Both the position numbers and the translations under genes were made by a program. A stretch of 64,000 bases of DNA from Actinomycetota bacterium (lineage in GTDB: Bacteria > Actinomycetota > Acidimicrobiia > Acidimicrobiales > SZUA-35), in the NCBI GenBank assembly GCA_039201605.1, contig JBCCRO010000030.1, positions 1,686 to 65,685 on the forward strand, written 5' to 3'. A model generated the notes under the pieces. The model did not search any database. It was not told the origin of the DNA and was given only the letters and a program-made list of their open reading frames with translations. The number at the start of each line of letters is the position of its first letter. Position 1 is the stretch's first letter. Shown piece after piece: positions 1 to 64,000 of this stretch.

Positions 1-315
1 GCCCTCCTCGGGGGGCGGGGGTGGCTGCTCACCGGAGCCCGGCAGGGGACCGGGCTCGGGCGACGGCTCCGTGCCGTCGCCCGGTGCGCCGCCGGGGATC
101 AGCGGTGGGAGGCCGCCCGGGGCGTCGAAGCCGGGCCCGCCGGTGCCGGGGAGGTTGAACTCGACCAGGTCGTGGGCGCCGCCGACGCTGTCGACGCCAA
201 GGCCGTCGCCACCAGCGCCGTCGAGACAGACGGCGACCACCAGATCGAGCGCCAGGCGGGCCTCGGAGACGCCGCCGAGCAGGAGCCCGATCGACTCGAT
301 CAACCATGTCGGCAC
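1..315 (-). CDS. partial CDS (first 105 codons, continues past window start): Gly/Pro-rich hypothetical protein, last visible gene of the Rhs operon
   Basis: Not in the ORF track because there is no stop inside the window. The high-GC3 frame is open from 315 down to 1. GTG 313-315 lies 2 nt after the TGA (318-320) of the upstream gene and 6 nt after GGGGAGG. Translation VPTWLIESIGLLLGG...PGSGEQPPPPPEEG. Track ORF 29-307(-) is the Arg-rich off-frame. Confidence 0.4.
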   Translation of the reverse strand, partial: MPTWLIESIGLLLGGVSEARLALDLVVAVCLDGAGGDGLGVDSVGGAHDLVEFNLPGTGGPGFDAPGGLPPLIPGGAPGDGTEPSPEPGPLPGSGEQPPPPPEEG

Positions 316-317
316 GC

Positions 318-2489
318 TCAGCCTCCCCGCTCGAAGGCGACGACGACGGCGACGCCGTTGGACGAGGTGCCGTAGTAGACGAGGTCGTCGATGACGGGCC
401 CGAAGCGGGTGGCCTGGCCGATGTCGGCGTCGGGACCGAAGGCGTCCTCGAGGGGCAACTCCCAGAGGAGCTCGCCCTCTGCGGTGTAGGCCACGGCGAA
501 GGGGCCGCCGAAGGTGCCGTCGTAGATCACGCCGTCGTCGGCCACCGCCATCGGATTGCCGGTGTTGCGGAAGGCGACGAGGTCGAGGGTCCAGTCGATC
601 TCGCCGTCGAGGTCGACGCCGGTCACGAGTTCGCCGTCGTAGAACACGAACCGCTCGTCGGCCACCACGCCGGCGTTGGGGGCACGGCTGAGGGGGCGCG
701 AGCCGTCGGGTGCGCCGGGGATGCGCCACCGCTCCACCAGTTCGCCGTCCTCGGCGGCCAGCGCCACGGCGTAGCTGGAGTTGCCGTCGTCGTCCGCCCG
801 GTCGCCGGTGGTGGCGAGGAACGTCACCCCGTCGATCGACAGCAGCGCCCCCGGCACGCTCACCAGCTCGCCCGGCACCGTGCGGGTGTCGAGTTCCCGG
901 CCGGTGGCCGGATCGAGCAGGGCGACTTCGACCGTCCGACGATCGCCGTCGTCGACCCGGGATGCGTGGAGCAGCGACCCGTCGGCGGCCACGCCGACCC
1001 CGAGCGACGACGGCCCGAGGTAGGGCCGGTGCCACAGCACACCGCCATCGGGGTCGATGGCCCACAGCACCGAGCGGTTGCCGTCGAGGATGATGCGGCC
1101 GTCGATCACCTGGCTCCGGTATCGACATGACGTCATCGACGGCTCGTCGGCGTCGAGGTCCGGGAAGATGGTGCGTTCCACAGCCCCGGTGGTGCCGTCG
1201 ACGATGACGATGCCGGCGGTGCCGTCGGCCTCCTCGGGCAGGAGCGGACCGCGCAGCTCGGCCTGCAACCCGATCCGCCCGTCGCCCAGTGCCATCGCCG
1301 GGCAGGCCTCGACGATCCCGTCCAACCGCCAGACCTCCTCACCGGTCGTCGCGTCGAGGGCCACGGCCACGCCGAGACCGGTCTCGTCATCGGTGGCATT
1401 GACGATCACGGGGCCGGCGCCGTCGGCGACGAAGCCCGGCTCCGCCTCCGACAGGCCGTCGAGCACGGTCAGCCAGGCCACGGCGCCGCCGGCGGCCACG
1501 TCGGGGACGAACGCCGTTCCCTCGGCGCGGGCCTGGGCCCGGGCGGCGCTGACGGCGAACGAGTCGTCGCCGGTGAGGCCGACGTCGAGCAGGCAGTCGG
1601 TGAGGTACGGCTCGAGCGTCACCCCCGCCTCGGCGCAGGCGGCCTCGGCCGCCGCCAGCTGCTCGGGCGTGAGGTCGGTGACCACGGCGGCCGAGCGGGG
1701 GAACGACTCGTCGGTGAACGTGGCGGTGCTCTCCCCCCGGCCGTAGGGGAACAGGCTGGTCTCGTCGGTGACCCGCCAGCTGTGACCGAACTCCCGGTGC
1801 ACGGTCTCCCAGTCGGGCACCCCGACGTACGGTCGGCCGTCGCGGCTCACGAGGTCGTCGCCGGGGTCGCCGTCGGCATCACCGAATAGCCCGAGGGTCG
1901 TACCGCGCCGCTCCTCGGCCAGGTGGACGTACACGTTGAGATAGGAGCTACTGACGCCCTCGGCCTCGACGTAGGACCCGTCCGGGGCGGTGACGACGAC
2001 GGCGTCGGCCCGTCGGTCGATCGACAGCGCGCCGGCGGTGGTGGTGCCGTCGACCTCGAGCCGGAGCCGATCGCCGTCGACGAAGAGCAGCGGCCCGCTG
2101 TCGCCCGCCACCAGCGCCACCCGGTCGGCGCCGACCTCGACGCCGAACGCCGTGGTGACCGACACCGACCCCGAGGAACCCCACGGCTCCATACGGAGCT
2201 GCACCTCCAGGTCGTCGGCGAGCACCGCCGTGTATTCGCCCGCCCCCTGCAGGTCGTAGCGAAGCTGGTCGAACGTGGTGAGGTGCGGGTCGCCGACCGA
2301 GCTGCCGCAGCCGACGCACGGCGGTGGTCCCTCCGGTGGCGGTGGCGGCGGCTCGGGTGGGCAGTCGGCGGCCAACTCACCGTCGAGCGAGAACTCCCCG
2401 CAGAACGGCGGCGGCGATCCCCCACAGGCGGCCAGCAGGAATGACGCAGCAGCGGCGGCCAGCAGCCCGAGCAGCAGCCGGAGGCTCAT
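318..2489 (-). CDS. exported lipoprotein with vWD (von Willebrand type D) domain plus PQQ-like beta-propeller repeats, 723 aa
   Basis: Track ORF 318-2720(-) trimmed to ATG 2487-2489. MSLRLLLGLLAAAAASFLLAACGG is a signal peptide plus lipobox. GDPHLTTFD (GDPH at 2283-2294) ... LFGDADGD is the vWD pattern. G/W-rich blade repeats follow to the C-terminus. The ATG overlaps the Rhs TGA (ATGA). Confidence 0.8.
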   Translation of the reverse strand: MSLRLLLGLLAAAAASFLLAACGGSPPPFCGEFSLDGELAADCPPEPPPPPPEGPPPCVGCGSSVGDPHLTTFDQLRYDLQGAGEYTAVLADDLEVQLRMEPWGSSGSVSVTTAFGVEVGADRVALVAGDSGPLLFVDGDRLRLEVDGTTTAGALSIDRRADAVVVTAPDGSYVEAEGVSSSYLNVYVHLAEERRGTTLGLFGDADGDPGDDLVSRDGRPYVGVPDWETVHREFGHSWRVTDETSLFPYGRGESTATFTDESFPRSAAVVTDLTPEQLAAAEAACAEAGVTLEPYLTDCLLDVGLTGDDSFAVSAARAQARAEGTAFVPDVAAGGAVAWLTVLDGLSEAEPGFVADGAGPVIVNATDDETGLGVAVALDATTGEEVWRLDGIVEACPAMALGDGRIGLQAELRGPLLPEEADGTAGIVIVDGTTGAVERTIFPDLDADEPSMTSCRYRSQVIDGRIILDGNRSVLWAIDPDGGVLWHRPYLGPSSLGVGVAADGSLLHASRVDDGDRRTVEVALLDPATGRELDTRTVPGELVSVPGALLSIDGVTFLATTGDRADDDGNSSYAVALAAEDGELVERWRIPGAPDGSRPLSRAPNAGVVADERFVFYDGELVTGVDLDGEIDWTLDLVAFRNTGNPMAVADDGVIYDGTFGGPFAVAYTAEGELLWELPLEDAFGPDADIGQATRFGPVIDDLVYYGTSSNGVAVVVAFERGG

Positions 2490-5400
2490 TCGAACATCCA
2501 CTCGATAGAGCGGTGGAGCCGGTCGAGCCCCCTGTAGATCTCCGCCGCACCGGCATCGGGCAACGACTCGGTTGGGACCGATTGATAACCGTCGCCGCCG
2601 CAGGCCCGCGCTGCTTCGAAGACCGGGTTCCAACAGATGTTGGCCCCGCCAAAATCGGCATCCACACCCCAGTAGCCGGTCGAGGTCCCGACGTTGCCGT
2701 CGATCCAGTCCTGGAGGCACTGGGTGTCGACGTCCTCCAGCTCCTCACACTTCAGGGTGTCGTTCAGGCGGGCCCTGTCGGTCTGGTCGACGAGCTTGGT
2801 CATGATCCCGCCGTCGTCCCGATAGTCCTCCGCCGTCCCGAAGCAGCGACCGTTGTTGCAGATCATGCCGTGCTCGAAGTGGCCGAAATCCCAGGCGCAG
2901 ATCGCCGGACCCTCGGGGATGTCGCTGGCGCCGCCGTCGTTGTAGTCGACGCTGAGGTCCTGGAGGCCGGTGGGGTCGATGCGGTTGGCGGGATCGCCGG
3001 AGGCGTAGGTGTGGAGGTTGTGCTGCCCGGACGTCATGAGCAGGGGATCGCGGGAGATCCAGCGGGCCAGGCCGGGGTGGTAGGTGCGGGCCCCGAGGAG
3101 AACGAGGTCGGTGACGCCGTCGACCAGGCCGCCGGTGAAGCCGAAGTGGTGGAAGCCGGGGTTGGTGTCGATCTCGGTGCGACCGTCCGGGTCGTAGCGA
3201 CAGTGCCGCACCACCTCGCCGGTGTCGGCGTCGATCGTCAGCCGAATCGACCCCAACCGATCGGCCACCAGGGCGTAGGTGCGACCGTGGCGGATCATGG
3301 CCACCGGCGTGCGCCCGGCGCCGGGCACGAACACGGTGTCGAGCGTGGCGTCGGGGCCGAGGGTGGCCGCCAGCCTCGCCCCCGCCCACAGGTAGCCCTG
3401 TCGGTACTCGCCGTCGACGTAGGTCGCAGTGCGCCGCCCGAACCCGTCGACCGTGTGCTGCACCAGCTGCCCCTCGGCGGTGCGGACGGCGACCAGGCGA
3501 CCGAGGTCGTCGTGGTGGAACGTGATGGTGCCACTCGGGCCGGTGAGCTGGGTCAGGCGGTCGGCCTCGTCGTAGCGGGCCCGGTCCTGGCCGACCGACA
3601 GGAGGCGATCGCCGCCGTCGACCCGAAGGTAGACGGCGGGTTGGTCGTCGGCGAGGTGGTGGGTCACGGTGCGGTTGCCGAGGTCGTCCCATTGCGCCGC
3701 CCACGACGGAGCCCCGTCGACCTCCACCGCCAGTAGCCGCCCGGTGGGGCCGTGGGTGCGGGTGGTGGTGCGGCGCTCCTCGCCCACGATCTCGTCCCCG
3801 GCTACGGCTCGGTTGACGTCGTCGAAGGTGTCGGCCAGGTGGGCGATCGGTCGGTCGTCGCCGGCGACGGACACCGTTCGGGCCACCACCCGACCGTGCT
3901 CGTCGTGGCGGAAGGCGATGACCACCCGCCCCACCTCGAGGCGCGTCACCAGCCCCGTCGTCGGGTGGCGAATGAACTGCGCCGGACCCTCGGCCGTGAC
4001 CAACCCGTCGGCGTCGACCGACCGGGCCAGGGTCACCGGGCCGATCGTGGTGGCGGTGTGGGCGAAGCCGTCGTAGTCGAACTCGATCCGACCGGGCGCG
4101 TGCCCCTCGCTGGTGTAGGCCGTCACCAGTGGCCCGTCCCGCTCGATGCGGGCCGCCGACCCGGCGCCGGTGGTGAGCTCGTCGACCCGCCCGGCGGCGT
4201 CGCGCCCGATGGCGATCTCGACCGACGATCCCGCCAAGCCGACGAGCTGCCCGCCGGCGTCGCGCCGAAGCGTGATCGGGCCGACGCCCTCGTCGTAGCC
4301 GAGGAGTCGGCCTGCGTCGTCGGTCGTCCACCTGAGCGCCGGTCGAAGTGCGCCGTCGCCGTCGGGACCCGGAAGCAACGCCTCGACGTCGCCGTCGGGT
4401 CGGCGACGGAGGGACCAGCGGGCGTTCCCGTCGACGGTGGTGTCGACCCGTCGCCGGTCCTCGCTGCGGGCGACTACCACCCGTCGACCGTCGGCCAGGA
4501 GGCTGGAGATCGAACCACCGGGCTGGTCCTGAATGACCGTCAGTTGCCGGTGGCCGTCGTCCACCGTGACCAGGCCGTCGTCGCCGTAGCGGTAGGTGAG
4601 GGTCGTGGCCCCCGTCGTCTGCGCCGTCAGCCGCCCGTGCTCGTCGTAGTGGTTGCGGACGGCGAGGCCCGAGGAGGCCGAAGCTGTCGCCGCCCGACCC
4701 CTGTCGTCGAGCGTGAGGACCGAGCGGCGCCCGGCGGCCGAGGTCGACTCGGTCCGTCCACCGTCGGCGCTCGTCCACCGCCGGCGGCGCTGACCGTCGA
4801 CCTCGTGGACCTCCTCCACCGAGCCGTCGGTATGCTCCTCGACCCACCGGCGACCGATCGTCGTCCGGCCCGACGGGGTTCGCCGCACCATCTCCACCCG
4901 CTGGGAACCGGTGCCGGCGGCGGTACCCCACACGGGGGAATGGCCGCCGGTCCGCACCACCCGCCGGGTCACGGTGGAGCCGTCGGCCTCGCTCACCACC
5001 TGGGAGCCGTCGGGGTGGGTGGCGACGGTGTAGGGCACCGGCGAGCCACAGCATCGGCGGGTTTCGAGCCGGCCCCCTCCCTCCAGGGGGGCCAGCTCCA
5101 CCGACGATTCCTCGCCGGTCGATCGCACGAGCGAGATGCGGCGGCGGGCGCCGTCGACCGTGCGGACCACGTCGGTCCGGCGGCCCGGCTCATCCAGACG
5201 GACCAGTCCTTCCTCGTCGTACGAGGCCTCGAACCGCTGCTCCGCCTCGTCGCCCTCGCCCGTCGAGCCGGTGCCAACACGCCGGACGATGGTCGTCGGT
5301 CGGGCCCGATCGTCGTAGGCGACGTGCCAGGCGCGGCCGTCGTCCGCCGTGAGCGAGGTGAGCAGGCCCCGGGCATCGAGGCCGATGACGGCTCGGCGGC

Positions 5401-5842
5401 CACCGCCGGACACGGTCAGCCGGTCGCCGTGGGCGGTCACGGTGAGGCGGCGTCGCCGGGCGTCGCCGACCGCCGCCAACCGACCGCCGTTCCACGCCAG
5501 CCACCACCGGACAAGCACACCCGGGTGGTCACGAATCTCCAACAGCCGGCCGGTCTCGTCGAACACCAGCCGCTGCCGACTCGACACCCGATCGACGATC
5601 AGCCGGTCGCCCTCAGCCCGTGGCCGGGCGACGGCCCGCCGTCGCCCGCCGAGCAGCACCGCGTTGGCGCCGACGTCCAACCGGTGGTCGATGGGCAGGC
5701 ACCAGCCGCCCAGGCCCACCGGCATCGACGCCGGCCCGGCGTCGGCCGAGCCGGCGAACACCAGCTCGGGGAACGGGCCCGGCACCGGGAGGCGGGCGAC
5801 GAGCGCACCCCGGGTGGGGTCGATGGCGAACGGAGCCCTCAC
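2486..5842 (-). CDS. RHS/YD-repeat protein with variable C-terminal (toxin-type) domain, 1118 aa
   Basis: YD repeats throughout (YDEADRLTQL, YRYGDDGLVT, YDEHGRLTAQ, YDEEGLVRL). Core-end motif ARTYHPGLARWISRDP...GDPANRIDPTGL, followed by a 158-aa Cys-rich tail. GTG start 5840-5842. No signal peptide visible. Confidence 0.9.
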   Translation of the reverse strand: MRAPFAIDPTRGALVARLPVPGPFPELVFAGSADAGPASMPVGLGGWCLPIDHRLDVGANAVLLGGRRRAVARPRAEGDRLIVDRVSSRQRLVFDETGRLLEIRDHPGVLVRWWLAWNGGRLAAVGDARRRRLTVTAHGDRLTVSGGGRRAVIGLDARGLLTSLTADDGRAWHVAYDDRARPTTIVRRVGTGSTGEGDEAEQRFEASYDEEGLVRLDEPGRRTDVVRTVDGARRRISLVRSTGEESSVELAPLEGGGRLETRRCCGSPVPYTVATHPDGSQVVSEADGSTVTRRVVRTGGHSPVWGTAAGTGSQRVEMVRRTPSGRTTIGRRWVEEHTDGSVEEVHEVDGQRRRRWTSADGGRTESTSAAGRRSVLTLDDRGRAATASASSGLAVRNHYDEHGRLTAQTTGATTLTYRYGDDGLVTVDDGHRQLTVIQDQPGGSISSLLADGRRVVVARSEDRRRVDTTVDGNARWSLRRRPDGDVEALLPGPDGDGALRPALRWTTDDAGRLLGYDEGVGPITLRRDAGGQLVGLAGSSVEIAIGRDAAGRVDELTTGAGSAARIERDGPLVTAYTSEGHAPGRIEFDYDGFAHTATTIGPVTLARSVDADGLVTAEGPAQFIRHPTTGLVTRLEVGRVVIAFRHDEHGRVVARTVSVAGDDRPIAHLADTFDDVNRAVAGDEIVGEERRTTTRTHGPTGRLLAVEVDGAPSWAAQWDDLGNRTVTHHLADDQPAVYLRVDGGDRLLSVGQDRARYDEADRLTQLTGPSGTITFHHDDLGRLVAVRTAEGQLVQHTVDGFGRRTATYVDGEYRQGYLWAGARLAATLGPDATLDTVFVPGAGRTPVAMIRHGRTYALVADRLGSIRLTIDADTGEVVRHCRYDPDGRTEIDTNPGFHHFGFTGGLVDGVTDLVLLGARTYHPGLARWISRDPLLMTSGQHNLHTYASGDPANRIDPTGLQDLSVDYNDGGASDIPEGPAICAWDFGHFEHGMICNNGRCFGTAEDYRDDGGIMTKLVDQTDRARLNDTLKCEELEDVDTQCLQDWIDGNVGTSTGYWGVDADFGGANICWNPVFEAARACGGDGYQSVPTESLPDAGAAEIYRGLDRLHRSIEWMFE

Positions 5843-5852
5843 CGCCGCCCGG

Positions 5853-6416
5853 TCACGGGTCGATCCGGGTCCCGCTGAGGGTGACGGACTCGCCGGCGGC
5901 GACCTCTGCCGAGCTGACGGTTTCGGTGAAGACGATCTCGGGCAGGACCCCCGGTTCGGACGGCTGCGTCAGGTAGCCCCGCACCAGCTCGACCTGCATC
6001 GGGCCGCCGCTGTCGACGCTGAAGGTGACGTCGCCCTCGACCACCCACGCCGTGTAGAGGAACTCCTCCGGCGTCGTCTCGTCGAGTTCGAAGCTGAAAC
6101 TCTGCTCGTAGGCCTGCGACTGACCGGCCAGGCTGGCCTCGGTCTCGAGCACATCCTCGACCCGGGCCGTTGTGCCCGTGGGCCCGGTGAGCCGCCACCC
6201 GAGGGCGAGGTCGTTTGACAGATCGCCACCCTCCTCCCCGGGGCCGTCCGACCCGTCCGTCGAGCCGTCGTTCGACTCGGCGGCGGACTCGGCCGCTTCG
6301 GCGCTCTCCTCGAGTTCGGCCTGCACGTCGTCGATCCGGTCGGCCACCCCGCACCCGGCGGCGAACAGCGCCATCGCCACCGCCACGATGGCCGCTCTCG
6401 GTGCTTGCGCTGTCAT
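5853..6416 (-). CDS. small acidic lipoprotein, 187 aa, first gene of the Rhs operon
   Basis: MTAQAPRAAIVAVAMALFAAGCG is a signal peptide plus lipobox. High GC3. The stop lies 10 nt upstream of the Rhs start. Confidence 0.7.
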   Translation of the reverse strand: MTAQAPRAAIVAVAMALFAAGCGVADRIDDVQAELEESAEAAESAAESNDGSTDGSDGPGEEGGDLSNDLALGWRLTGPTGTTARVEDVLETEASLAGQSQAYEQSFSFELDETTPEEFLYTAWVVEGDVTFSVDSGGPMQVELVRGYLTQPSEPGVLPEIVFTETVSSAEVAAGESVTLSGTRIDP

Positions 6417-6511
6417 GGCCCGTCTCCCGTCGCCGCTGGGCCGCCCACCGGCGACCGCCTCCCGAACCCTTGCGGCCGGTCGGTCGGACGGACAACACCC
6501 AGACGACCCGA

Positions 6512-6550
6512 TCGATCACCCAATCCGGCCTCCTCGATCACCCAGACCGG
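6512..6550. promoter_or_regulatory. 17-nt direct repeat x2 (TCGATCACCCAATCCGG / TCGATCACCCAGACCGG), 22-bp period, in the divergent Rhs-operon/LuxR spacer
   Basis: Read directly: 6512-6528 and 6534-6550, 15 of 17 identical, two helical turns apart, 40-78 bp upstream of the LuxR ATG. Confidence 0.3.
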
Positions 6551-6589
6551 CTCGGTCGCGCCCGACCGGAGTCTCTATGCTGAGCCCCG

Positions 6590-9202
6590 ATGGAGCCGGA
6601 GATGGTCGGACGGGCCGACGAGGTGGGTCGCCTGATCACGTTGGCCACGGCCGGGGCGTCGGTCCTGGTCACCGGCGACGCCGGTGTCGGCAAGTCGGCG
6701 CTGCTCCGACGGGTGGCCGACCGCCTCACGCCCGAGCACACGGTGTGGACGGTGTGGGGCACGGCGCCGGCCAAAGGCATCCCCTTCGCCGCCGTCGCCC
6801 ACCTGGTCGACGGCGTGGCCGCCATCGACCAGGCCGTGCTCATCAACCAACTCGCCGTCCGCATGGCCGCCGCCACCCCGGCCGTGGTGGTCGTCGACGA
6901 CATCGACCAGGTCGACGAGGCCACGCTCGCCGTGCTCGATCGCCTGGCCCGCACCGACGGCGTCGCCGTGATCGCCACCCGGCGGACCCAGGCCTCGGCG
7001 GCGGCCGAAACCACACCGCCGACCCTCAGCTGGGCCGACGCCGCCGCCCGCCTCGACCTGCCGCCGCTCGACCGGGAGGCGACGACCGAGCTCGGAGCCC
7101 ACCTCCTCGACGGGCCGCTCTCGGTCGGCCTCGCCGCCGCCCTCTGGGACAAGACGCAAGGCAACCCGTTGCTGGTGACCGAGGTCCTGCTCAGCTCCGA
7201 GGCGGCCGGCGTCCTCCGTCGGGGCCCGCATCAGTGGGACCTCGCCGCCGACCTCGTCGCCGGGGCCCGGGTGACCGATCTGGTGAAGCGCCGCCTCGAC
7301 GGCCTCGACGCCGACCACCGGCGCTGCATGAATCTCGTCGCCGTGGCCGAGCCGCTGCCGTTGGCCCGGCTGGCCGACGTGTTTCCCGCCACGGTGTTCG
7401 CCGAGCTGGAGCGGCGGTCCCTGCTTCGGGCCGACCAGGCCGGCGGCACCCCCACGCTCCGCCTGGCCCACCCGATCCTCGGCGATGTGCTGCGCGACGG
7501 ACTGGGGCCGCTCGGTCGCCGAGCCGTGTTGCTCGAGCTGGCCGAGTGCCACGACGCCGCCACGGTGGGCGACGGCGAATCGCTCCGCCTGGCCAGCTGG
7601 TTGCTCGATCTCGGCGAGACGGCCGACCCGGCCCTCCTGCGGCGAGGCGCGGCCGAAGCGCTCGATCGGTTCGAGCCGGTCCTGGCCGAGCGGCTGCTGC
7701 GAGCCCTCGACCCCACCGCCGACCCCGCCCTGTCGACCATGCTCGGCTCGGCGCTCCGGGCCCAGGGGCGGCTGGACGAGGCGTTGCCCCTCCTCACCGC
7801 GGCCGTCGAGCAGGCGGCGACGCCACCCGACGTGCTGCAGGCCGTCGGCGCGTTGGCCGACACCCACCTCTTCGACCTGGGCGACGTCGGCCAAGCGCTG
7901 ACCCTCCTCGGCGAGGGCGTCGATCGTCTCACCGCCGCCGGGGCCCCTCCCGAGGCGTCGGCCCAGCTGCGCACCCGGGCGTTCCTGGCCACCGGCATGG
8001 CGGGCGACTTCGCCACCGTGCTGGCCGAAGGCCAACAGCTTCTCCAGCTCCCGCTGCCGCCCCCGGTCGAAGGATCGGTGCTGATGGCCTACACCCTGGC
8101 CCAGGCCATGACCGGACGGCTCGACGATGTGCTCGACGGTCTCGACCGGGCCGAGCGTCTGGCCCTGGCCGACGGCGGGTCGAACCCCGTCCTTCTCCAC
8201 CAGCTGCAGCTCAACCGCACCCTCGTCCTCCATAGCCTCGCCGGGTTGGATGCTGCCGCGGCCCATACCGCAGGGATGCGGGCCGCGACCGCCGAGCCCC
8301 TCCGAGCCAGCGCCCTGTTCGTCGACAGCCTGGTCCTGCTCCTCGCCGGCGACCTCGACGGCGTGCTGCGACACACCGCCGAAGCGCTGGCCGACCTGGA
8401 GCAGGGCGATCCCCTCGGGCTGATGACGCTGGCCAGGACCTACCAGGCGGTGGCTCTGGCCATGTCCGGCCGACGGACCGAGGCGGTCCGGGCCGTCACC
8501 GGCCTGGCGACCGCCGCCCATCTCGATGAACCGCGGATGGACGTGTGGCGCCAGCAGGCCGAGGCCTGGATCGAGGCCGGCGGAGAAAAGGGCGACTCGG
8601 CTACCCGCCGGCTGGTCGAGGCCGGGAGCCGCGCCGTCGACGGCCAGCATGCGGTCTGGGGAGCGCAGTGCCTGCACGCCGCCGTCCGCCTCGGACACCC
8701 GGGGCCGGTGGTGGAGCCCCTGGCCGCCCTCGCCCGGTCGGCGGGGCCGCTCGTCGAGCTCTTCGCCCGGCACGCCGACGCCGCGGCGGCCGCCGATCCC
8801 GTGCTGCTCGACAAGGTGGCCGACGACCTGCTGGCCACCGGGGCGGTCGGCGTCGCCGTCGACGCCTGGGCGGCGTGCGCCGACGCGGAGGACGACGAGG
8901 CAGCGGCGGCGCGGGCCGCGCTGCTCGCCCACCTGGCCATGGACCGCTGCTCCGGTTACCGGTCGCCGTTGCTCGACCGGGTGGCGCACCCGCTCACCCC
9001 CCGACAGCACGAGGTGGCGGTCCGAGCGGCCGCCGGCACCTCCGCCCGGGCCATCGCCCAGGAGCTGACGGTCACGGCCAAGACGGTCGACAATCATCTG
9101 CAGGGCGTGTACCTGGCCCTCGGCCTGCAGAGCCGCAGCGAGTTGACGGCGTTGTGGCACCGGGTGGCACCGACCCGCACCGCACCTGGTGTCGAGACGT
9201 AG
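6590..9202 (+). CDS. large ATP-binding LuxR-family (LAL/MalT-like) transcriptional regulator, 870 aa
   Basis: Walker A GDAGVGKSALL near the N-terminus, a long helical/TPR-like middle, and a C-terminal LuxR HTH LTPRQHEVAVRAAAGTSARAIAQELTVTAKTVDNHLQGVYLALG. The start could instead be ATG 6602. Confidence 0.85.
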   Translation: MEPEMVGRADEVGRLITLATAGASVLVTGDAGVGKSALLRRVADRLTPEHTVWTVWGTAPAKGIPFAAVAHLVDGVAAIDQAVLINQLAVRMAAATPAVVVVDDIDQVDEATLAVLDRLARTDGVAVIATRRTQASAAAETTPPTLSWADAAARLDLPPLDREATTELGAHLLDGPLSVGLAAALWDKTQGNPLLVTEVLLSSEAAGVLRRGPHQWDLAADLVAGARVTDLVKRRLDGLDADHRRCMNLVAVAEPLPLARLADVFPATVFAELERRSLLRADQAGGTPTLRLAHPILGDVLRDGLGPLGRRAVLLELAECHDAATVGDGESLRLASWLLDLGETADPALLRRGAAEALDRFEPVLAERLLRALDPTADPALSTMLGSALRAQGRLDEALPLLTAAVEQAATPPDVLQAVGALADTHLFDLGDVGQALTLLGEGVDRLTAAGAPPEASAQLRTRAFLATGMAGDFATVLAEGQQLLQLPLPPPVEGSVLMAYTLAQAMTGRLDDVLDGLDRAERLALADGGSNPVLLHQLQLNRTLVLHSLAGLDAAAAHTAGMRAATAEPLRASALFVDSLVLLLAGDLDGVLRHTAEALADLEQGDPLGLMTLARTYQAVALAMSGRRTEAVRAVTGLATAAHLDEPRMDVWRQQAEAWIEAGGEKGDSATRRLVEAGSRAVDGQHAVWGAQCLHAAVRLGHPGPVVEPLAALARSAGPLVELFARHADAAAAADPVLLDKVADDLLATGAVGVAVDAWAACADAEDDEAAAARAALLAHLAMDRCSGYRSPLLDRVAHPLTPRQHEVAVRAAAGTSARAIAQELTVTAKTVDNHLQGVYLALGLQSRSELTALWHRVAPTRTAPGVET

Positions 9203-9238
9203 GCTGGCCTGAATCCCGAGAACGGAAAGCGCAACGAC

Positions 9239-10054
9239 ATGGCAACCCTGGTCTGCTTCCACGCCCATCCCGACGACGAGGCCATCAGCACCGGCGGCCT
9301 CATGGCCAAGGCGGCCGCCGCCGGTCACCGGGTGGTGCTCGTGTGCGCCACCCGTGGCGAGCAGGGCGAGCCGCAGGAGGGCGTGCTCGACGAGGGCGAG
9401 GAGCTGTGGGAGCGCCGCGTCGTCGAGTTGGCCGAGGCGGCCAAGCTGCTCGGCGCCGACGAGCCCCGCTGGCTCGGCTACGAGGACTCCGGGATGATGG
9501 GCGAGCCGACCAATGAGAACCCGGCCTGTTTCTGGCAGGCCGACCACGACGAGGCCGTCGCCCGCTTCCAGGCCATCCTCGAAGAGGTGGAGGCCGACGT
9601 CGTCACCATCTACGACGAGCACGGCGGGTACGGCCACCCCGATCACATCCGGGTCCACACCGTCGGCCTCGCCGCCGCCCGGGCTGCCGGCATCGAGGGC
9701 GTCTACGAGGCGACGATGAACCGCACCGCCATCCAGGAGATGCGCGACGCCGCCCCCGAGACCTTCGAGAACGGCGATGGTGACGAGGATGGCGACGATG
9801 CGGACTTCGACGTCGACAGCTTCGGTACCGCCGCCGCCGACATCGCCTACCGGGTCGACGTGGGCGAGGTGATCGAGGCCAAGCGGGCGGCCATGGTGGC
9901 CCACCGCAGCCAGATCGGCCCCGACAGCCTGTTCCTGGCGATGCCCGATGAGGTCTTCGTCGTGGCCTTCGGCTCCGAGTGGTTCAACATCCCGGGCCGG
10001 ATCTCCAACGGCAACGGTCCCGTCGACGTCGAGATGCTCCCCGGCCTGGGCTGA
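9239..10054 (+). CDS. PIG-L family deacetylase (MshB/Mca/LmbE-like)
   Basis: N-terminal VCFHAHPDDEAISTGG hallmark and a later HPDH motif. 271 aa. Confidence 0.85.
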   Translation: MATLVCFHAHPDDEAISTGGLMAKAAAAGHRVVLVCATRGEQGEPQEGVLDEGEELWERRVVELAEAAKLLGADEPRWLGYEDSGMMGEPTNENPACFWQADHDEAVARFQAILEEVEADVVTIYDEHGGYGHPDHIRVHTVGLAAARAAGIEGVYEATMNRTAIQEMRDAAPETFENGDGDEDGDDADFDVDSFGTAAADIAYRVDVGEVIEAKRAAMVAHRSQIGPDSLFLAMPDEVFVVAFGSEWFNIPGRISNGNGPVDVEMLPGLG

Positions 10055-10150
10055 CCCCCTCCTCCGGCTCGGTCGTCGGCGCCGCCATCGCCCGCCAATC
10101 GAGGGCGTCCAGTTATCGCCCCCGGCCGGAAATGCGCTAGCCATGGAGAC

Positions 10151-11392
10151 ATGACTGCGACGACCGAGGCCGTCACGGCCCCCATCGAGTCCGAGGACGA
10201 CTTCCGCGCCCGGTGCCAGGCGTTCCTGGCCGAGCACGCCACCGGGCTGGTGTACGACAGGCCCGATCCTCGCAGCGCCAACGAGCTGGCCGCCAACAAG
10301 GCCTTCCAGGCCAAGGTGGTCGAGGCCGGTCTGGCCGGCATCACCTACCCGGCCGAGTACGGAGGTCTGGGACTGCCCCGGGGCCATGAGCGGATCTGGC
10401 GGGAGGAGTACGCCAAGCACAGCGACATGACCGGTCAGCTGACCATCAGTCACGGGATGTGCGTCCCGATGCTGGCCGAGTACGGCACCGACGAGCAGAA
10501 GCAGCGCTACCTGCCCGACGCCATCGCCGCCCGCACCGTGTGGTGCCAGATGTTCTCCGAGCCCGGCGCCGGCTCCGACGTCGCCAGCCTGCAGACCAGG
10601 GCGGTGCTCGACGGCGAGGAGTGGACCCTCAACGGCCAGAAGGTGTGGACCACGCTGGCCCACGTGTCCGACTACGGCATCGTGATCGCCCGGACCGATC
10701 CCGACGTCCCCAAGCACGCCGGTATCTCGATGTTCGTCGTCGACATGAACGCCCCCGGGGTCGAGACCCGACCGATCAACCAGGTCGACGGCGGCGTCCA
10801 CTTCAACGAGGTGTTCTTCACCGACGTCCGCCTGCCCGCCGACGCCCTCATCGGCGAGCTCAACGCCGGCTGGCGCCTGGCCACCGCCATGCTGATGTAC
10901 GAGCGGGTCGCCATCGGCACCGGTTCCAGCTCCGGCATCAAGACCCCGACCTCCGACATGCTGGTCAAGGTGGCCCGCAGCCACGGCGTGCTCGACGACG
11001 CCGTCGTCCGCCAGGAGCTGATGAAGGTCCACATCGAGGAGACGACCAAGAGCCTGGTCTCACTTCGCACCCGGGCCGAGATGAAGGCGGGCAAGACCCC
11101 CGGGCCCGGCGGTTCGCTCGGCAAGCTGCACGGGGCCAAGATCGCTCGCATGACCCGCCGGTTGCTGCTCAACCTCACCGGTCCATCCGGCCTGGCGTGG
11201 AGCGACGGCGAGCCCGACGGCGACAAGCACAGCCAGCTCACGCTGCGGAGCTTCGCCGCCAACATCGCCGGTGGTACCGACGAGATCCAGAAGAACATCA
11301 TCGGCGATCGGGTGCTCGGCCTCCCTCGGGACGTCAGCGTCGACCGCGACGTCCCGTTCCGGGATCTGAAGGTCGGCACCCAGTCGGACTAG
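10151..11392 (+). CDS. acyl-CoA dehydrogenase family protein
   Basis: CQMFSEPGAGSDVASLQT, WTLNGQKVWTT, and C-terminal GGTDEIQKNIIGDRVLGLP. GGAGAC sits upstream of the ATG. Confidence 0.9.
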   Translation: MTATTEAVTAPIESEDDFRARCQAFLAEHATGLVYDRPDPRSANELAANKAFQAKVVEAGLAGITYPAEYGGLGLPRGHERIWREEYAKHSDMTGQLTISHGMCVPMLAEYGTDEQKQRYLPDAIAARTVWCQMFSEPGAGSDVASLQTRAVLDGEEWTLNGQKVWTTLAHVSDYGIVIARTDPDVPKHAGISMFVVDMNAPGVETRPINQVDGGVHFNEVFFTDVRLPADALIGELNAGWRLATAMLMYERVAIGTGSSSGIKTPTSDMLVKVARSHGVLDDAVVRQELMKVHIEETTKSLVSLRTRAEMKAGKTPGPGGSLGKLHGAKIARMTRRLLLNLTGPSGLAWSDGEPDGDKHSQLTLRSFAANIAGGTDEIQKNIIGDRVLGLPRDVSVDRDVPFRDLKVGTQSD

Positions 11393-11501
11393 GCGGCGGG
11401 GCCGTCGGCGGGCGCCGCTCTTTATGTGAGACTTCTTTGCCTCGGCTTTCGGTCGGTTTACCTACGTTGAGGGTCAGCCCCCCACCAGGAGACCGATCCC
11501 C

Positions 11502-12785
11502 ATGTTTGCTCCTCCGGCCATCCCTTCAGGCTCAGAGGAACCCGATTCCCCCGAGAACGCCCCCACCGGCCCGATGCCGCAGCCGGTTCCTACTTCGTCG
11601 TTCGCCCCCGCCGAGGTCGGCGAGCCCGAACCGATCGCACCTCCCGTGCGACCGACACCGGCACCCCATGGCGCCGTTTCACCTACGGTGAGCCCTCCCA
11701 CAAACCCCCCGGCCAACGAGGCCGTCCGTCGTCCCCGATCCCGGGTGGCGGTGGCCTCGTTGGCATTCCTCCTGGGTGGCGCCGTGGGTGCCGGTGGTTT
11801 CGCCCTCGGCGCACAGTCGACCGAGACGACCGAGACGGTCCCCGCCACCACGTCGACGGTGACCGCCAACCAGGCCGCGGCGGTCGACACAACCGCCACG
11901 ACGGGCCAGACCACCGCCCCGCTCGATCTCAACGTCACCGAGCCGGCCGCCGCCGTCGCCGCATCGCTCGGCCCGGCCGTCGTCCAGGTGGAGACCAACT
12001 TCGGCCAGGGCTCCGGCGTTGTCTACGAGGAGGGGCTGATCCTCACCAACCACCACGTGATCGAGGGAGCGGAGACGGTCCGGGTGCGGACCTCCGACGG
12101 GCGGGTGTTCGACACCGAGGTGCTCGGCTCCGATCCCCGCAACGACATCGCCGTGCTCGCCGCCCCGGGGGCCGACATTCCCGTCGCCGCCATCGGCTCC
12201 GCCGACGTCCTCCAGCCGGGGCAGATCACGGTGGCGATCGGCAGCCCGTTCCGTCTGCAGCAGACGGTGACCGCCGGGATCGTGTCGTCGGTCAACCGGC
12301 CGGTGCCCAACCAGGACGGCACCGTCACCGCCATGATCCAGACCGACGCCCCCATCAACCCCGGTAACTCCGGTGGCGCCCTGGCCAACGTCGACGGCGA
12401 GGTCGTCGGTATCAACACCTCGATCCGGACCGACGGCACCACCAACGCCAACATCGGCATCGGCTTCGCCGTGCCCATCGAGACCGCCATCGAGGTGGCG
12501 GAACGGATTCAGAGCGGCGAGTCGCTCGAGCCCGGCGTCCTCGGTGTCTCCGGTGCTCTCAATGACGACGACCTCGGCGTTCCCCTCGACGAGATCGTGC
12601 CCGACTCGGCCGCCGATAGCGCAGGCCTGGAGGTGGGTGATCGGGTGCTGTCGATCGATGGTGTCCCGGTCACGTCGATCGAGGAACTCGCCGGTCTGAT
12701 CCAGACGCACTTCACCGGCGAGGTGATCGAACTGGAGGTGCTGCGGGGCACCGACCGGTTGACGGTCCAGGCGACCCTGTCCTGA
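11502..12785 (+). CDS. HtrA/PepD-like S1C trypsin-type serine protease with PDZ domain, membrane anchored
   Basis: Pro-rich N-terminus, TM segment VAVASLAFLLGGAVGAGGFAL, motifs ILTNHHV, NDIAVL and TDAPINPGNSGGAL (catalytic Ser), and a C-terminal PDZ (GLEVGDRVLSIDG). AGGAGA RBS. Confidence 0.85.
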   Translation: MFAPPAIPSGSEEPDSPENAPTGPMPQPVPTSSFAPAEVGEPEPIAPPVRPTPAPHGAVSPTVSPPTNPPANEAVRRPRSRVAVASLAFLLGGAVGAGGFALGAQSTETTETVPATTSTVTANQAAAVDTTATTGQTTAPLDLNVTEPAAAVAASLGPAVVQVETNFGQGSGVVYEEGLILTNHHVIEGAETVRVRTSDGRVFDTEVLGSDPRNDIAVLAAPGADIPVAAIGSADVLQPGQITVAIGSPFRLQQTVTAGIVSSVNRPVPNQDGTVTAMIQTDAPINPGNSGGALANVDGEVVGINTSIRTDGTTNANIGIGFAVPIETAIEVAERIQSGESLEPGVLGVSGALNDDDLGVPLDEIVPDSAADSAGLEVGDRVLSIDGVPVTSIEELAGLIQTHFTGEVIELEVLRGTDRLTVQATLS

Positions 12786-12799
12786 GACCGCTTGAGGTC

Positions 12800-12829
12800 G
12801 GCCTCCCCCCAGTCGCCCGGGGGGAGGCC
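12800..12829. terminator. GC-rich hairpin between convergent genes (GGCCTCCCCCC-N8-GGGGGGAGGCC)
   Basis: Perfect 11-bp stem at 12800-12810 / 12819-12829, between the htrA-like stop (12785) and the hydrolase stop (12835). Confidence 0.5.
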
Positions 12830-12834
12830 ACCGC

Positions 12835-13641
12835 TCACTCCGTGTGTGGTCGGCCGGCCGCCTGGTTCGTCCAGGCGGCCAGCTGGTTTTCGACCGCCGA
12901 CCAGACGGCGTGGGTGGGGTCGATGATGTGGAAGTGGTCGACGTCGGTCGGGCTGACGAGGGTGACGTCGTCGCCGGCGGCGGTGGCGGCGGCCACATAG
13001 TCCTCGACGAGATCGAGGGGCACGCTGTCGTCGGCGTGGCCGTGGACGACCAGCTGGGCCACGTCGAGGGGGAGCAGGGCGGCGGGTGACGCTGCGGCGT
13101 AGAGCTCGGGCGCAGTCGCACTGTCGGCACCGAGCAGCTCCCGCACCGCACCGTCGCTGAGGTTGCGTCGGTCGGCCTCGACCAGATCGGCCACCGGTGC
13201 CAGGGCGACCACGCCGTCGATCCGCCGCTCCCGGGTGGCGCCCCACAGGGCAAGGTGCCCACCGGCCGAGTGGCCGATGGCCACCAGCGGTCGGTGGCCC
13301 CGAGCCTCGCCTCGGCTGGCGGTCGGGCCGTCCGACCCCCGGTCGGCCAGATCGGCGGCGAGGGCGAGGGCGGCGTGGACGTCGGCCGACATCCGGCCCC
13401 AGACCCCGTGGGTATCCTCGATCCGGCGGTATTCGATGTTCACCGTCAGCCAGCCGTCGGCGGCGAGCGATGCCGCCAGCGGGTGCATCAGGTCGAGGGC
13501 GTAGCGATGGCGCCAGTAGCCACCGTGGACGAGGACCGCCGTACCGGGTGTCGGATCGGTGGCCGGTGGCGACCACACCTCGACGAACTGGTCGGGGTGC
13601 TCGCCGTAGGTGATGATCTCGGGCTCGGTGGCCATCACCAC
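12835..13641 (-). CDS. alpha/beta hydrolase (esterase/arylformamidase-like)
   Basis: VLVHGGYWRHRY oxyanion-type motif and GHSAGGHLA nucleophile elbow. 268 aa. Confidence 0.8.
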   Translation of the reverse strand: MVMATEPEIITYGEHPDQFVEVWSPPATDPTPGTAVLVHGGYWRHRYALDLMHPLAASLAADGWLTVNIEYRRIEDTHGVWGRMSADVHAALALAADLADRGSDGPTASRGEARGHRPLVAIGHSAGGHLALWGATRERRIDGVVALAPVADLVEADRRNLSDGAVRELLGADSATAPELYAAASPAALLPLDVAQLVVHGHADDSVPLDLVEDYVAAATAAGDDVTLVSPTDVDHFHIIDPTHAVWSAVENQLAAWTNQAAGRPHTE

Positions 13642-13714
13642 TGTTTAGCCGCAGCGGCTCCACCTCGGGGTGGCCATCGGCTTTGATGGGTGGATCACGG
13701 AGAGGGGAGTGCCT

Positions 13715-14356
13715 GTGGATTCATCGAAGAAGGCCTGGGACGATGTCGGTGACACCGTCGGGGGGTTGGGGAAGTCGCTCTCGAAGCGGCTGCGCAAGAA
13801 CGATGCCGACGCCGATGCGCCGGTGAGCGACGATCAACTCAAGGGCGAGGCCAAGCAGGCGGGCAAGTCGCTGCTCGGCGCTCTGTCGGCCACGGTCGAC
13901 GACGTGGGCAACGCCCTCTCCTCGGCCATCGACGGCTCCAGCCCCGGGGCGCAGGCCCCACCTCCTCCACCGGGAGCCGCAGCGCCGCCACCCGCCCCCG
14001 GTTCTCCGCCGCCTGGCCCGGGTCCGGTGGCCCCGCCGGCTGGTCCCCCCGGATCGGGTTCGGTGGCGCCTCCGGCCGGTCCTCCAGGGTTGGGATCGAT
14101 GCCGCCGCCCTCGGCCGAGCGGATTGCGACCGATCCGGTTGTACCGCCGGCTGGTCCCCCCGGATCGGGTTCGGTGGCGCCTCCCGCCGGGCCTCCCGGC
14201 TCGGGAGCGGTGCCGCCGCCGGTCGGCCCGCCGGGGTCGGGCACGAGCGCCGCTGCTCCACCGCCCGGTCCAACCGACTCGCTCGATCCGACGACGCTGC
14301 CGCCGCCGGTGGTGGACTCCGACGACGGTGACCCGGACGCCCAGCCGCTGGACTAG
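13715..14356 (+). CDS. proline-rich repeat protein, hypothetical
   Basis: Track ORF 13670-14356 trimmed to GTG 13715, which lies 5 nt after GGAGAGGGGAG. Helical Lys/Asp-rich N-terminus, then VAPPAGPPGSGS-type repeats. Confidence 0.6.
   Translation: MDSSKKAWDDVGDTVGGLGKSLSKRLRKNDADADAPVSDDQLKGEAKQAGKSLLGALSATVDDVGNALSSAIDGSSPGAQAPPPPPGAAAPPPAPGSPPPGPGPVAPPAGPPGSGSVAPPAGPPGLGSMPPPSAERIATDPVVPPAGPPGSGSVAPPAGPPGSGAVPPPVGPPGSGTSAAAPPPGPTDSLDPTTLPPPVVDSDDGDPDAQPLD
14043..14194 (+). repeat. identical 41-nt direct repeat (CCGCCGGCTGGTCCCCCCGGATCGGGTTCGGTGGCGCCTCC) 111 nt apart, inside the Pro-rich CDS
   Basis: Copies at 14043-14083 and 14154-14194. The spacing is 37 codons, so this is an in-frame duplication. 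Confidence 0.8.
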
Positions 14357-14512
14357 TCGACCTTGAGCGAACTCGTCACAAGCGATAGGTTGAAACGTGA
14401 TCCGTAACGGTTTACGTCGGATCGACCAGTTCGAGGTGAGAGCCCTGAACCACCCGTTCAGACCCTCGGCGGCACGATCCAGCTGAACCATCGCCGAGCC
14501 GAGGAACCTGGA

Positions 14513-14692
14513 TTGTCCTCAGAGCAAGATCCGCCTATCGATCCCGAGATCGATGTCGTCGTTGCCGCCCGTCGTCAGCTCGATGACGTGCTCGCCATCG
14601 AGGACGACGAGACGGCCCCGACGTCGCTGATCGACCTGGCCCGAGCCGCCGTCGACCAGTGGGACGGGGATGCCGCCGACTCGACCCGCTAG
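14513..14692 (+). CDS. possible unannotated small acidic ORF (59 aa, TTG start)
   Basis: Not in the track. High-GC3 frame: LSSEQDPPIDPEIDVVVAARRQLDDVLAIEDDETAPTSLIDLARAAVDQWDGDAADSTR*. GAGGAA sits 6 nt upstream of the TTG. In-frame stop at 14405-14407. Convergent with the sigma gene. Confidence 0.3.
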   Translation: MSSEQDPPIDPEIDVVVAARRQLDDVLAIEDDETAPTSLIDLARAAVDQWDGDAADSTR

Positions 14693-14705
14693 TCGTTTCG
14701 GTCCG

Positions 14706-15293
14706 TCACCCCTCGCCCCCTTGGTCGTCGACGTCGTCTTCGTTCGACGTGTCGGGAGCCAGATGCTCCTTGAGTTTGGTCAGCCCTTTCGTCCGGTGTT
14801 CTCGCACCGATCGTGGGTGAATGCCGAGTCGCTCGGCTATCTCCGTCACCGAGAGACCATCGACCAGGTGGAGTAAGGCCACCTGGAGTTGCCTCCCCCG
14901 GAGGAGTTCGTGGACGAGATCCACCAGGTGCATCCGGCCCAGCAACTCATCGATGGCACTCGGTTCATGATCCTGGTGTCGCTGCACACCCGGTCGTGGT
15001 TCCGGTGGGGGTCCATCGTCGAAGTTGGCCCGACGTTCCCGCTTCTCCCGCCGCTGCTCCGATCTGAGAAGGTCGCGGTAGGCGTTGATCGCCGACCGAC
15101 GGATGTAGTTCAGCCAGTACTGCTCGCCTTTACCCCGAGCCCGCCGAACGTGGTCGCTGTCCCACTTCCGGTGGAGGTTGTAGGCCACTCGCTGAGCGAT
15201 CTCATCCGCCGTGTCCGCCGAAGCCCCCGCCATCGCCGCCGCGCTCCGGGCGGTGTCGAGGATTCGCCGGCATTCTTCATTCGCGTCAGCCAT
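14706..15293 (-). CDS. sigma-70 family (ECF-like) RNA polymerase sigma factor, 195 aa
   Basis: Track ORF 14706-15527 trimmed to ATG 15291-15293, preceded by GGGAGGAG. Region 2-like YWLNYIRRSAINAYRDLLR. Region 4 HTH LSVTEIAERLGIHPRSVREHRTKGLTKLKEHL. Confidence 0.8.
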   Translation of the reverse strand: MADANEECRRILDTARSAAAMAGASADTADEIAQRVAYNLHRKWDSDHVRRARGKGEQYWLNYIRRSAINAYRDLLRSEQRREKRERRANFDDGPPPEPRPGVQRHQDHEPSAIDELLGRMHLVDLVHELLRGRQLQVALLHLVDGLSVTEIAERLGIHPRSVREHRTKGLTKLKEHLAPDTSNEDDVDDQGGEG

Positions 15294-15622
15294 GGTGCTC
15301 CTCCCGTTGTCGATCGGGAGGGCGGCACCGGGGCCGCCGCCTAGTGCGATAGAGGTTTCGTTGTCGTACTCCCCGAGCCCTGCAGAACATAACTCTCCTC
15401 GGTGTCTGGACCTAGAGCGCGCTTCGGCTTCGAAAGCGACCCTGCCTCGGGCCGTAGCGCAGTCATTTCCCAATGGCGGCCGCTGATCGCGACCACACGC
15501 CGATGAGGAGCTGCCGTCCACTCGCAACCAAGGCGGGGTCTCCCTCGGCCCCTGGCACGGCGAGGCTCGGAAGCCGTCGGCCGTGTTGGTTGTAGAGCGG
15601 TCCTCTTCACGATGATCCTTTC

Positions 15623-15653
15623 GTTCTTTTCAGGTAGTAGGGCTGAAAAGAGC
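15623..15653. other. AT-rich stem-loop (CTTTTCAG-N9-CTGAAAAG) in the 500-bp sigma/XRE divergent spacer
   Basis: Perfect 8-bp arms at 15626-15633 / 15643-15650, extendable with flanking pairs. No U-run on either strand. Confidence 0.35.
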
Positions 15654-15676
15654 AGAAGAAGAATCTGAACAGTGAT

Positions 15677-15705
15677 CTTGTCACACGAACCGGTTACCGG
15701 ACAAG
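15677..15705. promoter_or_regulatory. composite palindrome CTTGTC-N5-AACCGGTT-N4-GACAAG upstream of the XRE gene (candidate autoregulatory operator)
   Basis: Arms at 15677-15682 / 15700-15705 flank the perfect 8-bp palindrome 15688-15695. About 90 bp upstream of GTG 15797. Confidence 0.3.
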
Positions 15706-15796
15706 TTGCTTACCAACTTTGTGTGGATCGGTTACGGTAATCGAAGTACAGTTCGTACCGACGTGGAGGATCTGCGCTCGGAAGGGGAGGTGTCGA

Positions 15797-16654
15797 GTGG
15801 CTACGACCTCGCCGCTGGTTGCTCAACTGGAGTTCAGCGTTCGCATCCGGGAGCGTCGGCGCGAGCTCGAACTCGACGCTCGCACGGTCAGCTCCCGGAT
15901 GGGCTTCTCGCGTAACTACTACTCCGCCGTGGAGAACAATCGGGCGAAATTGGCCGACGACCGCCTCCCTGAACTCGCCACCATCCTCGAACTCGACGAG
16001 GCCACCACAGCCGAACTCGCCAGTCTACTTAGCGCATCTCGCAAGTCCGGCTGGTGGGATGCTTACTCGAAGTTCATCGATGAGTCCTTCGTCGAGCTCT
16101 GGGCCTTGGAGGATGGTGGCTCTGCGATTGACGTGTATGAATCCAGCGTCGTGACGGGTTTGTTGCAGACTCGCCAGTACGCCGAAGCGATGATCAAGGT
16201 TGACCCCCGGACTAGCGCCAAGGACACACGTCGATTTGTTGAGGCTCGAATGAAGCGACAGGAGCGACTGGCAGGTGGCAATCCTCCCGAGCTTCGAGTG
16301 CTATTGAGCGAGTCCGTGGTCATGCAGGAAGTCGGTGGTCCAATCGTCCTCAGGGGCCAGCTTCAGTATCTTCTCGACAAGGCAGACAGGATGCGTGGGG
16401 CGCTCCGTTTGCGGATCACGCCGTTTACTGCGACTGAGACTATGGCGGCCTCTTCCCTCTTCTTCATCGGATTTGATAGCCCGCATCTGGAGCGAGTCGT
16501 ATGGCGCGAGGCCGGCAGCGCGTTGGGCTTCTCCTCCGATCCAGACTTGCTCGAGGATCTCTCGCTCGCATTCGATCGCGTTTGGGATTCGGCGCTTGAT
16601 GAGGTTGAGACACTCAACCTAATTGCCGGCCGAGCTAAGTCACTCTCTGCGTAG
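15797..16654 (+). CDS. XRE-family HTH regulator with DUF5753-type C-terminal domain (WhiJ/Scr1-like)
   Basis: Track ORF trimmed to GTG 15797, which lies 6 nt after GGGGAGG. HTH LDARTVSSRMGFSRNYYSAVENNR. The C-terminal WWDAY...YESSVVTGLLQT...RITPF pattern is typical of the family that pairs with DUF397. Confidence 0.85.
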   Translation: MATTSPLVAQLEFSVRIRERRRELELDARTVSSRMGFSRNYYSAVENNRAKLADDRLPELATILELDEATTAELASLLSASRKSGWWDAYSKFIDESFVELWALEDGGSAIDVYESSVVTGLLQTRQYAEAMIKVDPRTSAKDTRRFVEARMKRQERLAGGNPPELRVLLSESVVMQEVGGPIVLRGQLQYLLDKADRMRGALRLRITPFTATETMAASSLFFIGFDSPHLERVVWREAGSALGFSSDPDLLEDLSLAFDRVWDSALDEVETLNLIAGRAKSLSA

Positions 16655-16804
16655 CTTCTAGCTCGTACTGTGGCCATTTTGCGCAACACTTGACGTTTGG
16701 TTGACAAGCGTTCTCACTGGCGGCGCCCACGGCTAAGGTCCGCCGCTGGGGCAAAATGCGACGGCGGGCCTCATCAGGGTTTCCGAGATCGCAAAGGAGC
16801 GAAT

Positions 16805-17194
16805 TTGTCTCGACCACCGAGTGGCCATAGCTGCTGGGCGTACGCCTGGCCTGAATTCCGGAAGCCGACCGCCTCTGTAGGCGCTGGTGCTTGCGTAGAG
16901 ATTCGAGTTGATTCTGTAACCATCTTGATTCGAGATTCCAAGCAGAACCATCAGGCTCAGCAGCCGGTGATCGAGGTTTCGCTCGATGCTTGGTTCCAGA
17001 TTCTCGATGAGTTTGCCGGGCGACTGCCGCTCAACGTCAATGGCGAGTTGCGTATCGACAAGGCTGAAGACGGTTCGGCCACCTTCACGTCGGTCGCCAC
17101 CGGCGTGTGCCTGTCCTACACGAAGGCCGAGATCCTCGCCTTCGAGCATGGCGTGCTCAACGGGGAGTTCACCCCGGAGCTCGTCGCCGTCTGA
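16805..17194 (+). CDS. DUF397 domain protein (extended, 129 aa)
   Basis: TTG 16805 lies 6 nt after AAGGAG. FRKPTASVGAGACVEIRVDSVTILIRDSKQ matches the DUF397 hallmark (RKSS.S...CVEV...V.VRDSK). The C-terminal ...TKAEILAFEHGVLNGEFT resembles the usual DUF397 end, so the domain carries a roughly 50-aa insertion. Confidence 0.75.
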   Translation: MSRPPSGHSCWAYAWPEFRKPTASVGAGACVEIRVDSVTILIRDSKQNHQAQQPVIEVSLDAWFQILDEFAGRLPLNVNGELRIDKAEDGSATFTSVATGVCLSYTKAEILAFEHGVLNGEFTPELVAV

Positions 17195-17202
17195 TAGCTG
17201 GA

Positions 17203-17234
17203 GCGGGTGTCGGCCCAAGGTGGGCCGACACCGC
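17203..17234. terminator. hairpin between convergent DUF397 and DivIVA genes
   Basis: GGTGTCGGCCCA (17206-17217), AGG loop, TGGGCCGACACC (17221-17232). 12-bp perfect stem. Confidence 0.5.
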
Positions 17235-17237
17235 TTC

Positions 17238-18371
17238 CTAGTTGTTGCTATGGCCGTTGCCGTTGACGAAGGTGCTGACCGGCGCAGCGGCGGTCAGGTC
17301 GATCGTTTCGGTGGCATCGCTGAGTAGGGACTGACCGGCGTCGAGATCCTCGGCGTCGCCCTCGTCACTCTCATCCGCCTCGGCTGACAGGTCCGCTTCG
17401 GCGGCCGGCATCTCGATGGCGCCGTCGCCCTCGGAGGCATCGGCCTCCGCCTCGCCGCCATTCTCGGCGTCGGAACCGGAACCGGAGTCGGCAGCGGCCT
17501 CGACCGAGCCGTTGTCCTCGGCGGCGGGAGCGTCCACCTCGTCGTCGCTCTCGGCCGCATCCGCCAGATCGACCACCGCATCGGTGTCGACGTCATCGGC
17601 CGACTCGTCGCCTGCCGACTCGGGCTCAGCGTCGGCGTCGACGACGACCTCGTCCTCCGCCGCGACGTCCACGCCCTCGTCCGACACGATCGCTTCGACG
17701 GCCGAGCCCTCATCCTCGGCGGTGGCTGGCTCGTCGTCGGCGGGTGAAGACGAATCGGCCTCGGCCTCAGCCTCAGCCTCAGCTTCGGTGGTCGGTGCCG
17801 CCTCGACCAGACCGACGGCGGCAAGCGCCTCGTTGGCCTCGGCGTTGAGACCGGACAGACCGCCGCGGGCGATGGCCTCCAGGCCGGCGACCAGGGACTG
17901 GCGAGTGGCGTCCAGGTCTTCGACTTTGGCCCTCAGGATCGACTCGGCCTTGTCGTAGCGCTCGCGAGCGTCCTGATGGCGGACGTCGAGCTCGGCCTGC
18001 AACGCCTCGAACTTCTCCAGCTCGGCGGCATGGCGTGCCTTTCGGTCCTGCTCGGCCTCCTGGCTGAGTGTGGCCGCCTCGGCCTGGGCCGTTCGGACGA
18101 TGTCGGCCGCATCGCGCTCGGCGTCCTCGCGCGCCTGCTGGGCCGCCACCTCGGCCGAGTCGAGCTGGACGGCCCGCTCGTGCTCGGTGCGCTCACGCTC
18201 GGCGGCGGCCGCCTTCAGCGTCACGACCTCGTCCTCGAGGGCGCGAACCTGCGCCTTGCTCTCCTCCAGCGCCTCTCCCCACGCCTCCGCCTGCCGCACG
18301 AGGAACGCATCGACCTCATCGATGTCGTAGCCCCGACGCACGACCTGGAAGCCCCGCTGATTGGTGCTCAT
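17238..18371 (-). CDS. DivIVA domain-containing coiled-coil protein with long acidic tail
   Basis: Trimmed to ATG 18369-18371 (GGAAGGAG upstream). N-terminal FQVVRRGYDIDEVDAFL DivIVA signature, a coiled-coil A/E/R-rich middle, and an EAEAEAEA / D,E,A-rich C-terminus. Confidence 0.85.
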   Translation of the reverse strand: MSTNQRGFQVVRRGYDIDEVDAFLVRQAEAWGEALEESKAQVRALEDEVVTLKAAAAERERTEHERAVQLDSAEVAAQQAREDAERDAADIVRTAQAEAATLSQEAEQDRKARHAAELEKFEALQAELDVRHQDARERYDKAESILRAKVEDLDATRQSLVAGLEAIARGGLSGLNAEANEALAAVGLVEAAPTTEAEAEAEAEADSSSPADDEPATAEDEGSAVEAIVSDEGVDVAAEDEVVVDADAEPESAGDESADDVDTDAVVDLADAAESDDEVDAPAAEDNGSVEAAADSGSGSDAENGGEAEADASEGDGAIEMPAAEADLSAEADESDEGDAEDLDAGQSLLSDATETIDLTAAAPVSTFVNGNGHSNN

Positions 18372-18533
18372 CCGCCTTCTCCTTCCCGCCCCCACACACC
18401 CGAAGTCGATCGACTCAGGCGACGAGTTCCCGGGAAGTATACGATGCTCAACGGTCCGGAGTCCCGCCCATGAGGGCTAGGGAAAGGTGACCGGACTAGG
18501 TTCGATGGGTTCGACCAACTGAGGCGGAGCAGT

Positions 18534-19931
<1,398 letters not shown>

Positions 19932-20359
19932 GCCCGAGCCGGCGCGCGGCCTCGACGCTGTCCTGCCTCCGGGCCAAGATGAGGGGGCTCAGCCGAACGC
20001 GGCGGCCAGTGAAGCTCATCCGGTGGACAAGATCGCCGTTCGCAAGCTCGGCGGCTTCAACCTCATCACCCCCGAGCAATGGGGTGCGATATCCGCCGCA
20101 GACCGCAAGGAACTGATCAAGACCAACATGGTCACCTTCCTCTACGAGGGCGAGGAAGTGCCGCTCAAGCCGGCCCTGCTGGGTATCCGCCGCCAGCTGC
20201 AGGCGCAGGCCGAGTACGACGGTGTCGGCCAGCAACCGGGGTCGATCCAACCCCGACCGGCCGATTCCTGATCATCACCGCCGGGCACCGGTGATGCGAC
20301 ATGACAGCGAGGCGAGGCGCGGAACGGTCCGGCCTCGCCCAATGACCTAGCGAAGGGGC

Positions 20360-21601
20360 GTGAACAACGTGGCGGGACCCGACAGGCAGTATGGGCGGGC
20401 GAAGAGAGCACGAGGACGGCGGAACTTCCTCCGGGTGGCGGGGGCCGGTGCGGTGACGGCGGCCGTCGGTGCCAGTGCGTACACGACACTCCGGGACGAC
20501 GCCACGGGCACGGCATCGTCCCCCGAGGCCGGCGGGACGACCACGACGGCCCCGGGTTCGACGACGACGTCGGCGTTGACCGATGCCACCCCCCAGCCGG
20601 TTGCCACCGAGGCCACCGAGGTCGTCGAGTGGGTGATGCCGACCAGTTGGCCCACGTCGCTCCCCGTCCTGTGGGGTAACTGCGAGCTGTTCGCCGAACG
20701 GGTGGGCGAGCTGACCGGTGGCGGCTTCCGGATCACCCCCCAACCGGCGGGCGCCGTGGCCGATCCCATCGGCCTGCTCGACGTGGTCGAGGCGGGCGAC
20801 TTCAGCGTCGGTTCCTCGGCCACCTACTACTACATCGGACGGAGCCCGGTGCTGGCGTTCGGCTCGGCCCTACCCTTCGGCCTCTCCGCCCGCCAGCACA
20901 GCGCCTGGCTGTACTACGGCGGCGGCCTGGAGATCCTCAACGACTACTACGCCCGCAACTTCAACATGATCCAGTTCCCGGCGGGCAATACCGGGGCCCA
21001 GATGGGCGGCTGGTTCACCCGTGAGGTGTCGAGTCTCCAGGATCTCGAGGGCCTGCGGATGCGCATCCCCGGCCTCGGCGGCTCCGTCATGGCGCGCCTG
21101 GGGGTGGACGTGATCAACCTCGGCGCCGGCGAGATCCTGCAGGCCTTGTCCACCGGCGAGATCGACGCCGCCGAATTCGTCGGCCCCTTCGACGATGCCA
21201 ACCTCGGCCTGCAGGGCGGCGCCCCGTTCTACTACTACCCGGGCTTCTGGGAGCCGGGGGCCTCGCTCGACATGATGGTGAACCTCGACGCCTGGAACGC
21301 GCTCCCGGTCGGCTACCAGCACGCCTTCCGGGCCGCCGCCTTCGAGTCGCAGATCCGGGTGACGGCGGAGTACGACGCCAACAACGGCCAGGCCCTCAAC
21401 GACCTCCTGGCCAACGGGACGGAGCTGCGACAGTTCCCCGACGACCTCCTCCAGGCGGCGCGGGCGGCGTCGGCCATCGTGCTCGACGAGATCGCCGCCG
21501 GTGATCCCGAGTTCGCCATCATCCTGGAGGAATGGCGCAACTTCCGACGCCAAGTGAGTCGCTGGTTCTCGCTGGCCCAGTTCTCCGCCGACTCCCTCTA
21601 G
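20360..21601 (+). CDS. TRAP-transporter solute-binding protein (DctP/FcbT1-like, COG4663 type) with Tat signal
   Basis: RRNFLRVAGAGAVTAAVGASA twin-arginine signal. TSWPTSLP, YYYIGRSP, PFGLSARQHSAWLYYGGGLE, GNTGAQMGGWFTRE, GEIDAAEFVGPFDD. No dctQ/dctM genes nearby. Confidence 0.85.
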   Translation: MNNVAGPDRQYGRAKRARGRRNFLRVAGAGAVTAAVGASAYTTLRDDATGTASSPEAGGTTTTAPGSTTTSALTDATPQPVATEATEVVEWVMPTSWPTSLPVLWGNCELFAERVGELTGGGFRITPQPAGAVADPIGLLDVVEAGDFSVGSSATYYYIGRSPVLAFGSALPFGLSARQHSAWLYYGGGLEILNDYYARNFNMIQFPAGNTGAQMGGWFTREVSSLQDLEGLRMRIPGLGGSVMARLGVDVINLGAGEILQALSTGEIDAAEFVGPFDDANLGLQGGAPFYYYPGFWEPGASLDMMVNLDAWNALPVGYQHAFRAAAFESQIRVTAEYDANNGQALNDLLANGTELRQFPDDLLQAARAASAIVLDEIAAGDPEFAIILEEWRNFRRQVSRWFSLAQFSADSL

Positions 21602-21628
21602 GCACCCGATCCTGGAGTCACCCGTCGG

Positions 21629-22888
21629 TTGATCCCGGCGGCTAGGTTGCCCTCCGTGGGAGGGGAGACCACAGCCGCCGGGTCGTCCGCTGCGAGCGCT
21701 CCGGCGCTCTATGTCGTCGTCGGCGCGCTCCTCCTGGCGCTGACCGTCGCCGTCGGCGGCCGCAGCGACCCGGCCGAACGGTCGACCATCGAGGCGCTGA
21801 CCCCGGTCGGCGATGGGGCCGATGGCGGGACCGCGGCCGGGGGCGACGGGGCGGACGGGGCGGACGGGGCGGAGGTCGACGCCGGGGTCGGCGAGGTCGA
21901 GTCCGTCGCCAACACCACCACGACCACTACGACCACTGCGACACCGTCGACCACCGAACCCCCGACTGGGCCGGTGACCATCGCCTTCGGTGGTGACGTG
22001 CACTTTGAGGGCTTCCTCGGCCAAGCCCTGGCCGACGAGCCGCTGACCATGCTCGACCCGGTGGCCGACATGATGGCCGACGCCGATCTCGCCATCATCA
22101 ACCTGGAGACCGCCATCACCGAGCGGGGCTCCCCGTCGGCCAAGCAGTTCAACTTCCGGGCCCCGCCGGCCGCCTTCGACGCCCTTCGGGCCGCCGGTGT
22201 CGACGTGGTCTCCATGGCCAACAACCACGGCCTCGACTTCGGGCCCGACGGCCTCGACGACTCGTTGCTGTACGCGGCCGAGGCCGACTTCCCCGTGGTC
22301 GGCATCGGCCGCAACGCCGAGGAGGCCTACGCCCCGTGGTCGACCACGATCAATGGGCAGCGCATCGCCGTCATCGGCGCCACCCAGGTGCTCGACAGTT
22401 CGTTGATCGCCACGTGGACGGCCACCGACGAGCAGGCCGGCCTGGCCTCGGCCAAGGAGGTCGACACCCTCGCCGGCGCCGTGGCCGCCGCCCGGGACGA
22501 GCACGACACGGTGATCGTGTTCCTCCACTGGGGGATCGAGGGCGACACCTGCCCCGCCCCCCGACAGCTGGAACTGGCCGACACCCTGGTCGAGGCCGGG
22601 GCCGACCTGATCGTCGGCGGGCACGCCCACCGGGTGCAGGGCGGGGGCCGCAAGGGCGACGCCCTCATCCACTACGGGCTCGGCAACTTCGTCTTCTACA
22701 CCGAGGGCGGCGCCGGGACGACGTCGGGTGTGCTCCGGGTGACGATGGACGGACGAAGGGTCGAGGACTACGAGTGGATTCCCGCCCGCCTCGACCGGGG
22801 GGTGGCCACCCGCCTGACCGGCGACGAGGCGGTGGCCGCCGTCTCCGCCTGGGACGACCTCCGGGCCTGCACTGACCTGTCGGCCTGA
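21629..22888 (+). CDS. CapA-family (poly-gamma-glutamate capsule synthesis/metallophosphatase-like) membrane-anchored protein
   Basis: TM anchor YVVVGALLLALTVAV, low-complexity linker (GADG repeats, Thr run), then IAFGGDVHFEG, MANNHGLDFG, FLHWGIEG, GGHAHRVQG. Confidence 0.85.
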   Translation: MIPAARLPSVGGETTAAGSSAASAPALYVVVGALLLALTVAVGGRSDPAERSTIEALTPVGDGADGGTAAGGDGADGADGAEVDAGVGEVESVANTTTTTTTTATPSTTEPPTGPVTIAFGGDVHFEGFLGQALADEPLTMLDPVADMMADADLAIINLETAITERGSPSAKQFNFRAPPAAFDALRAAGVDVVSMANNHGLDFGPDGLDDSLLYAAEADFPVVGIGRNAEEAYAPWSTTINGQRIAVIGATQVLDSSLIATWTATDEQAGLASAKEVDTLAGAVAAARDEHDTVIVFLHWGIEGDTCPAPRQLELADTLVEAGADLIVGGHAHRVQGGGRKGDALIHYGLGNFVFYTEGGAGTTSGVLRVTMDGRRVEDYEWIPARLDRGVATRLTGDEAVAAVSAWDDLRACTDLSA

Positions 22889-22910
22889 GCGGCCCGCGCC
22901 GAACGCGGCT

Positions 22911-22930
22911 TTGTCGACAATCTTGTCAAC
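22911..22930. promoter_or_regulatory. tandem GntR-type operator half-sites TTGTCGACAA-TC-TTGTCAAC upstream of ligU
   Basis: Read directly. Same TTGTnnACAA-TC-TTGTnnAC architecture as at 28206-28227. Confidence 0.5.
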
Positions 22931-22949
22931 TTTTTGGCACACTCATCCG

Positions 22950-24086
22950 GTGACCGCTGGCGTCCCCTGCATGGTGCTTCGGGGAGGCTCCTCCAAGGGT
23001 GCCTTCTTCCTCGCCGCCGACCTGCCGACCGATGAGGGCGAACGCGACGACCTGCTGTGCCGGATCATGGGCACGCCCGATGATCGACAGATCGACGGGA
23101 TCGGGGGCGCCCACCCGCTGACGTCCAAAGTGGCCGTCGTCGCCCCCGCCGCCGATCCGACCCGGGCCGACATCGACTACCTCTTCCTTCAGGTGGGAGT
23201 AGGGGAGCGAATCGTGACCGACCGCCAGAACTGCGGCAACCTGCTCGCCGCCGTCGGGCCCTTCGCCCTCGAACGCGGTCTCCTCCCGACCCGGCCGGCC
23301 CAGCCGACCTCGTCGGCCGTCGCCGACGACGGACACCGCAGCGTCCGCATCCGCATGGTCAACTCCGACTCGGTGGCAACCGCCCGCTTCCCGGTGGCCG
23401 ACGGACTCCCCGTGTACCAGGGCGACACGGCGATCGCCGGCGTCCCCGGCACCGCCGCCACCATCACCCTCGACTTCGAGGACCTGGCCGGCGGCACGGC
23501 GGGCGCCCTTCTCCCCACCGGCAACGCCGTGGACGAGGTGGCGGGCACGCCCTGCACCCTCATCGACAACGGGATGCCCGTCGTCGTGTTGGCGGCCGAG
23601 TCGGTCGGCCTCTCCGGCCACGAGCCGTGCGCCGTCCTCGAGGCCGACGACGACCTCCGTCGCCGACTGGAGGCCATCCGCCTGGAGGCGGGGCCCCGCA
23701 TGGGCCTCGGCGACGTCGCCGCCACCACCATCCCCAAGCTGACCATGGTCTCGGCTCCCCGCAGCGGCGGCCATCTCGCCACCCGGACCTTCATCCCCCA
23801 TCGCTGCCATCAGGCGATCGGTGTGCTCGGGGCGGTCTCGGTGGCGACGGCCGCCCTGCTCGACGGCGCCCCGGCCGCCCGGCACCTGGCGGCCGTCGAC
23901 GGCGACCTCGTGCGGCTCGAGCATCCCACCGGCACCTTCGACGCCGTGGTCGGGGTGATGGCCGGTCCCGACGGTGTGCGGGTGGAGCGGGCCGGCATCG
24001 TCCGCACCGCTCGCAAGCTCATGGACGGCCTGGTCTTCCCCCGCACCCCGGACGCCGTCGGTGCCGACGGCACCGCGATCGACTGA
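22950..24086 (+). CDS. ligU: PrpF-family isomerase, likely 4-oxalomesaconate tautomerase
   Basis: VPCMVLRGGSSKGAFFLAADLP N-terminal PrpF signature, in the context of the lig cluster. The track start TTG 22911 lies inside the operator, so GTG 22950 is preferred. The start remains uncertain. Confidence 0.8.
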   Translation: MTAGVPCMVLRGGSSKGAFFLAADLPTDEGERDDLLCRIMGTPDDRQIDGIGGAHPLTSKVAVVAPAADPTRADIDYLFLQVGVGERIVTDRQNCGNLLAAVGPFALERGLLPTRPAQPTSSAVADDGHRSVRIRMVNSDSVATARFPVADGLPVYQGDTAIAGVPGTAATITLDFEDLAGGTAGALLPTGNAVDEVAGTPCTLIDNGMPVVVLAAESVGLSGHEPCAVLEADDDLRRRLEAIRLEAGPRMGLGDVAATTIPKLTMVSAPRSGGHLATRTFIPHRCHQAIGVLGAVSVATAALLDGAPAARHLAAVDGDLVRLEHPTGTFDAVVGVMAGPDGVRVERAGIVRTARKLMDGLVFPRTPDAVGADGTAID

Positions 24087-24093
24087 GGCGACG

Positions 24094-25002
24094 ATGGCAT
24101 CGACGAATCCCCCGCACGAGTTCCCCCTGGAGCGCACGGTTCCCGGCCCCCGGCCGGAAGCCTCGGCACCGACGGCGTTCGACCCTCCACCTCTGGCCTG
24201 CGACGCCCACTGCCACGTGTTCGGTCCGGCCGATCGCTTCCCCTTCTCGTCGACCCGCACCTACACCCCGCCGGACTCCGGCATCGACGACTTCGGACGG
24301 CTGCAGGCCCGACTCGGTCTCCAGCGGGCGGTATTCGTCCAGGCCAGCTGTCACGGGGCCGACAACGCCGCCATGCTCGACGCCATCGATCGGGGGGCCG
24401 GCCGCTACGCCGGCGTCGCCATGATCGACCCCACCTTCACCGACGACGACCTGGCCCACCTCGACGCCAACCAGGTGCGGGGCATCCGCTTCAACTTCGT
24501 GGCCCACCTCGGGGGCGCCCCCGACCTGGACGTGTTCCGTCAGCTGGTCGGCCGGGTGGCCCCGCTCGGCTGGCACATCGTGCTCCATCTCGACGCCCGG
24601 GATTTCGCCCGCTACAGCAGCCTGCTCGATGCGCTGCCCGTGCCCTACATCATCGACCACATGGCCAGGGTCCCGGCGGCCGACGGTCTCGACCAGGAGC
24701 CGTTCCAGCGTCTCCTCGAGCGGTTCGACACCGACGAGCGTTGCTGGGTGAAGATCTCCTGCGCCGAGCGACTGACCGAGGGGCGGGTCGCCCCCTACGA
24801 CGACGTCGTCCCCTTCGCCCGGGCCCTGGTGGACTGCGCCCCCGACCGGCTTCTGTGGGGCACCGACTGGCCCCACCCCAACCTCGTCGACATGCCCGAC
24901 GAGGGCGAGCTGCTCGATCTGCTCGCCGCCTTCGTGCCCGACGAGGTCGCTCGCACCCGGATCCTGGTCGACAATCCGGCCGTGCTCTACGACTTCGATT
25001 GA
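24094..25002 (+). CDS. ligI: amidohydrolase-2 family, likely 2-pyrone-4,6-dicarboxylate lactonase
   Basis: Track ORF 23974-25002 trimmed to ATG 24094. CDAHCHVFGP (HxH), ...WGTDWPHP near the C-terminus. 302 aa. Confidence 0.8.
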   Translation: MASTNPPHEFPLERTVPGPRPEASAPTAFDPPPLACDAHCHVFGPADRFPFSSTRTYTPPDSGIDDFGRLQARLGLQRAVFVQASCHGADNAAMLDAIDRGAGRYAGVAMIDPTFTDDDLAHLDANQVRGIRFNFVAHLGGAPDLDVFRQLVGRVAPLGWHIVLHLDARDFARYSSLLDALPVPYIIDHMARVPAADGLDQEPFQRLLERFDTDERCWVKISCAERLTEGRVAPYDDVVPFARALVDCAPDRLLWGTDWPHPNLVDMPDEGELLDLLAAFVPDEVARTRILVDNPAVLYDFD

Positions 25003-25079
25003 GGGGCCACAGCCGGTCGTCGGTCGCCGTGCACCGGTGGTCTGCGATGTAGCGCTCCCCGGCCGGAGCGATCAACAAC

Positions 25080-25112
25080 ATTGTCAACAATGGCGCCCAG
25101 GATTGTTGACAC
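25080..25112. promoter_or_regulatory. inverted pair of GntR-type sites ATTGTCAACAAT ... ATTGTTGACAC upstream of the GntR gene
   Basis: 25080-25091 and 25102-25112. TGTCAACAAT and ATTGTTGACA are reverse complements. 70-100 bp upstream of ATG 25180. Confidence 0.5.
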
Positions 25113-25179
25113 GGTTGTCGTCGGGCGGGAAAGTGGGCATGCGTCACAACCGGCGCAAGAGCCGCAAAACTCGAGGGTG

Positions 25180-25836
25180 ATGGCAGATACGACGCACGCA
25201 CAGCCGACGGTGACCGACGCCCTGCGGGCGGACATCCTCGCCGGTCGGTTCGAGCCCGGGGATCGTCTGCTCGAGGTGGCACTGTCGGAGCACTACGCCG
25301 TCGGCCGCGCCGCCATCCGCTCGGCCCTGGTCGAGCTCACCACCGAAGGGCTGGTCCAGCGGCAGACCAATCGGGGTGCCGTCGTCCGCCGCATCTCGAT
25401 CGAAGAGGCCATCCAGATCAACGAGGCCCGCGCCGCCCTCGAGAGCCTGATCGCGGCCAAGGCGGCCAGCATCGCCACCGCCGAGGAGCGGGTGGAGCTG
25501 CAGGGGATCATCGATCGGATGCGGGCGGCCGTCGCCGAGGACCGGGGCGGCGACTATTCCGATCTCAACGCTCTTCTCCACCGACGGCTTCGGGAGATGG
25601 GCGGCCATGTCGTTGCGGCCGAGCTGGTCGACAACCTGCGCAACCGGGCCGCCCACCACCAGTACCGGTTGGCCCTGATGCCCGGGCGTCCCGGTCAGTC
25701 GTTGGAGCAGCACGCCTCGATCGTCGACGCCGTGGTCGCCGGCGATGAGGACGGGGCGGCCGAGGCCATGCGGGTCCACCTGCTGTCGGTCATCGATGTG
25801 CTGCGCCGCTGGGGCGACGCCTCCGGCATCGGTTGA
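25180..25836 (+). CDS. GntR-family transcriptional regulator with FCD (FadR C-terminal) domain
   Basis: Trimmed to ATG 25180. wHTH LLEVALSEHYAVGRAAIRSALVELTTEGLV. FCD-like INEARAALESLIA ... HASIVDAVVAGD. Confidence 0.85.
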   Translation: MADTTHAQPTVTDALRADILAGRFEPGDRLLEVALSEHYAVGRAAIRSALVELTTEGLVQRQTNRGAVVRRISIEEAIQINEARAALESLIAAKAASIATAEERVELQGIIDRMRAAVAEDRGGDYSDLNALLHRRLREMGGHVVAAELVDNLRNRAAHHQYRLALMPGRPGQSLEQHASIVDAVVAGDEDGAAEAMRVHLLSVIDVLRRWGDASGIG

Positions 25837-25875
25837 CACGTCGATTGCCGACCGCCCCTGCAGTAGCGTCGGGCC

Positions 25876-26397
25876 ATGGGCTACGTGATCCGTGAGCCGG
25901 TCGAAGGCGACGCCGCTGAGATGGGCTCGGTCCACGTCCGGGCCTGGCAGGCCGCCTACCGGGGGATCATGCCCGACGACTACCTCGACGCCCTGTCGGC
26001 GGACGAGCGGGCGGCGATGTGGCGGGAGGGTTTGGCCAATCCCCCTCGGGAGCGGTTCGCCCGCCGGGCGGTCGAGGCCGAGGACGGTCGATTGGTCGGC
26101 TTCTGCGTCGTCGGTCCGGAGGGGGCCGACGAGGGGGCGGCGGGCGGCGAGCTCTACGCCATCAATCTCGACCCCGACCACTGGGGCACCGGGGCCGGTC
26201 CCGCCCTCATCGATGCCGGGCTGCGGGCCCTGGTCGACGCCGGGTTCGGCGAGGCCGTCCTGTGGGTGGCGCCCGGCAACGCCCGCGCCCGCCGCTTCTA
26301 CGAACGGGAGGGTTGGGTGGCCGACGGCGCCGAGCGGACCGACGAGGTGCTCGGCGTGGTCGTCGAGGAGGTGCGGTACCGGCGGTCGTTGCCGTAG
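25876..26397 (+). CDS. GNAT-family N-acetyltransferase
   Basis: 173 aa. LYAINLDPDHWGTGAGPALI (acetyl-CoA loop Q/RxxGxG/A) and ARRFYEREGW. Confidence 0.85.
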   Translation: MGYVIREPVEGDAAEMGSVHVRAWQAAYRGIMPDDYLDALSADERAAMWREGLANPPRERFARRAVEAEDGRLVGFCVVGPEGADEGAAGGELYAINLDPDHWGTGAGPALIDAGLRALVDAGFGEAVLWVAPGNARARRFYEREGWVADGAERTDEVLGVVVEEVRYRRSLP

Positions 26398-26448
26398 GGG
26401 TCGCCGGGCCCGCCGTCGGGCCGACCGGGTGTCACGGGGTCGGCCGGT

Positions 26449-27150
26449 TCAGTCGAGGTAGACGACGCCCAGATCGTCGAGCGTGGCCCGCAGGCTGTAG
26501 AGGTCGAGCCCGAGTTCACCCGCCTGCAGCTTGGTCCGCGTCGCCTCCTCCTTGGCCAGCCGGGCCTGCGACTGCTCGAGGCCCCAGGCCGCCTCGGCCC
26601 GGGGCACCACCACCACGCCGTCGTCATCGGCGCAGACGACATCACCGGGGTGGATGATCACCCCGTCGATCGAGATCGGCACGTTGACCGAACCGGGGGT
26701 GGCCTTGACCGTCCCCTGGCACGATACGTGGCGGGTCCACACCGGGAAGCCCATCTGACGGAGATCGAGGGTGTCGCGCACGCCTGCGTCCATCACCAGC
26801 GCCCGCACCCCCCGGGCCTGGAGCGAGGTGGCGATCAGGTCGCCGAACATGCCGTGGGTGCTCGGCGTCGTGGTCGCCACCACCAGCACGTCGCCCGGCC
26901 GGCAGACCTCGATGGCGGCGTGGATCATGATGTTGTCGCCCGGGTGGCTGAGCACCGTGACGGCGGTGCCGGCGACGCGGACGTCCCGCTGGATCGGCGC
27001 CACGTCGGGTCCGAGGTAGCCGCGTCGACCGATGGCCTCGTGCACGGTGGCGGTGCCGATCGGGGCCAACCCGTCGACGAGGTCGAGCGGGGTGCGGTCG
27101 ATCGAACGGACGACGACGTGGAGGTCGGGGGCGGAGGTGGGGTCGGTCAT
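26449..27150 (-). CDS. ligK: RraA-like class II aldolase, likely 4-carboxy-4-hydroxy-2-oxoadipate aldolase/oxaloacetate decarboxylase
   Basis: TATVHEAIGRRGYL, HPGDNIMIHAAIE, GDVVCADDDGVVVVP. ATGA overlap with the ligJ stop. Confidence 0.85.
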   Translation of the reverse strand: MTDPTSAPDLHVVVRSIDRTPLDLVDGLAPIGTATVHEAIGRRGYLGPDVAPIQRDVRVAGTAVTVLSHPGDNIMIHAAIEVCRPGDVLVVATTTPSTHGMFGDLIATSLQARGVRALVMDAGVRDTLDLRQMGFPVWTRHVSCQGTVKATPGSVNVPISIDGVIIHPGDVVCADDDGVVVVPRAEAAWGLEQSQARLAKEEATRTKLQAGELGLDLYSLRATLDDLGVVYLD

Positions 27151-28157
27151 GGGAGCACCAATCGGGGGAAGACGCGTCGGGCGTTGTGGTGGAAGATCTT
27201 GTCCCGAGCCTCGTCGTCGAGGTCGGCATGATCAAGGTAGGCCTTGGTGTCGTCCCAGTACCGACCGGTCTCGGCGTCCACCCCACGGACGGCCCCCACC
27301 ATCTCCGAGGCGAAGAGGATGTTGTCGGTCGGCACCACGTCGAGGAGGAGATCGATGCCGGGCTGGTGGTAGACGCAGGTGTCGAACCAGATGTGGTCGA
27401 GCAGGCCGTCGAAGTCCCACCCCTTGTCCTGGGCCATGCCCTTGAACCGGCCCCAGTGGTAGGGGACCGCTCCGCCGCCGTGGGGGATGATCCACCGCAG
27501 GCCGGGGAAGTCGGCCATGAAGCCCGAGCTGAGCGCCTGCATGAACGCGGTGGTGTCGGCGCCGAGGTAGTGGGAGCCGGTGGTGAAGAAGTGGTCGTTG
27601 CAGGCGGCGGACACGTGGATCATGCCGGGGACGTCGAGCTCGCACATCGTCTCCCACAGCGGCCACCAGTAGCGGTCGTGGAGGGGTGGACCGGTCCAGA
27701 AGCCCCCGGTGGGGTCGGGATTGACGTTGCAGCCGATGAAGCCGAGCTCCTCGACGCAGCGACGGAGCTCGTGCACCGAGCCGTCGATGGCGACGCCGGG
27801 CGACTGGGGGAGCTGGCACACCGGGGCGAAGTTGTCGGGGTAGAGGTCGCACACCCGGCGGATCAGTTCGTTCTGATGCTCGGTCCAGAACAGCGAGGTG
27901 TGCTCGTTGCCGATGTGGTGGGCCATCCACGACGCCCGGGGCGAGAAGATCGTGAGATCGGTGCCCCGGTCGCGCTGCAGCTTGAGCTGGGCCCCCTCCA
28001 GCGACTGGCGGATCTCGTCATCGGTGACGGCCATGGCGCCCTTGGTGCCGACGTGGGCCGGATCGGCGGCAACCGCCGCCTTCTGGGCCTCGCGCCAATC
28101 GGCGACGCCGTCGGGCGTGGTGGTGTAGTGCCCGTGGCAGTCGATGATCGGGGTCAC
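27147..28157 (-). CDS. ligJ: amidohydrolase-2 family, likely 4-oxalomesaconate hydratase
   Basis: MTPIIDCHGHYTTTP start and ...IIPHGGGAVPYHWGRF. 336 aa. Sits in the lig cluster. Confidence 0.8.
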   Translation of the reverse strand: MTPIIDCHGHYTTTPDGVADWREAQKAAVAADPAHVGTKGAMAVTDDEIRQSLEGAQLKLQRDRGTDLTIFSPRASWMAHHIGNEHTSLFWTEHQNELIRRVCDLYPDNFAPVCQLPQSPGVAIDGSVHELRRCVEELGFIGCNVNPDPTGGFWTGPPLHDRYWWPLWETMCELDVPGMIHVSAACNDHFFTTGSHYLGADTTAFMQALSSGFMADFPGLRWIIPHGGGAVPYHWGRFKGMAQDKGWDFDGLLDHIWFDTCVYHQPGIDLLLDVVPTDNILFASEMVGAVRGVDAETGRYWDDTKAYLDHADLDDEARDKIFHHNARRVFPRLVLP

Positions 28158-28205
28158 GTGCCGGTCTTCTCCGTCTACTCGCTCGATTTGCGGCTAGGGT
28201 ACCGA

Positions 28206-28242
28206 TTGTTCACAATCTTGTGCACAACAAATCTTGTGTACC
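28206..28242. promoter_or_regulatory. three GntR-type sites TTGTTCACAA-TC-TTGTGCACAA-N6-TTGTGTACC in the divergent ligJK / pobA-ligABC spacer
   Basis: 28206-28215, 28218-28227 (perfect palindrome) and 28234-28242, read directly. Confidence 0.55.
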
Positions 28243-28321
28243 GCAGAGTGATCGTCAAGCATGGCCGATCTCGGGCTCCGGGGCCGGTGGGACGATTCGG
28301 GGTGAACGGGAGGACCATCGC

Positions 28322-31745
<3,424 letters not shown>

Positions 31746-31758
31746 GGGGTCAGGCCGG

Positions 31759-32934
31759 TCAGACGCCGAGCTCCTGATGGCGGATGATCATCTCCGCCAT
31801 CGAGGCCTCCATCGGGGCCACCGTCTGCAGCGTCCAGTCGTCCGGGTTGGGGATGAAGCGGCGGCGACGGTCGACGACGTCGAGCACGTGGACACCGCTG
31901 CGGAGGGCGTCGACGGCGAGGAACAACCCCGACTCGGCATCGAGGGGCGCCACCGTCTGGAGCCACTCGCCGAACCCGGCCTTCTTCTCGGGGTCGGCCG
32001 GCAGGCCGGACAGGTCGACGATCCGCTCGGCCGACAGATCCTCGCCGACGAGGATGAGCTCTCCCCGGCCGGTGTTGGCCACCTGATAACCCTGGTGGTA
32101 GCCGGTCCGCAGCGGGCGGAAGCTGTGGGGGTGGAGCAGGCCGAGGTCGGTGGTGGTGTGGCCCCCGTCGGCTCCGATGACGAACAGCTCCGGCCGGTGG
32201 TAGCCGGTGGCCAGCACCCGGCCGTCATGGTCGTAAAAGACGCCGTTCATGTTGAGCGGGGTCTGCTGAGTGGCCAGGCCCTCCCGGGGAAGTAGCGCCG
32301 GATCGACGATCGAGACCGTGCTGGGCACCCCTCCGGGCTGCTCGGACTGGGCCGCCTCCAGCCGGGCGGCCTGCTCGGCGCTGCGGACGAAGTGGGTGTC
32401 GATCCGTTCGGCGTAGGTGTAGCCGTTGTCCCAGGCGTTCCACTCCCAGAGCACTTCGCCGGTCACCAGGTCGACCTCCTGGATCGTGTCGAACCCGGTC
32501 GACACGATCAGCATTCGGGCGCCGTCGTCCGAGAAGTCGACGGTGTGGAGGTAGGCCATCCAGGGGTTGGTGTATTCCTGGACGCCCTCGGGCCCGAGCA
32601 GGTGGAAGCGGTCGCCCGAGGTGTAGGCCACCCGGGAGCCCTGCACGGTCAGGTGGTAGGGCTCGACGCACTCGATGCCGCCGAAGCCGGCGAGCTGTTC
32701 GTCGTCGAGGGCGTCCATCCCGAGGGTGGTGAAGACGATGCGGCCGGTGGAGTAGCGCCGCTTCGACGTGTCATCGGCCGCGGTCAGGCCGAGGGTCTTC
32801 TTGCCCTTGCGCTCGATGATCTTGCGGACGATGGCCTGCTGATTGAAGCCCTTGATGGTGATGAACACCGACGCATCGCGTCCGAGTGTGGGATCGACGG
32901 TGTAGTCGGCCACGTGATCGACGATCGTTGCCAT
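31759..32934 (-). CDS. hypothetical protein, beta-propeller-like (weak arylsulfotransferase/ASST-like motif)
   Basis: 391 aa, high GC3, no signal peptide. HTVDFSDDGARMLIVSTGFDTIQEVDLVTGEVLWEWNAWDN resembles ASST-type blades. The functional call is weak. Confidence 0.65.
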   Translation of the reverse strand: MATIVDHVADYTVDPTLGRDASVFITIKGFNQQAIVRKIIERKGKKTLGLTAADDTSKRRYSTGRIVFTTLGMDALDDEQLAGFGGIECVEPYHLTVQGSRVAYTSGDRFHLLGPEGVQEYTNPWMAYLHTVDFSDDGARMLIVSTGFDTIQEVDLVTGEVLWEWNAWDNGYTYAERIDTHFVRSAEQAARLEAAQSEQPGGVPSTVSIVDPALLPREGLATQQTPLNMNGVFYDHDGRVLATGYHRPELFVIGADGGHTTTDLGLLHPHSFRPLRTGYHQGYQVANTGRGELILVGEDLSAERIVDLSGLPADPEKKAGFGEWLQTVAPLDAESGLFLAVDALRSGVHVLDVVDRRRRFIPNPDDWTLQTVAPMEASMAEMIIRHQELGV

Positions 32935-33021
32935 GACGCCCCCTTTGTCCAGCGGACCGGTTGACGGATGATCTGCCGCCCGCGTTGTGGGGATGACGGT
33001 AGTTGCCCTGGGTACAGGTAC

Positions 33022-34296
33022 TCAAAAGGGTTTGGAAACGTTCGACACCGGTTCGTCGGCCATCGGGCGGGCCTCGACCATGTCGTGGGCCTCCGGCCCC
33101 TTCGTCCGCCACCACCGTCCGTAGGCGGCCGCACCGGGGGTGGCGCTGACGCCGTGGGCCACGATCGACAGGAGCACGGTCCACGACATCACGGTGAACA
33201 CCGGGCCCAGGTCGACGTCGTGGGCATGCTCGACGGCCGAGATGCCGAACAGGATCGACGCCAGGCCCCTCGGGCCGAACCAGCCGAAGAAGCCGACGGT
33301 CTGGGGGCGGAGGCCGCTGCCCACCAGCGACAGGGCGATGGCCAGCGGCCGTACCAGGACGAGGCTCCCCACGGCGTAGAGGGCCACCCGCCAGTCGAGC
33401 TCGGGCAGTGCCGGGCCGACGACGATGGCACCGAAGACGATGAAGGCGACATTGGCCAGCAGCTGGGCCAGATCCTCGGTGAACTCCTCGATGTGGGCGC
33501 AGGTCTCGCGGGCGACGGTGCCGAACGACAGGCCGGCGACGAAGGTGGCGATGAAGCCGTTGCCGCCGACCTCGAGGGCGGTCACGAACGCGGACACCGC
33601 CACCCCGAGCACGGCCAGCTGACGGGCCACGCCGGCCATCCAGCCCCGGGCCGATGACCGCTCGATGAGCCACCCGGCACCGCAGCCGATGACGACGCCG
33701 ACGGCGACGCCGAACCCGATCTGCTCGGCGGCGAACGCCAGCCAGGAGCCGGCGGTGGTGAACTGATCCTCATCGGCGGCGAGGGCGACGAACAGGGTCA
33801 CCGCCGGGAGGGCGATGCCGTCGTTGAGCCCGCTCTCCACGTTGAGCGACTCCCGCACCCGGATCGGCACCGCCTCGTCGCTGACCACCGCCTGGCCCAG
33901 GGCGGCGTCGGTCGGGGCCAGGATGGCGGCGATCAGGGCGGCCACGGCGAGCGGGATGTCGAACAGGGCCCACGCCAGCACGGTGCCGAACCCGATCGCC
34001 AGGGGCAGGCCGATCGCCAGCATGCGGGTGGGGAGGACGATGTTGCGCCGCAGGCGACGGACGTCGATGCCCACCGCGTCGCTGAACAGCAGGAGGGCCA
34101 GGGTGGCCTCGGCCAACAGCTCGACGCCCTCGGAGTCCAGGGGCGGATCGACCACGTCGAACCCGGCCGAACCGATGAGCAGGCCGAAGCCGACGAAGAA
34201 CATCGGGCCGGTGAGCGGCGAACGCTCCACCCGACCCGAGATCAGCCCGTAGGCCACGAAAAAGGCCGCGATCAGGCCCACGTCGAACGCTTGCAT
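33022..34296 (-). CDS. cation:proton antiporter (CPA1/NhaP-type Na+/H+ exchanger)
   Basis: Track ORF trimmed to ATG 34294-34296 (GGAAGGA upstream). Polytopic. The LNVESGLNDGIALP motif is typical of Na_H_Exchanger proteins. Confidence 0.85.
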   Translation of the reverse strand: MQAFDVGLIAAFFVAYGLISGRVERSPLTGPMFFVGFGLLIGSAGFDVVDPPLDSEGVELLAEATLALLLFSDAVGIDVRRLRRNIVLPTRMLAIGLPLAIGFGTVLAWALFDIPLAVAALIAAILAPTDAALGQAVVSDEAVPIRVRESLNVESGLNDGIALPAVTLFVALAADEDQFTTAGSWLAFAAEQIGFGVAVGVVIGCGAGWLIERSSARGWMAGVARQLAVLGVAVSAFVTALEVGGNGFIATFVAGLSFGTVARETCAHIEEFTEDLAQLLANVAFIVFGAIVVGPALPELDWRVALYAVGSLVLVRPLAIALSLVGSGLRPQTVGFFGWFGPRGLASILFGISAVEHAHDVDLGPVFTVMSWTVLLSIVAHGVSATPGAAAYGRWWRTKGPEAHDMVEARPMADEPVSNVSKPF

Positions 34297-34454
34297 CCGC
34301 CCATCCTTCCAGGAATCTCCACGCCGATTCGGCGGACCGGGAACACCGTCGGCACCCGATGCGTTCCCATTGGCCTCCGGCCTGGCCCTGCGGCGGCGCC
34401 GGTCGGGGGAACGTGCCAGGATCATCGGCAGCAACAAAGGGGAAGGGTGATCAC

Positions 34455-36458
34455 GTGAGCACCACTGAGAAGCCGAGCATCGTCGAGCCCGCATTGCCCG
34501 ACGGTCGGTACGCCTGGCACAAGCTGGTCGATCTCGACGAGCTGCCCGAGGGTCGGGTCACCACGGTCAACATCGGCCACGAGAGCCTGGCGGTCACCAA
34601 CACCGCCGAGGGCGGCTACGGCTGCCTGGCCAACGCCTGCCCCCACCAGGGCGGCCCCCTCGGTGAGGGCTCGATCGAGAAGGGGTGGCTCCGCTGCCCG
34701 TGGCACGGCTACGACTACTCGCCAAAGAACGGCCAACCCCCGGGCGCCCACGCCGACAACCCCGGCGCCTACCGGACCGAGACGCGCCCCGACGGGGTGT
34801 ACGTGGCCCTGCCGGTGGAGGTGGCCCGGCCCCGCAGCGTCTCCGACGTGATGGTGGAGACGATGGTCAACTGGGGCGTCACCCACGTGTTCGGCATGGT
34901 GGGCCACTCCAACCTGGGCTTCGCCGACGCCATGCGGGTGGCGGAGCAGCGGGGTGAGCTGTCCTACATCGGGATCCGCCACGAGGGGGCGGCGTCGTTC
35001 GCCGCCACCGCCTACGGCAAGCTCACCGGGCGGCTGGCCGGGTGTTTCGCCATCGCCGGGCCGGGGTCGACCAACCTGATGACCGGCCTGTACGACGCCA
35101 AGACCGACCGGGCTCCGGTGCTGGCGCTCTGTGGCCAGGTGCCGTCCAAGCAGCGGGGCCGCGGCGCCTTCCAGGACACCGACCTCCACGCCGCCTTCCA
35201 CGACGTGGCGCGCTACTCCGAGACGGTGCAGGCCGGCTCCGATCACGCCGAGCTGATGACCCTGGCCTGCAAGACGGCGATCGTGGAGCGAGACGTGGCC
35301 CACCTGGTCTTCCCCGACGAGGTGCAGGAGCTGCCGGCCGCAGAGGGAGCCAAGGCCGGTGGACCGGCCGGTCGGACCGGGGAGCGGCGCATCGCACCGC
35401 CGGCCGACGCTCTGGAGGCGGCGGTGGCGGCCATGACCGCGAGCGCCCGGCCGATCATCATCGTCGGCAACGGTGCCCGCGACGGCATCGCCGAGATCAT
35501 CGCCCTGGCCGAGCGGCTCGACGCCCCGGTGCTCACCACCTTCAAGGGCAAGGGGCTCATCTCCGACCACCATCGCCTGGCCGGTGGTGTGCTCGGCCGG
35601 TCGGGAACGCCGGTGGCGAGCTGGTTCATGAACGAGAGCGATCTGATCGTCACCTTCGGTGTGTCGTTCGCCAATCACACCGGCATCGCCGACTACAAGC
35701 CGATCGTGCAGGTCGACTTCGACCCGATGGCCCTCGGCCGCTTCCACCCGGTCACCGTCCCGGTGCAGGGTCACGTCGGCGTGACGGCCCAGGCCATGCT
35801 CGACGCCTGCGATGTGGTGAGCCGCGACGGCGCCGCCACCGAGGTGGCCGAGCGGTGGGAGATCTGGCGGGCGGAGAAGGCCAGCCGCCGCCTGGACGAT
35901 CACGGTGAGGGGATCAACGCCGCCGCCCTGTTCGCCGCCCTGAGCGAGTGCGTTCCGGCCGATGCGATCATGCCGGTCGACGTCGGCAACAACACCTATT
36001 CCTTCGGCCGCTACTTCGAGGTGAAGGATCAGGCGGTCATCATGTCGGGCTATCTCGGCTCGATCGGGTTCGCCCTCCCGGCGGCCATGGGAGCGTGGGC
36101 GGCGACGCAGAGCCAGCCCGACTTCGCCGGTCGGCCCGTGGTGTCGATCTCGGGCGACGGCGGCCTCGGGCAGTACGCCATGGAGATGACGACGGCGGTG
36201 AAGTACGGGATGAACATCACCCACGTCGTCATGAACAACAGCGAGCTGGGCAAGATCTCGAAGGAGCAGCGGGCCGCCGACTTCGACGTGTGGCAGACCT
36301 CGCTCCACAACCCGTCGTTCGCCGCGTTCGCCGAGCTGTGCGGGGCCAAGGGCATCCGGGTCACCGAGCTCGACGCCCTGCCCGCCGCCATCGGCGAGGC
36401 GGTGGCCCACGACGGTCCGTGCCTGGTCGAGGTCATCACCGACGCCCTGCTGGTGTAG
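34455..36458 (+). CDS. fusion protein: N-terminal Rieske [2Fe-2S] domain + pyruvate-oxidase/acetolactate-synthase-like thiamine-diphosphate enzyme, 667 aa
   Basis: GTG 34455 follows AAAGGGGAAGGG. Rieske ligands CPHQGGPL-x-CPWHGYDY in the first ~110 aa. Then TPP-enzyme modules: N-terminal Pyr domain HVFGMVGHSNLGF...IGIRHEGAASFAA..GPGSTNL, a central domain, and the C-terminal PP motif GDGGLGQYAMEMTTAVKYGMNITHVVMNN. Confidence 0.85.
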   Translation: MSTTEKPSIVEPALPDGRYAWHKLVDLDELPEGRVTTVNIGHESLAVTNTAEGGYGCLANACPHQGGPLGEGSIEKGWLRCPWHGYDYSPKNGQPPGAHADNPGAYRTETRPDGVYVALPVEVARPRSVSDVMVETMVNWGVTHVFGMVGHSNLGFADAMRVAEQRGELSYIGIRHEGAASFAATAYGKLTGRLAGCFAIAGPGSTNLMTGLYDAKTDRAPVLALCGQVPSKQRGRGAFQDTDLHAAFHDVARYSETVQAGSDHAELMTLACKTAIVERDVAHLVFPDEVQELPAAEGAKAGGPAGRTGERRIAPPADALEAAVAAMTASARPIIIVGNGARDGIAEIIALAERLDAPVLTTFKGKGLISDHHRLAGGVLGRSGTPVASWFMNESDLIVTFGVSFANHTGIADYKPIVQVDFDPMALGRFHPVTVPVQGHVGVTAQAMLDACDVVSRDGAATEVAERWEIWRAEKASRRLDDHGEGINAAALFAALSECVPADAIMPVDVGNNTYSFGRYFEVKDQAVIMSGYLGSIGFALPAAMGAWAATQSQPDFAGRPVVSISGDGGLGQYAMEMTTAVKYGMNITHVVMNNSELGKISKEQRAADFDVWQTSLHNPSFAAFAELCGAKGIRVTELDALPAAIGEAVAHDGPCLVEVITDALLV

Positions 36459-36485
36459 GCCGGCACCGAGTTGTGTTCGGTCGAT

Positions 36486-38585
36486 CTAGCCCTCGCAGCC
36501 GATCGGGTCGTGGCCGATCGTGACGAGCAACAGGTCGCCGGACCGGGTGATGTGGCGGACCGGTCGATCGAGTTCCACCAGCTCCTCGCCGGTCCCCGAT
36601 CGGAGGAGGAGGCCCTCCGGCACGGCGACGGCGATCACGTCACCGTCGACGAGATGGCGGTCGGAGGGGCCGCCGCCGTAGCCCTCGGCGGCTCGGATCC
36701 GCTCGGGGGCGTCGTCGTCGCCGGTCACCACCAGGAGCTCGATGGTGCTCGGCCGGCCGGGTGGCGTCACGGCGAAGACGAGGCCATCGTCGGTGGCGCC
36801 GAGGAACCCGTTGCCGCCCTGACCGTTGACCGTCAGCGCCATCGACCACAGTTCCACGGCCGGGTCGTCGGCCCGCACCACGGTCAGCTCGCGGGTGCTC
36901 ACCGCCGTCTCGGGAAGATCGTTGCGCACGTCGTAGACGATCAGGTCACCGTCGGGGTCGTTCGGGTTCGGGGCCAGTGAGGCCGAGCGCAGGTCCTCCT
37001 GGGTCCACCGGGGTAGGCCGTCGTCGAGTCCGTACACGGTGAGGCGGGCGTTGGGGCCTTGGGTGGAGCCGAAGAGGGTGAGGGCATGGCGACGCCCGAC
37101 CTGGAGCCAGGGCCCGAGTGACGACTGGCTGCCGAAGGCGTCGTACACGTCGTCCCACGGCAGGGGGCTGGTGTCGGTGATGCCACCGTCGGCGCCTTCG
37201 ATCCGCAGCACGGGCTCGGCGCCGTCGTGGAACCAGACCAGAACCGGCAGCTCATCGTTGACCGGGGTGGAGGCGATGGGAGCGGGGTCGAAGACGCCCG
37301 CCGGTGGGCCGAGGTCGACCAGGTCTCCGTCGGCGTCGATCCGGGCCCGGTAGGGCTCGTAGTCGTCGAGCGCAAGGCCGCCGTCGACGTCGAACAACGC
37401 TCCGCCGTCGACGGCGACGGCCGGGCGCAGGACCACGGCCTCCACGTGGTGCTGCCACGCCACGGTGCCGTCGCTCATCCGTAGTGCCGTGACGCTGGGG
37501 AGCACGGTGTCGAGCCCCGGGTCGACCACCAGGACGGTGTCGGCGTCGATGGCGAGGGGCGGCCGGTCGAACGACGGGAGATCGCGCGACCACACCTCGC
37601 TGCCGGTGGCCAGTGACCACGCCACCAGCGTGGGGGCGGTGGCCACGACGCAACCCGTGCCATCGTGTATCTCGGGCGGCAAGGGGTTGTAGACGGGTTG
37701 GGCTGGGTCGAGCACGAGCCCCGGCGGCTGACGGTCCATGGCGTCGTCCAAGCTGGCTTGAGCGGCCTGGGCGTAGGGCGTGGTGCCGGCCACGGTCGGG
37801 TCGCTGAGGGCGGCCGGCGCTGGGTCGTCGACGATGAAGAACGAGGCGACGGCGAAGAAGCCGCCGGCGACCAGGATGAGCCGGTGATGGTTCGGGAGGG
37901 GTTCCGCAGCCGGATCGCCGGTGGTGGCCGTCGGCAGCACGCGGTTGGCCTTGCGGAGCACCAGGAGGACGCGGACCGCCAGCCACAGGGCGACGGCGAT
38001 CACGACCACGACCTCGCGGCCGGCGCCGCCGACCTGGACGAGGAACAGGAGGATCATCGGCCCGATGACGCCGGCTATCAGGATGTGGCCCGCCAGGCGT
38101 TCACTGCGTTGCCGGAGCTGCTCTTCGCCGACGGTGGTGGCCTGACCGGCGATGCCGGTGAGGATCGAGCGGATGAGAAGCACCAGCACGGCCCAGCCGA
38201 CCAGCGCGGCCACGATGCCGAAGCCGCCGTCTCGCCCCGTCAGCGGGCTCGAATCCACCGCTTGGCCGACGCCTGCGGCGCCGATGGCCGCCAGCTGTTC
38301 GGCCAGGGCGAAGGTCGCCAGGACATAGGCCGCCCATCGGGCTGAGGCGTAGGAGCGGGCGACGGGCCGCAGTCGGGCGGTGGCCCAGGCGATGAGCAGG
38401 AAGCCGAGCACGTCGGGGAGGAGATCGAAGCCGTTGATCCACAGGTCGAGGCCGACCAAGAGGAAGCCCCAGAACATCTGGTTGAACGACCCGTTGCCCC
38501 GGGCCCCGACCGGATCCACCGGCCCGCTCGTCGGCGCGCTCGTCGACGGTTGCCGTACGTCGTCCTCGATCGGTGTGTCGCCCAT
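36486..38585 (-). CDS. polytopic membrane protein (about 6-7 TM) with C-terminal PQQ-like beta-propeller, 699 aa
   Basis: N-terminal hydrophobic helices (FWGFLLVGLDLWINGFDLL, VLGFLLIAWA, ...), then repeats with G..VW / G.V.W blades (TGSEVWSRDL, DGTVAWQHHV, GLPRWTQEDL). 79-nt gap after the NADK-like gene. Confidence 0.75.
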   Translation of the reverse strand: MGDTPIEDDVRQPSTSAPTSGPVDPVGARGNGSFNQMFWGFLLVGLDLWINGFDLLPDVLGFLLIAWATARLRPVARSYASARWAAYVLATFALAEQLAAIGAAGVGQAVDSSPLTGRDGGFGIVAALVGWAVLVLLIRSILTGIAGQATTVGEEQLRQRSERLAGHILIAGVIGPMILLFLVQVGGAGREVVVVIAVALWLAVRVLLVLRKANRVLPTATTGDPAAEPLPNHHRLILVAGGFFAVASFFIVDDPAPAALSDPTVAGTTPYAQAAQASLDDAMDRQPPGLVLDPAQPVYNPLPPEIHDGTGCVVATAPTLVAWSLATGSEVWSRDLPSFDRPPLAIDADTVLVVDPGLDTVLPSVTALRMSDGTVAWQHHVEAVVLRPAVAVDGGALFDVDGGLALDDYEPYRARIDADGDLVDLGPPAGVFDPAPIASTPVNDELPVLVWFHDGAEPVLRIEGADGGITDTSPLPWDDVYDAFGSQSSLGPWLQVGRRHALTLFGSTQGPNARLTVYGLDDGLPRWTQEDLRSASLAPNPNDPDGDLIVYDVRNDLPETAVSTRELTVVRADDPAVELWSMALTVNGQGGNGFLGATDDGLVFAVTPPGRPSTIELLVVTGDDDAPERIRAAEGYGGGPSDRHLVDGDVIAVAVPEGLLLRSGTGEELVELDRPVRHITRSGDLLLVTIGHDPIGCEG

Positions 38586-38664
38586 GGTCCCTCGCCTCGC
38601 CTCGCCTCCATGATCGCTCGACGGCGCCGGGGATGGGCCTCACCTTGGCCGTGGTGGCGACCGG

Positions 38665-39573
38665 TCACAGGAGAAGGAGGCTGCGAGCCGATCGGCGGAT
38701 CCGCAGGCGTTCGCCCCACCCGATCTCCAGTCGGTCGCTCTCGATGCCGTCGCCGAAGGCCACCAGCCGGTCGGACTCGCTCTCGATCACCAGCTCGGCG
38801 CCGTCGACCAGGAGGCCGGCGGTGAGGTCGGTGCCGGAGCTTGGCGAGGGCCAGGCCTCCCGCACGAACCAGGCCAGGTCGGTCGAGGTGGTCTCGGGGA
38901 GGGCCCAGTCGAGCCGCCGCTCCCGGTGCACCGATCGACACCAGCTGGTGGCGCCGGTGGCGGTGCCCACCAGCACCCCGGACGACGACTGTCGCTCGGC
39001 CGCCCGGTCGAGGACGAGGCTGTAGCGGGCCGACTGGTGGCTGGGGTGGCCGATGTAGACCTCGTTGAGGGCCCGCAGGCTGCGCCCGTCGCCGGTGGCG
39101 AGCTCGACCAGCGAGCGGAGCTCGGCCGTACCGGTGCACGGCTCGTCGGGTGCCGAGGCGGCCGCCACCCGTCGGAGGATGGCGGCCACCCGGTCGGGCC
39201 GGTGGCGGACGAGCACGCCGGCGTTGCGGGTGGGCTCCGGGTCGACGCCGACCACCGGTTGGCCCGAGAGGTACTTGGCCACGTTGGCCACCAGGCCGTC
39301 CTGGCCCACGGCGATGACCACGTCCTCCGGGCCGAACAGCCATCGGTCGAGGTCGGCCCGATCGAGGGAGGCCCGCCGCCAGTCGACGGGGACGGCGGCG
39401 GCCACCATCTGCAGGGCCTCCTGCTGGTGGGCGTGACTGCGATCGAGCTCGTCCAGGCTCCGACCCCGCCCGGAGAGGACGAACTCGACCTGGCTTCGGG
39501 AGCCGTGCCGGGCCACTAGGTGGTCGTACTCCGTGGGTCGGCTCACCACGAGCGCCCGGGGGGCTACGGTCAT
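38665..39573 (-). CDS. NAD-kinase-fold (ATP-NAD kinase family-like) protein, 302 aa
   Basis: IAVGQDGLVANV (cf. GGDGT), ALNEVYIGH (cf. NE motif), SSGVLVGTATGATSW (cf. G-rich STPTGSTAY motif). The start overlaps the SPFH stop by 4 nt. Confidence 0.75.
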   Translation of the reverse strand: MTVAPRALVVSRPTEYDHLVARHGSRSQVEFVLSGRGRSLDELDRSHAHQQEALQMVAAAVPVDWRRASLDRADLDRWLFGPEDVVIAVGQDGLVANVAKYLSGQPVVGVDPEPTRNAGVLVRHRPDRVAAILRRVAAASAPDEPCTGTAELRSLVELATGDGRSLRALNEVYIGHPSHQSARYSLVLDRAAERQSSSGVLVGTATGATSWCRSVHRERRLDWALPETTSTDLAWFVREAWPSPSSGTDLTAGLLVDGAELVIESESDRLVAFGDGIESDRLEIGWGERLRIRRSARSLLLL

Positions 39574-40640
39574 CGCTCGTCGCCGGGCTCGAGCGCCCGC
39601 CGCCCCTCGTCGTCGGCGCCGCCGCCCAGGCCGCTGTCGCTCACGGCGGCACCCAGGAAGCGGGCAGCCAGTGAGCTGACCAGGTCGGGGCTGAGGACCA
39701 GGGTGCCGATGTCCGGCAGGCCGCCGGCCAGGTCCCCCACCGCCAGCGACAGCAGCACGGCGTCGTCGGCGTCGCCGTAGGCCGCCACCCGCAGCCGCTC
39801 GGCCTCGGCCTTGGCCGCGCCGAGGTCGCGCACCGTGGCCGCCTGGGCCCGACCCCGCACCTCGGTGGCGTCGGCCTCGGCCGCCACCCGGATGCGGACG
39901 GTCTCGGCCTCGTCGGTCACCCGACGCTGTTCGTTGGCCCCGGTCTGGGCCACGAGCTGCTCCTCGCGGATGGCCAATTCGATCCGGTTCTGCAGCTCGT
40001 TCTCGCTGATGCCGCGCTCCTGTTCGACGGCCAGGGCCCGCCGCTCGAACATGGCCCGATCGGCCTCCTGCTGCAGCTGTTCGCGGACCGGAGTCTGCAG
40101 CGCCTGCTCCATGTCGGTTTCCGGTCGGACGGCGACGACACGGACGTCGACGATCTCCAGCCCGGTCTCGATGAGCCGATCGTCGGCCCGGAGGCCGGCG
40201 CCGAGCGTGCCCCGCAGCGCCGGCACACCCTGGCCAAGCACCTCGGTGAGCGACAGGCTGGCCAGGACCGCCGTGGCGTGCTGCTGGGCCAGCTCGGTCA
40301 GCAGGCCCCCGATCTGCTCCAGCGGCGTGCGCACCCAGGCGCCGGTGGTGTTGTCGATGGTGAAGTCGATCCGCTCGGCGGCGGCGGAGGGGCGAGCAAT
40401 CCGGTAGGTGATCGAGGCCTGCACCGAGATCTCCTGGAAGTCGCTCGTGCGGTCCCGGAAGATCAGCGGCAGCTCGCGCTCGTCGATCGGGAGCTCGCTG
40501 ATCGACGAGGTCCGGGGGACGAACCAGAAGGACTGGCCGATGCCGTCGTTGACCACCTGGCCGTTGCGGAGGCGGCGGACGTAGGTGGTCGACGAGGAGC
40601 GGAGGTGGCTGACGATCGGTCGTCGGGTGATGGTGGCCAT
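39570..40640 (-). CDS. SPFH/band-7 domain protein without an obvious TM segment, 356 aa
   Basis: SPFH core (FWFVPRTSSISELPIDERELPLIFRDRTSDFQEISVQASITYRI...GLEIVDVRVVAVRP) followed by a coiled-coil A/E/R-rich region. Confidence 0.85.
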   Translation of the reverse strand: MATITRRPIVSHLRSSSTTYVRRLRNGQVVNDGIGQSFWFVPRTSSISELPIDERELPLIFRDRTSDFQEISVQASITYRIARPSAAAERIDFTIDNTTGAWVRTPLEQIGGLLTELAQQHATAVLASLSLTEVLGQGVPALRGTLGAGLRADDRLIETGLEIVDVRVVAVRPETDMEQALQTPVREQLQQEADRAMFERRALAVEQERGISENELQNRIELAIREEQLVAQTGANEQRRVTDEAETVRIRVAAEADATEVRGRAQAATVRDLGAAKAEAERLRVAAYGDADDAVLLSLAVGDLAGGLPDIGTLVLSPDLVSSLAARFLGAAVSDSGLGGGADDEGRRALEPGDER

Positions 40641-40680
40641 GAGGATGGTCCTCTCGGGTGCTGATGGTCGCTTCGATTAA

Positions 40681-40723
40681 TCGTCAGTTTGACGAATAGT
40701 TGATTTATCGTCAACATGACGAT
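40681..40723. promoter_or_regulatory. two palindromes TCGTCA-GTT-TGACGA (40681-40695) and ATCGTCA-ACA-TGACGAT (40707-40723) in the divergent spacer: candidate NrtR-type operators
   Basis: Read directly. Arms are perfect (6 and 7 bp) and centres are 27 bp apart. The spacer is locally AT-richer. CGATTAATCG (40674-40683) is an additional perfect palindrome. Confidence 0.45.
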
Positions 40724-40752
40724 TGGCACGTCGGGTTGGGTAGCCTCGGGTC

Positions 40753-41463
40753 GTGGGTCCGTTCTCGTCGATCGCCGTCACCGTGGATCTGGTGGTGTTC
40801 ACCATCCGGACCGAACGCCTGCACGTGCTGACGGTGACGAGGGGGGTCGAGCCTTTCGAGGGTCGCTTGGCGCTGCCCGGTGGTTTCGTCCTGCCCGAGG
40901 AAGACCTCGACCAGGCGGCCGGGCGGGAGCTGGCCGAGGAGACCGGCCTCGGCCGGGGCGACGGCCTCCATCTGGAGCAGCTCGCCACCTATGGCACCCC
41001 GGGCCGGGATCCCCGCCAACGGGTGGTGACCGTGGCCTATCTGGCCCTGGCCGCCGCCCTCGGCGACCCGACGGCGGGCACCGATGCGGCGGAGGCCCAG
41101 TGGCTGCCGGTCGAAGACGTCCTGGTGGGCGGCCTCGCCTTCGACCACGATCGCATCCTCGACGACGGCCTGGATCGGGCCCGGGCCAAGCTGGAGTACA
41201 CCACGCTCGCCACCACGTTCTGCCCGCCGACGTTCACCGTGGCCGACCTCCGTCAGGTCTACGAGGCGGTGTGGGGGGTGTCGATCGACCCCCGCAACTT
41301 CCACCGCAAGGTCGTGGCCAGCGAGGGGTTCGTCGAGGAGACCGGGGAGCGGACGGCCGAGGGGCGAGGGCGACCAGCGATGTTGTTCCGGGCCGGGCCG
41401 GCCACGGCACTGCATCCGCCGATCGTCCGCCAGGGCTCGGTTGCTCGGGAGCTCGGCGGGTAG
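40753..41463 (+). CDS. Nudix hydrolase domain + C-terminal winged-helix: NrtR-like (Nudix-related) transcriptional regulator
   Basis: Intact Nudix box GGFVLPEEDLDQAAGRELAEETGL (GX5EX7REUXEEXGU). The C-terminal FTVADLRQVYEAVWGVSIDPRNFHRKV is typical of the NrtR wHTH domain. GTG start. Confidence 0.8.
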   Translation: MGPFSSIAVTVDLVVFTIRTERLHVLTVTRGVEPFEGRLALPGGFVLPEEDLDQAAGRELAEETGLGRGDGLHLEQLATYGTPGRDPRQRVVTVAYLALAAALGDPTAGTDAAEAQWLPVEDVLVGGLAFDHDRILDDGLDRARAKLEYTTLATTFCPPTFTVADLRQVYEAVWGVSIDPRNFHRKVVASEGFVEETGERTAEGRGRPAMLFRAGPATALHPPIVRQGSVARELGG

Positions 41464-41478
41464 TCGACGGCCCGGCGT

Positions 41479-42351
41479 CTACAACCCGGCCGGGAGATGA
41501 TCGAGGACCCGGGCCCAACCACCCTCCGCCGGCGCCGGGATCACCTCATCGGCCAAGGCCAACGCCTCCTCGTGACCGCCGGCAACACCGAGGGCGACAT
41601 CGGCCGCCGCCAGCATCTCCAGATCGTTGTTGCCGTCGCCGATCACGATCACCCGCTCGGGTCGGAGATCCCGAGTCTGCAGGTAGGCCTCGATGCCGGT
41701 CTGTTTGGAGATCCCGGCCGGCTGGACGTGGATCGACCAGTGCTGGTCGGGGGTGGCGGCGTCGTAGAGTACGTCGCGGTAGACGGTGACCTCGGCCCAG
41801 CCGTCGGGCATCGCATCGGCCAGCGGCTCGACCTGTCGCCGGTCGACCCCGATCATGGCCAGCGACAGAATCGGTCGATCGGCCACCACCGCCTCAGGGT
41901 CCGCCACTTCGAAGTGCTCCCCCATGGAGGCGCGGTGTCGGGGGCTGGTCGTCACGTTCGGGCGGCCGGCGGTATCGCCGTCTCCGAGATACAGCACCGG
42001 ATTGACCCCGTGGGACTCGAACAGGGCCAGCAGCTCACGAGCCCTGTTCGCCCCGAACTCGGCCACATGGAACCGGTCGCCGGAGGCGAAGTCGACCCCG
42101 AGGGCGCCGTTCAGGAGGACCGAGGGCAGGACGAGTCCGTTGCCCCGCAGCCCCTGCTCGGCCGACAGGGCTTGACGGCCGGTGGCGACCAGCAGCTCCA
42201 CCCCTCGGGCCTCCAGCTCCGCCACCGCAGCCAGGGTCTCGGGATGGCATCGCAGGTCGCCGTCCCACAGCGAACCGTCGAGATCGGTGACGACCAGCGG
42301 ACCCGTGGTCGAATGGTCGAGCTGTGCCGTGCTGGCCGGAATGCTGCTCAT
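41479..42351 (-). CDS. HAD-superfamily Cof-type hydrolase
   Basis: Track ORF 41479-42849 trimmed to ATG 42349-42351. Motif I VVTDLDGSLW, motif III/IV IGDGNNDLEML. Confidence 0.85.
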   Translation of the reverse strand: MSSIPASTAQLDHSTTGPLVVTDLDGSLWDGDLRCHPETLAAVAELEARGVELLVATGRQALSAEQGLRGNGLVLPSVLLNGALGVDFASGDRFHVAEFGANRARELLALFESHGVNPVLYLGDGDTAGRPNVTTSPRHRASMGEHFEVADPEAVVADRPILSLAMIGVDRRQVEPLADAMPDGWAEVTVYRDVLYDAATPDQHWSIHVQPAGISKQTGIEAYLQTRDLRPERVIVIGDGNNDLEMLAAADVALGVAGGHEEALALADEVIPAPAEGGWARVLDHLPAGL

Positions 42352-42421
42352 CGCCGGCTCGATGGTAGTCAACGTGCGGGATGCGGCCATCGGGTTTGGC
42401 CCGGTGACGACCGATGGTGGA

Positions 42422-43747
42422 ATGGGGGGCATGATCACCCCGGCTCGATCGTCTGTCGTCCGACCGATGCTGTTGGCGTTGGGTCTGGTGGCCCTGGCCC
42501 TGGTGACGCCGGCCTGCGGTGGCGGGTCCGACGATGATCGGTCGACGGCACCGGCCGAGATCGACGGTGCTACGGCGACCGCAGCCGACGGCGACACCGG
42601 GGCCGATACCGCTGAGCGTGACCCGGCTTCCGGCGGTGGGGAACCCCCATCGGCGTCCGCTGCGCTCGGGGAGGTGATCGGCTCCGGTGGGGACCCGATC
42701 GGGGTCGACCTGAACCCGAGCGGCAACCGGGTGGTCGAGGGGGCGGCCGCCTTCGACGAGGCCGAGCCGATCGACGTCGCCCTCGACGGGACGCCGTTGT
42801 GGGTGGTGCCGATCGACGGGGAGTGGGTGGTCGTTCTCGACGACGGCACGGCTCACCTGGTGACGGTGGACGCCGCCGGCGCTTCGACGGTGACCGGCAT
42901 CGGGAGCGGACCGGTCGATCAGCCGCCGCTGGTCGTGGCCGGCCCCGATGGGCCCGTGGTGGCTTCGGTTCTCGAGCACCCGCTGCTCGCCCGCTTCGAC
43001 GACCCGCTCCCCGACACCCGGGTCGTCACCGCCGACGGGGTGGCGGCGGCCCTCGTCGGACCGACCGATCGCTATCCCCACGGCGTACTCGGCGACCGTC
43101 TGGAGGCCGAGGCCGTCCAGATCGTCTTCCTCGACGAGGACCGCTCGATCACGGTGGGACCGGACGAGCCGTCGGTCATCGAGGGGATCTCGCCCATCCT
43201 GGCCGACCTCGACGGCGACGGCCGACCCGAGGTGATCGTGACCCTGAGCAACGGTGAGGTCGGGGCCTGGCTCGCCGCCTGGAACCTCGACGGTGAGCTG
43301 GTGGGCGAGTCGATCGCCATCGGTCTCGGCAACCGGTGGCGCAACCAGCTGGCGGCGGCGCCGACCGCTCCCGACGGGTCCATCGAGCTGATCGACGTCC
43401 GCACACCGCACCTCGGCGGCACCGTCGAGTACTTCCAGCTGACCGACGGCGAGCTGGTGCTGACGGCCGGCCGGGCAGGGTTCACCAGCCACCGCCTCGG
43501 TAGCCGCAACCTGGACGAGGGCATCGTGGTCGACGGCGACGGCGATGGTCGGCTCGACGTGCTGGTCCCCACCGACGACCGCCTGCAGCTCGGCCTCATC
43601 ACCAGGACGGGTGAGGACGCCGAGGTCGTCGCCCTGCGGGACCTCGACGCCAGGCTGACCACCAACGTGGCCGCTGCCGCCGACGAGACCGGTGCCGTCA
43701 CGATCGCCGCCGGCTTCGAGGGCGTGCTCCGCCTCTGGCGCCCCTGA
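42422..43747 (+). CDS. exported FG-GAP/VCBS-repeat lipoprotein
   Basis: Trimmed to ATG 42422 (or 42431). MLLALGLVALALVTPACGG is a signal peptide plus lipobox. ILADLDGDGRPEVIV and VVDGDGDGRLDVLV are FG-GAP Ca-binding-type loops. Confidence 0.75.
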   Translation: MGGMITPARSSVVRPMLLALGLVALALVTPACGGGSDDDRSTAPAEIDGATATAADGDTGADTAERDPASGGGEPPSASAALGEVIGSGGDPIGVDLNPSGNRVVEGAAAFDEAEPIDVALDGTPLWVVPIDGEWVVVLDDGTAHLVTVDAAGASTVTGIGSGPVDQPPLVVAGPDGPVVASVLEHPLLARFDDPLPDTRVVTADGVAAALVGPTDRYPHGVLGDRLEAEAVQIVFLDEDRSITVGPDEPSVIEGISPILADLDGDGRPEVIVTLSNGEVGAWLAAWNLDGELVGESIAIGLGNRWRNQLAAAPTAPDGSIELIDVRTPHLGGTVEYFQLTDGELVLTAGRAGFTSHRLGSRNLDEGIVVDGDGDGRLDVLVPTDDRLQLGLITRTGEDAEVVALRDLDARLTTNVAAAADETGAVTIAAGFEGVLRLWRP

Positions 43748-43897
43748 CCGAGGGCCGTGGCCCTGCGGGCGCCGGGCCGCCGCCCGGCGGATCGATCGAA
43801 TTCGCTCGACCGGTCGGGCCGCGCCCTCCAGCATGGCTCGCAGGCCCGGGGCGGATGCGCCGCCCTCATCGAGCGACGCGGAGAGGAGGGCCTGACC

Positions 43898-44200
43898 ATG
43901 GTCGACGTACGACACGACGGTGACCGGGAGCGCGTGCGCTCTTGGGCCACGGATCTGGAAGAGAACACGATGCAGCAGGCCCTACGGTCGGCCCGATGCG
44001 ACGCCGTGTCGGGTCCGATCGCGCTGATGCCCGACGCCCACTGGGGCATGGGGGCCACCGTCGGCTCGGTGATTCCCACCGAGTCGGCCATCATCCCGGC
44101 CGCGGTCGGTATCGACATCGGCTGCGGGGAGAACCAGGCCGACCTGGTCCGCATCGAGCGTCGTCTGGAGGCCATCGTCAACTACAAGGGCGTGTCGTAG
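43898..44200 (+). pseudogene. rtcB: internally deleted remnant of RNA ligase rtcB (100 codons, in frame)
   Basis: ATG 43898 follows GAGAGGAGGG. ...PIALMPDAHWGMGATVGSVIPTESAIIPAAVGIDIGCG matches the RtcB N-terminal metal-site motifs, but the ORF ends about 25 aa later with ...RLEAIVNYKGVS, which resembles the RtcB C-terminal ...VKG end. Full RtcB proteins are several-fold longer. Confidence 0.6.
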
Positions 44201-44371
44201 CGGCGCCGCTCACCGCATCATCCGCCGGTGGTGCGGTGAGCCGTGGCCCGTCGCGCTCGGCGACGCCGTGGGCCCACACCCGGGTGCGGCGCCGGCCATC
44301 TGCGTGGGTGATAGTCCATGGTGCAGCCATCTTGTCGGACCCCAGACGGGCCTCAGGCGGCCGTGGCGGCG

Positions 44372-45256
44372 CTAGGAGCCCTTCCCGAGCAGTGTCGGCA
44401 GGAGGGCCGCCGCCACCTCGGCCGGGCGCTCCTCGTGGGAGAACAGGCCGGCATCGTCGATCACCGTGATGGAGGCGTCGGGGAACGTGTCGACCATCTC
44501 CCGCGCCCGCTGTACCGGGAAGAACGGGTCCTTCGCGCCCCAGACCAGCTTCACCGGCTCGTCCATCCGCCGGTGGGCCTCCCCCAGCCTGCCGACCCAG
44601 CCGGTGTCGAACGTCTTCAGCAGGCCGGCCGCCGCCCGCCGGCGGGCCGGGATCGTGGCCAGGGGTTGAAGGAAGAACTCGTCGAACTCACCCTCGAGCA
44701 ACGACTTGTCGGCGAAGGCGTCGCCGAAAACGAACTTGTTACGCCGCAGGAGCGGTCTGCCGCTGATCCATCCGAGGATCGAACCCAGACCGGGGCTGTT
44801 GCGAACGGCGAGGAACGACTTGAACCGCCAGTTGAGGCCCTGGGGCTGCTCGGTGTTGATCAGGCCCCAGGACCGCACCCGGTCGTCACCGGCGAGGGCG
44901 TGACGGGCGATCATCCCGCCGCTGTCGTGGCCGACCACGGCGACGTCGTCGAGGCCGAGTTCGTCGACGACCCGGCGCACCGAGACGATGTGTTGGTCGA
45001 GCGAGATCACCGTGTCGTCGTCGAATCGACTGTCGCCGGCTCCGGGCAGGTCGATCACATGGCAACGCACGTGATCGGCCAGGTGGGGGAGGAGGCGGCG
45101 GAAGGTGGCGCCGCTCACCGGGAAGCCGTGGACGAAGAGCACGTCGGGCCCGGAGCCGACGGTTCGGTAGGCGGCTTCACCGGCGCCGACGTCGATGTGG
45201 CGGTCGGGAGCTCGGCGGAACAGGTCGGCGGCGTCGGCTGCGGTCAGAGTGGACAT
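44372..45256 (-). CDS. alpha/beta-fold hydrolase
   Basis: DVLFVHGFPVSGATF and VVGHDSGGMIA nucleophile elbow. 294 aa. Confidence 0.85.
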   Translation of the reverse strand: MSTLTAADAADLFRRAPDRHIDVGAGEAAYRTVGSGPDVLFVHGFPVSGATFRRLLPHLADHVRCHVIDLPGAGDSRFDDDTVISLDQHIVSVRRVVDELGLDDVAVVGHDSGGMIARHALAGDDRVRSWGLINTEQPQGLNWRFKSFLAVRNSPGLGSILGWISGRPLLRRNKFVFGDAFADKSLLEGEFDEFFLQPLATIPARRRAAAGLLKTFDTGWVGRLGEAHRRMDEPVKLVWGAKDPFFPVQRAREMVDTFPDASITVIDDAGLFSHEERPAEVAAALLPTLLGKGS

Positions 45257-45276
45257 GGGCGTGCAACTCCCGGGAT

Positions 45277-45314
45277 GTAGTGGTCACTGCGAATCTAGCT
45301 GTAGTGGTCACTAC
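45277..45314. promoter_or_regulatory. direct repeat of GTAGTGGTCACT (45277-45288, 45301-45312), each a near-palindrome; candidate operator pair upstream of the hydrolase gene
   Basis: 24-bp period. The second copy extends to GTAGTGGTCACTAC (14-bp dyad with central mismatch). It starts 21 bp upstream of start codon 45256(-). Confidence 0.35.
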
Positions 45315-45442
45315 AAACAAGACCCGGCGTCCGAAGCCGCCCGCCCCGCCGACGCCGCTCCGTCTCGGGGGCCGAATAAGAGGTCGCCCGGCTGCTCCGG
45401 GGAGGCTGTTCGTAACCCGTGTGACATAGGTGACATCTGGCT

Positions 45443-45471
45443 TTGACGAGCATCCGGCCAGTGTCTACCGT
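45443..45471 (+). promoter_or_regulatory. possible sigma-70-type promoter for the liv operon (TTGACG-17 nt-TACCGT)
   Basis: -35 at 45443-45448 and -10 at 45466-45471, 46 nt upstream of GTG 45518. Preceded by GTGACAT-AG-GTGACAT (45421-45436). Confidence 0.3.
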
Positions 45472-45517
45472 GTGTCGCCACATGGCCGAGGACCGGTCGA
45501 GGTAAGGGGAGAACCGA

Positions 45518-46285
45518 GTGTCATTGTTGGATGTCTCCGACATCACAGTCAGGTTCGGGGGCATCACAGCTCTCGACCGATTGTCGTTCACGATCGAAGA
45601 GGGCCAGATATGCGCTCTGATCGGACCGAACGGCGCCGGAAAGACGACGTTGTTCAACGTCGTCAGCCGGATCTACGACCCGACGGAGGGGTCGCTCACC
45701 TACGACGGGGACGTCGATCTACTTCAGCTGGCACCGCACCAGATCTCCCGCAAGGGCGTCTACCGCACGTTCCAGAACCTCGCCCTGTGGCGGGGGATGA
45801 CCGTGCTGCAGAACGTGATGGTCGGTGACCACACCAACACCTCGGCGAACTTCTTCGACTCGATGTTCCGCTTCACGGTGAAGAAGGAGGAGGAGGATCT
45901 CGAGGTCCGGGCCTGGGAGGCGCTGCAGGAGCTGGGGCTGGAGCAGTACGCATTCCACCCGGCCGCCGGCCTGCCCTTCGGCACCCTGAAGCGCATCGAG
46001 CTGGCCCGAGCCCTGATCGGGCGGCCGAAGCTGCTCATGCTCGACGAGCCCGCCAGCGGCCTGACCCACTCCGAGGTCGACGAGCTGGGAGCGACGATCC
46101 GCGAGCTGAGGGATCGGCACAACCTGACCATCCTGCTGGTGGAGCACCACATGCGGATGGTGATGGGCCTGTCCGAGAAGGTCGTCGTGCTGAACTTCGG
46201 GGCCAAGATCGCCGAGGGCGAACCGGCCGAGATCAGCGAGGATCCGAGCGTGATCGAGGCCTACCTGGGGAGTTCCGCAGCATGA
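45518..46285 (+). CDS. livG: branched-chain amino acid ABC transporter ATP-binding protein
   Basis: GPNGAGKTT Walker A, LSGGEQ-type signature (LPFGTLKRIELARAL), LLMLDEPASGL. GTG start after AAGGGGAGAA. Confidence 0.9.
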   Translation: MSLLDVSDITVRFGGITALDRLSFTIEEGQICALIGPNGAGKTTLFNVVSRIYDPTEGSLTYDGDVDLLQLAPHQISRKGVYRTFQNLALWRGMTVLQNVMVGDHTNTSANFFDSMFRFTVKKEEEDLEVRAWEALQELGLEQYAFHPAAGLPFGTLKRIELARALIGRPKLLMLDEPASGLTHSEVDELGATIRELRDRHNLTILLVEHHMRMVMGLSEKVVVLNFGAKIAEGEPAEISEDPSVIEAYLGSSAA

Positions 46286-46992
46286 GCACCGTTCTTGACG
46301 TCAAAGGGCTCACCGGGGGCTACGGGCCCATCCAGGTGCTGCGCGGCCTCGATTTCAATGTCGACGATGGCGAGGTGGTCGTCATCCTGGGGGCCAACGG
46401 CGCCGGCAAGACCACGACGCTGCGAGCCCTGTCGGGCATGATCCAGCGGTCCGGTGAGGCCACGTTCGACGGCAACGACCTGATCTCGATGAAGCCGGCC
46501 GACATCGTCCGGCTCGGCATCGCCCACGTCCCGCAGGGCCGAGGCACCTTCCCCGAGCTGTCGGTGGAGGACAATCTCCAGGTCGGCGCCTACGTCCGCA
46601 AGGACGCCGAGATCGAGAAGGACATGGCCCAGTGGTACGAGGTGTACCCGGTGCTCTACAACCGACGCGAGCAGCTCGCCGGCTCACTGTCGGGTGGCGA
46701 GCAGCAGATGCTGGCCGTGTCCCGGGCCCTGATGTCCCGACCAAAGCTGCTGCTCCTCGACGAGCCGTCGCTCGGTCTGGCCCCCATCATCGTGGCCGAT
46801 CTTTTCGAGCGGCTGTCCACCATCAACGCCGAGACGGGCATGACCATGCTGGTCGTCGAGCAGAACGCCCAGCTGGCGTTGGGCATCGGCAACCGGGGCT
46901 ACGTGCTCGAATCGGGCTCGATAGCCATCTCAGGACCGGCAGACGAGCTCATCAATGACGATGCCATTCGCAAGGCGTACCTGGGCGTCTAG
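46282..46992 (+). CDS. livF: branched-chain amino acid ABC transporter ATP-binding protein
   Basis: GANGAGKTT, LSGGEQQMLAVSRAL, LLLLDEPSLGLAP. 4-nt overlap with livG. Confidence 0.9.
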   Translation: MSTVLDVKGLTGGYGPIQVLRGLDFNVDDGEVVVILGANGAGKTTTLRALSGMIQRSGEATFDGNDLISMKPADIVRLGIAHVPQGRGTFPELSVEDNLQVGAYVRKDAEIEKDMAQWYEVYPVLYNRREQLAGSLSGGEQQMLAVSRALMSRPKLLLLDEPSLGLAPIIVADLFERLSTINAETGMTMLVVEQNAQLALGIGNRGYVLESGSIAISGPADELINDDAIRKAYLGV

Positions 46993-47007
46993 GAGGAACA
47001 CGAACAC

Positions 47008-47910
47008 ATGGAACTCTTGCTCGCTCGGCTCTTCGACGCCGTCACCAACGGGGCCGTCTACGCCCTGATCGCCCTTGCGCTGGTCCTCATCTTCAAAGCC
47101 ACCACCCTGATCAACTTCGCTCAGGGTGAGCTCGCCATGCTCGGGGCGTTCATCGTCCTGGTCATCGGCGTCGAACAGTTCGGCGGCGGTCGCCTGGCGC
47201 TGTGGGTGGCGTTGTTCCTGGGCATGATCATCACGGCCGTCCTGGCCGCCGGCATCGAACGGGTGCTGATCCGACCATTCGACCCGGCCGACCATCTACC
47301 ACTGGTGATCATCACACTCGGCCTGTTCCTGGGCATCAACGCGCTGGCCGGCATCGTCTGGCGCTTCGATCCCCGGGCCTTCCCGGCGATGTTCCCCGAG
47401 GGCAACGCCATCACCTTCGGCAACGCAACCCTGTCGTGGTACACGCTGTTCACCTTGGCCACCGTGGTCATCGTGCTGGCGGGCCTGACGCTGCTGCTCA
47501 ACCGGACCAAGATCGGTCTGGCCTTCCGTGCCGTGTCGTCGAACCTGGAGTCCTCCGAGCTGGTGGGCATCCGGGTCGGCCCGACGCTCCAGTTCGGCTG
47601 GGCCCTGGCCGCCGCCGTCGGCACCCTCGCCGCCACCATCTTCGTGGCCGATCCGGTCCGTCAGCTGGAGCCGACGATCATGCTTCGCATCCTCATCTTC
47701 GCCGCCGCAGCTGCGGCGCTCGGCGGGCTCGACAGCCTGTGGGGCGCCCTGGCCGGCGGCATGGCCGTCGGCTTCGTGCAGTCGGTCGTCGTGCAGTATT
47801 CGCCGATCCCGAACGAGCTGAGTCTGGCCGCAGCGACGGTCGTACTGCTGATCGTTCTGACCGTGAAGCCATCGGGCTTCTTCGGCACAGCACAAGTCGA
47901 ACGGGTTTAG
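47008..47910 (+). CDS. livH: branched-chain amino acid ABC transporter permease
   Basis: 300 aa, polytopic. NGAVYALIALALVLIFKAT..INFAQGE is a typical LivH N-terminus. Confidence 0.9.
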   Translation: MELLLARLFDAVTNGAVYALIALALVLIFKATTLINFAQGELAMLGAFIVLVIGVEQFGGGRLALWVALFLGMIITAVLAAGIERVLIRPFDPADHLPLVIITLGLFLGINALAGIVWRFDPRAFPAMFPEGNAITFGNATLSWYTLFTLATVVIVLAGLTLLLNRTKIGLAFRAVSSNLESSELVGIRVGPTLQFGWALAAAVGTLAATIFVADPVRQLEPTIMLRILIFAAAAAALGGLDSLWGALAGGMAVGFVQSVVVQYSPIPNELSLAAATVVLLIVLTVKPSGFFGTAQVERV

Positions 47911-47925
47911 GGAGAGGGTTCGTTC

Positions 47926-49179
47926 ATGGCAGCAATCACCTTGCAAGAGGGCTCGACCCGACACCGCATCTGGACCTACGGAGGCTGGGCGGCCTTCGTG
48001 CTCTTCATCATCCTCGTGGCCTTCGCCTACGTCGACGTGGGCTCGATCGAGATCGGGGACAACTCCTACAGCCTGAGCGTGACCCGCCTGTCGAAGGCCA
48101 TCGCCTTCATGGTGGCGATCCTCGGCCTGCAGGTCGTCGTCGGCTACACCGGCCAGCTCGCCCTGGGGCAGAGCTTCTTCTTCGGCACCGGCGCCTATAT
48201 CACGGCCTGGTTGGTCCAGGACCACAACTGGCCGTTCCTGGCCACGCTGGTCGTCGTCGTCCCCTTCTGTTTCCTCCTCGGGATGCTGCTGGGCCTACCG
48301 GCGCTCCGGGTGAAGGGCTTGTACCTGGCCCTGGTGACCCTCGCCTTGGCGGCGGTGTTCCCGGCGATCGTGCAACTCGAGCAGCTGTCGGAGTACACCA
48401 ACGGCGCCGGCGGCAAGCTGATCGACAACGATCTTGAGGCGCCCTCATGGATTCCCTTCGAGCCGTTCGCCGAGTTCCTGCAGGCCCTGCCGGTCGTCGG
48501 TGGCTTCTTCGGTGAGGAGGGCCTGACCGGTCGGGAGATCGATCGCCTGTGGGTGTTCACCTTCATCACCCTCGTCGCCGCCGCGTGCTTCGCCCTGGTG
48601 AGCAACATGCTGCGGAGCCGTCCCGGTCGAGCAATTCGGGCCATCCGCGACAACGAGACCGGCGCTGCGGTGTCGGGCGTGAACCTGCCCCTGTACAAGA
48701 CGCTGTCGTTCGGTGTGGCCTCGGCCCTCGGTGGTGTGGGCGGCATGCTCTACGTCACCGAGCTGGGCATCGCCTCGCCGCTCGACTTCACCCAGATCCT
48801 GGCCATCAACTTCATCGTCGGCCTGGTCGTCGGCGGTGTCGGTACCCTGTCCGGTGCCGTGGTCGGCGGCTTCCTGATCGCCTTCATCCCGGAGTGGTCG
48901 TCGAGCACCGAGTCGGTGGGTGGCATCCCCGAGCGTTGGCTCCAGGGTCCGACCGGCTCGCTCTTCCTCGGCATCATGCTCATCATCTTGACCTTCGTAC
49001 TGCCCGGCGGAATCGCCCAGGCGTTCCGGCGGATCAAGGCCCGCTACATTCGGACGATTCCTCGCCCACCGACCCGCCCCGGAGCCGTTGCCAAGGAGCA
49101 ACCGGTCCCCGAGGAGGAGCCGGTTCAGGAGGAGGAAGAGGTGGCACCCGCCGGCGAAGAGCCGGTCCAGGCGGGATAG
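47926..49179 (+). CDS. livM: branched-chain amino acid ABC transporter permease with acidic C-terminal tail
   Basis: GYTGQLALGQSFFFGTGAY LivM signature. The C-terminal EEEPVQEEEE tail is unusual but in frame. Confidence 0.85.
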   Translation: MAAITLQEGSTRHRIWTYGGWAAFVLFIILVAFAYVDVGSIEIGDNSYSLSVTRLSKAIAFMVAILGLQVVVGYTGQLALGQSFFFGTGAYITAWLVQDHNWPFLATLVVVVPFCFLLGMLLGLPALRVKGLYLALVTLALAAVFPAIVQLEQLSEYTNGAGGKLIDNDLEAPSWIPFEPFAEFLQALPVVGGFFGEEGLTGREIDRLWVFTFITLVAAACFALVSNMLRSRPGRAIRAIRDNETGAAVSGVNLPLYKTLSFGVASALGGVGGMLYVTELGIASPLDFTQILAINFIVGLVVGGVGTLSGAVVGGFLIAFIPEWSSSTESVGGIPERWLQGPTGSLFLGIMLIILTFVLPGGIAQAFRRIKARYIRTIPRPPTRPGAVAKEQPVPEEEPVQEEEEVAPAGEEPVQAG

Positions 49180-49232
49180 CCAGACGGGCAAGGGGGACTA
49201 ATTCCACCTGCCCGGGATCAGAGCGGAATACC

Positions 49233-49269
49233 GTCGTGCACGGACGCCTCCTCGGCGTCAGCGCACGAC
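49233..49269 (+). other. long intercistronic stem-loop between livM and the binding-protein gene
   Basis: GTCGTGCACGGACGCC / TCCTC loop / GGCGTCAGCGCACGAC. 16 positions with 2 mismatches and no U-tract. Confidence 0.4.
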
Positions 49270-49309
49270 AAGCAAGAACCAATCATCAGAAATGGAGAGG
49301 AACCCCACT

Positions 49310-50785
49310 ATGCGAGCATCAAAGCGATGGCTTCGCCTGTTGGCACTGCTCATGGCGTTCGGTCTTGTGGCCGTAGCCTGCGGTGGCGACGGCGATGATG
49401 AAGACGCCTCGGCCAGCGAGACGGATGCGTCCGCCTCCGAGGCCTCGGCCTCCGAGGCCGACGACTCCTCGGCTTCGGCTTCCGAAGCCGACGACGGTGA
49501 GGCCATGGAAGACGGCGCAGGCCTCCCGACCGAGGGATCGGTCGAGGTCGCAGCCGGCACCGTCCTGAACCTGGACGAGTGTGAGGACTGGTCGGCCACC
49601 CAGGGTGTCGACGGCGACGAGATTCGTCTCGGTTGGTCGGGCCCCGAGTCGGGCACGCTGGCCGCCTTCGGCGCCATCGGTGAAGGTATGCAGTTCTACT
49701 TCGATTCGGTCAACGACACCGATCCGATCGACGGCAAGGAGATCGTCCTGATCACCCGGGACGACGCCTACGAGGCCGGTCGGACCGTGGCCAACATCGA
49801 GGAGATGATCGAGGCGGACGACATCTTCGCCTTCGTCCACCTCATCGGTACGCCGAACAACCTGGCTGCCCGTCCCATCACCGACGAGGCCTGCGTGCCT
49901 CAGCTGTTCAACTCCTCGGGCTTCCCGTTCTGGGGCGACCCCGCCAACTTCCCCTGGAACGTCGGCAACATCCTGAACTACGTGACCGAGACCGAGATCT
50001 GGTGCCAGGCCATCGTCGACGAGTTCGGCGAGGGTGCGACCGTCGCCGCTCTCATCATGAACAACGACTTCGGTACGACCTACCTCAACACGCTCAAGGA
50101 CAGCCCCGCCTGCTCCGGCGTCGAGCTGGTCGAGGAGCAGTTGCACGATCCGGCGGCGCCGGACATCACCAACGAGATGACCACCATGATCGCCTCCGAC
50201 GCCGACGTGCTCGTCGCCGGAACGACCTCGGGCTTCTGCTCGCAGGCCACTGCGATCCTGGCCGGCTCGGAGTGGCGTCCCCGCTTCTACCTGTCCTACA
50301 CCTGCAACAACCTCTCGAGCTTCTTCGTGCCGGTTGCGGCCGAGGCCATCACCCTCAGCAGTGAGGGTTCGGCCCCGACCATGGCCAACTCCAACAAGAT
50401 CTGCGGCGATCCCATCTACGCCGACGATCCGGCCGTGCAGGAAGTGGAGCGGATCCTGGACGAGTACGGGGGCGTGACCTGCGCCGACGGTTCGTTCTCG
50501 ACCGGTGTCCTCTACGGACAGTTCGTCGAGGACGTGCTCCGTGACGCCGCCGCCATGGAGGGTGGCCTCAACCGGGTGAACCTCATGGCTGCGGTGTGGA
50601 ATGCCGACACCAGCAACGACCTGCTGCTCGGCGGCACCCTCAAGCTGGACGGCGTCAACGACGCCTACTGGACCGAGGCTGCCCAGCTGCAGGAGGTGAC
50701 CGATGACGGCTCCGGTGGTGTGACCTTCACCAGCATCGGCGACTTCATCGACTTCGAGGGTCAGGGCGGTTCGTTCGGCGGCTGA
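49310..50785 (+). CDS. ABC transporter substrate-binding lipoprotein (Leu/Ile/Val-binding protein family)
   Basis: Trimmed to ATG 49310 (GGAGAGG 9 nt upstream). LLALLMAFGLVAVACGG lipobox, an acidic linker, then a type-I periplasmic-binding fold. Confidence 0.85.
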   Translation: MRASKRWLRLLALLMAFGLVAVACGGDGDDEDASASETDASASEASASEADDSSASASEADDGEAMEDGAGLPTEGSVEVAAGTVLNLDECEDWSATQGVDGDEIRLGWSGPESGTLAAFGAIGEGMQFYFDSVNDTDPIDGKEIVLITRDDAYEAGRTVANIEEMIEADDIFAFVHLIGTPNNLAARPITDEACVPQLFNSSGFPFWGDPANFPWNVGNILNYVTETEIWCQAIVDEFGEGATVAALIMNNDFGTTYLNTLKDSPACSGVELVEEQLHDPAAPDITNEMTTMIASDADVLVAGTTSGFCSQATAILAGSEWRPRFYLSYTCNNLSSFFVPVAAEAITLSSEGSAPTMANSNKICGDPIYADDPAVQEVERILDEYGGVTCADGSFSTGVLYGQFVEDVLRDAAAMEGGLNRVNLMAAVWNADTSNDLLLGGTLKLDGVNDAYWTEAAQLQEVTDDGSGGVTFTSIGDFIDFEGQGGSFGG

Positions 50786-50822
50786 TCGCCGTGAACCGCT
50801 AGTGCTCTAGCTGACGCAGGTC

Positions 50823-50867
50823 GGCGGTCCGTGGCTTTTGCCACAGGCCGCCGGCCTTCGTCGTTTT
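50823..50867 (+). terminator. probable intrinsic terminator of the liv operon
   Basis: GGCGGTCCGTGGC-TTTT-GCCACAGGCCGCC (one wobble, one mismatch), followed by ...CGTCGTTTTC. Confidence 0.45.
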
Positions 50868-51048
50868 CAGGGGTGGCGCCAGTACCTCCTCGAGCCGGGA
50901 CGGGCGCCCGCACCTCGTCGAGGCGGGTGGACGACGAGGTCGCCGTCGCCGAACCGGTCGCCGGACGCGCAACGGGGCGACGCCCGTACCCCCGTGAGGA
51001 GGTGGTGGCGCCGCCCCGTGCCGGATCAGGTCACGGTGTGCGGATCGG

Positions 51049-52599
51049 TCAGGCGTCCCGCAGCTCGCGGCGGAGGATCTTGCCCGAGGCGCTCTTGGGG
51101 ATGGCCTCCAACGTCTCCATGGCCCGGACCTGCTTGTAGGAGACCAGGTGCTCGCCCACCAGCTCCTGGAGCTCGTCGAGGGTCACGGTCTCGCCCGGTA
51201 CCGGTACCACGAACGCCTTGGGCAGTTCGCCCGCCTCGTCGTCCTGGATGCCGATCACGGCCACGTCGGCCACCTTGGGGTGGGTCACGATCACGGCCTC
51301 CAGCTCGGCCGGCGGCACCTGGAAGCCCTTGTACTTGATCAGCTCCTTGAGCCGGTCGACGATCGACACGTGGTGGTGCTCGTCGACGATGGCCACATCG
51401 CCGGTGTGGAGCCAGCCGTCGGCGTCGATGGTGGCGGCGGTGGCCTCCGCGTTGTTGAGGTAGCCGGTCATCACCTGCGGACCCCGGACCCACAACTCGC
51501 CCCGCTCACCAACCGGCTGATCCTCGCCGGTGCCCGGATCGACGATGCGGGTCTCGGTGTTGGACACCGTCACCCCGCTGGTGCCGGGCCGGAAGTCGCC
51601 CTCGGGGGTGCAGTGGCTCACCGGGCTCAGCTCGGTCATGCCGTAGCCCTGCACCACCTCGCAGTTCACCCGGGCCGCCGCCTCCTCGGCCAGCTCGGCC
51701 CCGAGGGGGGCGGCACCGGAGAAGATCTGCTTCAGCGACGACAGGTCGTAGTCGTCGACGATCGGGGCTTTGGCCAGGCCGAGCACCATCGGCGGCACGG
51801 CGTAGAAGCGGGTGATCTTGTGTTCCTGGACGGCGGTGAGGGCCTCGACCATGTCGAAGCGGGGCATGGTCACCACCTTGACCCCGTTGGCCAGGAGGCC
51901 GTTCATCAGCACCTGCATGCCGTAGATGTGGAAGAACGGCAGCGCGGCCAGGGCCGCCTCGTTCTGGTCGTAGACGATGGCGTGCTGACACTGCTCGATG
52001 TTGGCCACCAGGTTGCGGTGGGTGAGCATCACACCCTTGGGGAGGCCGGTGGTGCCCGAGGAGTAGGGGAGGACGACGGTGTGGGTCGCAGTGTCGACCG
52101 GCACCTGCTCGATCGGCTCACCGAACAGCTCGGCCGCCGACCTGGTGCCTTCCGGCCCGTCGCCCAGCACGTAGACGTCGGTGACGTCGGTGCCCTCGAT
52201 GGCCTCCAGCGCCGTCTCGGCGAACATCCCGATCGTCACCAGAAGGGAGGCGCCGGCGTCCTGGAGCTGGAACCGGACCTCGCCCGCACCGTACGTCGGG
52301 TTGATGGTGGTGACGGCCCCGCCGGCCACGGCGGCACCGTGGAAGGCGATGGCGTACTCGGGGATGTTGGGGGCCATGATCCCCATCACCGAGCCCGGAC
52401 CGAAGCCCTTGGCCGCCAGTCCGCCGGCTAAAGAGTGGATGGCGCCCTGCAGGGCCGAGAAGGTGTACGAGCTGTCGCCCGAGGTGTTGGTCATCGCCAC
52501 CTGATCGGCGAGCTCACCGGCCTTGCGCAGGATGTGGGACGTGATGGTGACGTCCGGGATCTCGACGTCGGGTAGTGGGCTTTGGTGAATGATGACCAC
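51049..52599 (-). CDS. AMP-dependent acyl-CoA synthetase/ligase (4-coumarate- or long-chain-fatty-acid-CoA ligase-like)
   Basis: Track ORF trimmed to GTG 52597-52599. LPYSSGTTGLPKGVMLTHRNL, GYGMTE, WLHTGD, LIKYKGFQV, PKSASGKILRREL. Confidence 0.9.
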   Translation of the reverse strand: MVIIHQSPLPDVEIPDVTITSHILRKAGELADQVAMTNTSGDSSYTFSALQGAIHSLAGGLAAKGFGPGSVMGIMAPNIPEYAIAFHGAAVAGGAVTTINPTYGAGEVRFQLQDAGASLLVTIGMFAETALEAIEGTDVTDVYVLGDGPEGTRSAAELFGEPIEQVPVDTATHTVVLPYSSGTTGLPKGVMLTHRNLVANIEQCQHAIVYDQNEAALAALPFFHIYGMQVLMNGLLANGVKVVTMPRFDMVEALTAVQEHKITRFYAVPPMVLGLAKAPIVDDYDLSSLKQIFSGAAPLGAELAEEAAARVNCEVVQGYGMTELSPVSHCTPEGDFRPGTSGVTVSNTETRIVDPGTGEDQPVGERGELWVRGPQVMTGYLNNAEATAATIDADGWLHTGDVAIVDEHHHVSIVDRLKELIKYKGFQVPPAELEAVIVTHPKVADVAVIGIQDDEAGELPKAFVVPVPGETVTLDELQELVGEHLVSYKQVRAMETLEAIPKSASGKILRRELRDA

Positions 52600-52681
52600 A
52601 GGGGCACCTCGCTCGTACAGGGGGATTTCGATACGTAGGCCCCGCAGCATAGGGGCTCGACGGTCGTCGGTTCCTATGCGG

Positions 52682-54610
52682 TCAGGCGGGGGCGCCGGGC
52701 CTGGTCTGCGTCGGCCGCTCCCGCAACCACTCGATGAGCGCCGGGGGCGGTCGGCCGTGATCGTCGGCGGCGAAGGTCGGCACATCGGTCGGGGGGAATC
52801 CGGCGGCCACCGACTCCAGGCGGACGATGGGACGGCCGAGCCGGGCGGCCAGGCCGATCCGCTGGGCCAGGCGCCACGAGGTGGCCCCGCGCTCGGTGAT
52901 CACCGCCACCACGCAGGCGGCGGCGGCCAGGGCGGAGTCGACGGCGTCGACCACGGGGGTGGCGTCGGACGCCTCCACGGCCGCGGCCGGGGGGCCGGGG
53001 TCGTCGGCGGGCGGGTCGAGGGTGGTGACGTCGAAGCCGAGGTCCGCCAACGCGGCGACGGCGACCGAAACCTCGTGGCCGTCGTCGTCGGCGCCGATCA
53101 CCACCACCCCACGACCGGGACCACCGGGGCGGGCGGCGGCGGCATCGAGGACGTGGGGCGACACCGCCGCCGACCACACCGGGTCGCCCTCGACCGCCAG
53201 CGCCACGACCGTGGTCTCGTTGGCGTCGACGTCGGCCACGGCCAGGACGTGATCGCCGGCCCTGGGGGTGACGGTGGCCGTCGCCACCGGCTCCGGGTCG
53301 GTGGTCCGGCCGCTGCGGGCCCGGAAGTGGACGGTCACCGCCGTGCCGTCGAAGTCGGCCTCCGGGCGGACGGCGGCGGTGGCCCGGGTCGGCACGCCCG
53401 TGTGGGGTGGGAGCAGCGCCGTCGTTCGGCCGGCGGCGTCGTCGAACTCGTAGGCGGCGGCGGCCCCGTGCAGCAGCAACAGGTCGTGCACGTCGCCCGC
53501 CATCACGCCGCCCACGATGGCGGCTCCGACCGCCACCACGTCGGTGGGGGAGGGGGCGGGGAGCGGGGCGATGCCGAGGTCGAGCGACAGGGTGTCGGCG
53601 AACACCGGCCGCGTCGCCGCCCCGCCCACCAGCACCGCGCCGTCGAGATCGGGCACCGGCCAATCGGCGGTGTCGAGAGCGGTGCCGACCAGAGCCCGGA
53701 GGTGGGCGGCGGTGGCGGTGGCGGGCCCCTGCCACACCTCGGTCGTCAGCTGGAGGGCCAGGTCCGCCTGCGGCGACGGGCCGGCTCCAGCGGGCCCGGC
53801 GGCGGGCAGACCGTCGAGATAGTCGGGCACCCGCACCACGGCCCGACCGGTGGCCGCCAGCTCGCGGTCGGCCGCTCGGGCGGCGGCCAGGAGCCGGGCG
53901 TAGGGGATGGCGCCCCCGGCCGGGTCGACGCCGGTCTCGGCTCGGATCCAGCGGGCGATGGTGGCGGCCACGGCGTGGTGCCATCCCTCGCCGCTCACCC
54001 GGTCGGTGGAGGCGGCGTAGTGGGCGTCGAGCACCCCGCTGCCGGTGTCGATCAGGGCGACGGACAGGCCGCCTCCGCCCGCGTCGATCAGGAGGAAGGT
54101 GCCGGCCGGGGCGTCGGCCAGCGTGGCGGCGGCGGCGCAGCTGGTCGAGGGGACGAGGCGGGCCACCTCGACCCCGGCCCGGCGGACGGCGTCGGCCAGG
54201 GCGAGCCGGTGGCGGAGGGGGACCGACGGTCGGACCGCGACCACCGCCCGGATATCGGCACCGGCGGCGGGCGCCTCGGGGACGGCGGCCGCCACGGCCT
54301 TGGCCACCAGTGCGGACACGACCTGTTTCGCCGTCGGGGCCGGATCGGTGGGGGTGGTCGGTGAGGCCTCGTCGGCGGCCAGGGTCAGCGGCCGTTCGAC
54401 GGCGCCCAGGAGGTGGAGGAACGACCGGACGGCCCGATCGGGTCGGGCCTCGGTGAGGGCCGACGCCTCGTCACCCACGACGAAACCGTGGGCGGTGGCG
54501 CAGGCCACAGCCGGGATGCGGGCCCCGTCGGGTATGACGGCGCCGCGGTCGGTCAGCCGTGCCGCCCGAACGGCGGTGGCGCCGATGTCGAGGCCGATCG
54601 TGATGGACAC
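52682..54610 (-). CDS. Hsp70/DnaK-like ATPase (NBD + SBD-beta, no helical lid) fused to a C-terminal TIR-like alpha/beta domain
   Basis: IGLDIGATAVRAA (phosphate 1), FLLIDAGGGGLSVALID (phosphate 2), AVLVGGAATRPVFADTL (adenosine motif), then DVDANETTVVALAVEG resembling the SBD-beta DIDANGIL segment. The last 141 aa (52682-53107) alternate strand/helix like TIR. The start is uncertain: GTG 54608-54610 is preferred and ATG 54808 is possible. Confidence 0.75.
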   Translation of the reverse strand: MSITIGLDIGATAVRAARLTDRGAVIPDGARIPAVACATAHGFVVGDEASALTEARPDRAVRSFLHLLGAVERPLTLAADEASPTTPTDPAPTAKQVVSALVAKAVAAAVPEAPAAGADIRAVVAVRPSVPLRHRLALADAVRRAGVEVARLVPSTSCAAAATLADAPAGTFLLIDAGGGGLSVALIDTGSGVLDAHYAASTDRVSGEGWHHAVAATIARWIRAETGVDPAGGAIPYARLLAAARAADRELAATGRAVVRVPDYLDGLPAAGPAGAGPSPQADLALQLTTEVWQGPATATAAHLRALVGTALDTADWPVPDLDGAVLVGGAATRPVFADTLSLDLGIAPLPAPSPTDVVAVGAAIVGGVMAGDVHDLLLLHGAAAAYEFDDAAGRTTALLPPHTGVPTRATAAVRPEADFDGTAVTVHFRARSGRTTDPEPVATATVTPRAGDHVLAVADVDANETTVVALAVEGDPVWSAAVSPHVLDAAAARPGGPGRGVVVIGADDDGHEVSVAVAALADLGFDVTTLDPPADDPGPPAAAVEASDATPVVDAVDSALAAAACVVAVITERGATSWRLAQRIGLAARLGRPIVRLESVAAGFPPTDVPTFAADDHGRPPPALIEWLRERPTQTRPGAPA

Positions 54611-54683
54611 GTCGTGCGACGCTAGCGCCGACCGGCCGTGCTCAAGCCGGCCTGTGGCACTTGTCCGTTCGGAATCGGACCAT

Positions 54684-54852
54684 CTAGTGCCCTGGCCACC
54701 AACCTTTGCGGTGTTTGCCCGGCGCCTGACGCCGCTGGGCGGCGTCCTCGTCGCCCCTCTCACGCTCACAGGTGAGCGGGACTCCTGCGTCCTTGCCAGC
54801 GACGCCATTCACTCGGGCAAACCCGAGCGAACGTTCGTGGCCAGGGCACTAG
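54684..54852. repeat. perfect 16-bp inverted repeat CTAGTGCCCTGGCCAC / GTGGCCAGGGCACTAG bracketing a 137-nt spacer downstream of the PPC-lipoprotein gene
   Basis: Arms at 54684-54699 and 54837-54852, read directly. The right arm contains the TAG stop (54849-54851). Inner hairpins lie at 54728-54746 (GACGCCGC-TGG-GCGGCGTC) and 54812-54827 (CTCGGG-CAAA-CCCGAG). Confidence 0.7.
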
Positions 54853-55919
54853 GTCAGCGAGGCCCGGAACTGGTAGATCCCGGTCGTGCTCTCGATGGTT
54901 CCGCCGTCGCCACCGGCGAACTCCAGGGCGTAGGTGCCGGTCTCGTCGAGGACGAACGGGCCCTGGGCCCGACAGCCGCCGTTGCCGATCCAGCCGACGT
55001 CGAAGCGCTGGCCGAGCGGATCGACGATGAACAGGTCGAGGTCCTGACGGCAGCTGTCGGCCTGGCCGATGGTGAGGATCTCGACGGCGAGCACCTGGCC
55101 GGCGGTGGCGTCGAAGGTCCACACGTCGGAACCGAAGACCTCGGAGATCTCACCCCCCTGCACGGTGTCGAAGGTGAGCGAACTCTCGTCTCGCTCGGTG
55201 AGGATGCGGGGGACGAACTGGTAGGGGCCGCTGGTGCTCTCGATGGTGCCGCCGTCACCTCCGACGAACTGCAGCTCGTAGTCGCCGGTGGTGGGCAGCA
55301 GGAAGGGCCCGTGACCCTCACACCCACCGTTGCCGATCCAGCCGAGGTCCCAACGGTTGGCCCGGGAATCGGCGAGGTAGAGGTCGAGGTCCTGTCGGCA
55401 GTCCCCGGCGGCGGTGCCGATCGAGAGCACCTCGACGGTGAGGATCTGTCCTTCGGTACCGGAGAAGGTCCAGTAGTCGGCGGCGAACACGCTCTCGATG
55501 TCGCCGCTGTTGATCTCGCCGAAGGTGATCGGGTTGACGTCGGGGCTGGTGACCGGTTCCTCGTCGTTGGTGCTGTTGAGCTCCTCGAGCACGGGGAGGG
55601 CGATGGCGAGGTTGTCGGCTGCCGAAGGCAGCTCGATCGACCCCTCGGCCACGGTCGGGGGCTCGTCGGCCCCGCCCCCTTCGGTGGTGTCGCCGGTGTC
55701 GTCGGCGTCGGTCGTCGGGTCGCCGTCGGTCGTGGTGTCCGCCTCGTCGGTGGCCTGCGTGGCCAGGGCTGCGGACTCGGTGTCGCCGTCGACGACGCGG
55801 ACGAGGACCTCGGCCTCCGGGCCGCTGGTCGAGGCCCCGCCACAGGCGGCGCCCACCACGGCAAGCGCCCCCAGTACGGCCGTCAGCCGTCCGAGTGATC
55901 GTCGAGTGTTTCCAGTCAT
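54849..55919 (-). CDS. lipoprotein with two tandem pre-peptidase C-terminal (PPC)-like domains
   Basis: ATG 55917-55919 follows GGGGAGAGGGA. LGALAVVGAACGG lipobox and an acidic Thr/Asp linker. Two ~115-aa repeats (..DYWTFSGTEGQILTVEVLSIG..CRQDLDLYLAD..GWIGNGGC.. / ..DVWTFDATAGQVLAVEILTIG..CRQDLDLFIVD..GWIGNGGC..). Confidence 0.75.
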   Translation of the reverse strand: MTGNTRRSLGRLTAVLGALAVVGAACGGASTSGPEAEVLVRVVDGDTESAALATQATDEADTTTDGDPTTDADDTGDTTEGGGADEPPTVAEGSIELPSAADNLAIALPVLEELNSTNDEEPVTSPDVNPITFGEINSGDIESVFAADYWTFSGTEGQILTVEVLSIGTAAGDCRQDLDLYLADSRANRWDLGWIGNGGCEGHGPFLLPTTGDYELQFVGGDGGTIESTSGPYQFVPRILTERDESSLTFDTVQGGEISEVFGSDVWTFDATAGQVLAVEILTIGQADSCRQDLDLFIVDPLGQRFDVGWIGNGGCRAQGPFVLDETGTYALEFAGGDGGTIESTTGIYQFRASLT

Positions 55920-55930
55920 TCCCTCTCCCC

Positions 55931-57622
55931 TCACGGCCCGGCCGCCACCGTCACCACACGCGTCACCCGATCATCGCCCGCCTCCAGGCCGATCTCGATC
56001 GTCCCCGGCGACGACGGGGTGATCTCGACGGCAGCCCCGGTGAACGACTCGCCGTTGACCGTCCAGGCGCCATCCTCGACGCCGGGCGCGGTGAACACCG
56101 CGGCCTGCCCGACGGTCACCGCCGCCGGACCGACGATGACAACCGACGCCGCATCGGGCGCGGTGGCGGTGAACACCAGCTCGTCGGCGCCGTCGCCCTG
56201 GGTGGCCGTGACCTCGACCCAGCCCTCGGTGCCGGGGGTGACGGCGATCGTGGTGCCGACGAACTCGTCGCCGCCCACGGTCCAGGTGGCCGGGGCCCCG
56301 TCGGTGGTGGTGAAGGCCACCTCCTGGCCGACCGGGCCGGTGGTGGGGCCGGTGATGGCGCCGTCGCCGCCGAGCACCTGGGTGGCGAGGAGGGCCAGGC
56401 CGCCGACCACGGCCACCGTCACCACCCCGAGCACGACGAGGAGGGGCAGGCGGGACCGACGGCCCGGCGCCGACACCGCGCCCTGGAACGAGTCGGTGGG
56501 CGCCTGCGGCGACGCCGCATACCCGGCGGGGGCACCGTAGGCCGACGTCGTCGGCGGGTGGGCCTGACCGGCCGGTGTGTACTGGGCCGGGGCGGGACCG
56601 GGAGCCGGGGTGGAGGCCGGGTTGGGCGCGTCCGAGTGGCGGGCCGCCGTGGTCGGCTGGGCGGCGAATCGGTCCGGCACCACCGGGGGCGGCATCGAGC
56701 CCAGCGAGCCGGGGGCCGACGGCGGTGCCGCCACCGTCTGATAGGAGGCGTCGGCTCGGGGCCGCACGGGGGCGCCGCCGGGGGTGGTCAGCGCCGTGCT
56801 GAGCGAGCCGAACCAGGTGTCGATGTCGCGATGGCGAACGTCGGACCGGACGGCGAGACCGCGCTGGAGCTCGGTGGCCAGGGGGCCGGTGGCGGCCATG
56901 GCGTCGTCGGCGAAGGCCGACTGCCCGAGGGCGATCAGGGGCTGGGGCTGGGTGCCGCTGACGGCGGCCACGATCAGGGCCGAGGCGGCGTAGACGTCGG
57001 CCGAGGCGCTGACCGAAGCGTCGCCCCGGAACTGTTCGGGGGCGCCGTAGCCCGGGGTGCCGCCCGCCATCGTGGCGTGGGCGGCGTGGGGGTCGACCAC
57101 CTTGGCCAGACCGAAGTCGGCCACGGCCAACTCCTCGTCGGGCCCGAGCACGCCGGCGATGACCGTCGAGCGGGCCGACTCCGCACCCCGGTTGACCCGG
57201 ATGAGGTAGTTGCTCGGCTTGAGGTCGCGGTGGACCATCCCGGCCCGGTGGATGTGGCCGGTGCAGATGGCGATGGCCCGGGCCAGCTCCACCGCCTCGG
57301 GCACGGTGAGGCGGCGGCCAAGGCCGTCGAGCCGGTCGGCCAGCGTCCCCCGCTCGCAGTACTCCATCACGAAGTAGGGACGTCCGTTGTCCTCGCCGAT
57401 GTCGTAGACCGTGACGAGGCCCGGGGTCTGGAGCTGGCGCATGACGCGGGCTTCGGACACGAAGCGTTCGCGGAGCTCGGCGTCGCCGGCCATGTTGTCG
57501 GCCAGTACTTTGATCGCCACCCAGGCCTGCAGGTCGGGGTCGTGGGCCAGGTAGACGGTGGCGAATCCGCCCGTCCCCAGCACGCTGTGCACCTGATATC
57601 GACCGATTCGATCCGGGATCAC
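55931..57622 (-). CDS. Hanks-type Ser/Thr protein kinase with Pro-rich linker, one TM and two extracellular Ig/PKD-like repeats
   Basis: GTGGFATVYLA...VAIKVL, HRDLKPSNYL, DFGLAK, GTPGYGAPEQ. TM LPLLVVLGVVTVAVVGGLALLA. The C-terminus repeats VGQ..FT....WTV.G..F.G. GTG start. Confidence 0.9.
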   Translation of the reverse strand: MIPDRIGRYQVHSVLGTGGFATVYLAHDPDLQAWVAIKVLADNMAGDAELRERFVSEARVMRQLQTPGLVTVYDIGEDNGRPYFVMEYCERGTLADRLDGLGRRLTVPEAVELARAIAICTGHIHRAGMVHRDLKPSNYLIRVNRGAESARSTVIAGVLGPDEELAVADFGLAKVVDPHAAHATMAGGTPGYGAPEQFRGDASVSASADVYAASALIVAAVSGTQPQPLIALGQSAFADDAMAATGPLATELQRGLAVRSDVRHRDIDTWFGSLSTALTTPGGAPVRPRADASYQTVAAPPSAPGSLGSMPPPVVPDRFAAQPTTAARHSDAPNPASTPAPGPAPAQYTPAGQAHPPTTSAYGAPAGYAASPQAPTDSFQGAVSAPGRRSRLPLLVVLGVVTVAVVGGLALLATQVLGGDGAITGPTTGPVGQEVAFTTTDGAPATWTVGGDEFVGTTIAVTPGTEGWVEVTATQGDGADELVFTATAPDAASVVIVGPAAVTVGQAAVFTAPGVEDGAWTVNGESFTGAAVEITPSSPGTIEIGLEAGDDRVTRVVTVAAGP

Positions 57623-57733
57623 GCCACGCCCTCCCGTCGCCCCCGGCGCAGTCTAGGGCAGGGTGTCCCCGACCTGGGGGCCGATGCCATACCGCACCGG
57701 TACTTTCACCCTGGGCCGGATAGTCACCCGTCG

Positions 57734-60700
57734 CTATGGATCCGTTCTGAACAAGTTTGGGGTCGGTCGCGCCGGGGGGAAGGCGCGCCAGCCGTCGGCC
57801 GTGCCGACCAGGCCGAGGCGGCGACCGATGTCGTCGGCCTCGGCATCGTCGAGCTCGGCGGCGTTATGGCGACCGGCTCCCGACGCCGCCGTCGCCCGGT
57901 CGAGCAGGCAGAGCAGCAGCTCGTGGTCGAGCTTCTCCACCCGGGCCTGGTCGATCGCCTCCTCCAGCTCCTCATCGGCCTCGACGGTGACACCGGCGGC
58001 CCGGAGGCCGGCGGCCAGCAACCGTCGGGTCGGCACCTCCACCGTGGCCCCACCGCCGTCGGTCGCGTTGCGGGCCAGGAGCTCGCGGGCCGCCGCCACC
58101 GTGTCCGGTCCGGGGGCGGCGACCTCGAGGAGGAACAGATCGGCGTGGGCCACGAACGCGGTCGAGCTCATGGCCACGAAGTCGGCCCGGGCCGCCTCCA
58201 GCAGCTCCCGGGCCTCGTCGGCCCGACCCTGCCTGCCGGCCAGGCGGCCGAGGTTCATCCGGGTCACGTGCACCGCCATCTCGTAGCCGGCGGCCCTCGC
58301 CTTGCGGTTGGCGTCGGTGAGCAGCTCCCGGGCCTCGTGGTGGTGGCCCTGGTTGGAGCGGATCTCCCCCAGGTTGTTGAGCGACGAGACCACGCCGCTG
58401 ATATCACCGGCGGATGCCCGCAGCCGGTGTGATCGCTCGTGGAGTCTGGCCGCCCGATCCCACTCCCCGGCGTAGTAGGCGGCGATGCCGAGGTTGTTGT
58501 ACAGGCCCGACTTGAGCACGGCATCCTCGATGGCGTCGACCAGTTGCTCGGCCTGTTCGGCGTGGTGAGCGGCCTCGGCCCGGCCCTGGTACGTGCCCGC
58601 CAGCTGGAGGACGTAGTGGGCCCGGAAGCGGGCGGCCACGGGGGCCGTGGTGTCGCCCGCCACCGCGGTGGCCGTCTCCCAGCAGTCGTCGTAGCGGCCC
58701 TGGCGGAAGCGGATGCCTGCGATGGCCACCGCCAGCTCGGCCGGCTCGTCGGGGAAGCCGTGGTCGAGCTCGGCGGCGGCGGCCAACCCCCGTCGGTACC
58801 AGCGCACCGCCTGGTCATAGCGGCCCTGTCGTTCCTGGAGTTGGCCCTGCTTGCGGAACAGGGGCAGCCGCTCGTGGTCGCCCGCCGCCAGCAGCGACCG
58901 AGCCGACCGGTAGGCGTCGGTGGCCGTCTCGTAGCGACCGGCCCGCTCGGCGGCGTCACCCAGCTTGGTGGCGACGTGGCTGCGCTGGCGTCGGGTCACG
59001 TCCTTGGGGTGTCGACCGGCGGCCAGAGCCCGCTGGTAGGCCTCGATCGCCTCCACCGGCGACGACAGGGCGACGGCCCGATCGCCGGCCCGGACCGAGT
59101 ACGACCAGGCCCGTCGGTGGGCTCCGGCCTCGCTGAAGTGGCGTGACAGCACGTCGGCCACCTCGTCGATGCGGGCTCCGACCGACGCCTCCAGATGCTC
59201 TCCCACCCGCCGGTGCAGCACCCGACGGCGGGCGAAGGGCAGGCCCTCGTAGGCGGCGTCGCGGTACAGCGTCTGGGTGAACCGCCACCGGCCCGGCCCC
59301 GACGGCTCGATCAGCCCGGCCAACGACTCGTCGTCGAGCCCGACCTCGGCCCGCGAGCCGAGCAGGACGTCGAGCGTCTTGGCCGGGAACGACACCCCGA
59401 TCACGGCGGCGAGGCGGATCGCCCGACGGGCGGCGGGCGGCAGATCGTCGATCCGGGTGGCCAGCAGCCTCTCCACCGAGTCGGGCACGGCGCCGCCCGC
59501 GGTGCCGACGGCCCGGGTCAGCTCCAGGGCGAACAGCGGGTTGCCGGCGGCTCGCTCGATGATCACCGCCAGGTCGTCGTCGGACAGGGGTCGCTCCGAC
59601 GACTCGATCGCCAGTCGGCGGACGTCGGCGTCGTCGAGGGGTGTCAGCGCGATGCGCTCCAGGTGCTCGCCGTCGAGGGAGGGGCCCTCGGTCTTGGCCC
59701 GGCGGCTGACGATGACGGTCCACGGTCGATCGAGGGCGGTCCGGGCCAGGTGCTCGACCAGCTCCCGGGAGCCGTCGTCCACCCACTGGGCGTCCTCGAC
59801 CACCAGCACCGCGTCCCCGGCGAGGGCCCCGTCGATCAGATCGACGACGGCGTCGTGGATCCGGGCCCGACGGAACTCCTCGCTGATGGCGGCCGCCTCG
59901 GGGGTGGCGGGCACGTCGGCCCCGATGGCCACCGCCAACAGGGGGACCATGGGTGCCAGCGACGGGCAGCGCTCGTCGACGATCTTGGCCAGGATCTCGC
60001 CGGTGTGGAGCGGACCGGCCAGCGCGTCGAGCCCGAGCCCGGTCCGCAGCATGGTGCGGGCGGCGCCGTAGGGCGTGGTGCGACCGAACTGCGAGGCCGT
60101 ACCCCGCAACAGGTGGAAGGCCTGAGACGCCGCCGCCCGTTCGACCGCCTCGGCGATGAGCCGGGTCTTGCCCGACCCGGCCGGACCGACCAGGTCGACC
60201 ACCCGACCGCCGAGATCGATGGCGTGCTGAAGACGGTCGCAGTCCTCGTTCCGGCCGTGCAGCCGCCCCTCGGCGAGCTGCAGCCGGGCGGCGTGCTCGA
60301 AGCCGAGCACCCGATGGGCGGTGATCGGCTCGCGCTTGCCCTTGACCCGGAGCGGGTCCAGGCGTTCGGAGAGGTAGGTGTCGCGGGCGTCGGCCAGCAC
60401 GTCGGCCACCGCCACCACCTCCCGATCCTCTGCCGGCCCGAGCATCCGGGCCGCGGTGTTGACCACGTCGCCCATCAATGTGTACGTCCGCCGGTAGGTG
60501 CTCCCGAGAAACCCGGCGAAGGCCCGACCGGTCTGGACGCCCTGGTAAAGGGTGAACGGACCGGGGAGGGCGGCCAGGTCGAGGGCGGCCCGGAGCATGG
60601 CGTCGCTGGTGTTGCCCACGTTGCGGGGTGCGCCGGCGCACAGCACCACCTTGAACCCGTCGGGGGCGATGTCGGTGTGGAGGGCGGCCACGTCGTAGCG

Positions 60701-61534
60701 GTCGACGACGGCCTCGATGCCGTCGATCAACCGGGCCAGCTCGGCCGCCGCCACCGCCGGGCCCCGCGCCGCCCGCAGCTCCCCGATACCGCCGACGAGG
60801 AGGAAACCGACGGTGACCAACCGATGCTCGCCCCCGAGGTCGGCGAAGGCGTCGAGCTGATCGACGACGGCGGTGGGGACGAAGTCGCTCAGCGAGCTGT
60901 CGGCGGGGACCCGGCGGTCGGGGGCGGCGGTGGGGGCGAGGGTCGGGGCGCCCCGGAGGACGCGACCCCCGGCGCTACGGTCGCCGACCAGGGCCGGGTC
61001 CACGCAGGCGGCGATCGTCGCCGAGGCCAACGTCTGACCCTTGGACGCCGCGCTCTCCAGCTCGATCACCCGGCCTGCCTTCTCGCCGATGATCAGCAGC
61101 TCCCGGTGGCCGCCACCGACGAGATAGCAGTCGAAGGGGCCGTCGCCCACCCCCACCGTCATGGTCAGCCGCGCCCGGCGGGCCGCCCCCGAGGTGGCGA
61201 GGGCCTGCTGCATGGCCAGGCCGGCGTTCGCCGCCCGCCGCTCGTGATCGTCGCCCCGGAACAGCACGAGCAGGGCGTCGCCCCCGAACGTGATCACCTC
61301 GCCGCCGTAGCCGTAGGCGGCGCCGATGAGGGCCTCGAAGCAGGTGTTGATGAGGACGGTGATCTCCTCGGCTCCGGCCTTGCCCTTCCCGGCCAGACGC
61401 TCGGACAGGGCGGTGAAGCCGGAGATGTCGGCCGACAGCATCGACCCGTCGATGGCCTGCCAGTGGGAGCCGGGCTCCATCGACCGCTCGACGGTGATCC
61501 GGGGAACGAAGGGCGCCAGTCGCGCGGCGTTCAT
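57734..61534 (-). CDS. tandem class III adenylate/guanylate cyclase domains + AAA/STAND-like NTPase + TPR array, 1266 aa
   Basis: Trimmed to ATG 61532-61534. LSADISGFTALSERL...FGGDALLVLF (cyclase 1), MGDVVNTAARM (cyclase 2), LVGPAGSGKTRLI Walker A, and C-terminal TPR-like repeats (..YQRAL..,..YRSA..,..YNNLG..). No C-terminal LuxR HTH. Confidence 0.85.
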   Translation of the reverse strand: MNAARLAPFVPRITVERSMEPGSHWQAIDGSMLSADISGFTALSERLAGKGKAGAEEITVLINTCFEALIGAAYGYGGEVITFGGDALLVLFRGDDHERRAANAGLAMQQALATSGAARRARLTMTVGVGDGPFDCYLVGGGHRELLIIGEKAGRVIELESAASKGQTLASATIAACVDPALVGDRSAGGRVLRGAPTLAPTAAPDRRVPADSSLSDFVPTAVVDQLDAFADLGGEHRLVTVGFLLVGGIGELRAARGPAVAAAELARLIDGIEAVVDRYDVAALHTDIAPDGFKVVLCAGAPRNVGNTSDAMLRAALDLAALPGPFTLYQGVQTGRAFAGFLGSTYRRTYTLMGDVVNTAARMLGPAEDREVVAVADVLADARDTYLSERLDPLRVKGKREPITAHRVLGFEHAARLQLAEGRLHGRNEDCDRLQHAIDLGGRVVDLVGPAGSGKTRLIAEAVERAAASQAFHLLRGTASQFGRTTPYGAARTMLRTGLGLDALAGPLHTGEILAKIVDERCPSLAPMVPLLAVAIGADVPATPEAAAISEEFRRARIHDAVVDLIDGALAGDAVLVVEDAQWVDDGSRELVEHLARTALDRPWTVIVSRRAKTEGPSLDGEHLERIALTPLDDADVRRLAIESSERPLSDDDLAVIIERAAGNPLFALELTRAVGTAGGAVPDSVERLLATRIDDLPPAARRAIRLAAVIGVSFPAKTLDVLLGSRAEVGLDDESLAGLIEPSGPGRWRFTQTLYRDAAYEGLPFARRRVLHRRVGEHLEASVGARIDEVADVLSRHFSEAGAHRRAWSYSVRAGDRAVALSSPVEAIEAYQRALAAGRHPKDVTRRQRSHVATKLGDAAERAGRYETATDAYRSARSLLAAGDHERLPLFRKQGQLQERQGRYDQAVRWYRRGLAAAAELDHGFPDEPAELAVAIAGIRFRQGRYDDCWETATAVAGDTTAPVAARFRAHYVLQLAGTYQGRAEAAHHAEQAEQLVDAIEDAVLKSGLYNNLGIAAYYAGEWDRAARLHERSHRLRASAGDISGVVSSLNNLGEIRSNQGHHHEARELLTDANRKARAAGYEMAVHVTRMNLGRLAGRQGRADEARELLEAARADFVAMSSTAFVAHADLFLLEVAAPGPDTVAAARELLARNATDGGGATVEVPTRRLLAAGLRAAGVTVEADEELEEAIDQARVEKLDHELLLCLLDRATAASGAGRHNAAELDDAEADDIGRRLGLVGTADGWRAFPPARPTPNLFRTDP

Positions 61535-61698
61535 GCGGTCCACCCCCCGGATGTATCGATCGTCGGTCGAAGCCGTCGCTGGGCATACCGTAGCGGTCGG
61601 CCGCGAGCCGTCGAGCCGGTTGGGTGTCCCAGCCTGTCGCCGTGGCGGGGGCTTCCGGCCCTTCGGGATGCAGCGAGGATGGTGGATGACCGACACCC

Positions 61699-62571
61699 GT
61701 GACGTCGGAGGATGGGACCGGTCGATGGCTCGGGGCGGCGGTGAGCGTCATGGCGATCGGCTTCGTCGCCGTCCTCCTCGCCGGCGCCATCGGCAGTCTG
61801 GCCCCCGACACCGTGGTGGCGGTGGCCGACCCGTTCGTGTGCGACGGGGAGCTGGTGCGTTCCTCGGTCGCCGGCCCGTCGGGGCAGGGTGGCGAGGCGA
61901 TCAGCAACGACGTCCGGTGCGTGGCCGATGACGGCACCGCCCGGGGGATGACGGCCCGGGTGTACCTCACCGCCGGCCTGGTCTACGCCGCGGCGCTGGG
62001 GGCGATGGTGGCGGCGGCGATGGCGCTGCGGCGGGTGCGCCGCCGTCGGCCCGTCACCGAGCGCGCCCGGATCGACCGGTCGGCCCGGATAGGCGTGCGG
62101 CTGGTGACAGCGGTGATCGCCGCACCTCTGCTCGTGACCGGCCTGACGGCGGATCCGTTGTCCGTCGGCCGCCTGTGGTCGGCGGCGTTCGTGGTGTGGC
62201 TCGGGGCGATCCTCGTCGTCGACCATCCGGTCGACGACCAGGTCGACGAGGTCGACGCCGCCGCCCTGCGCCGTCGGGCGCTGCGCCGCCTTCCCGGTTC
62301 GGCCTTCTTTCGGATCGCCCCCGGTGCGATGACCCTCTGGTACGCCCGGGCCGACCTCGTCGACGGCGACCCGACCCGCGGTCCCCTCACGGTCGTCGGC
62401 GCCGTGTTGACCGTGCTGGGTGTCCTCGGCATGGTGAGCATCATCCGCACGCTGCTCGATCCCGAGCGGCAGCTCCGGCGACGGCGCCGCTTGCCGGCCG
62501 ATGCCGAGGCCCACCGGGAGCGGCGCGACCGGCTCCGTCGCCACCGCGGCGCCGGCTTCCGGAGCCGCTGA
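61699..62571 (+). CDS. hypothetical polytopic membrane protein; start uncertain (GTG 61699 or ATG 61750)
   Basis: Hydrophobic helices (VMAIGFVAVLLAGAIG, LTAGLVYAAALGAMVAAAMAL, LVTAVIAAPLLVTGL, LWSAAFVVWLGAILVV, VVGAVLTVLGVLGMVSII). Arg-rich C-terminus. High GC3. Confidence 0.55.
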   Translation: MTSEDGTGRWLGAAVSVMAIGFVAVLLAGAIGSLAPDTVVAVADPFVCDGELVRSSVAGPSGQGGEAISNDVRCVADDGTARGMTARVYLTAGLVYAAALGAMVAAAMALRRVRRRRPVTERARIDRSARIGVRLVTAVIAAPLLVTGLTADPLSVGRLWSAAFVVWLGAILVVDHPVDDQVDEVDAAALRRRALRRLPGSAFFRIAPGAMTLWYARADLVDGDPTRGPLTVVGAVLTVLGVLGMVSIIRTLLDPERQLRRRRRLPADAEAHRERRDRLRRHRGAGFRSR

Positions 62572-62683
62572 CCGTCGGTGCCTCCTGCCGCTGACCCGAT
62601 CGGTGGTCGCCGACGGGCCGGCCGCCGGCCGCGGGTCGGGTCGCCTTTCAGGCGTTCGAGGGCGCGGTGCTAGCTTGAGCGAC

Positions 62684-63913
62684 ATGGTCGCACCACTGGA
62701 CGGGATCCGGGTCGTCGAGTTCGCCAACTTCGCCGCCGCACCGACCGCGGTGGCCATCATGGCCGACCTCGGCGCCGAGGTGACCAAGGTCGAGACCGTC
62801 GGCGGCGACCCCATCCGCGGTCTGATGCGGCAGGCCAAGGTGCCGGACGACGCCCCCAACCCCGACCACCCGTTCCAGTTCATCAACCGGGGCAAGCAGT
62901 CGATCGAACTCGACCTGGGGCAGCCCCAGGGGGTGGAGGTGGCCCACCGGCTGGCCGCCGAATCGGATGTGGTCGTGTTGAACATGCTGCGGGATCGCCG
63001 CCGCCGGTTCGGGATCGACATCGACGATCTGCACGCCGTCAAACCCGACCTGGTGATCGGGCTGCTGTCGGGCTACGGCGAGCGGGGCGAGGAGATCAAT
63101 CGCCCCGGCTACGACGTGACCGCCTTCTTCGCCCGGTCCGGTCTGATGAGCGGGATGACCATGGACGGTCAGGTGCCCCCCACGCCCCGTCCCGGCCAGG
63201 GTGACCACACCGCCTCGCTGGCCTTCTTCGGGGCGCTGATGACCGGGCTCCGGGCCCGAGACGTCAGCGGCGAGGGGCAGGTGGTGGAGGCGTCGCTCCT
63301 GCGGTCGGCCGCCTTCACCCTCGGGCTCGACCTGGGCATCGCCGTCGTCGACGGGCGGGGGACCCGCGACAAGCCCCGGGAGGAGGGCCTGTCGGTCATG
63401 CTCCAGCCCTACGAGTGCGCCGACGGCCGGTGGCTGCAGTTCACCATGCCCGGTGGCGGTCGTGACGCCTGGGCCCGCTTCTGCACCGCCCTCGAACGTC
63501 AGGACCTCATCGAGGACCCGCGGTTCACCAGCGGGACACTCCGCTACCGCAACATGGCCGAGCTCGTGCCCGAGATCGCCGACGCGGTGAAGCAGCGCTC
63601 GCTGGCGGAGTGGGGGCCGCTGCTCGACGCCCAACGCTGCATCTGGGCCCCGGTCAACAGCGCCGCCGACGCCGCCGTCGACCCCCAGGTCCGGGCGGCC
63701 GGGGTGTTCGAGGAGATCCACCATCCCGACGCCGGCACCTTCGACACGGTGGCCGCCCCCTTCCGCCTCATCGGCAACGACGACATCGGCGTCCGGGGCC
63801 CCGCCCCCGAGGTGGGTGAGCACTCCGAGCAGGTGCTGCGCCGTCTCGGCTACGGCGACGACGAGATCGCGGACTTGGCCCGCTCCGGCGTCGTCCCCTC
63901 GGCCGAGGGCTGA
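62684..63913 (+). CDS. family III CoA-transferase (CaiB/BaiF)
   Basis: Trimmed to ATG 62684. PLDGIRVVEFANFAAAPTAVAIMADLGAEVTKVE and ..GYDVTAFFARSG.. are typical of the family. Confidence 0.9.
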   Translation: MVAPLDGIRVVEFANFAAAPTAVAIMADLGAEVTKVETVGGDPIRGLMRQAKVPDDAPNPDHPFQFINRGKQSIELDLGQPQGVEVAHRLAAESDVVVLNMLRDRRRRFGIDIDDLHAVKPDLVIGLLSGYGERGEEINRPGYDVTAFFARSGLMSGMTMDGQVPPTPRPGQGDHTASLAFFGALMTGLRARDVSGEGQVVEASLLRSAAFTLGLDLGIAVVDGRGTRDKPREEGLSVMLQPYECADGRWLQFTMPGGGRDAWARFCTALERQDLIEDPRFTSGTLRYRNMAELVPEIADAVKQRSLAEWGPLLDAQRCIWAPVNSAADAAVDPQVRAAGVFEEIHHPDAGTFDTVAAPFRLIGNDDIGVRGPAPEVGEHSEQVLRRLGYGDDEIADLARSGVVPSAEG

Positions 63914-63960
63914 CGCCGCCGTCGAGGTGGGCCGGGCCGACGCCCGGCGGGGCGTCGGTT

Positions 63961-64000
63961 CAGTGCACCCGGGCCAGGAACGCCTCGAGGGTGGCGAAGA
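63961..64000 (-). CDS. 3' end (13 codons) of a gene continuing past the window end
   Basis: The reverse complement reads ..FATLEAFLARVH-TGA with high GC3. Too short to identify. Confidence 0.25.

Follow-up and report, generated by a model that had tools for sequence, protein, structure and literature searches.

The stretch of DNA analysed here, referred to as the window, comprises 64,000 nucleotides from an Actinomycetota bacterium. Four open reading frames (ORFs) are arranged head to tail on the minus strand within positions 1-6416 of the window, as had been claimed in an earlier note on this DNA, and their coordinates and all three junctions have been verified. The genes and features of the locus, inclusive of a fifth gene outside the window, are as follows.

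5853..6416, minus strand: ORF1, a lipoprotein of 187 aa with the lipobox LFAAGC
2486..5842, minus strand: Rhs/YD cocoon protein of 1118 aa, GTG start
2963..3196, minus strand: Rhs-associated core domain of this protein, aa 883-960 (TIGR03696, E-value 4.6e-15)
2486..2962, minus strand: C-terminal cargo domain of this protein, aa 961-1118 plus stop, about 160 aa
318..2489, minus strand: VWD/beta-propeller lipoprotein of 723 aa with the lipobox LLAAC (Cys22)
1..315, minus strand: ORF4, the first 105 of its 117 codons inside the window and the rest beyond the edge
Outside the window (marked at 1..1, minus strand; 16443-17495 of contig L005): PrsW gene, the fifth gene, 350 aa

ORF1 and the Rhs gene are separated by a gap of 10 nt, the Rhs gene overlaps the VWD/propeller gene in ATGA, and the junction of the latter with ORF4 reads TGA-GC-GTG. 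The ORFs have a GC3 of 0.88-0.89 and intact orthologues with 46-68% identity, which indicates that all four are real genes. The operon is cut by the edge of the window. Contig L005, which is 99.83% identical to positions 1-13000 of the window and extends past its edge, shows that ORF4 overlaps by 13 nt with a PrsW gene, beyond the end of which there is a gap of 354 nt. The unit therefore consists of five genes in the order ORF1 - Rhs - VWD/propeller lipoprotein - ORF4 - PrsW; the genes of the four-gene operon proposed earlier are real, but the proposal stops one gene short.

The domain content given in the earlier note is recovered in Pfam and NCBIfam, with RHS_repeat, TEN_YD-shell and Rhs_assc_core (aa 883-960) in the Rhs protein and VWD and PQQ_2 in the lipoprotein encoded next to it. 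The best match of the Rhs protein among PDB sequences is a bacterial teneurin-like protein (9pt5/9ifo; query aa 67-964, E-value 2.8e-35). An AF2 model of the protein (pLDDT 76, pTM 0.68) matches 9ifo in Foldseek at an E-value of 1.5e-53 with a TMq of 0.65, the values being 0.61-0.67 for teneurins and 0.38-0.51 for T6SS Rhs proteins. The shell is a complete teneurin-type YD cocoon and is closest to shells of this type. The autoproteolysis motif RDPLL...x...IDPTGL, with DPTGL at 2963-2977, ends the Rhs-associated core. Its two Asp residues are 24 residues apart, the same spacing as that of D2116 and D2140 in the bacterial teneurin-like protein BiTLP (PMC13018210). D932, P933, D956 and G959 are invariant in the alignment of the Rhs family, and the aspartyl autoproteolysis motif is intact.

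The lack of any recognisable module for export or trafficking in the Rhs protein, as observed in the earlier note, holds good for the whole family, since a hydrophobic N-terminus is missing in all eight short members. Profile searches with the first 159 residues gave no Pfam or NCBIfam match, and hence no known trafficking domain, and the N-terminus has no hydrophobic stretch of 15 or 19 residues. The N-terminal strands are modelled with a pLDDT of 77-86, and the first 30 or so residues are already part of beta strands that belong to the shell or plug.

The VWD/propeller protein is comprised of a lipobox, a Cys/Pro-rich tether, a VWD domain (aa 65-218, E-value 1.5e-10), a region with a weak Pfam match to RGM_C and a PQQ-type beta-propeller that spans about aa 340-723 (PQQ_2, E-value 2.5e-13). 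The VWD domain also matches that of FCGBP (E-value 1.5e-19). A GDPH motif at aa 66-69 (2283-2294) is kept in the homologues of loci L001, L011 and L012.

A comparison of gene neighbourhoods, which the earlier note had asked for, reveals that the order of the Rhs and VWD/propeller genes is conserved in L001, L005, L011 and L012. The second gene directly follows the first in L001, L005 and L011, and follows it also in L012, where the assembly appears frameshifted. The core of Rhs, VWD/propeller, ORF4 and PrsW genes occurs in three unrelated genomic contexts, namely the lineage of the window, L005 and L001, and those of L011 and L012. A fourth, distant signal-less Rhs protein (P0015 of L004), which has a different C-terminus, is encoded adjacent to small Gly-rich ORFs and a PrsW gene of the same subfamily (profile score 362). 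This combination of an Rhs protein, a surface lipoprotein, a small acidic protein and PrsW has not been described before. Identity is 46-68% in the cassette and 84-92% in its flanks, so that the cassette is the faster to evolve, as is expected for genes of the surface or of conflict.

Six homologues of 1598-1868 aa (P0003, P0007, P0011, P0012, P0014 and P0016) carry both modules in one chain, made up of a lipoprotein signal peptide, the Rhs shell, a DPxG motif, a Cys-rich linker, VWD and repeats. The DPxG motif is DPTGL in two of them and DPTGT, DPTGR, DLAGL or DQTGL in the others, and the VWD motif is GDPH, GEPH or GDTH. A VWD profile built from the split family matches the fused proteins at E-values of 1e-43 to 1e-48. 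All six have a lipoprotein signal peptide, as against a hydrophobic N-terminus in none of the eight short proteins, and the N-terminus of the window Rhs protein aligns to the segment that directly follows their signal peptide and linker. The synteny in the unrelated contexts of L011 and L012, together with the fusion of VWD to Rhs in this sister clade, marks the downstream lipoprotein as a true conserved partner of the Rhs protein, a role the earlier note had proposed for it, and points to a physical interaction between the two.

The fused relatives also raise the possibility that the locus is a decaying remnant of a once-fused lipoprotein-Rhs-VWD gene, broken by frameshifts, stops or assembly errors. 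The order of the parts mirrors that in the fused proteins, and the Rhs protein starts exactly at the start of their mature part. This reading is nevertheless very unlikely. The ORFs are intact in at least five independent assemblies and in lineages down to 33-40% identity, every member of the VWD/propeller family carries its own lipoprotein signal peptide, and the GC3 noted above shows that the frames are maintained. The junction of ORF1 and Rhs, a 10-nt gap in the +1 frame in the window, is a GTGA overlap in the -1 frame in L001, which excludes a shared frameshift artefact.

The domain that follows the shell had been taken for a variable toxin. The homologue search and alignment reveal instead a cargo conserved across the family and not polymorphic, which is atypical of interbacterial toxins; its identity within the family (28-54%) indicates about the same rate of conservation as that of the shell (33-62%). 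Its homologues are only the C-termini of Rhs proteins of about 1100 aa with the same architecture. A match to the cargo was obtained in a single species-level genome and in none of the JGI metagenome contigs, and the family is rare. The invariant residues, in the numbering of the domain, are C24, H33, Q62, T63, C74, E75, D79, D81, C84, C112, W113, C123 and Y145. The five Cys among them are plausibly two disulphides and a free Cys112.

The domain has been modelled as an alpha+beta fold (pLDDT 79, pTM 0.77), in which strand 2 carries His33 and Cys112 lies at the N-terminal end of a helix. Weak but recurrent Foldseek matches have been obtained to picornavirus 2A H-box/NC proteins and to one PPPDE protein, the best E-value being 0.0096. 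On these marginal scores the cargo may resemble a permuted papain-like (H-box/NC) Cys-His hydrolase; the sequence-profile searches matched no family and lend no support to a papain-like assignment.

A cargo as conserved as its shell, the missing canonical immunity gene and the closeness of the shell to teneurins and bacterial teneurin-like proteins would suit a surface device for adhesion or recognition, in which the C-terminal domain is structural or signalling and no immunity is needed. The fused relatives, with VWD and binding-type repeats and no discrete toxin-like domain, agree with such a device. We regard it as unlikely, since the autoproteolysis motif, a mark of cargo release, is intact with both Asp invariant, and in the cargo the geometry of the invariant His and Cys is papain-like, alongside a cluster of acidic residues that are also invariant. 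The C-termini of those bacterial teneurin-like proteins that have been tested to date are toxic (PMC13018210).

The C-terminus of the cargo also bears on export. Tyr145 is followed by Asp or Glu four residues on in all seven members, in a tail that is otherwise variable, and type VII (ESX) systems are common in Actinomycetota; both favour an ESX system encoded elsewhere that would export the Rhs protein or the released cargo through a YxxxD/E motif. A two-residue motif is weak evidence alone, and this one would lie inside a long helix, in a domain that the cocoon is expected to enclose. At its N-terminus the Rhs protein shows neither a WXG or LXG domain nor any other helical one. A scan of ten large ORFs elsewhere in the window detected no ESX component, and there is none in the cassette loci of L001, L005, L011 and L012. 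Export by this route is improbable.

It is scarcely more probable that the Rhs protein acts in the cytoplasm as a caged enzyme or defence effector, its location beside exported proteins reflecting co-regulation only. Such a role would account for the lack of a signal peptide throughout the family, and in the window and in L001 the gene of a LuxR/AAA_16 (STAND-like) regulator lies next to the cassette. This regulator is not kept in L011 or L012, no defence-system profile is matched, and the five invariant Cys of the cargo argue against the cytoplasm. In the relatives bearing a signal peptide this shell and this VWD module are joined in one protein, so that the two parts meet outside the cell.

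ORF1 encodes a signal peptide (hydrophobic stretch at aa 5-28), an acidic linker and a beta-rich domain of about 120 aa that matches no Pfam or NCBIfam family. Among 5.8 billion proteins its homologues are itself and the L001 orthologue only; in L011 and L012 no such gene precedes the Rhs gene, and no relation is detectable to the DUF3558 lipoproteins encoded in the same position in L002 and L024. The suggestion that the upstream lipoprotein is also a partner is thus not borne out. It is confined to the lineage of the window and the orthologous locus at 60% identity, and on these comparisons is a lineage-specific orphan outside the conserved core.

ORF4, of 117 aa in full on L005 and ending DDECAE, has a Gly+Pro content of 30-40%; its tail is acidic, and Lys and Arg are nearly absent. 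The four aligned orthologues (L005, L001, L011 and L012) share a weakly hydrophobic N-terminal helix, the motifs FNLPG[TS] and P[PI][LF]IPG and a Cys at -3 from the C-terminus; no Pfam family is matched, and the PrsW gene is always next. PF13367 (PrsW) is matched in the homologues of L001 and L004. The motifs EExxK, FAxxED, H and HxxxN are invariant in five Rhs-linked PrsW proteins, and the encoded intramembrane metalloprotease of this family is catalytically intact. The earlier note had claimed that there is no small immunity gene. None directly follows the Rhs gene, but the small conserved ORF4 lies two genes downstream of the toxin end, and ORF4 and PrsW, invisible to the author of the note, best address the puzzle of export and immunity.

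A PrsW gene is present in all four independent signal-less lineages, and none is found near the fused homologues in the five loci examined, which represent three lineages. The association with signal peptide loss, in a small sample of four lineages against three, has a p value of about 0.03 (exact test, by hand) and is confounded, because the fused relatives also have no discrete cargo: the presence of PrsW could go with that of the cargo, in keeping with immunity, and not with the missing signal. In the main rival to the reading preferred below, PrsW, possibly with ORF4, provides self-protection by degrading or excluding an envelope-acting cargo, and the Rhs protein exits by lysis, vesicles or an unlinked secretion system. 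PrsW co-occurs with discrete cargo (types A and B) and is missing from the cargo-less relatives, no other conserved candidate for immunity directly follows the Rhs gene, and the invariant Cys pattern suggests action outside the cytoplasm. Abi proteins are known to confer bacteriocin immunity, which counts in its favour. PrsW is distantly related to such CPBP/Abi intramembrane proteases (PMC3482391). The missing export signal in eight of eight family members would however be left unexplained, and the same PrsW subfamily accompanies the unrelated C-terminus of P0015, though immunity genes usually change with the toxin type. We know of no PrsW protein shown to act in immunity, and consider this role possible though somewhat doubtful.

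The reading that we prefer, tentatively and with a probability of about 40%, is that this locus represents a conserved cassette encoding an Rhs system that is split and acts at the cell surface of Gram-positive Actinomycetota. The cocoon would be made in the cytoplasm and would need PrsW, probably with ORF4, for membrane passage or processing. Such a route would be the 'PrsW-dependent' export, inclusive of PrsW-RHS-toxin fusions, predicted for polymorphic toxins by Zhang et al. 2012 (PMC3482391), with PrsW here in trans; peptidases such as PrsW have until now been seen as components of toxin proteins (PMC9424270). Outside the cell the cocoon would dock on the lipid-anchored VWD/propeller protein, which would serve as the anchoring and target-binding subunit, a role played by the fused VWD and binding repeats in the long relatives. 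Self-cleavage at GDPH would leave the VWD/propeller module on its lipid tether non-covalently or through disulphides, a possible release step. The cargo, with its five invariant Cys, His33 and papain-like scaffold, would most likely be an envelope-directed Cys-His hydrolase acting from outside, which would explain why there is no small cytoplasmic immunity gene. Against export by PrsW, there is no obvious energy source and a cocoon of about 120 kDa is a large substrate; to our knowledge no PrsW protease has been experimentally shown to export anything. The cassette could make the long-standing idea of protease-dependent toxin export testable.

The fused lipoprotein-Rhs-VWD proteins of Actinomycetota have a homologous shell (28-30% identity, covering about 82% of the query), a homologous N-terminal segment and a homologous VWD/RGM_C module with a GDPH-type motif. 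At two of their loci (L002 and L024) a gene for a small lipoprotein, of the DUF3558 type, is likewise tightly coupled upstream. They differ in that one polypeptide holds all the parts and bears a lipoprotein signal peptide of its own, in having a Cys-rich linker in place of the conserved cargo and PPC-like repeats in place of the beta-propeller, and in having no ORF4 or PrsW gene nearby.

The BC cocoons of the Tc (ABC) toxins (TcdB2-TccC3, YenB/YenC) are likewise Rhs cocoons with aspartyl autoproteolysis and an enclosed cargo. Tc toxin subunits have no signal peptides, the unit is split over several genes and a beta-propeller is the gatekeeper. Their similarity in fold to the window Rhs protein is much lower (TMq 0.44 or less), the window locus has no SpvB domain, TcA-like translocator or phage-type lysis cassette, and its propeller belongs to an exported lipoprotein that also carries VWD.

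VWD proteins that self-cleave at GDPH (RGM/hemojuvelin, FCGBP, MUC2/MUC4) likewise have this motif near the start of VWD, followed by an RGM_C-like region. FCGBP is reported to be secreted with all the GDPH sites cleaved and the fragments held by disulphides (PMC8267560). The protein described here comes from a bacterium, has a lipid anchor and is either paired with an Rhs cocoon or fused to one, and its cleavage is putative.

The closest YD shell, by sequence and by fold, is that of the bacterial teneurin-like proteins (BiTLP, 9ifo/9pt5; Raoelijaona et al. 2026, PMC13018210), which also have the DPxG...DPxG aspartyl autoproteolysis motif with 24-residue spacing and a small cargo of about 15 kDa after the shell; some of them are also without a predicted signal peptide. 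The window Rhs protein begins some 40 aa ahead of the shell and has no FN-plug, NHL propeller, TIP or adhesion domains in cis; a propeller of the PQQ type, not NHL, is provided by a separate lipoprotein. In the place usual for an 'immunity' gene stands the gene for this VWD/propeller lipoprotein of 723 aa. The cargo is not polymorphic but conserved, and the operon includes a gene for a PrsW protease.

The PrsW-dependent polymorphic toxins of Gram-positive bacteria (PMC3482391) likewise associate PrsW with a toxin-like protein lacking a Sec signal, and in a Streptomyces example RHS repeats link PrsW to the toxin. In those toxins PrsW is the N-terminal domain, whereas here it has a gene of its own, the last of the operon, preceded by that for a dedicated small acidic protein, in a cassette that also holds a VWD/propeller lipoprotein.

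Four minus-strand ORFs lie head to tail at the 1-6416 end of the window, at the coordinates and with the junctions claimed in the earlier note, namely a 10-nt gap between ORF1 and Rhs, an ATGA overlap between Rhs and the VWD/propeller gene and a TGA-GC-GTG junction between the latter and ORF4.

6416-5853, minus strand: ORF1, lipoprotein, 187 aa, N-terminus MTAQAPRAAIVAVAMALFAAGC
5842-2486, minus strand: Rhs, 1118 aa, GTG start
2489-318, minus strand: VWD/propeller lipoprotein, 723 aa, N-terminus MSLRLLLGLLAAAAASFLLAAC
315 to past the window end, minus strand: ORF4, small Gly/Pro-rich protein, partial in the window

The frames of this cassette have a GC3 of 0.88-0.89 (genome GC 73%) and are therefore regarded as coding. 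Searches of Pfam and NCBIfam have also confirmed the domains, which are the RHS repeats, the teneurin-type YD shell, the VWD domain and the PQQ-type propeller. No family in these two databases has been assigned to ORF1, ORF4, residues 1-159 of Rhs or its last 160 residues.

The operon continues beyond the window edge and could be followed on L005, one of the contigs of the same organism that bear ORF1; it matches window 1-13000 without gaps at 99.83% identity and reaches 1.6 kb further. On this contig ORF4 is complete (117 aa, C-terminus DDECAE) and is followed, with a 13-nt overlap, by a gene encoding a PrsW-family intramembrane metalloprotease of 350 aa (PrsW), after which there is a gap of 354 nt. 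The unit thus comprises five genes. Five Rhs-linked PrsW proteins share without exception the residues E134, E135, K138, F172, E176, D177, H211, H248 and N252, and the motifs EExxK, FAxxED, H and HxxxN are kept in all five, so that the catalytic residues are predicted to be intact. PrsW is linked to signal-less Rhs in the four independent lineages that have sufficient flanking sequence for a judgement; contig L010 is too short for one. A metagenome scan with the PrsW alignment has retrieved only distant PrsW proteins that have no Rhs, VWD or ORF4 neighbours, and no new cassettes, which marks the Rhs-linked PrsW as a distinct subgroup.

Gly and Pro account for 30-40% of ORF4, the tail of which is acidic and which contains hardly any Lys or Arg. 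Its N-terminal helix is weakly hydrophobic, the motifs FNLPG[TS] and P[PI][LF]IPG are conserved, and a Cys occurs three residues from the C-terminus. Its homologues at the loci of short signal-less Rhs proteins are placed as follows.

Window 1-315, minus strand: ORF4, partial
L005 16102-16455: ORF4, complete
L001 15495-15791: ORF4 homologue
L011 15435-15674: ORF4 homologue
L012 15684-15974: ORF4 homologue

At their C-termini an acidic run precedes a Cys and two further residues (CAE, CPS, CEE, CEQ). A Gly/Asp-rich ORF upstream of P0015, a distant Rhs homologue of locus L004, ends in DDDCT. The LPGTG of ORF4 was considered as a sortase signal and rejected, as L011 and L012 have LPGTD and LPGSP in its place and there is no membrane anchor after it. 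The earlier note had reported that no small immunity gene is present. This holds directly 3' of Rhs, where the next gene, reached through the ATGA overlap, is that of the 723-aa VWD/propeller lipoprotein; the conserved ORF4 and PrsW further downstream are, on the other hand, candidates.

Rhs cocoons are known to use Sec, T6SS or Tc-type routes. The absence of an export tag from the present Rhs, noticed at first reading, is upheld by profile searches of residues 1-159, which returned nothing, and there is no hydrophobic stretch near the N-terminus. None of the N-terminal trafficking modules looked for (signal peptide, PAAR/VgrG, WXG/LXG, TPS, PrsW) is found in the protein, PrsW being encoded by a separate gene. 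An alternative upstream start that would provide a signal peptide was rejected, since the 42 in-frame codons preceding the GTG, which overlap the conserved C-terminus of ORF1, include no ATG, GTG or TTG, and Rhs therefore cannot begin further upstream. A fusion of ORF1 with Rhs, split by a frameshift or a sequencing error, was likewise rejected. The two ORFs are separated by a 10-nt gap in the +1 frame in the window and joined by a GTGA overlap in the -1 frame in L001, and are distinct in both. As the junction differs between the loci, the split is not a common frameshift artefact, and the arrangement is the same in four assemblies of the window strain made independently. A purely cytoplasmic role, with which the lack of an export tag in Rhs would agree, is considered improbable.

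The cassette is a conserved functional unit. Locus L001 encodes a Rhs orthologue (P0002, 60% identity) in a cassette of the same five genes, and its chromosomal surroundings are also shared with the window. When window 1-13000 is compared with this locus, the cassette genes are all intact and 46-68% identical, against 84-92% for the flanking housekeeping genes (PIG-L, acyl-CoA dehydrogenase, HtrA-like), which indicates an accelerated evolution of the cassette. A HMMER scan with the last 160 residues of Rhs against the full set of 1.84 billion representatives has retrieved only five further proteins, of 1095-1168 aa, all of which have the domain, with 32-54% identity, at the C-terminus and no signal peptide. 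Among the homologues, P0035 (L011) has an unrelated genomic context; downstream of it come a VWD/PQQ gene of 716 aa, an ORF4 homologue of 79 aa and PrsW. P0038 (L012), known from a long-read assembly, precedes an apparently frameshifted VWD/PQQ gene, an ORF4 homologue of 96 aa and PrsW. In L012 the VWD/propeller gene is spread over two frames at 13464-15971, where the 239-aa ORF of the gene caller is spurious; this split probably reflects indel errors of the long-read assembly and not a real disruption. The more distant signal-less P0015 (L004) has another C-terminus and an adjoining PrsW gene. ORF1 is missing in L011 and L012, and its only homologue is that of L001. The synteny across these loci therefore defines a conserved core of Rhs, VWD/propeller, ORF4 and PrsW.

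The proposal that the flanking lipoproteins are partners of Rhs is thus sustained for the downstream VWD/propeller protein, the gene of which also follows Rhs in L011 and L012. The upstream ORF1 turns out to be lineage-specific, and the key PrsW/ORF4 pair lies beyond the window. As a conserved partner or immunity protein ORF1 was rejected, being an orphan that neither L011 nor L012 contains and that shows no detectable relationship to the DUF3558 lipoproteins found in the same position elsewhere. A scan of genome contigs for more loci of the family has returned only the MAG of the window itself, and a metagenome scan with the alignment of the Rhs C-terminal domain (cargo) gave zero matches. 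A word-indexed search with the cargo alignment missed even the protein of the window, an apparent limitation of the tool, and its null is to be read with caution, as are those of an exact-sequence contig lookup that missed the Rhs of the window despite the 100%-identical cluster P0001.

The next-closest homologues (P0003, P0007, P0011, P0012, P0014 and P0016) are single polypeptides of 1598-1868 aa. Each begins with a lipoprotein signal peptide and a short N-terminal segment, continues with the Rhs shell and a Cys-rich linker, and then has a VWD domain, a RGM_C-like region and repeated beta-sandwich modules. The shells end in a DPxG motif (DPTGL in two, otherwise DPTGT, DPTGR, DLAGL or DQTGL) and the VWD domains bear GDPH, GEPH or GDTH. 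The N-terminus of the window Rhs aligns with the segment that comes right after the signal peptide and linker of the fused proteins, and the profile of the split VWD/propeller protein matches them with E-values of 1e-43 to 1e-48. The Rhs protein and the VWD module belong together. That the cassette is a decayed split gene is extremely improbable.

A lipoprotein signal peptide is present in 6/6 of the fused proteins and in 0/8 of the short ones, and in the five loci of fused homologues examined no PrsW, ORF4 or conserved cargo is found. Where the signal peptide is lost, PrsW/ORF4 and a discrete cargo domain are gained. In two of the fused loci a tightly coupled gene for a DUF3558 lipoprotein occupies the upstream position that ORF1 has in the window; relatedness of ORF1 to these DUF3558 lipoproteins is not detectable. 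Downstream of the fused P0003, a gene at L024 5914-6888 resembles a TrwC/MobF-type relaxase by its His motif, as judged by eye, and hints at a mobile-element context for P0003.

The shell of Rhs has RHS/YD repeats (PF05593, E-value 1.2e-11, and TIGR01643) and a Rhs-associated core (TIGR03696, aa 883-960, E-value 4.6e-15). Rhs contains the autoproteolysis motif RDPLL...IDPTGL. Its two Asp, D932 and D956, do not vary in the family and have a spacing of 24 residues, like those of BiTLP, the bacterial teneurin-like protein, and cleavage at this site is predicted. The AF2 model is all-beta over aa 1-900 (pLDDT 76, pTM 0.68), with residues 1-30 as confident beta strands, and a Foldseek search with it retrieves Rhs/teneurin shells with E-values down to 1.5e-53. 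The best TMq values are those of BiTLP and metazoan teneurins (0.61-0.67), followed by T6SS Rhs effectors (0.38-0.51) and Tc BC cocoons (<=0.44). The best sequence match in PDB is also BiTLP, over the YD shell only (BiTLP residues 1252-2148). A non-toxic role in adhesion, like that of teneurins, would suit this structural likeness but is considered unlikely. A double-Cys motif, RRCCGSP, is also seen in the shell (Rhs aa 262-268, window about 5039-5059, minus strand) and in the family consensus, C264 and G266 being invariant in the family alignment A3.

The VWD domain of the downstream lipoprotein (aa 65-218) is matched by PF00094 with an E-value of 1.5e-10 and by FCGBP with 1.5e-19, and a weak match to RGM_C and a PQQ-type propeller have also been identified in this protein. 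The GDPH motif (aa 66-69) is kept at the loci L001, L011 and L012, and self-cleavage at this motif is predicted.

The cargo, comprising aa 961-1118 of Rhs, is conserved across the family with 28-54% identity and is found only at the C-terminus of Rhs proteins of about 1100 aa with the same architecture. It is thus neither variable among close relatives nor shared with other scaffolds, as a C-terminal toxin would be; the different C-terminus of P0015 points to some variation of cargo at greater evolutionary depth. In the numbering of the domain, C24, H33, Q62, T63, C74, E75, D79, D81, C84, C112, W113, C123 and Y145 are invariant. The model, a confident one (pLDDT 79, pTM 0.77), has four strands followed by helices; strand 2 bears His33, and Cys112 lies where helix 109-122 begins. 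A Foldseek search of PDB has yielded nothing significant, the best non-trivial matches being picornavirus 2A H-box/NC proteins; in a viral library, picornavirus polyproteins and a PPPDE protein are matched with probability up to 0.99, E-values of 0.01-0.1 and TMq of 0.41-0.44. The best Foldseek E-value for the cargo is 0.0096. The matched picornavirus genera encode 2A H-box/NC proteins, which may be the polyprotein region aligned. Assignment to a known toxin family was rejected, as neither Pfam (E-values up to 10) nor a profile search of PDB nor a comparison with PLAAT3 by hhalign gave a match. The modelled fold suggests, as a lead to be set beside the negative sequence profiles, a permuted papain-like Cys-His hydrolase of the NlpC/P60 or LRAT type.

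A YxxxD/E motif is conserved near the C-terminus of the cargo, and T7SS export through this motif has to be considered. It is highly improbable; no ESX/T7SS genes are found in the ten large window ORFs scanned outside the cassette or at the cassette loci.

A class of toxins exported or processed by PrsW has been predicted from N-terminal PrsW fusions, one of which is joined to its toxin via RHS repeats (Zhang et al. 2012, PMC3482391). A later paper from the same group (PMC9424270) states that such peptidases had been viewed as parts of the toxin protein. We therefore favour, at a probability of about 40%, the view that PrsW, together with ORF4, works in trans to export or process the signal-less cocoon, which would then dock on the VWD/propeller lipoprotein. 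PrsW and ORF4 would carry the cocoon across the membrane or process it there, the lipid-anchored VWD/propeller protein would serve as the anchoring, target-binding subunit, and GDPH self-cleavage, by analogy with FCGBP, may be a release step. The main rival, that PrsW and ORF4 shield the producer from a cargo acting on the envelope, appears rather unlikely. The data do not separate export from protection, since the fused relatives are without both cargo and PrsW. The putative exporter or processor, the cocoon and the surface partner are discrete genes in this cassette, and the sister clade, with a signal peptide, a fused VWD and no PrsW, is a natural control; the hypothesis of PrsW-dependent export is therefore directly testable by deletion and point mutation. 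If PrsW were instead an immunity factor, it would represent a new immunity mechanism for Rhs toxins.

Other features of the window were also noticed. A LuxR-family regulator of 870 aa with AAA_16 and GerE domains (6590-9202, plus strand) is divergent from the cassette, with a common intergenic region of 173 nt. Its evolution keeps pace with that of the cassette, at 64% identity to its counterpart in L001. Regulators of this kind also lie beside the fused Rhs-VWD gene of L002, and none is found in L011 or L012. A second PQQ_2 propeller protein of about 717 aa (36486-38639, minus strand) was rejected as a paralogue of the cassette VWD/propeller protein, having no meaningful similarity to it. A run of four genes (52682-61747, minus strand) encodes a Hsp70-like and a PPC-domain protein, a Ser/Thr kinase and an adenylate cyclase of 1337 aa that carries AAA_16 and TPR domains. 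It may be a signalling cluster and has no relation to the cassette. The GC content falls to 0.62-0.68 at about 13700-20300 (the profile extends only to 16 kb), and a GC3-based filter has called no gene at 13644-20351, though ORFs of 150-465 aa exist there; the DNA of this region is possibly foreign or atypical. Matches to rRNA, tRNA or Rfam families are absent from the whole window.

By its repeats, core domain, motif and fold the Rhs protein is a true member of the Rhs cocoon proteins. It does not belong to the Tc toxins, which have a SpvB domain, an integrin-like TcB propeller and a TcA partner, no SpvB- or TcA-like gene being present at any of the loci, nor to the T7SS substrates, as it has no WXG100/LXG helical N-terminal domain. 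It is not a canonical polymorphic toxin, because a trafficking domain is lacking, the cargo is conserved and no small immunity gene is adjacent. PADLOC gives no match to a defence system, and an anti-phage function is therefore rejected. A search of the literature has revealed no paper on this cassette and, in the literature searched, no experimental follow-up of the PrsW-dependent route predicted in 2012. The toxins of that class (PMC3482391) carry PrsW fused at the N-terminus; here it is a protein of its own, of 350 aa, with its gene two genes downstream, which places the cassette outside the fused class, although a PrsW with predicted intact catalytic residues is genetically linked to a signal-less Rhs.

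The teneurin-like proteins (PMC13018210) combine FN-plug, NHL propeller and YD shell in one chain, whereas the window Rhs has the YD shell alone. PF25021, PF01436 and PF24684 are absent from it, unlike in the true homologues of these proteins among P0004-P0013, and in the absence of FN-plug and NHL propeller it is not classed with them. The lipoprotein has both the fold and the motif of the GDPH-autocleaving VWD domains. The locus connects Rhs and teneurin-type shells with bacterial VWD/GDPH domains, a point of relevance to the way in which teneurin-like architectures are assembled. It also adds a conserved cargo family without annotation, possibly a new branch of the permuted papain-like hydrolases. 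It is tentatively proposed, as a possibility still on the unlikely side, that the cassette is the first recognisable operon whose PrsW works in trans, with ORF4 as a dedicated partner, on the export or processing of a signal-less teneurin-type Rhs cocoon, a "split bacterial teneurin" that has its anchoring and targeting half on a separate GDPH-cleaving VWD/propeller protein, with a cargo from an undescribed Cys-His hydrolase family.

Follow-up and report, generated by a model that had tools for sequence, protein, structure and literature searches.

An nrtR/nrtX-nrtY regulon is listed in Table 1 of Rodionov et al. 2008 (NAR 36:2047, PMC2330246) for the groups Actinobacteria-2b and Gammaproteo-1a, with a question mark for the pathway and no function assigned. 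The genes are divergent in Kineococcus and Frankia (nrtR2<#>nrtX-nrtY) and in Proteus mirabilis (nrtR<#>nrtX-nrtY), and unlinked in Streptomyces ('#nrtR2; #nrtX-nrtY'). In the same study, two NrtRs came off their DNA in vitro in the presence of ADP-ribose (PMC2330246). Its main text assigns nrtX and nrtY to no protein family and gives them neither a mechanism nor a function, and our literature search found no later paper that uses these names.

We analysed a 64-kb stretch of DNA (64,000 nucleotides, hereafter the window) in which a first-pass annotation had noticed a gene combination that it did not recognise as a described system. Table 1 of PMC2330246 lists this combination: the P. mirabilis locus named there, an NrtR gene divergent from an SPFH-kinase gene pair, has exactly the same triad. 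The divergent arrangement was also found in one Frankiaceae metagenome-assembled genome and 52 other loci, and Streptomyces and Kitasatospora carry an operator-bearing two-gene operon without adjacent nrtR. That is, the patterns of 2008 were recovered exactly, and it is this match of organisms and architecture on which our assignment of nrtX and nrtY to the SPFH and kinase-like genes rests. The locus is a new example of a regulon noted in 2008 and uncharacterised since. We think it on balance most likely that ADP-ribose derepresses an NAD(H) kinase here, and that an SPFH assembly organises this kinase.

Gene content and conservation

The regulator gene nrtR (40753..41463, plus strand) encodes a 236-aa Nudix and winged-helix repressor of the NrtR family. 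A divergent spacer of 112 bp separates it from nrtX (39570..40640, minus strand), which encodes an anchorless SPFH/Band 7 protein of 356 aa. The nrtX stop and the nrtY start overlap by 4 nt (ATGA), and nrtY (38665..39573, minus strand), translationally coupled to nrtX, encodes a 302-aa NADK2-type NAD-kinase-fold protein. After a gap of 79 nt follows a gene for a 699-aa polytopic membrane and PQQ-like beta-propeller protein (TM/PQQ gene, 36486..38585, minus strand). GC3 is 0.89-0.94 in all four ORFs, in line with real genes of a genome of about 70% GC, and hydropathy analysis detected no transmembrane segment in the SPFH, kinase-like or NrtR protein. Our check returned the same coordinates, overlap, gap and spacer as the first-pass annotation. 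It also confirmed that the Nudix box is intact, that the kinase-like protein has GQDGL where GGDGT would be expected, and that the SPFH protein is free of membrane segments.

Among 80 loci from other species, nrtX lies directly upstream of nrtY in 79 and an nrtR orthologue is divergent in 53, while any other gene family occurs in at most 13. Hence the conserved unit comprises three genes, not four. The triad spans at least four bacterial groups, namely Actinomycetota, Bacillota, Alpha- and Gammaproteobacteria; besides actinobacterial loci it was found in Lachnospiraceae, Rhizobium, Providencia and Proteus mirabilis, so the association extends far past close relatives. Dozens of genera share both the SPFH-kinase pair and the NrtR operators, so the arrangement is no juxtaposition by chance. 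At least 580 species representatives carry the unit, with identities of about 50-60%, as is typical of vertically inherited genes. Some horizontal movement is indicated by copies on plasmids and chromids in Rhizobium, Acinetobacter, Roseomonas and Streptomyces.

The regulator and its predicted operators

NrtR matches the Pfam families NUDIX (2.1e-18) and NrtR_WHD (1.2e-16) and, in the PDB, Shewanella NrtR (3gz5, 1.9e-29, residues 4-221), which bears out its assignment as a genuine NrtR-family regulator. Its Nudix box, GFVLPEEDLDQAAGRELAEETGL, fits GX5EX7REUXEEXGU exactly. The box is intact in 53 of the 63 NrtR orthologues tested, including most actinobacterial ones, so NrtR may also hydrolyse its own ligand.

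Most loci have, upstream of the SPFH gene, two palindromes of the form ATCGTCA-N3-TGACGAT, which fit the NrtR GT-N7-AC core. At least one operator site was found in 73 of 80 loci (88-fold enrichment upstream of nrtX over the rest of the loci), and 60 loci have the two-site arrangement. Spacing is usually 33-34 bp, whereas it is 27 bp in the window and its two closest relatives. In all 64 kb of the window, the spacer contains the only two exact copies of TCGTCA-N3-TGACGA, against an expectation of 0 from shuffles. The operator distal to nrtX, TCGTCAACATGACGA (40708..40722), is a perfect 6-3-6 palindrome with the GT-N7-AC core; the proximal one, TCGTCAGTTTGACGA (40681..40695), is likewise an exact palindrome.

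Both operators overlap promoter-like hexamers on the minus strand. A -35-like TTGACG (40709-40714) lies inside the distal operator and, 17 nt after it, a -10-like CAAACT (40686-40691) inside the proximal one. TTGAC falls within the distal operator in 60 of 60 two-site loci; an nANNNT hexamer follows 16-19 nt downstream in all 60, by a lax criterion that the operator consensus itself partly supplies. The predicted operators also sit 31-72 nt upstream of the nrtR start. From these positions we infer that NrtR, bound to both palindromes and covering the -35 and -10 of nrtX, would repress nrtXY and probably itself. In Aeromicrobium and a few other loci the SPFH-kinase pair stands without NrtR or NrtR operators, so regulation of the pair by NrtR is not universal. 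The earlier proposal of a non-classical target, an SPFH and a NAD-kinase-fold protein, is supported.

NrtY, NrtX and their proposed function

NrtY has no Pfam match, NAD_kinase included, and reaches 24 bits against the NCBIfam NAD kinase model, the cut-off of which is 211. Structure prediction, as suggested in the first-pass annotation, gave an NADK fold (AF2, pLDDT 90.8) closest to NADK2: the best Foldseek match is human NADK2 (7r4l, E 1e-17, TM-score 0.70), and the best 50 structural matches are all NAD kinases, with no lipid kinase among them. Profile comparison with the PDB likewise yielded NADK2 (2e-22) ahead of canonical NADK (1.6e-8), in an alignment that covers the NADK2-specific N-terminal helices and REP motif. 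NrtY carries the motifs GQDGL, ALNE and SSSG..GTATGATSW. The catalytic Asp of GGDG is kept (D92 = D161 of NADK2), and across the family there is little or no variation in the nicotinamide-stacking Trp (W211 = W319 of NADK2), the NE motif and SSSG. GGDG is replaced by G[Q/R/P/L]DGL throughout, so the phosphate donor or substrate of NrtY may differ from those of canonical NADKs. NrtY belongs to a distinct paralogous family and is no housekeeping ppnK; Streptomyces has an NrtY-family kinase besides the housekeeping SCO1781 (PMC8981147).

NrtX matches Band_7 (Pfam, 2.5e-13). Its AF2 model (pLDDT 82.6) contains a single helix of 116 residues (175-290), its top Foldseek matches are HflK/C, stomatin, erlin, prohibitin, flotillin, QmcA and MVP, and the modelled architecture is that of cage-forming SPFH proteins. 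The -4 overlap of nrtX and nrtY recurs in 50 loci, and in most others the genes lie within 5 nt. NrtY variants with a transmembrane tail at the C terminus also fit a coupling of the two. Contact between the two proteins is suggested by this operon structure and by one fused NrtX-NrtY protein (P0179), possibly artefactual and lacking the first strand of NrtY.

In the mechanism we favour, NAD+ consumption would lead to accumulation of an ADP-ribose-type ligand, NrtR would leave the DNA, and the coupled nrtX-nrtY genes would be expressed. NrtY would then most likely convert NAD(H) to NADP(H), and NrtX would most likely oligomerise to bind NrtY, keep it in position or gate it, probably at the membrane. 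If so, the module would shift pyridine nucleotide towards NADP(H) when stress is oxidative or consumes NAD.

The same regulon might instead serve a kinase that phosphorylates ADP-ribose, NaAD, another dinucleotide or a membrane lipid, with NrtX as a membrane platform. The family-wide loss of GGDG and scores below all curated NADK thresholds would fit a substrate other than NAD(H). The NADK fold is shared with lipid kinases of the DAGK/PFK-like superfamily, such as diacylglycerol and sphingosine kinases; NrtX comes from a membrane-microdomain family, and some NrtY variants carry C-terminal transmembrane tails. But the structural matches, the NADK2-specific segments, the conserved Trp and NE motif and a regulator that senses an NAD-derived metabolite all speak against it, and we consider this reading unlikely.

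More doubtful still is that all four genes form one system in this lineage, with the TM/PQQ protein as membrane anchor or partner of the anchorless SPFH protein. The TM/PQQ protein has about five clear hydrophobic segments (residues 88-254, after less hydrophobic stretches) and a PQQ_2 match confined to residues 308-403 (3.8e-8). The gene lies on the same strand after only 79 nt, a gap devoid of terminator-like sites, so that it may be co-transcribed with nrtXY in the window, and the arrangement is identical on three metagenomic contigs (L002-L004). These, however, belong to the host organism itself (99-100% identity) and are therefore not independent evidence. The gene is present in none of the 80 loci from other species and is missing even in the closest relatives (L005-L007), whose kinase is 62-67% identical; it has its own purine-rich ribosome-binding region, and PQQ_2 propeller proteins are common in the host genome (another lies at 318-2720). 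The TM/PQQ gene is a lineage-specific downstream neighbour outside the conserved unit, and its earlier inclusion in the module does not hold.

NAD depletion is a common output of phage defence and SPFH proteins act at membranes, yet an anti-phage or abortive-infection system manipulating NAD(P) at the membrane, as the first-pass annotation had considered, is very improbable: against partial mobility and a weak PADLOC match of the Nudix domain (PDC-S07, E 0.0037) stand no PADLOC match for NrtX or NrtY, no homologue in 50,697 phage records, no recurrent defence genes in the variable flanks of the 80 loci, no link in our literature search, a distribution of the vertically inherited type, ordinary metabolic genes as window neighbours, a metabolite repressor as the only sensor, and a kinase that, in making NADP, would be no depleting effector.

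Comparison with known systems

In sequence and fold, NrtY is closest to human mitochondrial NADK2 (NADK2/C5orf33; PDB 7r4j, 7n29) and plant NADK3. It shares with them the N-terminal helical segment, catalytic Asp, NE and REP motifs, and a Ser/Trp signature where PpnK has Asp/Tyr (PMC3535332, PMC9245612). NrtY differs from NADK2 in its G[Q/R/P/L]DG, in an identity of only about 18% and in the absence of the animal-specific EMKA insert, where the alignment has a gap of about 25 residues; it is also bacterial, shares an operon with an SPFH gene to which it is coupled, and has a kinase activity that is predicted. With canonical PpnK/NadK (M. tuberculosis 1u0r, S. coelicolor SCO1781) it has the two-domain fold (TM-score 0.57-0.65) and catalytic Asp in common, and is set apart by the weaker profile match.

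Like the cage-forming SPFH assemblies (HflK/C-FtsH, QmcA-YbbJ, stomatin, flotillin, prohibitin, erlin, and MVP with PARP4), NrtX has a very long helix behind its SPFH domain, and an enzyme as operon partner. It differs in having no transmembrane segment or hairpin, and in that its partner is a nucleotide kinase, not a protease; no NfeD partner gene was found near nrtX among the flanking gene families of the 80 loci. MVP also lacks a membrane anchor, and its SPFH domain binds NAD+, ADP and ADP-ribose (PMC12280208), a parallel that we offer as an analogy and not as an established homology of function.

The regulon predicted in 2008 and the window locus both have an NrtR paralogue and predicted sites before a two-gene operon; the window adds a new host to the list, an uncultured actinobacterium of high GC content that probably belongs to the Acidimicrobiia. 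The classical NrtR regulons (nadABC, pncAB, prs-nadV, niaP) also share the regulator architecture, the palindromic operator with its GT-N7-AC core, the divergon layout and likely autoregulation. In contrast to these, the target here is not a gene of NAD synthesis, salvage or uptake but a homologue of an NAD-modifying kinase together with a scaffold protein.

Gene content and spread of the nrtR/nrtX-nrtY unit

All four open reading frames proposed in the first-pass annotation, which a model had made from the sequence alone, were recovered together with their spacing. The minus strand carries nrtX (39570-40640), encoding an SPFH (Band 7) protein, nrtY (38665-39573), encoding a kinase resembling NAD kinases (NADKs), and the gene for a 699-aa polytopic membrane protein with a PQQ-like propeller (TM/PQQ gene, 36486-38585), while nrtR (40753-41463, plus strand) encodes a Nudix and winged-helix protein. 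The nrtX stop and nrtY start overlap as ATGA, the TM/PQQ gene follows 79 nt further on, and nrtR starts 112 bp from nrtX on the opposite strand. GC content of the window is about 70%, and the GC3 of all four frames is as in real genes there. The TM/PQQ protein showed several hydrophobic segments (hydropathy) and a short PQQ_2 match (Pfam).

Rather than being limited to close relatives, a caveat of the first-pass annotation, the association occurred in at least 580 species (one genome per species, two subfamily-specific peptide patterns) and in other phyla. The best 80 loci of these species representatives, picked with alignment A1 so that the sample leans to Actinomycetota, cover Acidimicrobiia, Kribbella, Nocardioides, Streptomyces, Kitasatospora, Lentzea, Actinoplanes and Glycomyces among others, and their gene content was scored by tblastn with the window's proteins. 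nrtX lies directly upstream of nrtY in 79 of the 80 loci, the remaining one being cut by a contig end; the 4-nt overlap recurs in 50 loci, and in most others the two genes are within a few nucleotides of each other. NrtR is encoded divergently in 53 of the 80; Streptomyces, Kitasatospora, Aeromicrobium and a few others lack it in the vicinity. Constant company of the kinase gene, which the first-pass annotation had raised for both partners, was thus found for the SPFH gene but only in part for NrtR. The TM/PQQ gene was detected in none of the 80 loci, and clustering of all flank ORFs gave no further gene family in more than 13 of them, that is, no fourth conserved gene. We therefore rejected the proposed four-gene module: the TM/PQQ gene is a local neighbour, seen only on the source organism's own contigs, and the locus survey defines NrtR, the SPFH protein and the kinase as the conserved unit.

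Other phyla were reached via a plasmid collection and one extra protein search. The unit is spread over four phyla and is also present in Lachnospiraceae, Rhizobium, Proteus/Providencia, Treponema and Acinetobacter. In the P. mirabilis chromosome record, NrtR (3765-3127, minus strand) is divergent from the SPFH protein (3969-4967) and the kinase (5001-5882). Providencia and Rhizobium etli have the divergon as in the window, annotated as 'NUDIX', 'SPFH/band 7' and 'ATP-NAD kinase PpnK-type' or 'sugar kinase'; the Providencia locus had no match in E. coli genomes. Band_7, kinase and NrtR genes follow one another on one strand in Lachnospiraceae, and Treponema has the SPFH-kinase pair alone. In Gammaproteobacteria we also observed the nrtR<>nrtX-nrtY divergon immediately next to tet(J) or tetR(H)-tet(H) (Proteus mirabilis, 3127-7828; Acinetobacter lwoffii plasmid, 4094-8841). 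On small tet(H) plasmids of Pasteurella, Actinobacillus and Psychrobacter (H81-H85), nrtY is reduced to its 3' part (query residues ~166-287), which looks like a hitch-hiking remnant marking the origin of the mobilised tetracycline-resistance segment.

The first-pass annotation did not recognise this gene combination as a described system, but the regulon had been noted in 2008. Table 1 of Rodionov et al. 2008 lists 'Proteus mirabilis: nrtR<#>nrtX-nrtY' with the pathway given as '?', as it is for a Hahella entry (PMC2330246). We found no use of the names nrtX and nrtY in the later literature searched. As in Table 1 of PMC2330246, our survey returned the nrtR divergon in a Frankiaceae MAG and many others, an unlinked, operator-bearing nrtX-nrtY pair in Streptomyces, and NrtR divergent from the SPFH-kinase pair in P. 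mirabilis. Because the surveyed loci reproduce the organisms and gene layout of this table, we identify nrtX as the SPFH gene and nrtY as the kinase gene with high confidence. The regulon is a two-gene operon behind NrtR sites, with nrtR divergent or unlinked (Streptomyces); the window's family agrees with this description, and the locus is a new member of the regulon. What we add to the 2008 description is the likely nature of NrtY (an NADK2-type kinase) and of NrtX (an anchorless, cage-type SPFH protein), a putative two-operator promoter architecture and the spread over four phyla.

Elsewhere in the window, a lig-type aromatic ring-cleavage cluster (22911-29935) comprises PrpF, two Amidohydro_2 proteins, a GntR/FCD regulator, an RraA-like aldolase, an FAD monooxygenase and a LigA subunit, and shows that the unit is set among ordinary catabolic genes. 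Immediately downstream of the TM/PQQ gene but on the other strand, a gene (34359-36458, plus strand) encodes another 699-aa protein, an unusual fusion of an N-terminal Rieske [2Fe-2S] domain and a complete set of thiamine-diphosphate enzyme domains (TPP_enzyme_N, M and C). Another PQQ_2 propeller protein, which also has a VWD domain, adjoins an RHS/YD-shell protein (318-5842, minus strand), and a 1320-aa adenylate/guanylate cyclase-AAA_16-TPR (STAND-like) protein adjoins a Ser/Thr kinase and an Hsp70-like protein (55931-61696, minus strand). A 147-aa ORF (43757-44200, plus strand), whose match to the 426-position RtcB RNA ligase profile is confined to the first 51 positions, appears to be a truncated RtcB remnant; the source organism's other contigs have this short gene called as well. 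Finally, a lower-GC patch (14700-17200; 0.63-0.66 versus ~0.71 elsewhere) encodes a LuxR-type regulator, an Xre-HTH protein with DUF5753 and a DUF397 protein, an actinobacterial Xre/DUF397 pairing, possibly of horizontal origin. Scanning the window with Rfam and for tRNA genes returned nothing.

The kinase NrtY and the SPFH protein NrtX

NrtY had no match in Pfam, NAD_kinase included, and reached only 24 bits against the NCBIfam NAD kinase model NF003406 (cut-off 211). Its AF2 model is confident (pLDDT 90.8) and has the two-domain NADK fold, in line with the kinase-like assignment of the first-pass annotation. All 50 Foldseek matches listed are NAD kinases, the four best being human mitochondrial NADK2 (E 1e-17, TM-score 0.70). 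The NrtY family profile likewise scored 2e-22 against NADK2 versus 1.6e-8 against the best canonical NADK, and the NADK2 alignment spans positions 5-123 and 159-245 with the N-terminal helical segment and the REP motif. Judged by its sequence and predicted fold, NrtY is a homologue of the NADK2/C5orf33 ('mito-clade') type of kinase.

NrtY carries GQDGL, ALNE and a Gly-rich SSSG..GTATGATSW segment, in line with the GQDGL, NE and Gly-rich motifs first reported. GQDG stands where GGDG would be expected, and the family has G[Q/R/P/L/G]DG, with only the Asp and the flanking Gly kept. Since the second Gly is replaced family-wide by Q, R, P or L, GQDGL is a family trait and not the mark of a decayed copy. 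The catalytic Asp is retained (D92, NADK2 D161), as is the nicotinamide-stacking Trp (W211, NADK2 W319), which is invariant or nearly so in the family; Ser and Trp in place of PpnK Asp and Tyr are the signature of C5orf33 homologues (PMC3535332). Within the NE motif N170 is nearly invariant, and SSSG and TGxGxTGW are conserved.

The NrtY-like family is large and tightly conserved, with more than 7,000 matching proteins in a word-indexed search and 184 clusters at 50% identity with E <= 1e-30. We rejected at family level that the kinase is simply the sole housekeeping ppnK, a caveat of the first-pass annotation: the profile is of NADK2 type, and Streptomyces has SCO1781 as its canonical ppnK (PMC8981147) beside NrtY, which is therefore an extra paralogue. 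Among the 44 ORFs of the 64-kb window scanned against Pfam, none had a NAD_kinase domain. The prokaryotic provenance of the 'mito-clade' NAD kinases (NADK2/NADK3) was left open by PMC6675116; the actinobacterial 'nadK2' paralogue in that text comes without identifiers and may or may not equal NrtY.

NrtX matches PF01145 (Band_7, 2.5e-13). In its AF2 model (pLDDT 82.6) an ordered N-terminus rich in beta structure precedes the SPFH domain, which is followed by one helix of 116 residues (175-290). Foldseek placed the model closest to proteins that build cages or rings, namely HflK/C, stomatin, erlin, prohibitin, flotillin, QmcA and MVP of the vault. We detected no N-terminal TM segment or hairpin anchor, which bears out the lack of a membrane anchor claimed at the outset: NrtX lacks any hydrophobic segment, beta strands make up its modelled N-terminus (pLDDT 89-94), and the hydropathy maximum of orthologues is at most 1.65, a borderline value. 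An NfeD partner gene is typical of SPFH subfamilies 1, 2 and 5 (PMC2636767); flank clustering of the 80 loci gave none, the partner being the kinase.

Among P0131, P0132 and P0179 are NrtY homologues whose C-terminus is extended by one or more predicted TM segments. P0179 is a metagenomic NrtX-NrtY fusion that may be an artefact; as it lacks the first NrtY strand, we kept it as weak evidence. Another fusion (P0199) was discarded as a frameshifted read-through. The TM-tailed variants and P0179 are hints that NrtX could be linked to membranes and to NrtY.

NrtR and the predicted nrtX promoter

NrtR comprises an N-terminal Nudix-like domain (PF00293, 2.1e-18) and a C-terminal NrtR-type winged helix (PF21906, 1.2e-16), and residues 4-221 match the NrtR structure 3gz5 (1.9e-29). 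It scored 131 bits against the NCBIfam equivalog NF050029 'ADPR responsive transcriptional repressor', whose cut-off is 400. By these profile and structure matches NrtR belongs to the NrtR family, yet is not an NF050029 equivalog. The Nudix box, already described as intact, is canonical (GFVLPEEDLDQAAGRELAEETGL), and intact boxes were found in 53 of 63 NrtR orthologues. This suggests that the window's NrtR may hydrolyse its own ligand as well, a possibility raised for NrtRs with intact Nudix signatures (PMC2330246). Relief of DNA binding by ADP-ribose was demonstrated in vitro for Synechocystis and Shewanella NrtR only (PMC2330246).

Two exact TCGTCA-N3-TGACGA palindromes, our predicted NrtR operators, lie in the divergent spacer (40681-40695 and 40708-40722), with no others in 64 kb and none in 100 shuffles. 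Both fit the GT-N7-AC core reported for most NrtR groups (PMC2330246). When loci were searched for ATCGTCA-N3-TGACGAT with up to 3 mismatches, 73 of the 80 nrtX upstream regions contained predicted operators, an 88-fold enrichment over the rest of the loci. Streptomyces and Kitasatospora loci bear the motif despite having no adjacent nrtR; the Aeromicrobium pair, which stands behind an RDD-domain gene and without NrtR, has none.

Where two sites are present (60 loci), they lie 33-34 bp apart, or 27 bp in the window and its two closest relatives. All 60 have TTGAC inside the distal site and, by a lenient criterion, an nANNNT hexamer 16-19 nt downstream of it inside the proximal site. The corresponding elements in the window are a -35-like TTGACG (40709-40714, minus strand) and, 17 nt after it, a -10-like CAAACT (40686-40691, minus strand). 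As a generic sigma-70 scan found no promoter in the region, we infer the nrtX promoter from the TTGAC/nANNNT spacing conserved across loci. The operators are also 31-72 nt upstream of nrtR. We propose that NrtR bound at these sites occludes the nrtX promoter.

Proposed mechanism and relation to known systems

The view that this is a non-classical NAD/ADP-ribose-responsive module, put forward in the first-pass annotation, was in our judgement right. NrtR would sit on both promoter elements and repress nrtXY, and probably nrtR itself. NAD+ consumption would yield ADP-ribose or a close relative and release NrtR, whereupon NrtX and NrtY would be made in coupled amounts. NrtY is predicted to phosphorylate NAD(H) to NADP(H), with NrtX as a possible oligomeric platform for it. 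In its fullest form, an anchorless NrtX ring or cage would bind or enclose NrtY as an ADP-ribose-induced device converting NAD(H) to NADP(H) at a defined site, and NrtY would be the closest bacterial relative of the 'mito-clade' NADKs. We regard this fullest form as speculative and rather unlikely.

One rival is that NrtY acts on another kinase substrate; its low score against the NCBIfam NAD kinase model would allow this, while the conserved nicotinamide-stacking Trp speaks for NAD(H). A less likely rival is that the TM/PQQ gene, nrtXY and nrtR form a lineage-specific four-gene system, which would fit their adjacency in the source organism. A defence role, to which the first-pass annotation leaned, was rejected as the main explanation: PADLOC models matched neither the PQQ protein nor NrtX or NrtY, and the Nudix domain gave no better than E 0.0037, no phage homologues were found, the distribution is broad and vertical in look, the flanks vary without recurrent defence genes, the window's neighbours are metabolic genes, and our literature search found no link of the unit to defence.

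If the NrtR-controlled NrtX-NrtY device is confirmed, many bacteria would possess a regulated second NADP(H) route and a non-protease client of an SPFH cage. The unit, widespread and flagged as NrtR-regulated since 2008, joins three well-studied topics that have so far been unconnected in bacteria: the sensing of ADP-ribose, kinases like mitochondrial NADK2, and SPFH assemblies. Culturable hosts (Streptomyces, Proteus mirabilis, Rhizobium etli) make it directly testable.

To our knowledge, the bacterial clients described for SPFH assemblies are proteases of the FtsH and NfeD type. Animal NADK2 has about 25 extra residues in the alignment at the EMKA dimerisation insert, which is animal-specific (PMC9245612) and missing from NrtY. 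If the fullest form of the proposal is true, NrtY would offer a clue to how mitochondrial NADP synthesis arose. The vault is an SPFH assembly without an anchor, whose SPFH domain binds NAD+, ADP and ADP-ribose (PMC12280208), and we liken NrtX to it by analogy only. Under the fullest form of the proposal, NrtX and NrtY would represent a new type of SPFH-client pair, with a nucleotide kinase in the place of the protease, comparable to the vault and PARP4.

Follow-up and report, generated by a model that had tools for sequence, protein, structure and literature searches.

A degenerate Hsp70-TIR-like protein beside a receptor kinase-lipoprotein pair: a candidate signaling scaffold in an actinobacterial genome

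A 64,000-nt stretch of actinobacterial DNA from a rare lineage (the window) carries on its minus strand a receptor-type Ser/Thr kinase, an exported lipoprotein and an Hsp70-like protein whose helical lid is replaced by another domain. Do the three genes form one module, and what could an Hsp70 of this kind do in it? A preliminary description of the window had proposed a signaling or defense module with an enzymatic effector. We put a probability of about 0.5 on a different reading: the 642-aa protein descends from the actinobacterial Hsp70-TIR family, is lineage-specific and catalytically degenerate, and serves as a scaffold tied to the neighboring sensor pair.

Layout of the locus

The same-strand order of kinase, PPC lipoprotein and Hsp70-like gene was confirmed: all minus-strand ORFs lie where they had been placed, their GC3 of 0.89 to 0.93 is coding-type, and Pfam agrees. 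The features are as follows.

51049..52599, minus strand: acyl-CoA synthetase, 516 aa, 82 nt downstream (Pfam AMP-binding, 309 bits)
52682-54610, minus strand: Hsp70-like protein, 642 aa (Pfam HSP70, 78 bits, residues 99-428)
52685..53119, minus strand: its TIR-like alpha/beta C-terminal domain, residues ~498-642 (hhalign to TIR domains)
53141..53485, minus strand: its linker DLLLLH and SBD-beta-like domain, residues 376-490 (hhalign, BLASTP)
53486..54610, minus strand: its nucleotide-binding domain (NBD), residues 1-375 (Pfam HSP70, hhalign to DnaK)
54611..54645, minus strand: promoter-like stretch 5' of the Hsp70-like start (near-invariance across three loci)
54688..54848, no strand assigned: MITE-like palindromic insertion, 161 nt (inverted repeat, folding, absence from orthologous spacers)
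54849..55919, minus strand: exported lipoprotein with a double PPC domain, 356 aa (Pfam PPC x2, 49.6 bits)
55931..57622, minus strand: receptor-type Hanks Ser/Thr kinase, 563 aa (Pfam Pkinase, 124 bits)
57734..61696, minus strand: cyclase (two domains)-AAA_16-TPR protein (Pfam Guanylate_cyc x2, AAA_16, TPR)

The kinase consists of a catalytic domain (residues ~1-280; the motifs VAIK, HRDLKPSN, DFG and GTPGYGAPE are legible in the translation), a Pro/Ala-rich linker (~281-395), one transmembrane segment (~398-424) and an ectodomain of two beta-rich extracellular repeats of ~65 aa each, which had no Pfam match at E<=1. Its dN/dS is 0.11 to 0.14 in the catalytic domain and 0.23 to 0.43 in the transmembrane and ectodomain part. 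In each of the three genomes that carry the block, the lipoprotein gene starts 11 nt past the kinase stop, correcting the 12-nt gap given earlier, and a Shine-Dalgarno-like run, GGGGAAGG, lies upstream of it within the kinase 3' end. Its product combines an acidic linker rich in Thr and Asp with two beta-sandwich domains of the PPC type, each with a conserved Cys pair (C174/C200 and C290/C316); these pairs are unchanged among the three orthologs, and so are the VGAAC lipobox and the signal peptide.

An Hsp70 unit that has lost its catalytic residues

Profile alignment (hhalign) against 30 DnaKs placed residues 1 to 467 onto DnaK 1 to 479 with a probability of 99.7%. The alignment takes in the DLLLL linker and sets DVDANE (DVDANETT) opposite DIDANG (DIDANGI), so the SBD-beta-like segment noticed earlier is real. 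The helical lid is indeed missing, and an alpha/beta region of ~145 aa stands in its place. The three actin/Hsp70 ATPase motifs of the preliminary description are recognizable, but catalytic residues inside them are substituted: DnaK K70 corresponds to L65 in three independent alignments, E171 to S155 (S or A by alignment), T199 to G181 and D201 to S183, while D8 and D194 (here D176) are retained. The pocket positions I401, T403, M404 and F426 stand opposite F, D, A and R in the DnaK alignment. These assignments are read off alignments between highly divergent sequences.

The GTG start at 54610 is backed by two orthologs that share the first residues MSI(T/I)IGLD in the alignment, and the ORF is intact in all three genomes. 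Overall dN/dS is about 0.3, with 0.27 for the NBD, 0.25 to 0.33 for SBD-beta and 0.44 to 0.46 for the C-terminal domain; all three domains are under purifying selection. The fold-defining parts are kept as well, namely the phosphate loops, the hydrophobic NBD-SBD linker, SBD-beta and the core of the TIR-like domain.

A TIR-like domain in place of the lid

The C-terminal domain had no match among Pfam and PDB sequences. It had been suggested to be TIR-like, and a profile-profile match to the TIR_2 domains of Hsp70-TIR fusions supports this: 12 such domains gave an hhalign score of 34.3 (P = 2.7e-5, 97 columns). None of 300 shuffled domains reached this score (highest, 18.6), and the reversed control fell far below it. 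The full-length alignment is collinear between residues 1 to 600 and 1 to 617 of one such fusion (P0034, HEX6597520.1, annotated as "Hsp70 family protein" in an Acidimicrobiales MAG), with a score of 273 versus 202 for DnaK.

Could the domain instead be another flavodoxin-like (beta-alpha)5 module, either like nucleoside 2-deoxyribosyltransferase/DNPH1 or a pseudo-receiver (REC-like), which could be a phospho-signaling target? Two AF2 models (pLDDT 37 and 49) are both unreliable; the one at 49 gives the domain a beta-alpha-loop-alpha-beta-alpha-beta...alpha secondary structure. A low-confidence model used as the Foldseek query returned nothing significant. RCL/DNPH1 (2klh; E = 0.025, TM 0.36) tops the nonsignificant list, in which DNPH1 and deoxyribosyltransferases recur; the hits also include the TIR structures of ThsB, SARM1 and RPS4. 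The motif QRIGLAARLGRPI resembles DNPH1 YELGRAVALGKPI, the hhalign match to DNPH1 extends over 99 columns (P = 0.037), and, as in receivers, there is an acidic DDD cluster after strand 1. The scores themselves, however, favor TIR: DNPH1 reaches 17.7 and receivers 15.1 over just 20 columns, and the domain sits exactly at the TIR_2 position of the collinear Hsp70-TIR alignment. We thus regard an origin outside the TIR family as unlikely. Since the TIR fold is itself akin to that of deoxyribosyltransferases, the disagreement is in part one of label.

The column of the TIR catalytic Glu holds E in all 12 sister domains and R584 in all three members of the Hsp70-like clade; the DNPH1 alignment likewise sets its catalytic E104 opposite R584. 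A 19-aa Pro/Ala-rich insertion at the BB-loop position is confined to this genome. From its sequence, the protein looks enzymatically dead at both sites.

Is the Hsp70-like gene tied to the kinase-lipoprotein pair?

Among billions of proteins, only three full-length relatives of the Hsp70-like protein were found, and the kinase-PPC-Hsp70 order is kept on one strand in all three known genomes. These genomes are close kin: their dS is 0.34 to 0.7, and their flanking acyl-CoA synthetases are 92 to 96% identical, so that the shared order could be plain inheritance. The expected co-conservation is therefore seen within the three genomes but not beyond common ancestry, and gene order is weak evidence of linkage. 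In each of the three genomes, synteny breaks exactly upstream of the kinase and never inside the three-gene block; it extends equally to the clearly unrelated acyl-CoA synthetase and an ABC transporter. With the acyl-CoA synthetase as a conserved housekeeping yardstick (dN/dS, 0.07 to 0.12), the three genes evolve at similar rates, 2 to 4 times that of the flanking gene. The cyclase-AAA-TPR gene is outside the unit, contrary to the earlier suggestion: it occurs upstream of the kinase in the window and at locus L003 only and is adjacent in this genome alone, whereas a CoA-transferase and a small ORF take that place at L001 and a 2991-aa FG-GAP/hemolysin-type gene does at L002.

The spacer between the PPC and Hsp70-like genes bears on the same question. 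As described earlier, its 238 nt fold strongly (-138 kcal/mol, z = -6.4), but the structure arises because a 161-nt inverted-repeat element has been inserted at the PPC stop codon. Its terminal inverted repeats, TGCCCTGGCCACGAACGTTCGC and GCAAAGGTTGGTGGCCAGGGCA, are 26 nt long and 88% complementary, and a CTAG duplication brackets it (54849-54852, which includes the stop codon, and 54684-54687). The window holds one copy of this MITE-like element. L001 and L002 lack it, and their 72-nt spacers align to the remainder of the window's spacer. Upstream of the Hsp70-like gene lies TTGAGC (54645-54640), then a 15-nt spacer, TAGCGT (54624-54619) and, 8 nt on, the GTG. The sequence GGCGCTA(G/A)CGTCGC(A/T)CGACGTG is near-invariant at the three loci, the rest of the spacer being variable. 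There is no Shine-Dalgarno sequence before the GTG, and a consensus sigma-70 scan upstream of the gene gave no match. We infer that the box is the TANNNT -10 element for an actinobacterial mRNA with a short leader or none and that the gene is probably driven by its own promoter. Given the gap of 72 to 238 nt, this box and the hairpin-forming element in this genome, cotranscription with the PPC gene is not indicated.

Does the gene then belong with the pair at all? It may be a domesticated or decaying stand-alone conflict gene with its own promoter and an unrelated job. The -10-like box without a Shine-Dalgarno sequence, the hairpin element tolerated between the genes and a synteny that covers unrelated neighbors equally well all agree with such independence, as do the canonical Hsp70-TIR genes. 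These are solitary, in variable and often mobile contexts, next to integrases (L008), a resolvase and a transposase HTH gene (L010), Prim-Pol (L006) or a ThsB-like TIR and a caspase (L007), and the six loci inspected, which encode five distinct proteins, have no kinase or PPC neighbor, so a general link of the family to kinase or PPC genes is not supported. Against independence stand the similar rates of the three genes, the synteny breaks that always spare the block, and the nearest NBD relatives, among which kinase fusions are common. We regard independence as possible but doubtful. Of the 149 nearest Hsp70 representatives, 15 are fused to a Pkinase domain, and kinase-fused NBDs gave the top hhalign score to the window NBD (288); degeneracy at K70 or E171 is seen in several of them as well. 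The suggested coupling of kinase and Hsp70 is thus borne out as a recurring association of lidless Hsp70 with kinase, although none of the 149 combined kinase, Hsp70 and TIR in one protein. Overall, the Hsp70-like protein most likely acts together with the neighboring sensor pair.

A scaffold or a defense enzyme?

An active defense or abortive infection system would have the kinase and lipoprotein sense attack and the Hsp70-like ATPase trigger a TIR-like effector with a noncanonical site, e.g., the invariant E573 or the DDD508-510 cluster. Sister TIR_2 domains are intact, with their Glu, and sometimes have integrases or caspase and ThsB-like genes next to them; here, a run of ~35 residues at the former active-site helix is almost invariant, the block as a whole evolves faster than its flanking gene, and degenerate Hsp70 NBD/SBD units are present in CoCoNuT defense systems (PMC11090510). 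Yet the Glu column is Arg in every member whichever alignment is used, TIR or DNPH1, and the NBD lacks K70, E171, T199 and D201, which speaks against the enzymatic effector first proposed. The neighborhood is conserved and metabolic, without mobile or defense genes, and PADLOC matched only generic kinase and cyclase domains and found nothing for the Hsp70-like or PPC proteins, so a match to a known defense system is not supported. We consider active defense very unlikely.

The loss of the ATP-hydrolysis residues and the TIR Glu, together with purifying selection, suggests a nonenzymatic scaffold or adaptor. Hence, the protein is more likely a signaling scaffold than an NAD-destroying defense enzyme. 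In this scaffold reading, the membrane Hanks kinase and the cotranslated lipoprotein with its two PPC domains would detect an extracytoplasmic signal. In the cytoplasm, the kinase would be partnered by the Hsp70-TIR-like protein, as a substrate or a docking platform, perhaps docking at the kinase's long Pro/Ala-rich linker. Nucleotide binding may serve as a conformational switch, and the TIR-like domain may be used for protein-protein assembly.

Comparison with known systems

The closest known relatives are the actinobacterial Hsp70-TIR_2 fusions, which likewise consist of NBD, hydrophobic linker, SBD-beta and then TIR instead of the lid. We found no paper on them; they are known from database annotation. 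P0034, from the same phylum, has a similar length (653 versus 642 aa) and the common signature SF[KL]xLLGAVER but just 29% identity (BLASTP, 485 aa, E = 3e-30). The sisters score 400 to 700 bits with Pfam HSP70 and pass TIR_2, compared to 78 bits and no TIR match here; they keep K70 (10/11), E171 (11/11) and the TIR Glu, all lost in the window protein, and they are solitary genes, whereas the window gene lies in a fixed block after the kinase-lipoprotein pair. The Hsp70-TIR family itself is uncharacterized, and the window protein is a new, degenerate variant of it.

Ser/Thr kinase-Hsp70 fusions, such as that of Pirellula (gi|32474490; Krupa and Srinivasan 2005, PMC1262709) and those of Nonomuraea coxensis (QYC45718.1) and Actinomadura macra (WP_169806805.1), likewise couple a lidless Hsp70 (NBD and SBD-beta), in some cases without K70 or E171, to a Hanks kinase. 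Their kinase is cytoplasmic and covalently joined to the Hsp70, often together with GrpE, DnaJ_C or TPR modules but without TIR, and no PPC gene was seen in their contexts; at the window locus a TIR-like domain is attached to the Hsp70 unit, and the kinase is a membrane receptor encoded by a gene of its own.

CnuD/Hsp70-like units of CoCoNuT type IV restriction systems are lidless NBD/SBD proteins whose ATPase motifs are degenerate. They are proposed to hydrolyze hardly any of the ATP that they bind, and they serve as an accessory module, not a chaperone; they are tied to McrBC GTPase and HEPN components and proposed to bind RNA (Bell et al. 2024, PMC11090510). The window protein shares the lidless, degenerate Hsp70 unit, but the McrBC GTPase and HEPN partners are missing at its locus and CnuD has no TIR-like domain.

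In animal TLR/MyD88-IRAK signaling, TIR adaptors that are not NADases serve assembly; they act below a surface receptor and are functionally coupled to a Ser/Thr kinase. The window protein has the TIR fold alone in common with them, with no death domains. The logic is the same as that proposed for the window locus, where the coupling is read from gene order only: a surface receptor, a Ser/Thr kinase and a TIR-type domain used for assembly.

Gene content of the kinase-PPC-Hsp70-like locus

The G+C content of the window is ~72%, and the four minus-strand open reading frames (ORFs) singled out in the preliminary description have a GC3 of 0.89 to 0.93, a coding-type codon bias. Codon bias, Pfam matches, and orthologue starts upheld these ORFs and their domain calls with small corrections. 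Together with the acyl-CoA synthetase gene, they are as follows.

61696-57734, minus strand: cyclase-AAA-TPR protein (Pfam Guanylate_cyc twice, AAA_16, and TPR)
57622-55931, minus strand: kinase (Pfam Pkinase, 124 bits)
55919-54849, minus strand: lipoprotein (Pfam PPC, two stretches)
54610-52682, minus strand: Hsp70-like protein (Pfam HSP70, 78 bits, residues 99-428)
Downstream of the Hsp70-like gene: acyl-CoA synthetase (Pfam AMP-binding)

The kinase is a receptor-type Hanks Ser/Thr kinase, with intact Pkinase motifs (VAIK, HRDLKPSN, DFG, and APE, read in translation), a Pro/Ala-rich linker, one transmembrane segment (a single hydrophobic stretch at ~398-424), and an extracellular domain of two beta-rich C-terminal repeats of ~65 aa each. 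These ectodomain repeats have no match in Pfam, and the label PKD/Ig-like may be applied to them as a motif resemblance only. The lipoprotein gene follows at a short distance, as had been described, the gap from kinase stop to lipoprotein start being 11 nt rather than 12 nt, and a Shine-Dalgarno-like GGGGAAGG precedes its start. In its product the VGAAC lipobox is invariant, and both PPC domains have a Cys pair that is conserved. For the Hsp70-like protein, the GTG at 54610 (642 aa) is the start that agrees with those of the two orthologues; a 708-aa ORF from an ATG at 54808 was rejected, since the extension crosses a MITE-like insertion and has no conserved counterpart in the orthologues.

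Elsewhere in the window, positions 14000-20000 have a lower GC content (0.63 to 0.66), with an AT skew that falls to -0.23. Two of the genes in this stretch, HTH_31+DUF5753 and DUF397, form a WhiJ/AbaA-like actinobacterial pair.

14706-15527, minus strand: LuxR-type HTH protein
15719-16654, plus strand: HTH_31+DUF5753 protein
16697-17194, plus strand: DUF397 protein, adjoining the HTH_31+DUF5753 gene
17238-18395, minus strand: DivIVA-like protein
18534-19931, plus strand: ammonium transporter

An Hsp70 fold with lost catalytic residues

Homology to Hsp70 is supported by Pfam PF00012 (78.1 bits, cutoff 20.6) and by hhalign against 30 DnaKs, in which residues 1-467 align with DnaK 1-479 (probability 99.7%, E = 1e-26). 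The alignment spans the nucleotide-binding domain (NBD), the hydrophobic linker (DLLLLH on DVLLLD), and the substrate-binding beta domain (SBD-beta), reaching DVDANETT on DIDANGI, and ends at DnaK position 479 of 633, the helical lid (SBD-alpha) being absent; the SBD-beta-like segment and lidless architecture proposed earlier were thus correct. The protein falls below the DnaK and HscA equivalog cutoffs of NCBIfam (105.9 bits versus 648 and 58 versus 620, respectively).

The set of ATP-hydrolysis residues (DnaK D8, K70, E171, D194, T199, and D201) is incomplete in this protein. D8 and D194 are retained, K70 is replaced by L65 in three independent alignments, E171 by S155, T199 by G181, and D201 by S183. 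L65, G181, and S183 are invariant in the clade, and S155 is A in P0003, one of two further full-length relatives. The catalytic sites are canonical in all 15 DnaKs examined and in nearly all Hsp70-TIR proteins. K70 and E171 of Hsp70 are required for hydrolysis and interdomain coupling; because both are lost, the NBD is predicted to be hydrolysis incompetent, binding nucleotide at best. The peptide-pocket positions I401, T403, M404, and F426 of DnaK correspond to F, D, A, and R, as read from the DnaK hhalign alignment.

A TIR-like domain in the lid position

Searches with residues 376-642 or 495-642 gave no Pfam match at E<=10, the curated TIR models (TIR_2, TIR, and ThsB_TIR) included, and a profile search of PDB sequences with the C-terminal domain gave none either. 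Against a set of 12 TIR domains taken from Hsp70-TIR proteins, residues 491-642 of the three sequences scored 34.3 in hhalign (P = 2.7e-5, probability 74%, 97 columns), with an alignment from the beta-A strand to the "S-W...E...A...P-I" region. The controls scored lower: 300 column shuffles had a mean of 10.5 and a maximum of 18.6, the reversed sequence scored 7.5, DNPH1/RCL 17.7 (P = 0.037), and a receiver-domain (REC) profile 15.1 over 20 columns. A receiver domain was therefore rejected as the primary identity of the C-terminal domain (15.1 versus 34.3 for TIR). At full length, hhalign yielded a single collinear alignment of residues 1-600 on positions 1-617 of P0034, an Hsp70-TIR_2 fusion protein from an Acidimicrobiales MAG, running through TIR_2 over 563 columns with a score of 273 versus 202 for DnaK; the non-DnaK signature SF[KL]xLLGAVER is common to both proteins. 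Because the TIR profile score exceeds the controls and the full-length alignment to P0034 is collinear, the C-terminal domain is best read as a divergent TIR in the lid position. The TIR-like domain proposed in the preliminary description thus has profile homology to bona fide TIR domains.

AF2 models from three-sequence alignments had pLDDTs of 36.7 at full length and 49.4 for residues 491-642, reflecting shallow alignment depth. The low-confidence model of 491-642 has an alternating beta/alpha pattern, and Foldseek found nothing for it in PDB at E<=0.001. The top nonsignificant entries (TM 0.3 to 0.4) were RCL/DNPH1, ThsB, deoxyribosyltransferases, SARM1, and the RPS4 TIR, all in the TIR and deoxyribosyltransferase group, which is suggestive only. 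At the BB-loop position of the TIR (residues ~531-553, window ~52980-53040), the window genome alone has a 19-aa Pro/Ala-rich insertion, absent from the two orthologues.

The column of the TIR catalytic Glu holds E in 12 of 12 canonical sister proteins and R584 in all three clade members. In a separate alignment the catalytic E104 of DNPH1, whose identity is confirmed by an E-to-Q mutant PDB entry, also falls on R584. The predicted TIR-like domain would hence have lost the NADase-type catalytic Glu for NAD+ cleavage. Most of the bacterial TIR domains characterized to date are NAD-cleaving immune enzymes. With Arg in the catalytic column throughout the clade, we regard an active NADase defense module as very unlikely here. 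The domain identity and the degeneracy of the Hsp70-like protein, in turn, we consider highly probable.

Rarity and selection

Among 5.8 billion clusters, only three full-length relatives were found: the window's own sequence (an NCBI Actinomycetota MAG), P0002, and P0003. When 1.84 billion representatives were searched exhaustively with the profile, one cluster matched at full length, all others matching the NBD only, sometimes with SBD-beta. Within the best 149 representative matches, 15 have a TIR domain (Pfam TIR_2 confirmed for P0034 and another match, P0035) and 15 a Pkinase domain, in either order and some with GrpE, DnaJ_C, or TPR. Three of the kinase type (P0032, P0037, and P0067) unite Pkinase, lidless Hsp70, and GrpE in one polypeptide, in some cases together with DnaJ_C or TPR, and the P0037 gene clusters (locus L014) with genes for three further kinases and for a PP2C phosphatase.

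Other searches added no members. GTDB genome scans with the Hsp70-like and PPC alignments found no relatives, and two loci from a metagenome scan with the PPC alignment were spurious (TonB receptor and metallophosphatase contexts). When the C-terminal alignment was used in a word-indexed search, nothing was returned, the query's own family being missed too, as Ala-rich words swamped the candidates; with nine Hsp70-TIR queries, canonical DnaK filled the output of the same type of search, and there were no TIR-containing matches. P0180 is an assembly-duplicated DnaK, and tblastn of P0034 against plasmids found dnaK genes only.

Nei-Gojobori dN/dS among the three orthologues of the Hsp70-like gene is 0.31 to 0.33 overall, with 0.27 to 0.28 in the NBD, 0.25 to 0.33 in SBD-beta, and 0.44 to 0.46 in the C-terminal domain. 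The gene is ~3 to 4 times more relaxed than that of the acyl-CoA synthetase (0.07 to 0.12). In the three orthologues, ~35 consecutive residues surrounding what was the TIR active-site helix hardly vary. Because dN/dS is 0.31 to 0.33, purifying selection is acting, and the Hsp70-like protein is, judging from these sequences, a conserved pseudoenzyme and not the product of a pseudogene.

The spacer ahead of the Hsp70-like gene

The 238-nt spacer between the PPC and Hsp70-like genes, described earlier as structured, does fold strongly (-138 kcal/mol, z = -6.4) and is composite, with a 161-nt element inside.

54688-54848: MITE-like element, 161 nt, with terminal inverted repeats of 22 to 26 nt and a CTAG duplication at 54849-54852 and 54684-54687
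54611-54645: promoter-like stretch, conserved TTGAGC, 15-nt spacer, TAGCGT, 8 nt, GTG

The 161-nt element resembles a MITE in its termini. It is inserted exactly at the PPC stop, one CTAG copy containing the stop codon; the window has one copy only, and the orthologous loci L001 and L002, with spacers of 72 nt, lack it. No parent transposase was identified for it. A known riboswitch or small RNA was rejected as the identity of the spacer, since no Rfam family occurs in the window.

In the ~25 nt before the GTG, GGCGCTA(G/A)CGTCGC(A/T)CGAC is nearly invariant, and a Shine-Dalgarno sequence is absent ahead of this start. Given a hexamer of the TANNNT type that lies 8 nt ahead of the GTG and the lack of a Shine-Dalgarno sequence, we infer that the Hsp70-like gene has its own putative promoter and a leaderless or near-leaderless (short-leader) mRNA. 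Such a promoter makes shared regulation of this gene with kinase and PPC less probable.

Gene order and a possible link to the kinase

The order kinase, PPC, Hsp70-like, acyl-CoA synthetase is kept in all three loci. Directly upstream of the kinase, synteny is lost in each, the neighbor being a cyclase, a CoA-transferase, or a giant FG-GAP protein. Because synteny breaks immediately upstream of the kinase, the cyclase lies outside the unit; the cyclase-AAA-TPR gene, earlier counted with the cassette, was rejected as a member, since it is not beside the trio in L001 or L002 and adjoins it in the window genome only. Its product (57734-61696) has two cyclase-homology stretches and is weakly PycC-like (Pycsar, E ~5e-8).

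Neighborhood conservation, the check proposed in the preliminary description, held in part: the order of the trio recurs in three of three loci, but these are close relatives, and canonical Hsp70-TIR loci have no kinase or PPC neighbor. The acyl-CoA synthetases of the three genomes are 92 to 96% identical (dS 0.34 to 0.7), and because the genomes are so closely related, their gene order is weak evidence. At six loci, whose canonical Hsp70-TIR genes specify five distinct proteins, no kinase or PPC neighbor occurs; the Hsp70-TIR genes are solitary, their neighbors including integrases, resolvase or transposase, Prim-Pol, RelA, and a ThsB-like TIR with a caspase. These six loci are unlike the window block and unlike one another, and the window gene lies not in this typical solitary, variable or mobile setting but in a fixed four-gene block. 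Two kinase-Hsp70 fusion contexts contain no PPC or TIR gene.

The main rival explanation is that the Hsp70-like gene is independent of the sensor pair, with which its putative promoter and the kinase-free sister loci agree. A link to the kinase is indicated by the unbroken adjacency of the trio, by their similar dN/dS (2 to 4 times that of the flanking gene), and by evidence of the Rosetta-stone type: the NBDs of kinase-Hsp70 fusions are the closest to the window NBD (hhalign 288). Among 15 kinase-fused NBDs, K70 is missing in 6 and E171 in 8. On balance, we hold the functional link to the kinase only tentatively, and independence of the two to be somewhat less probable still.

The idea of a known anti-phage defense system fell away: PADLOC-DB v2 has no model for the Hsp70-like or PPC protein (0 families), no system-specific model was matched, the kinase matches generic kinase models only (PD-T4-6 and mad6), and the cyclase matches PycC weakly.

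Proposed role

The domain composition, the degeneracy of the two active sites, the purifying selection, and the order of the genes in the three genomes are shown by the sequences; for the function, we favor a scaffold or adaptor role, with a probability of about 0.5. The kinase and double-PPC lipoprotein would form an extracytoplasmic sensor, and the Hsp70-TIR-like protein would be a cytoplasmic scaffold/adaptor, serving as kinase substrate or docking partner. Its NBD may switch conformation in response to nucleotide or phosphorylation, and the TIR-like domain may mediate assembly.

A more specific pathway, which we think improbable, would resemble animal TIR-adaptor/kinase signaling from surface to cytoplasm: a receptor kinase and PPC co-sensor would act on a dedicated pseudo-Hsp70/pseudo-TIR adaptor, derived from an enzymatic Hsp70-TIR conflict protein, with the dead NBD as a switch gated by nucleotide or phosphorylation and the TIR without its Glu nucleating assembly. 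If true, a prokaryote would here be using TIR as an adaptor rather than as an enzyme. A conserved TIR-like domain without Glu, joined to a hydrolysis-dead Hsp70, would make the protein a clear double pseudoenzyme and a candidate for an adaptor-type TIR in prokaryotes. In practical terms the window locus is of limited value, being confined to three uncultured genomes and only tentatively linked to the kinase.

Comparison with known systems

Within the parent family, L007 (108-5251) carries a canonical Hsp70-TIR_2 gene followed on the same strand by genes for a ThsB-like TIR (125 aa), a Peptidase_C14 of the caspase family, and two proteins of unknown type; the operon is conflict system-like and may be a stronger defense candidate than the window locus. 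Other Hsp70-TIR genes neighbor phage-type integrases (L008, 8001-11637), a resolvase and transposase HTH (L010, 1501-4884), or Prim-Pol (L006, 7035-10502), a setting which suggests that the family travels on mobile islands. With intact sites and mobile or defense-like neighborhoods, the parent Hsp70-TIR family arguably offers better candidates for new defense genes than the window copy.

Kinase-HSP70 fusions were recorded in Pirellula in 2005 (PMC1262709), CoCoNuT restriction systems contain degenerate Hsp70 NBD/SBD units (PMC11090510), and GTPase-centered conflict systems include Hsp70 (PMC7159879). Full-text literature searches gave no paper on bacterial Hsp70-TIR fusions, nor one for the database-visible parent family of lidless Hsp70 with TIR_2 or a Ser/Thr kinase, both types of which are here mainly from Actinobacteria. 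Rather than a categorically new system, the locus represents a new, degenerate form of this uncharacterized, database-visible architecture.
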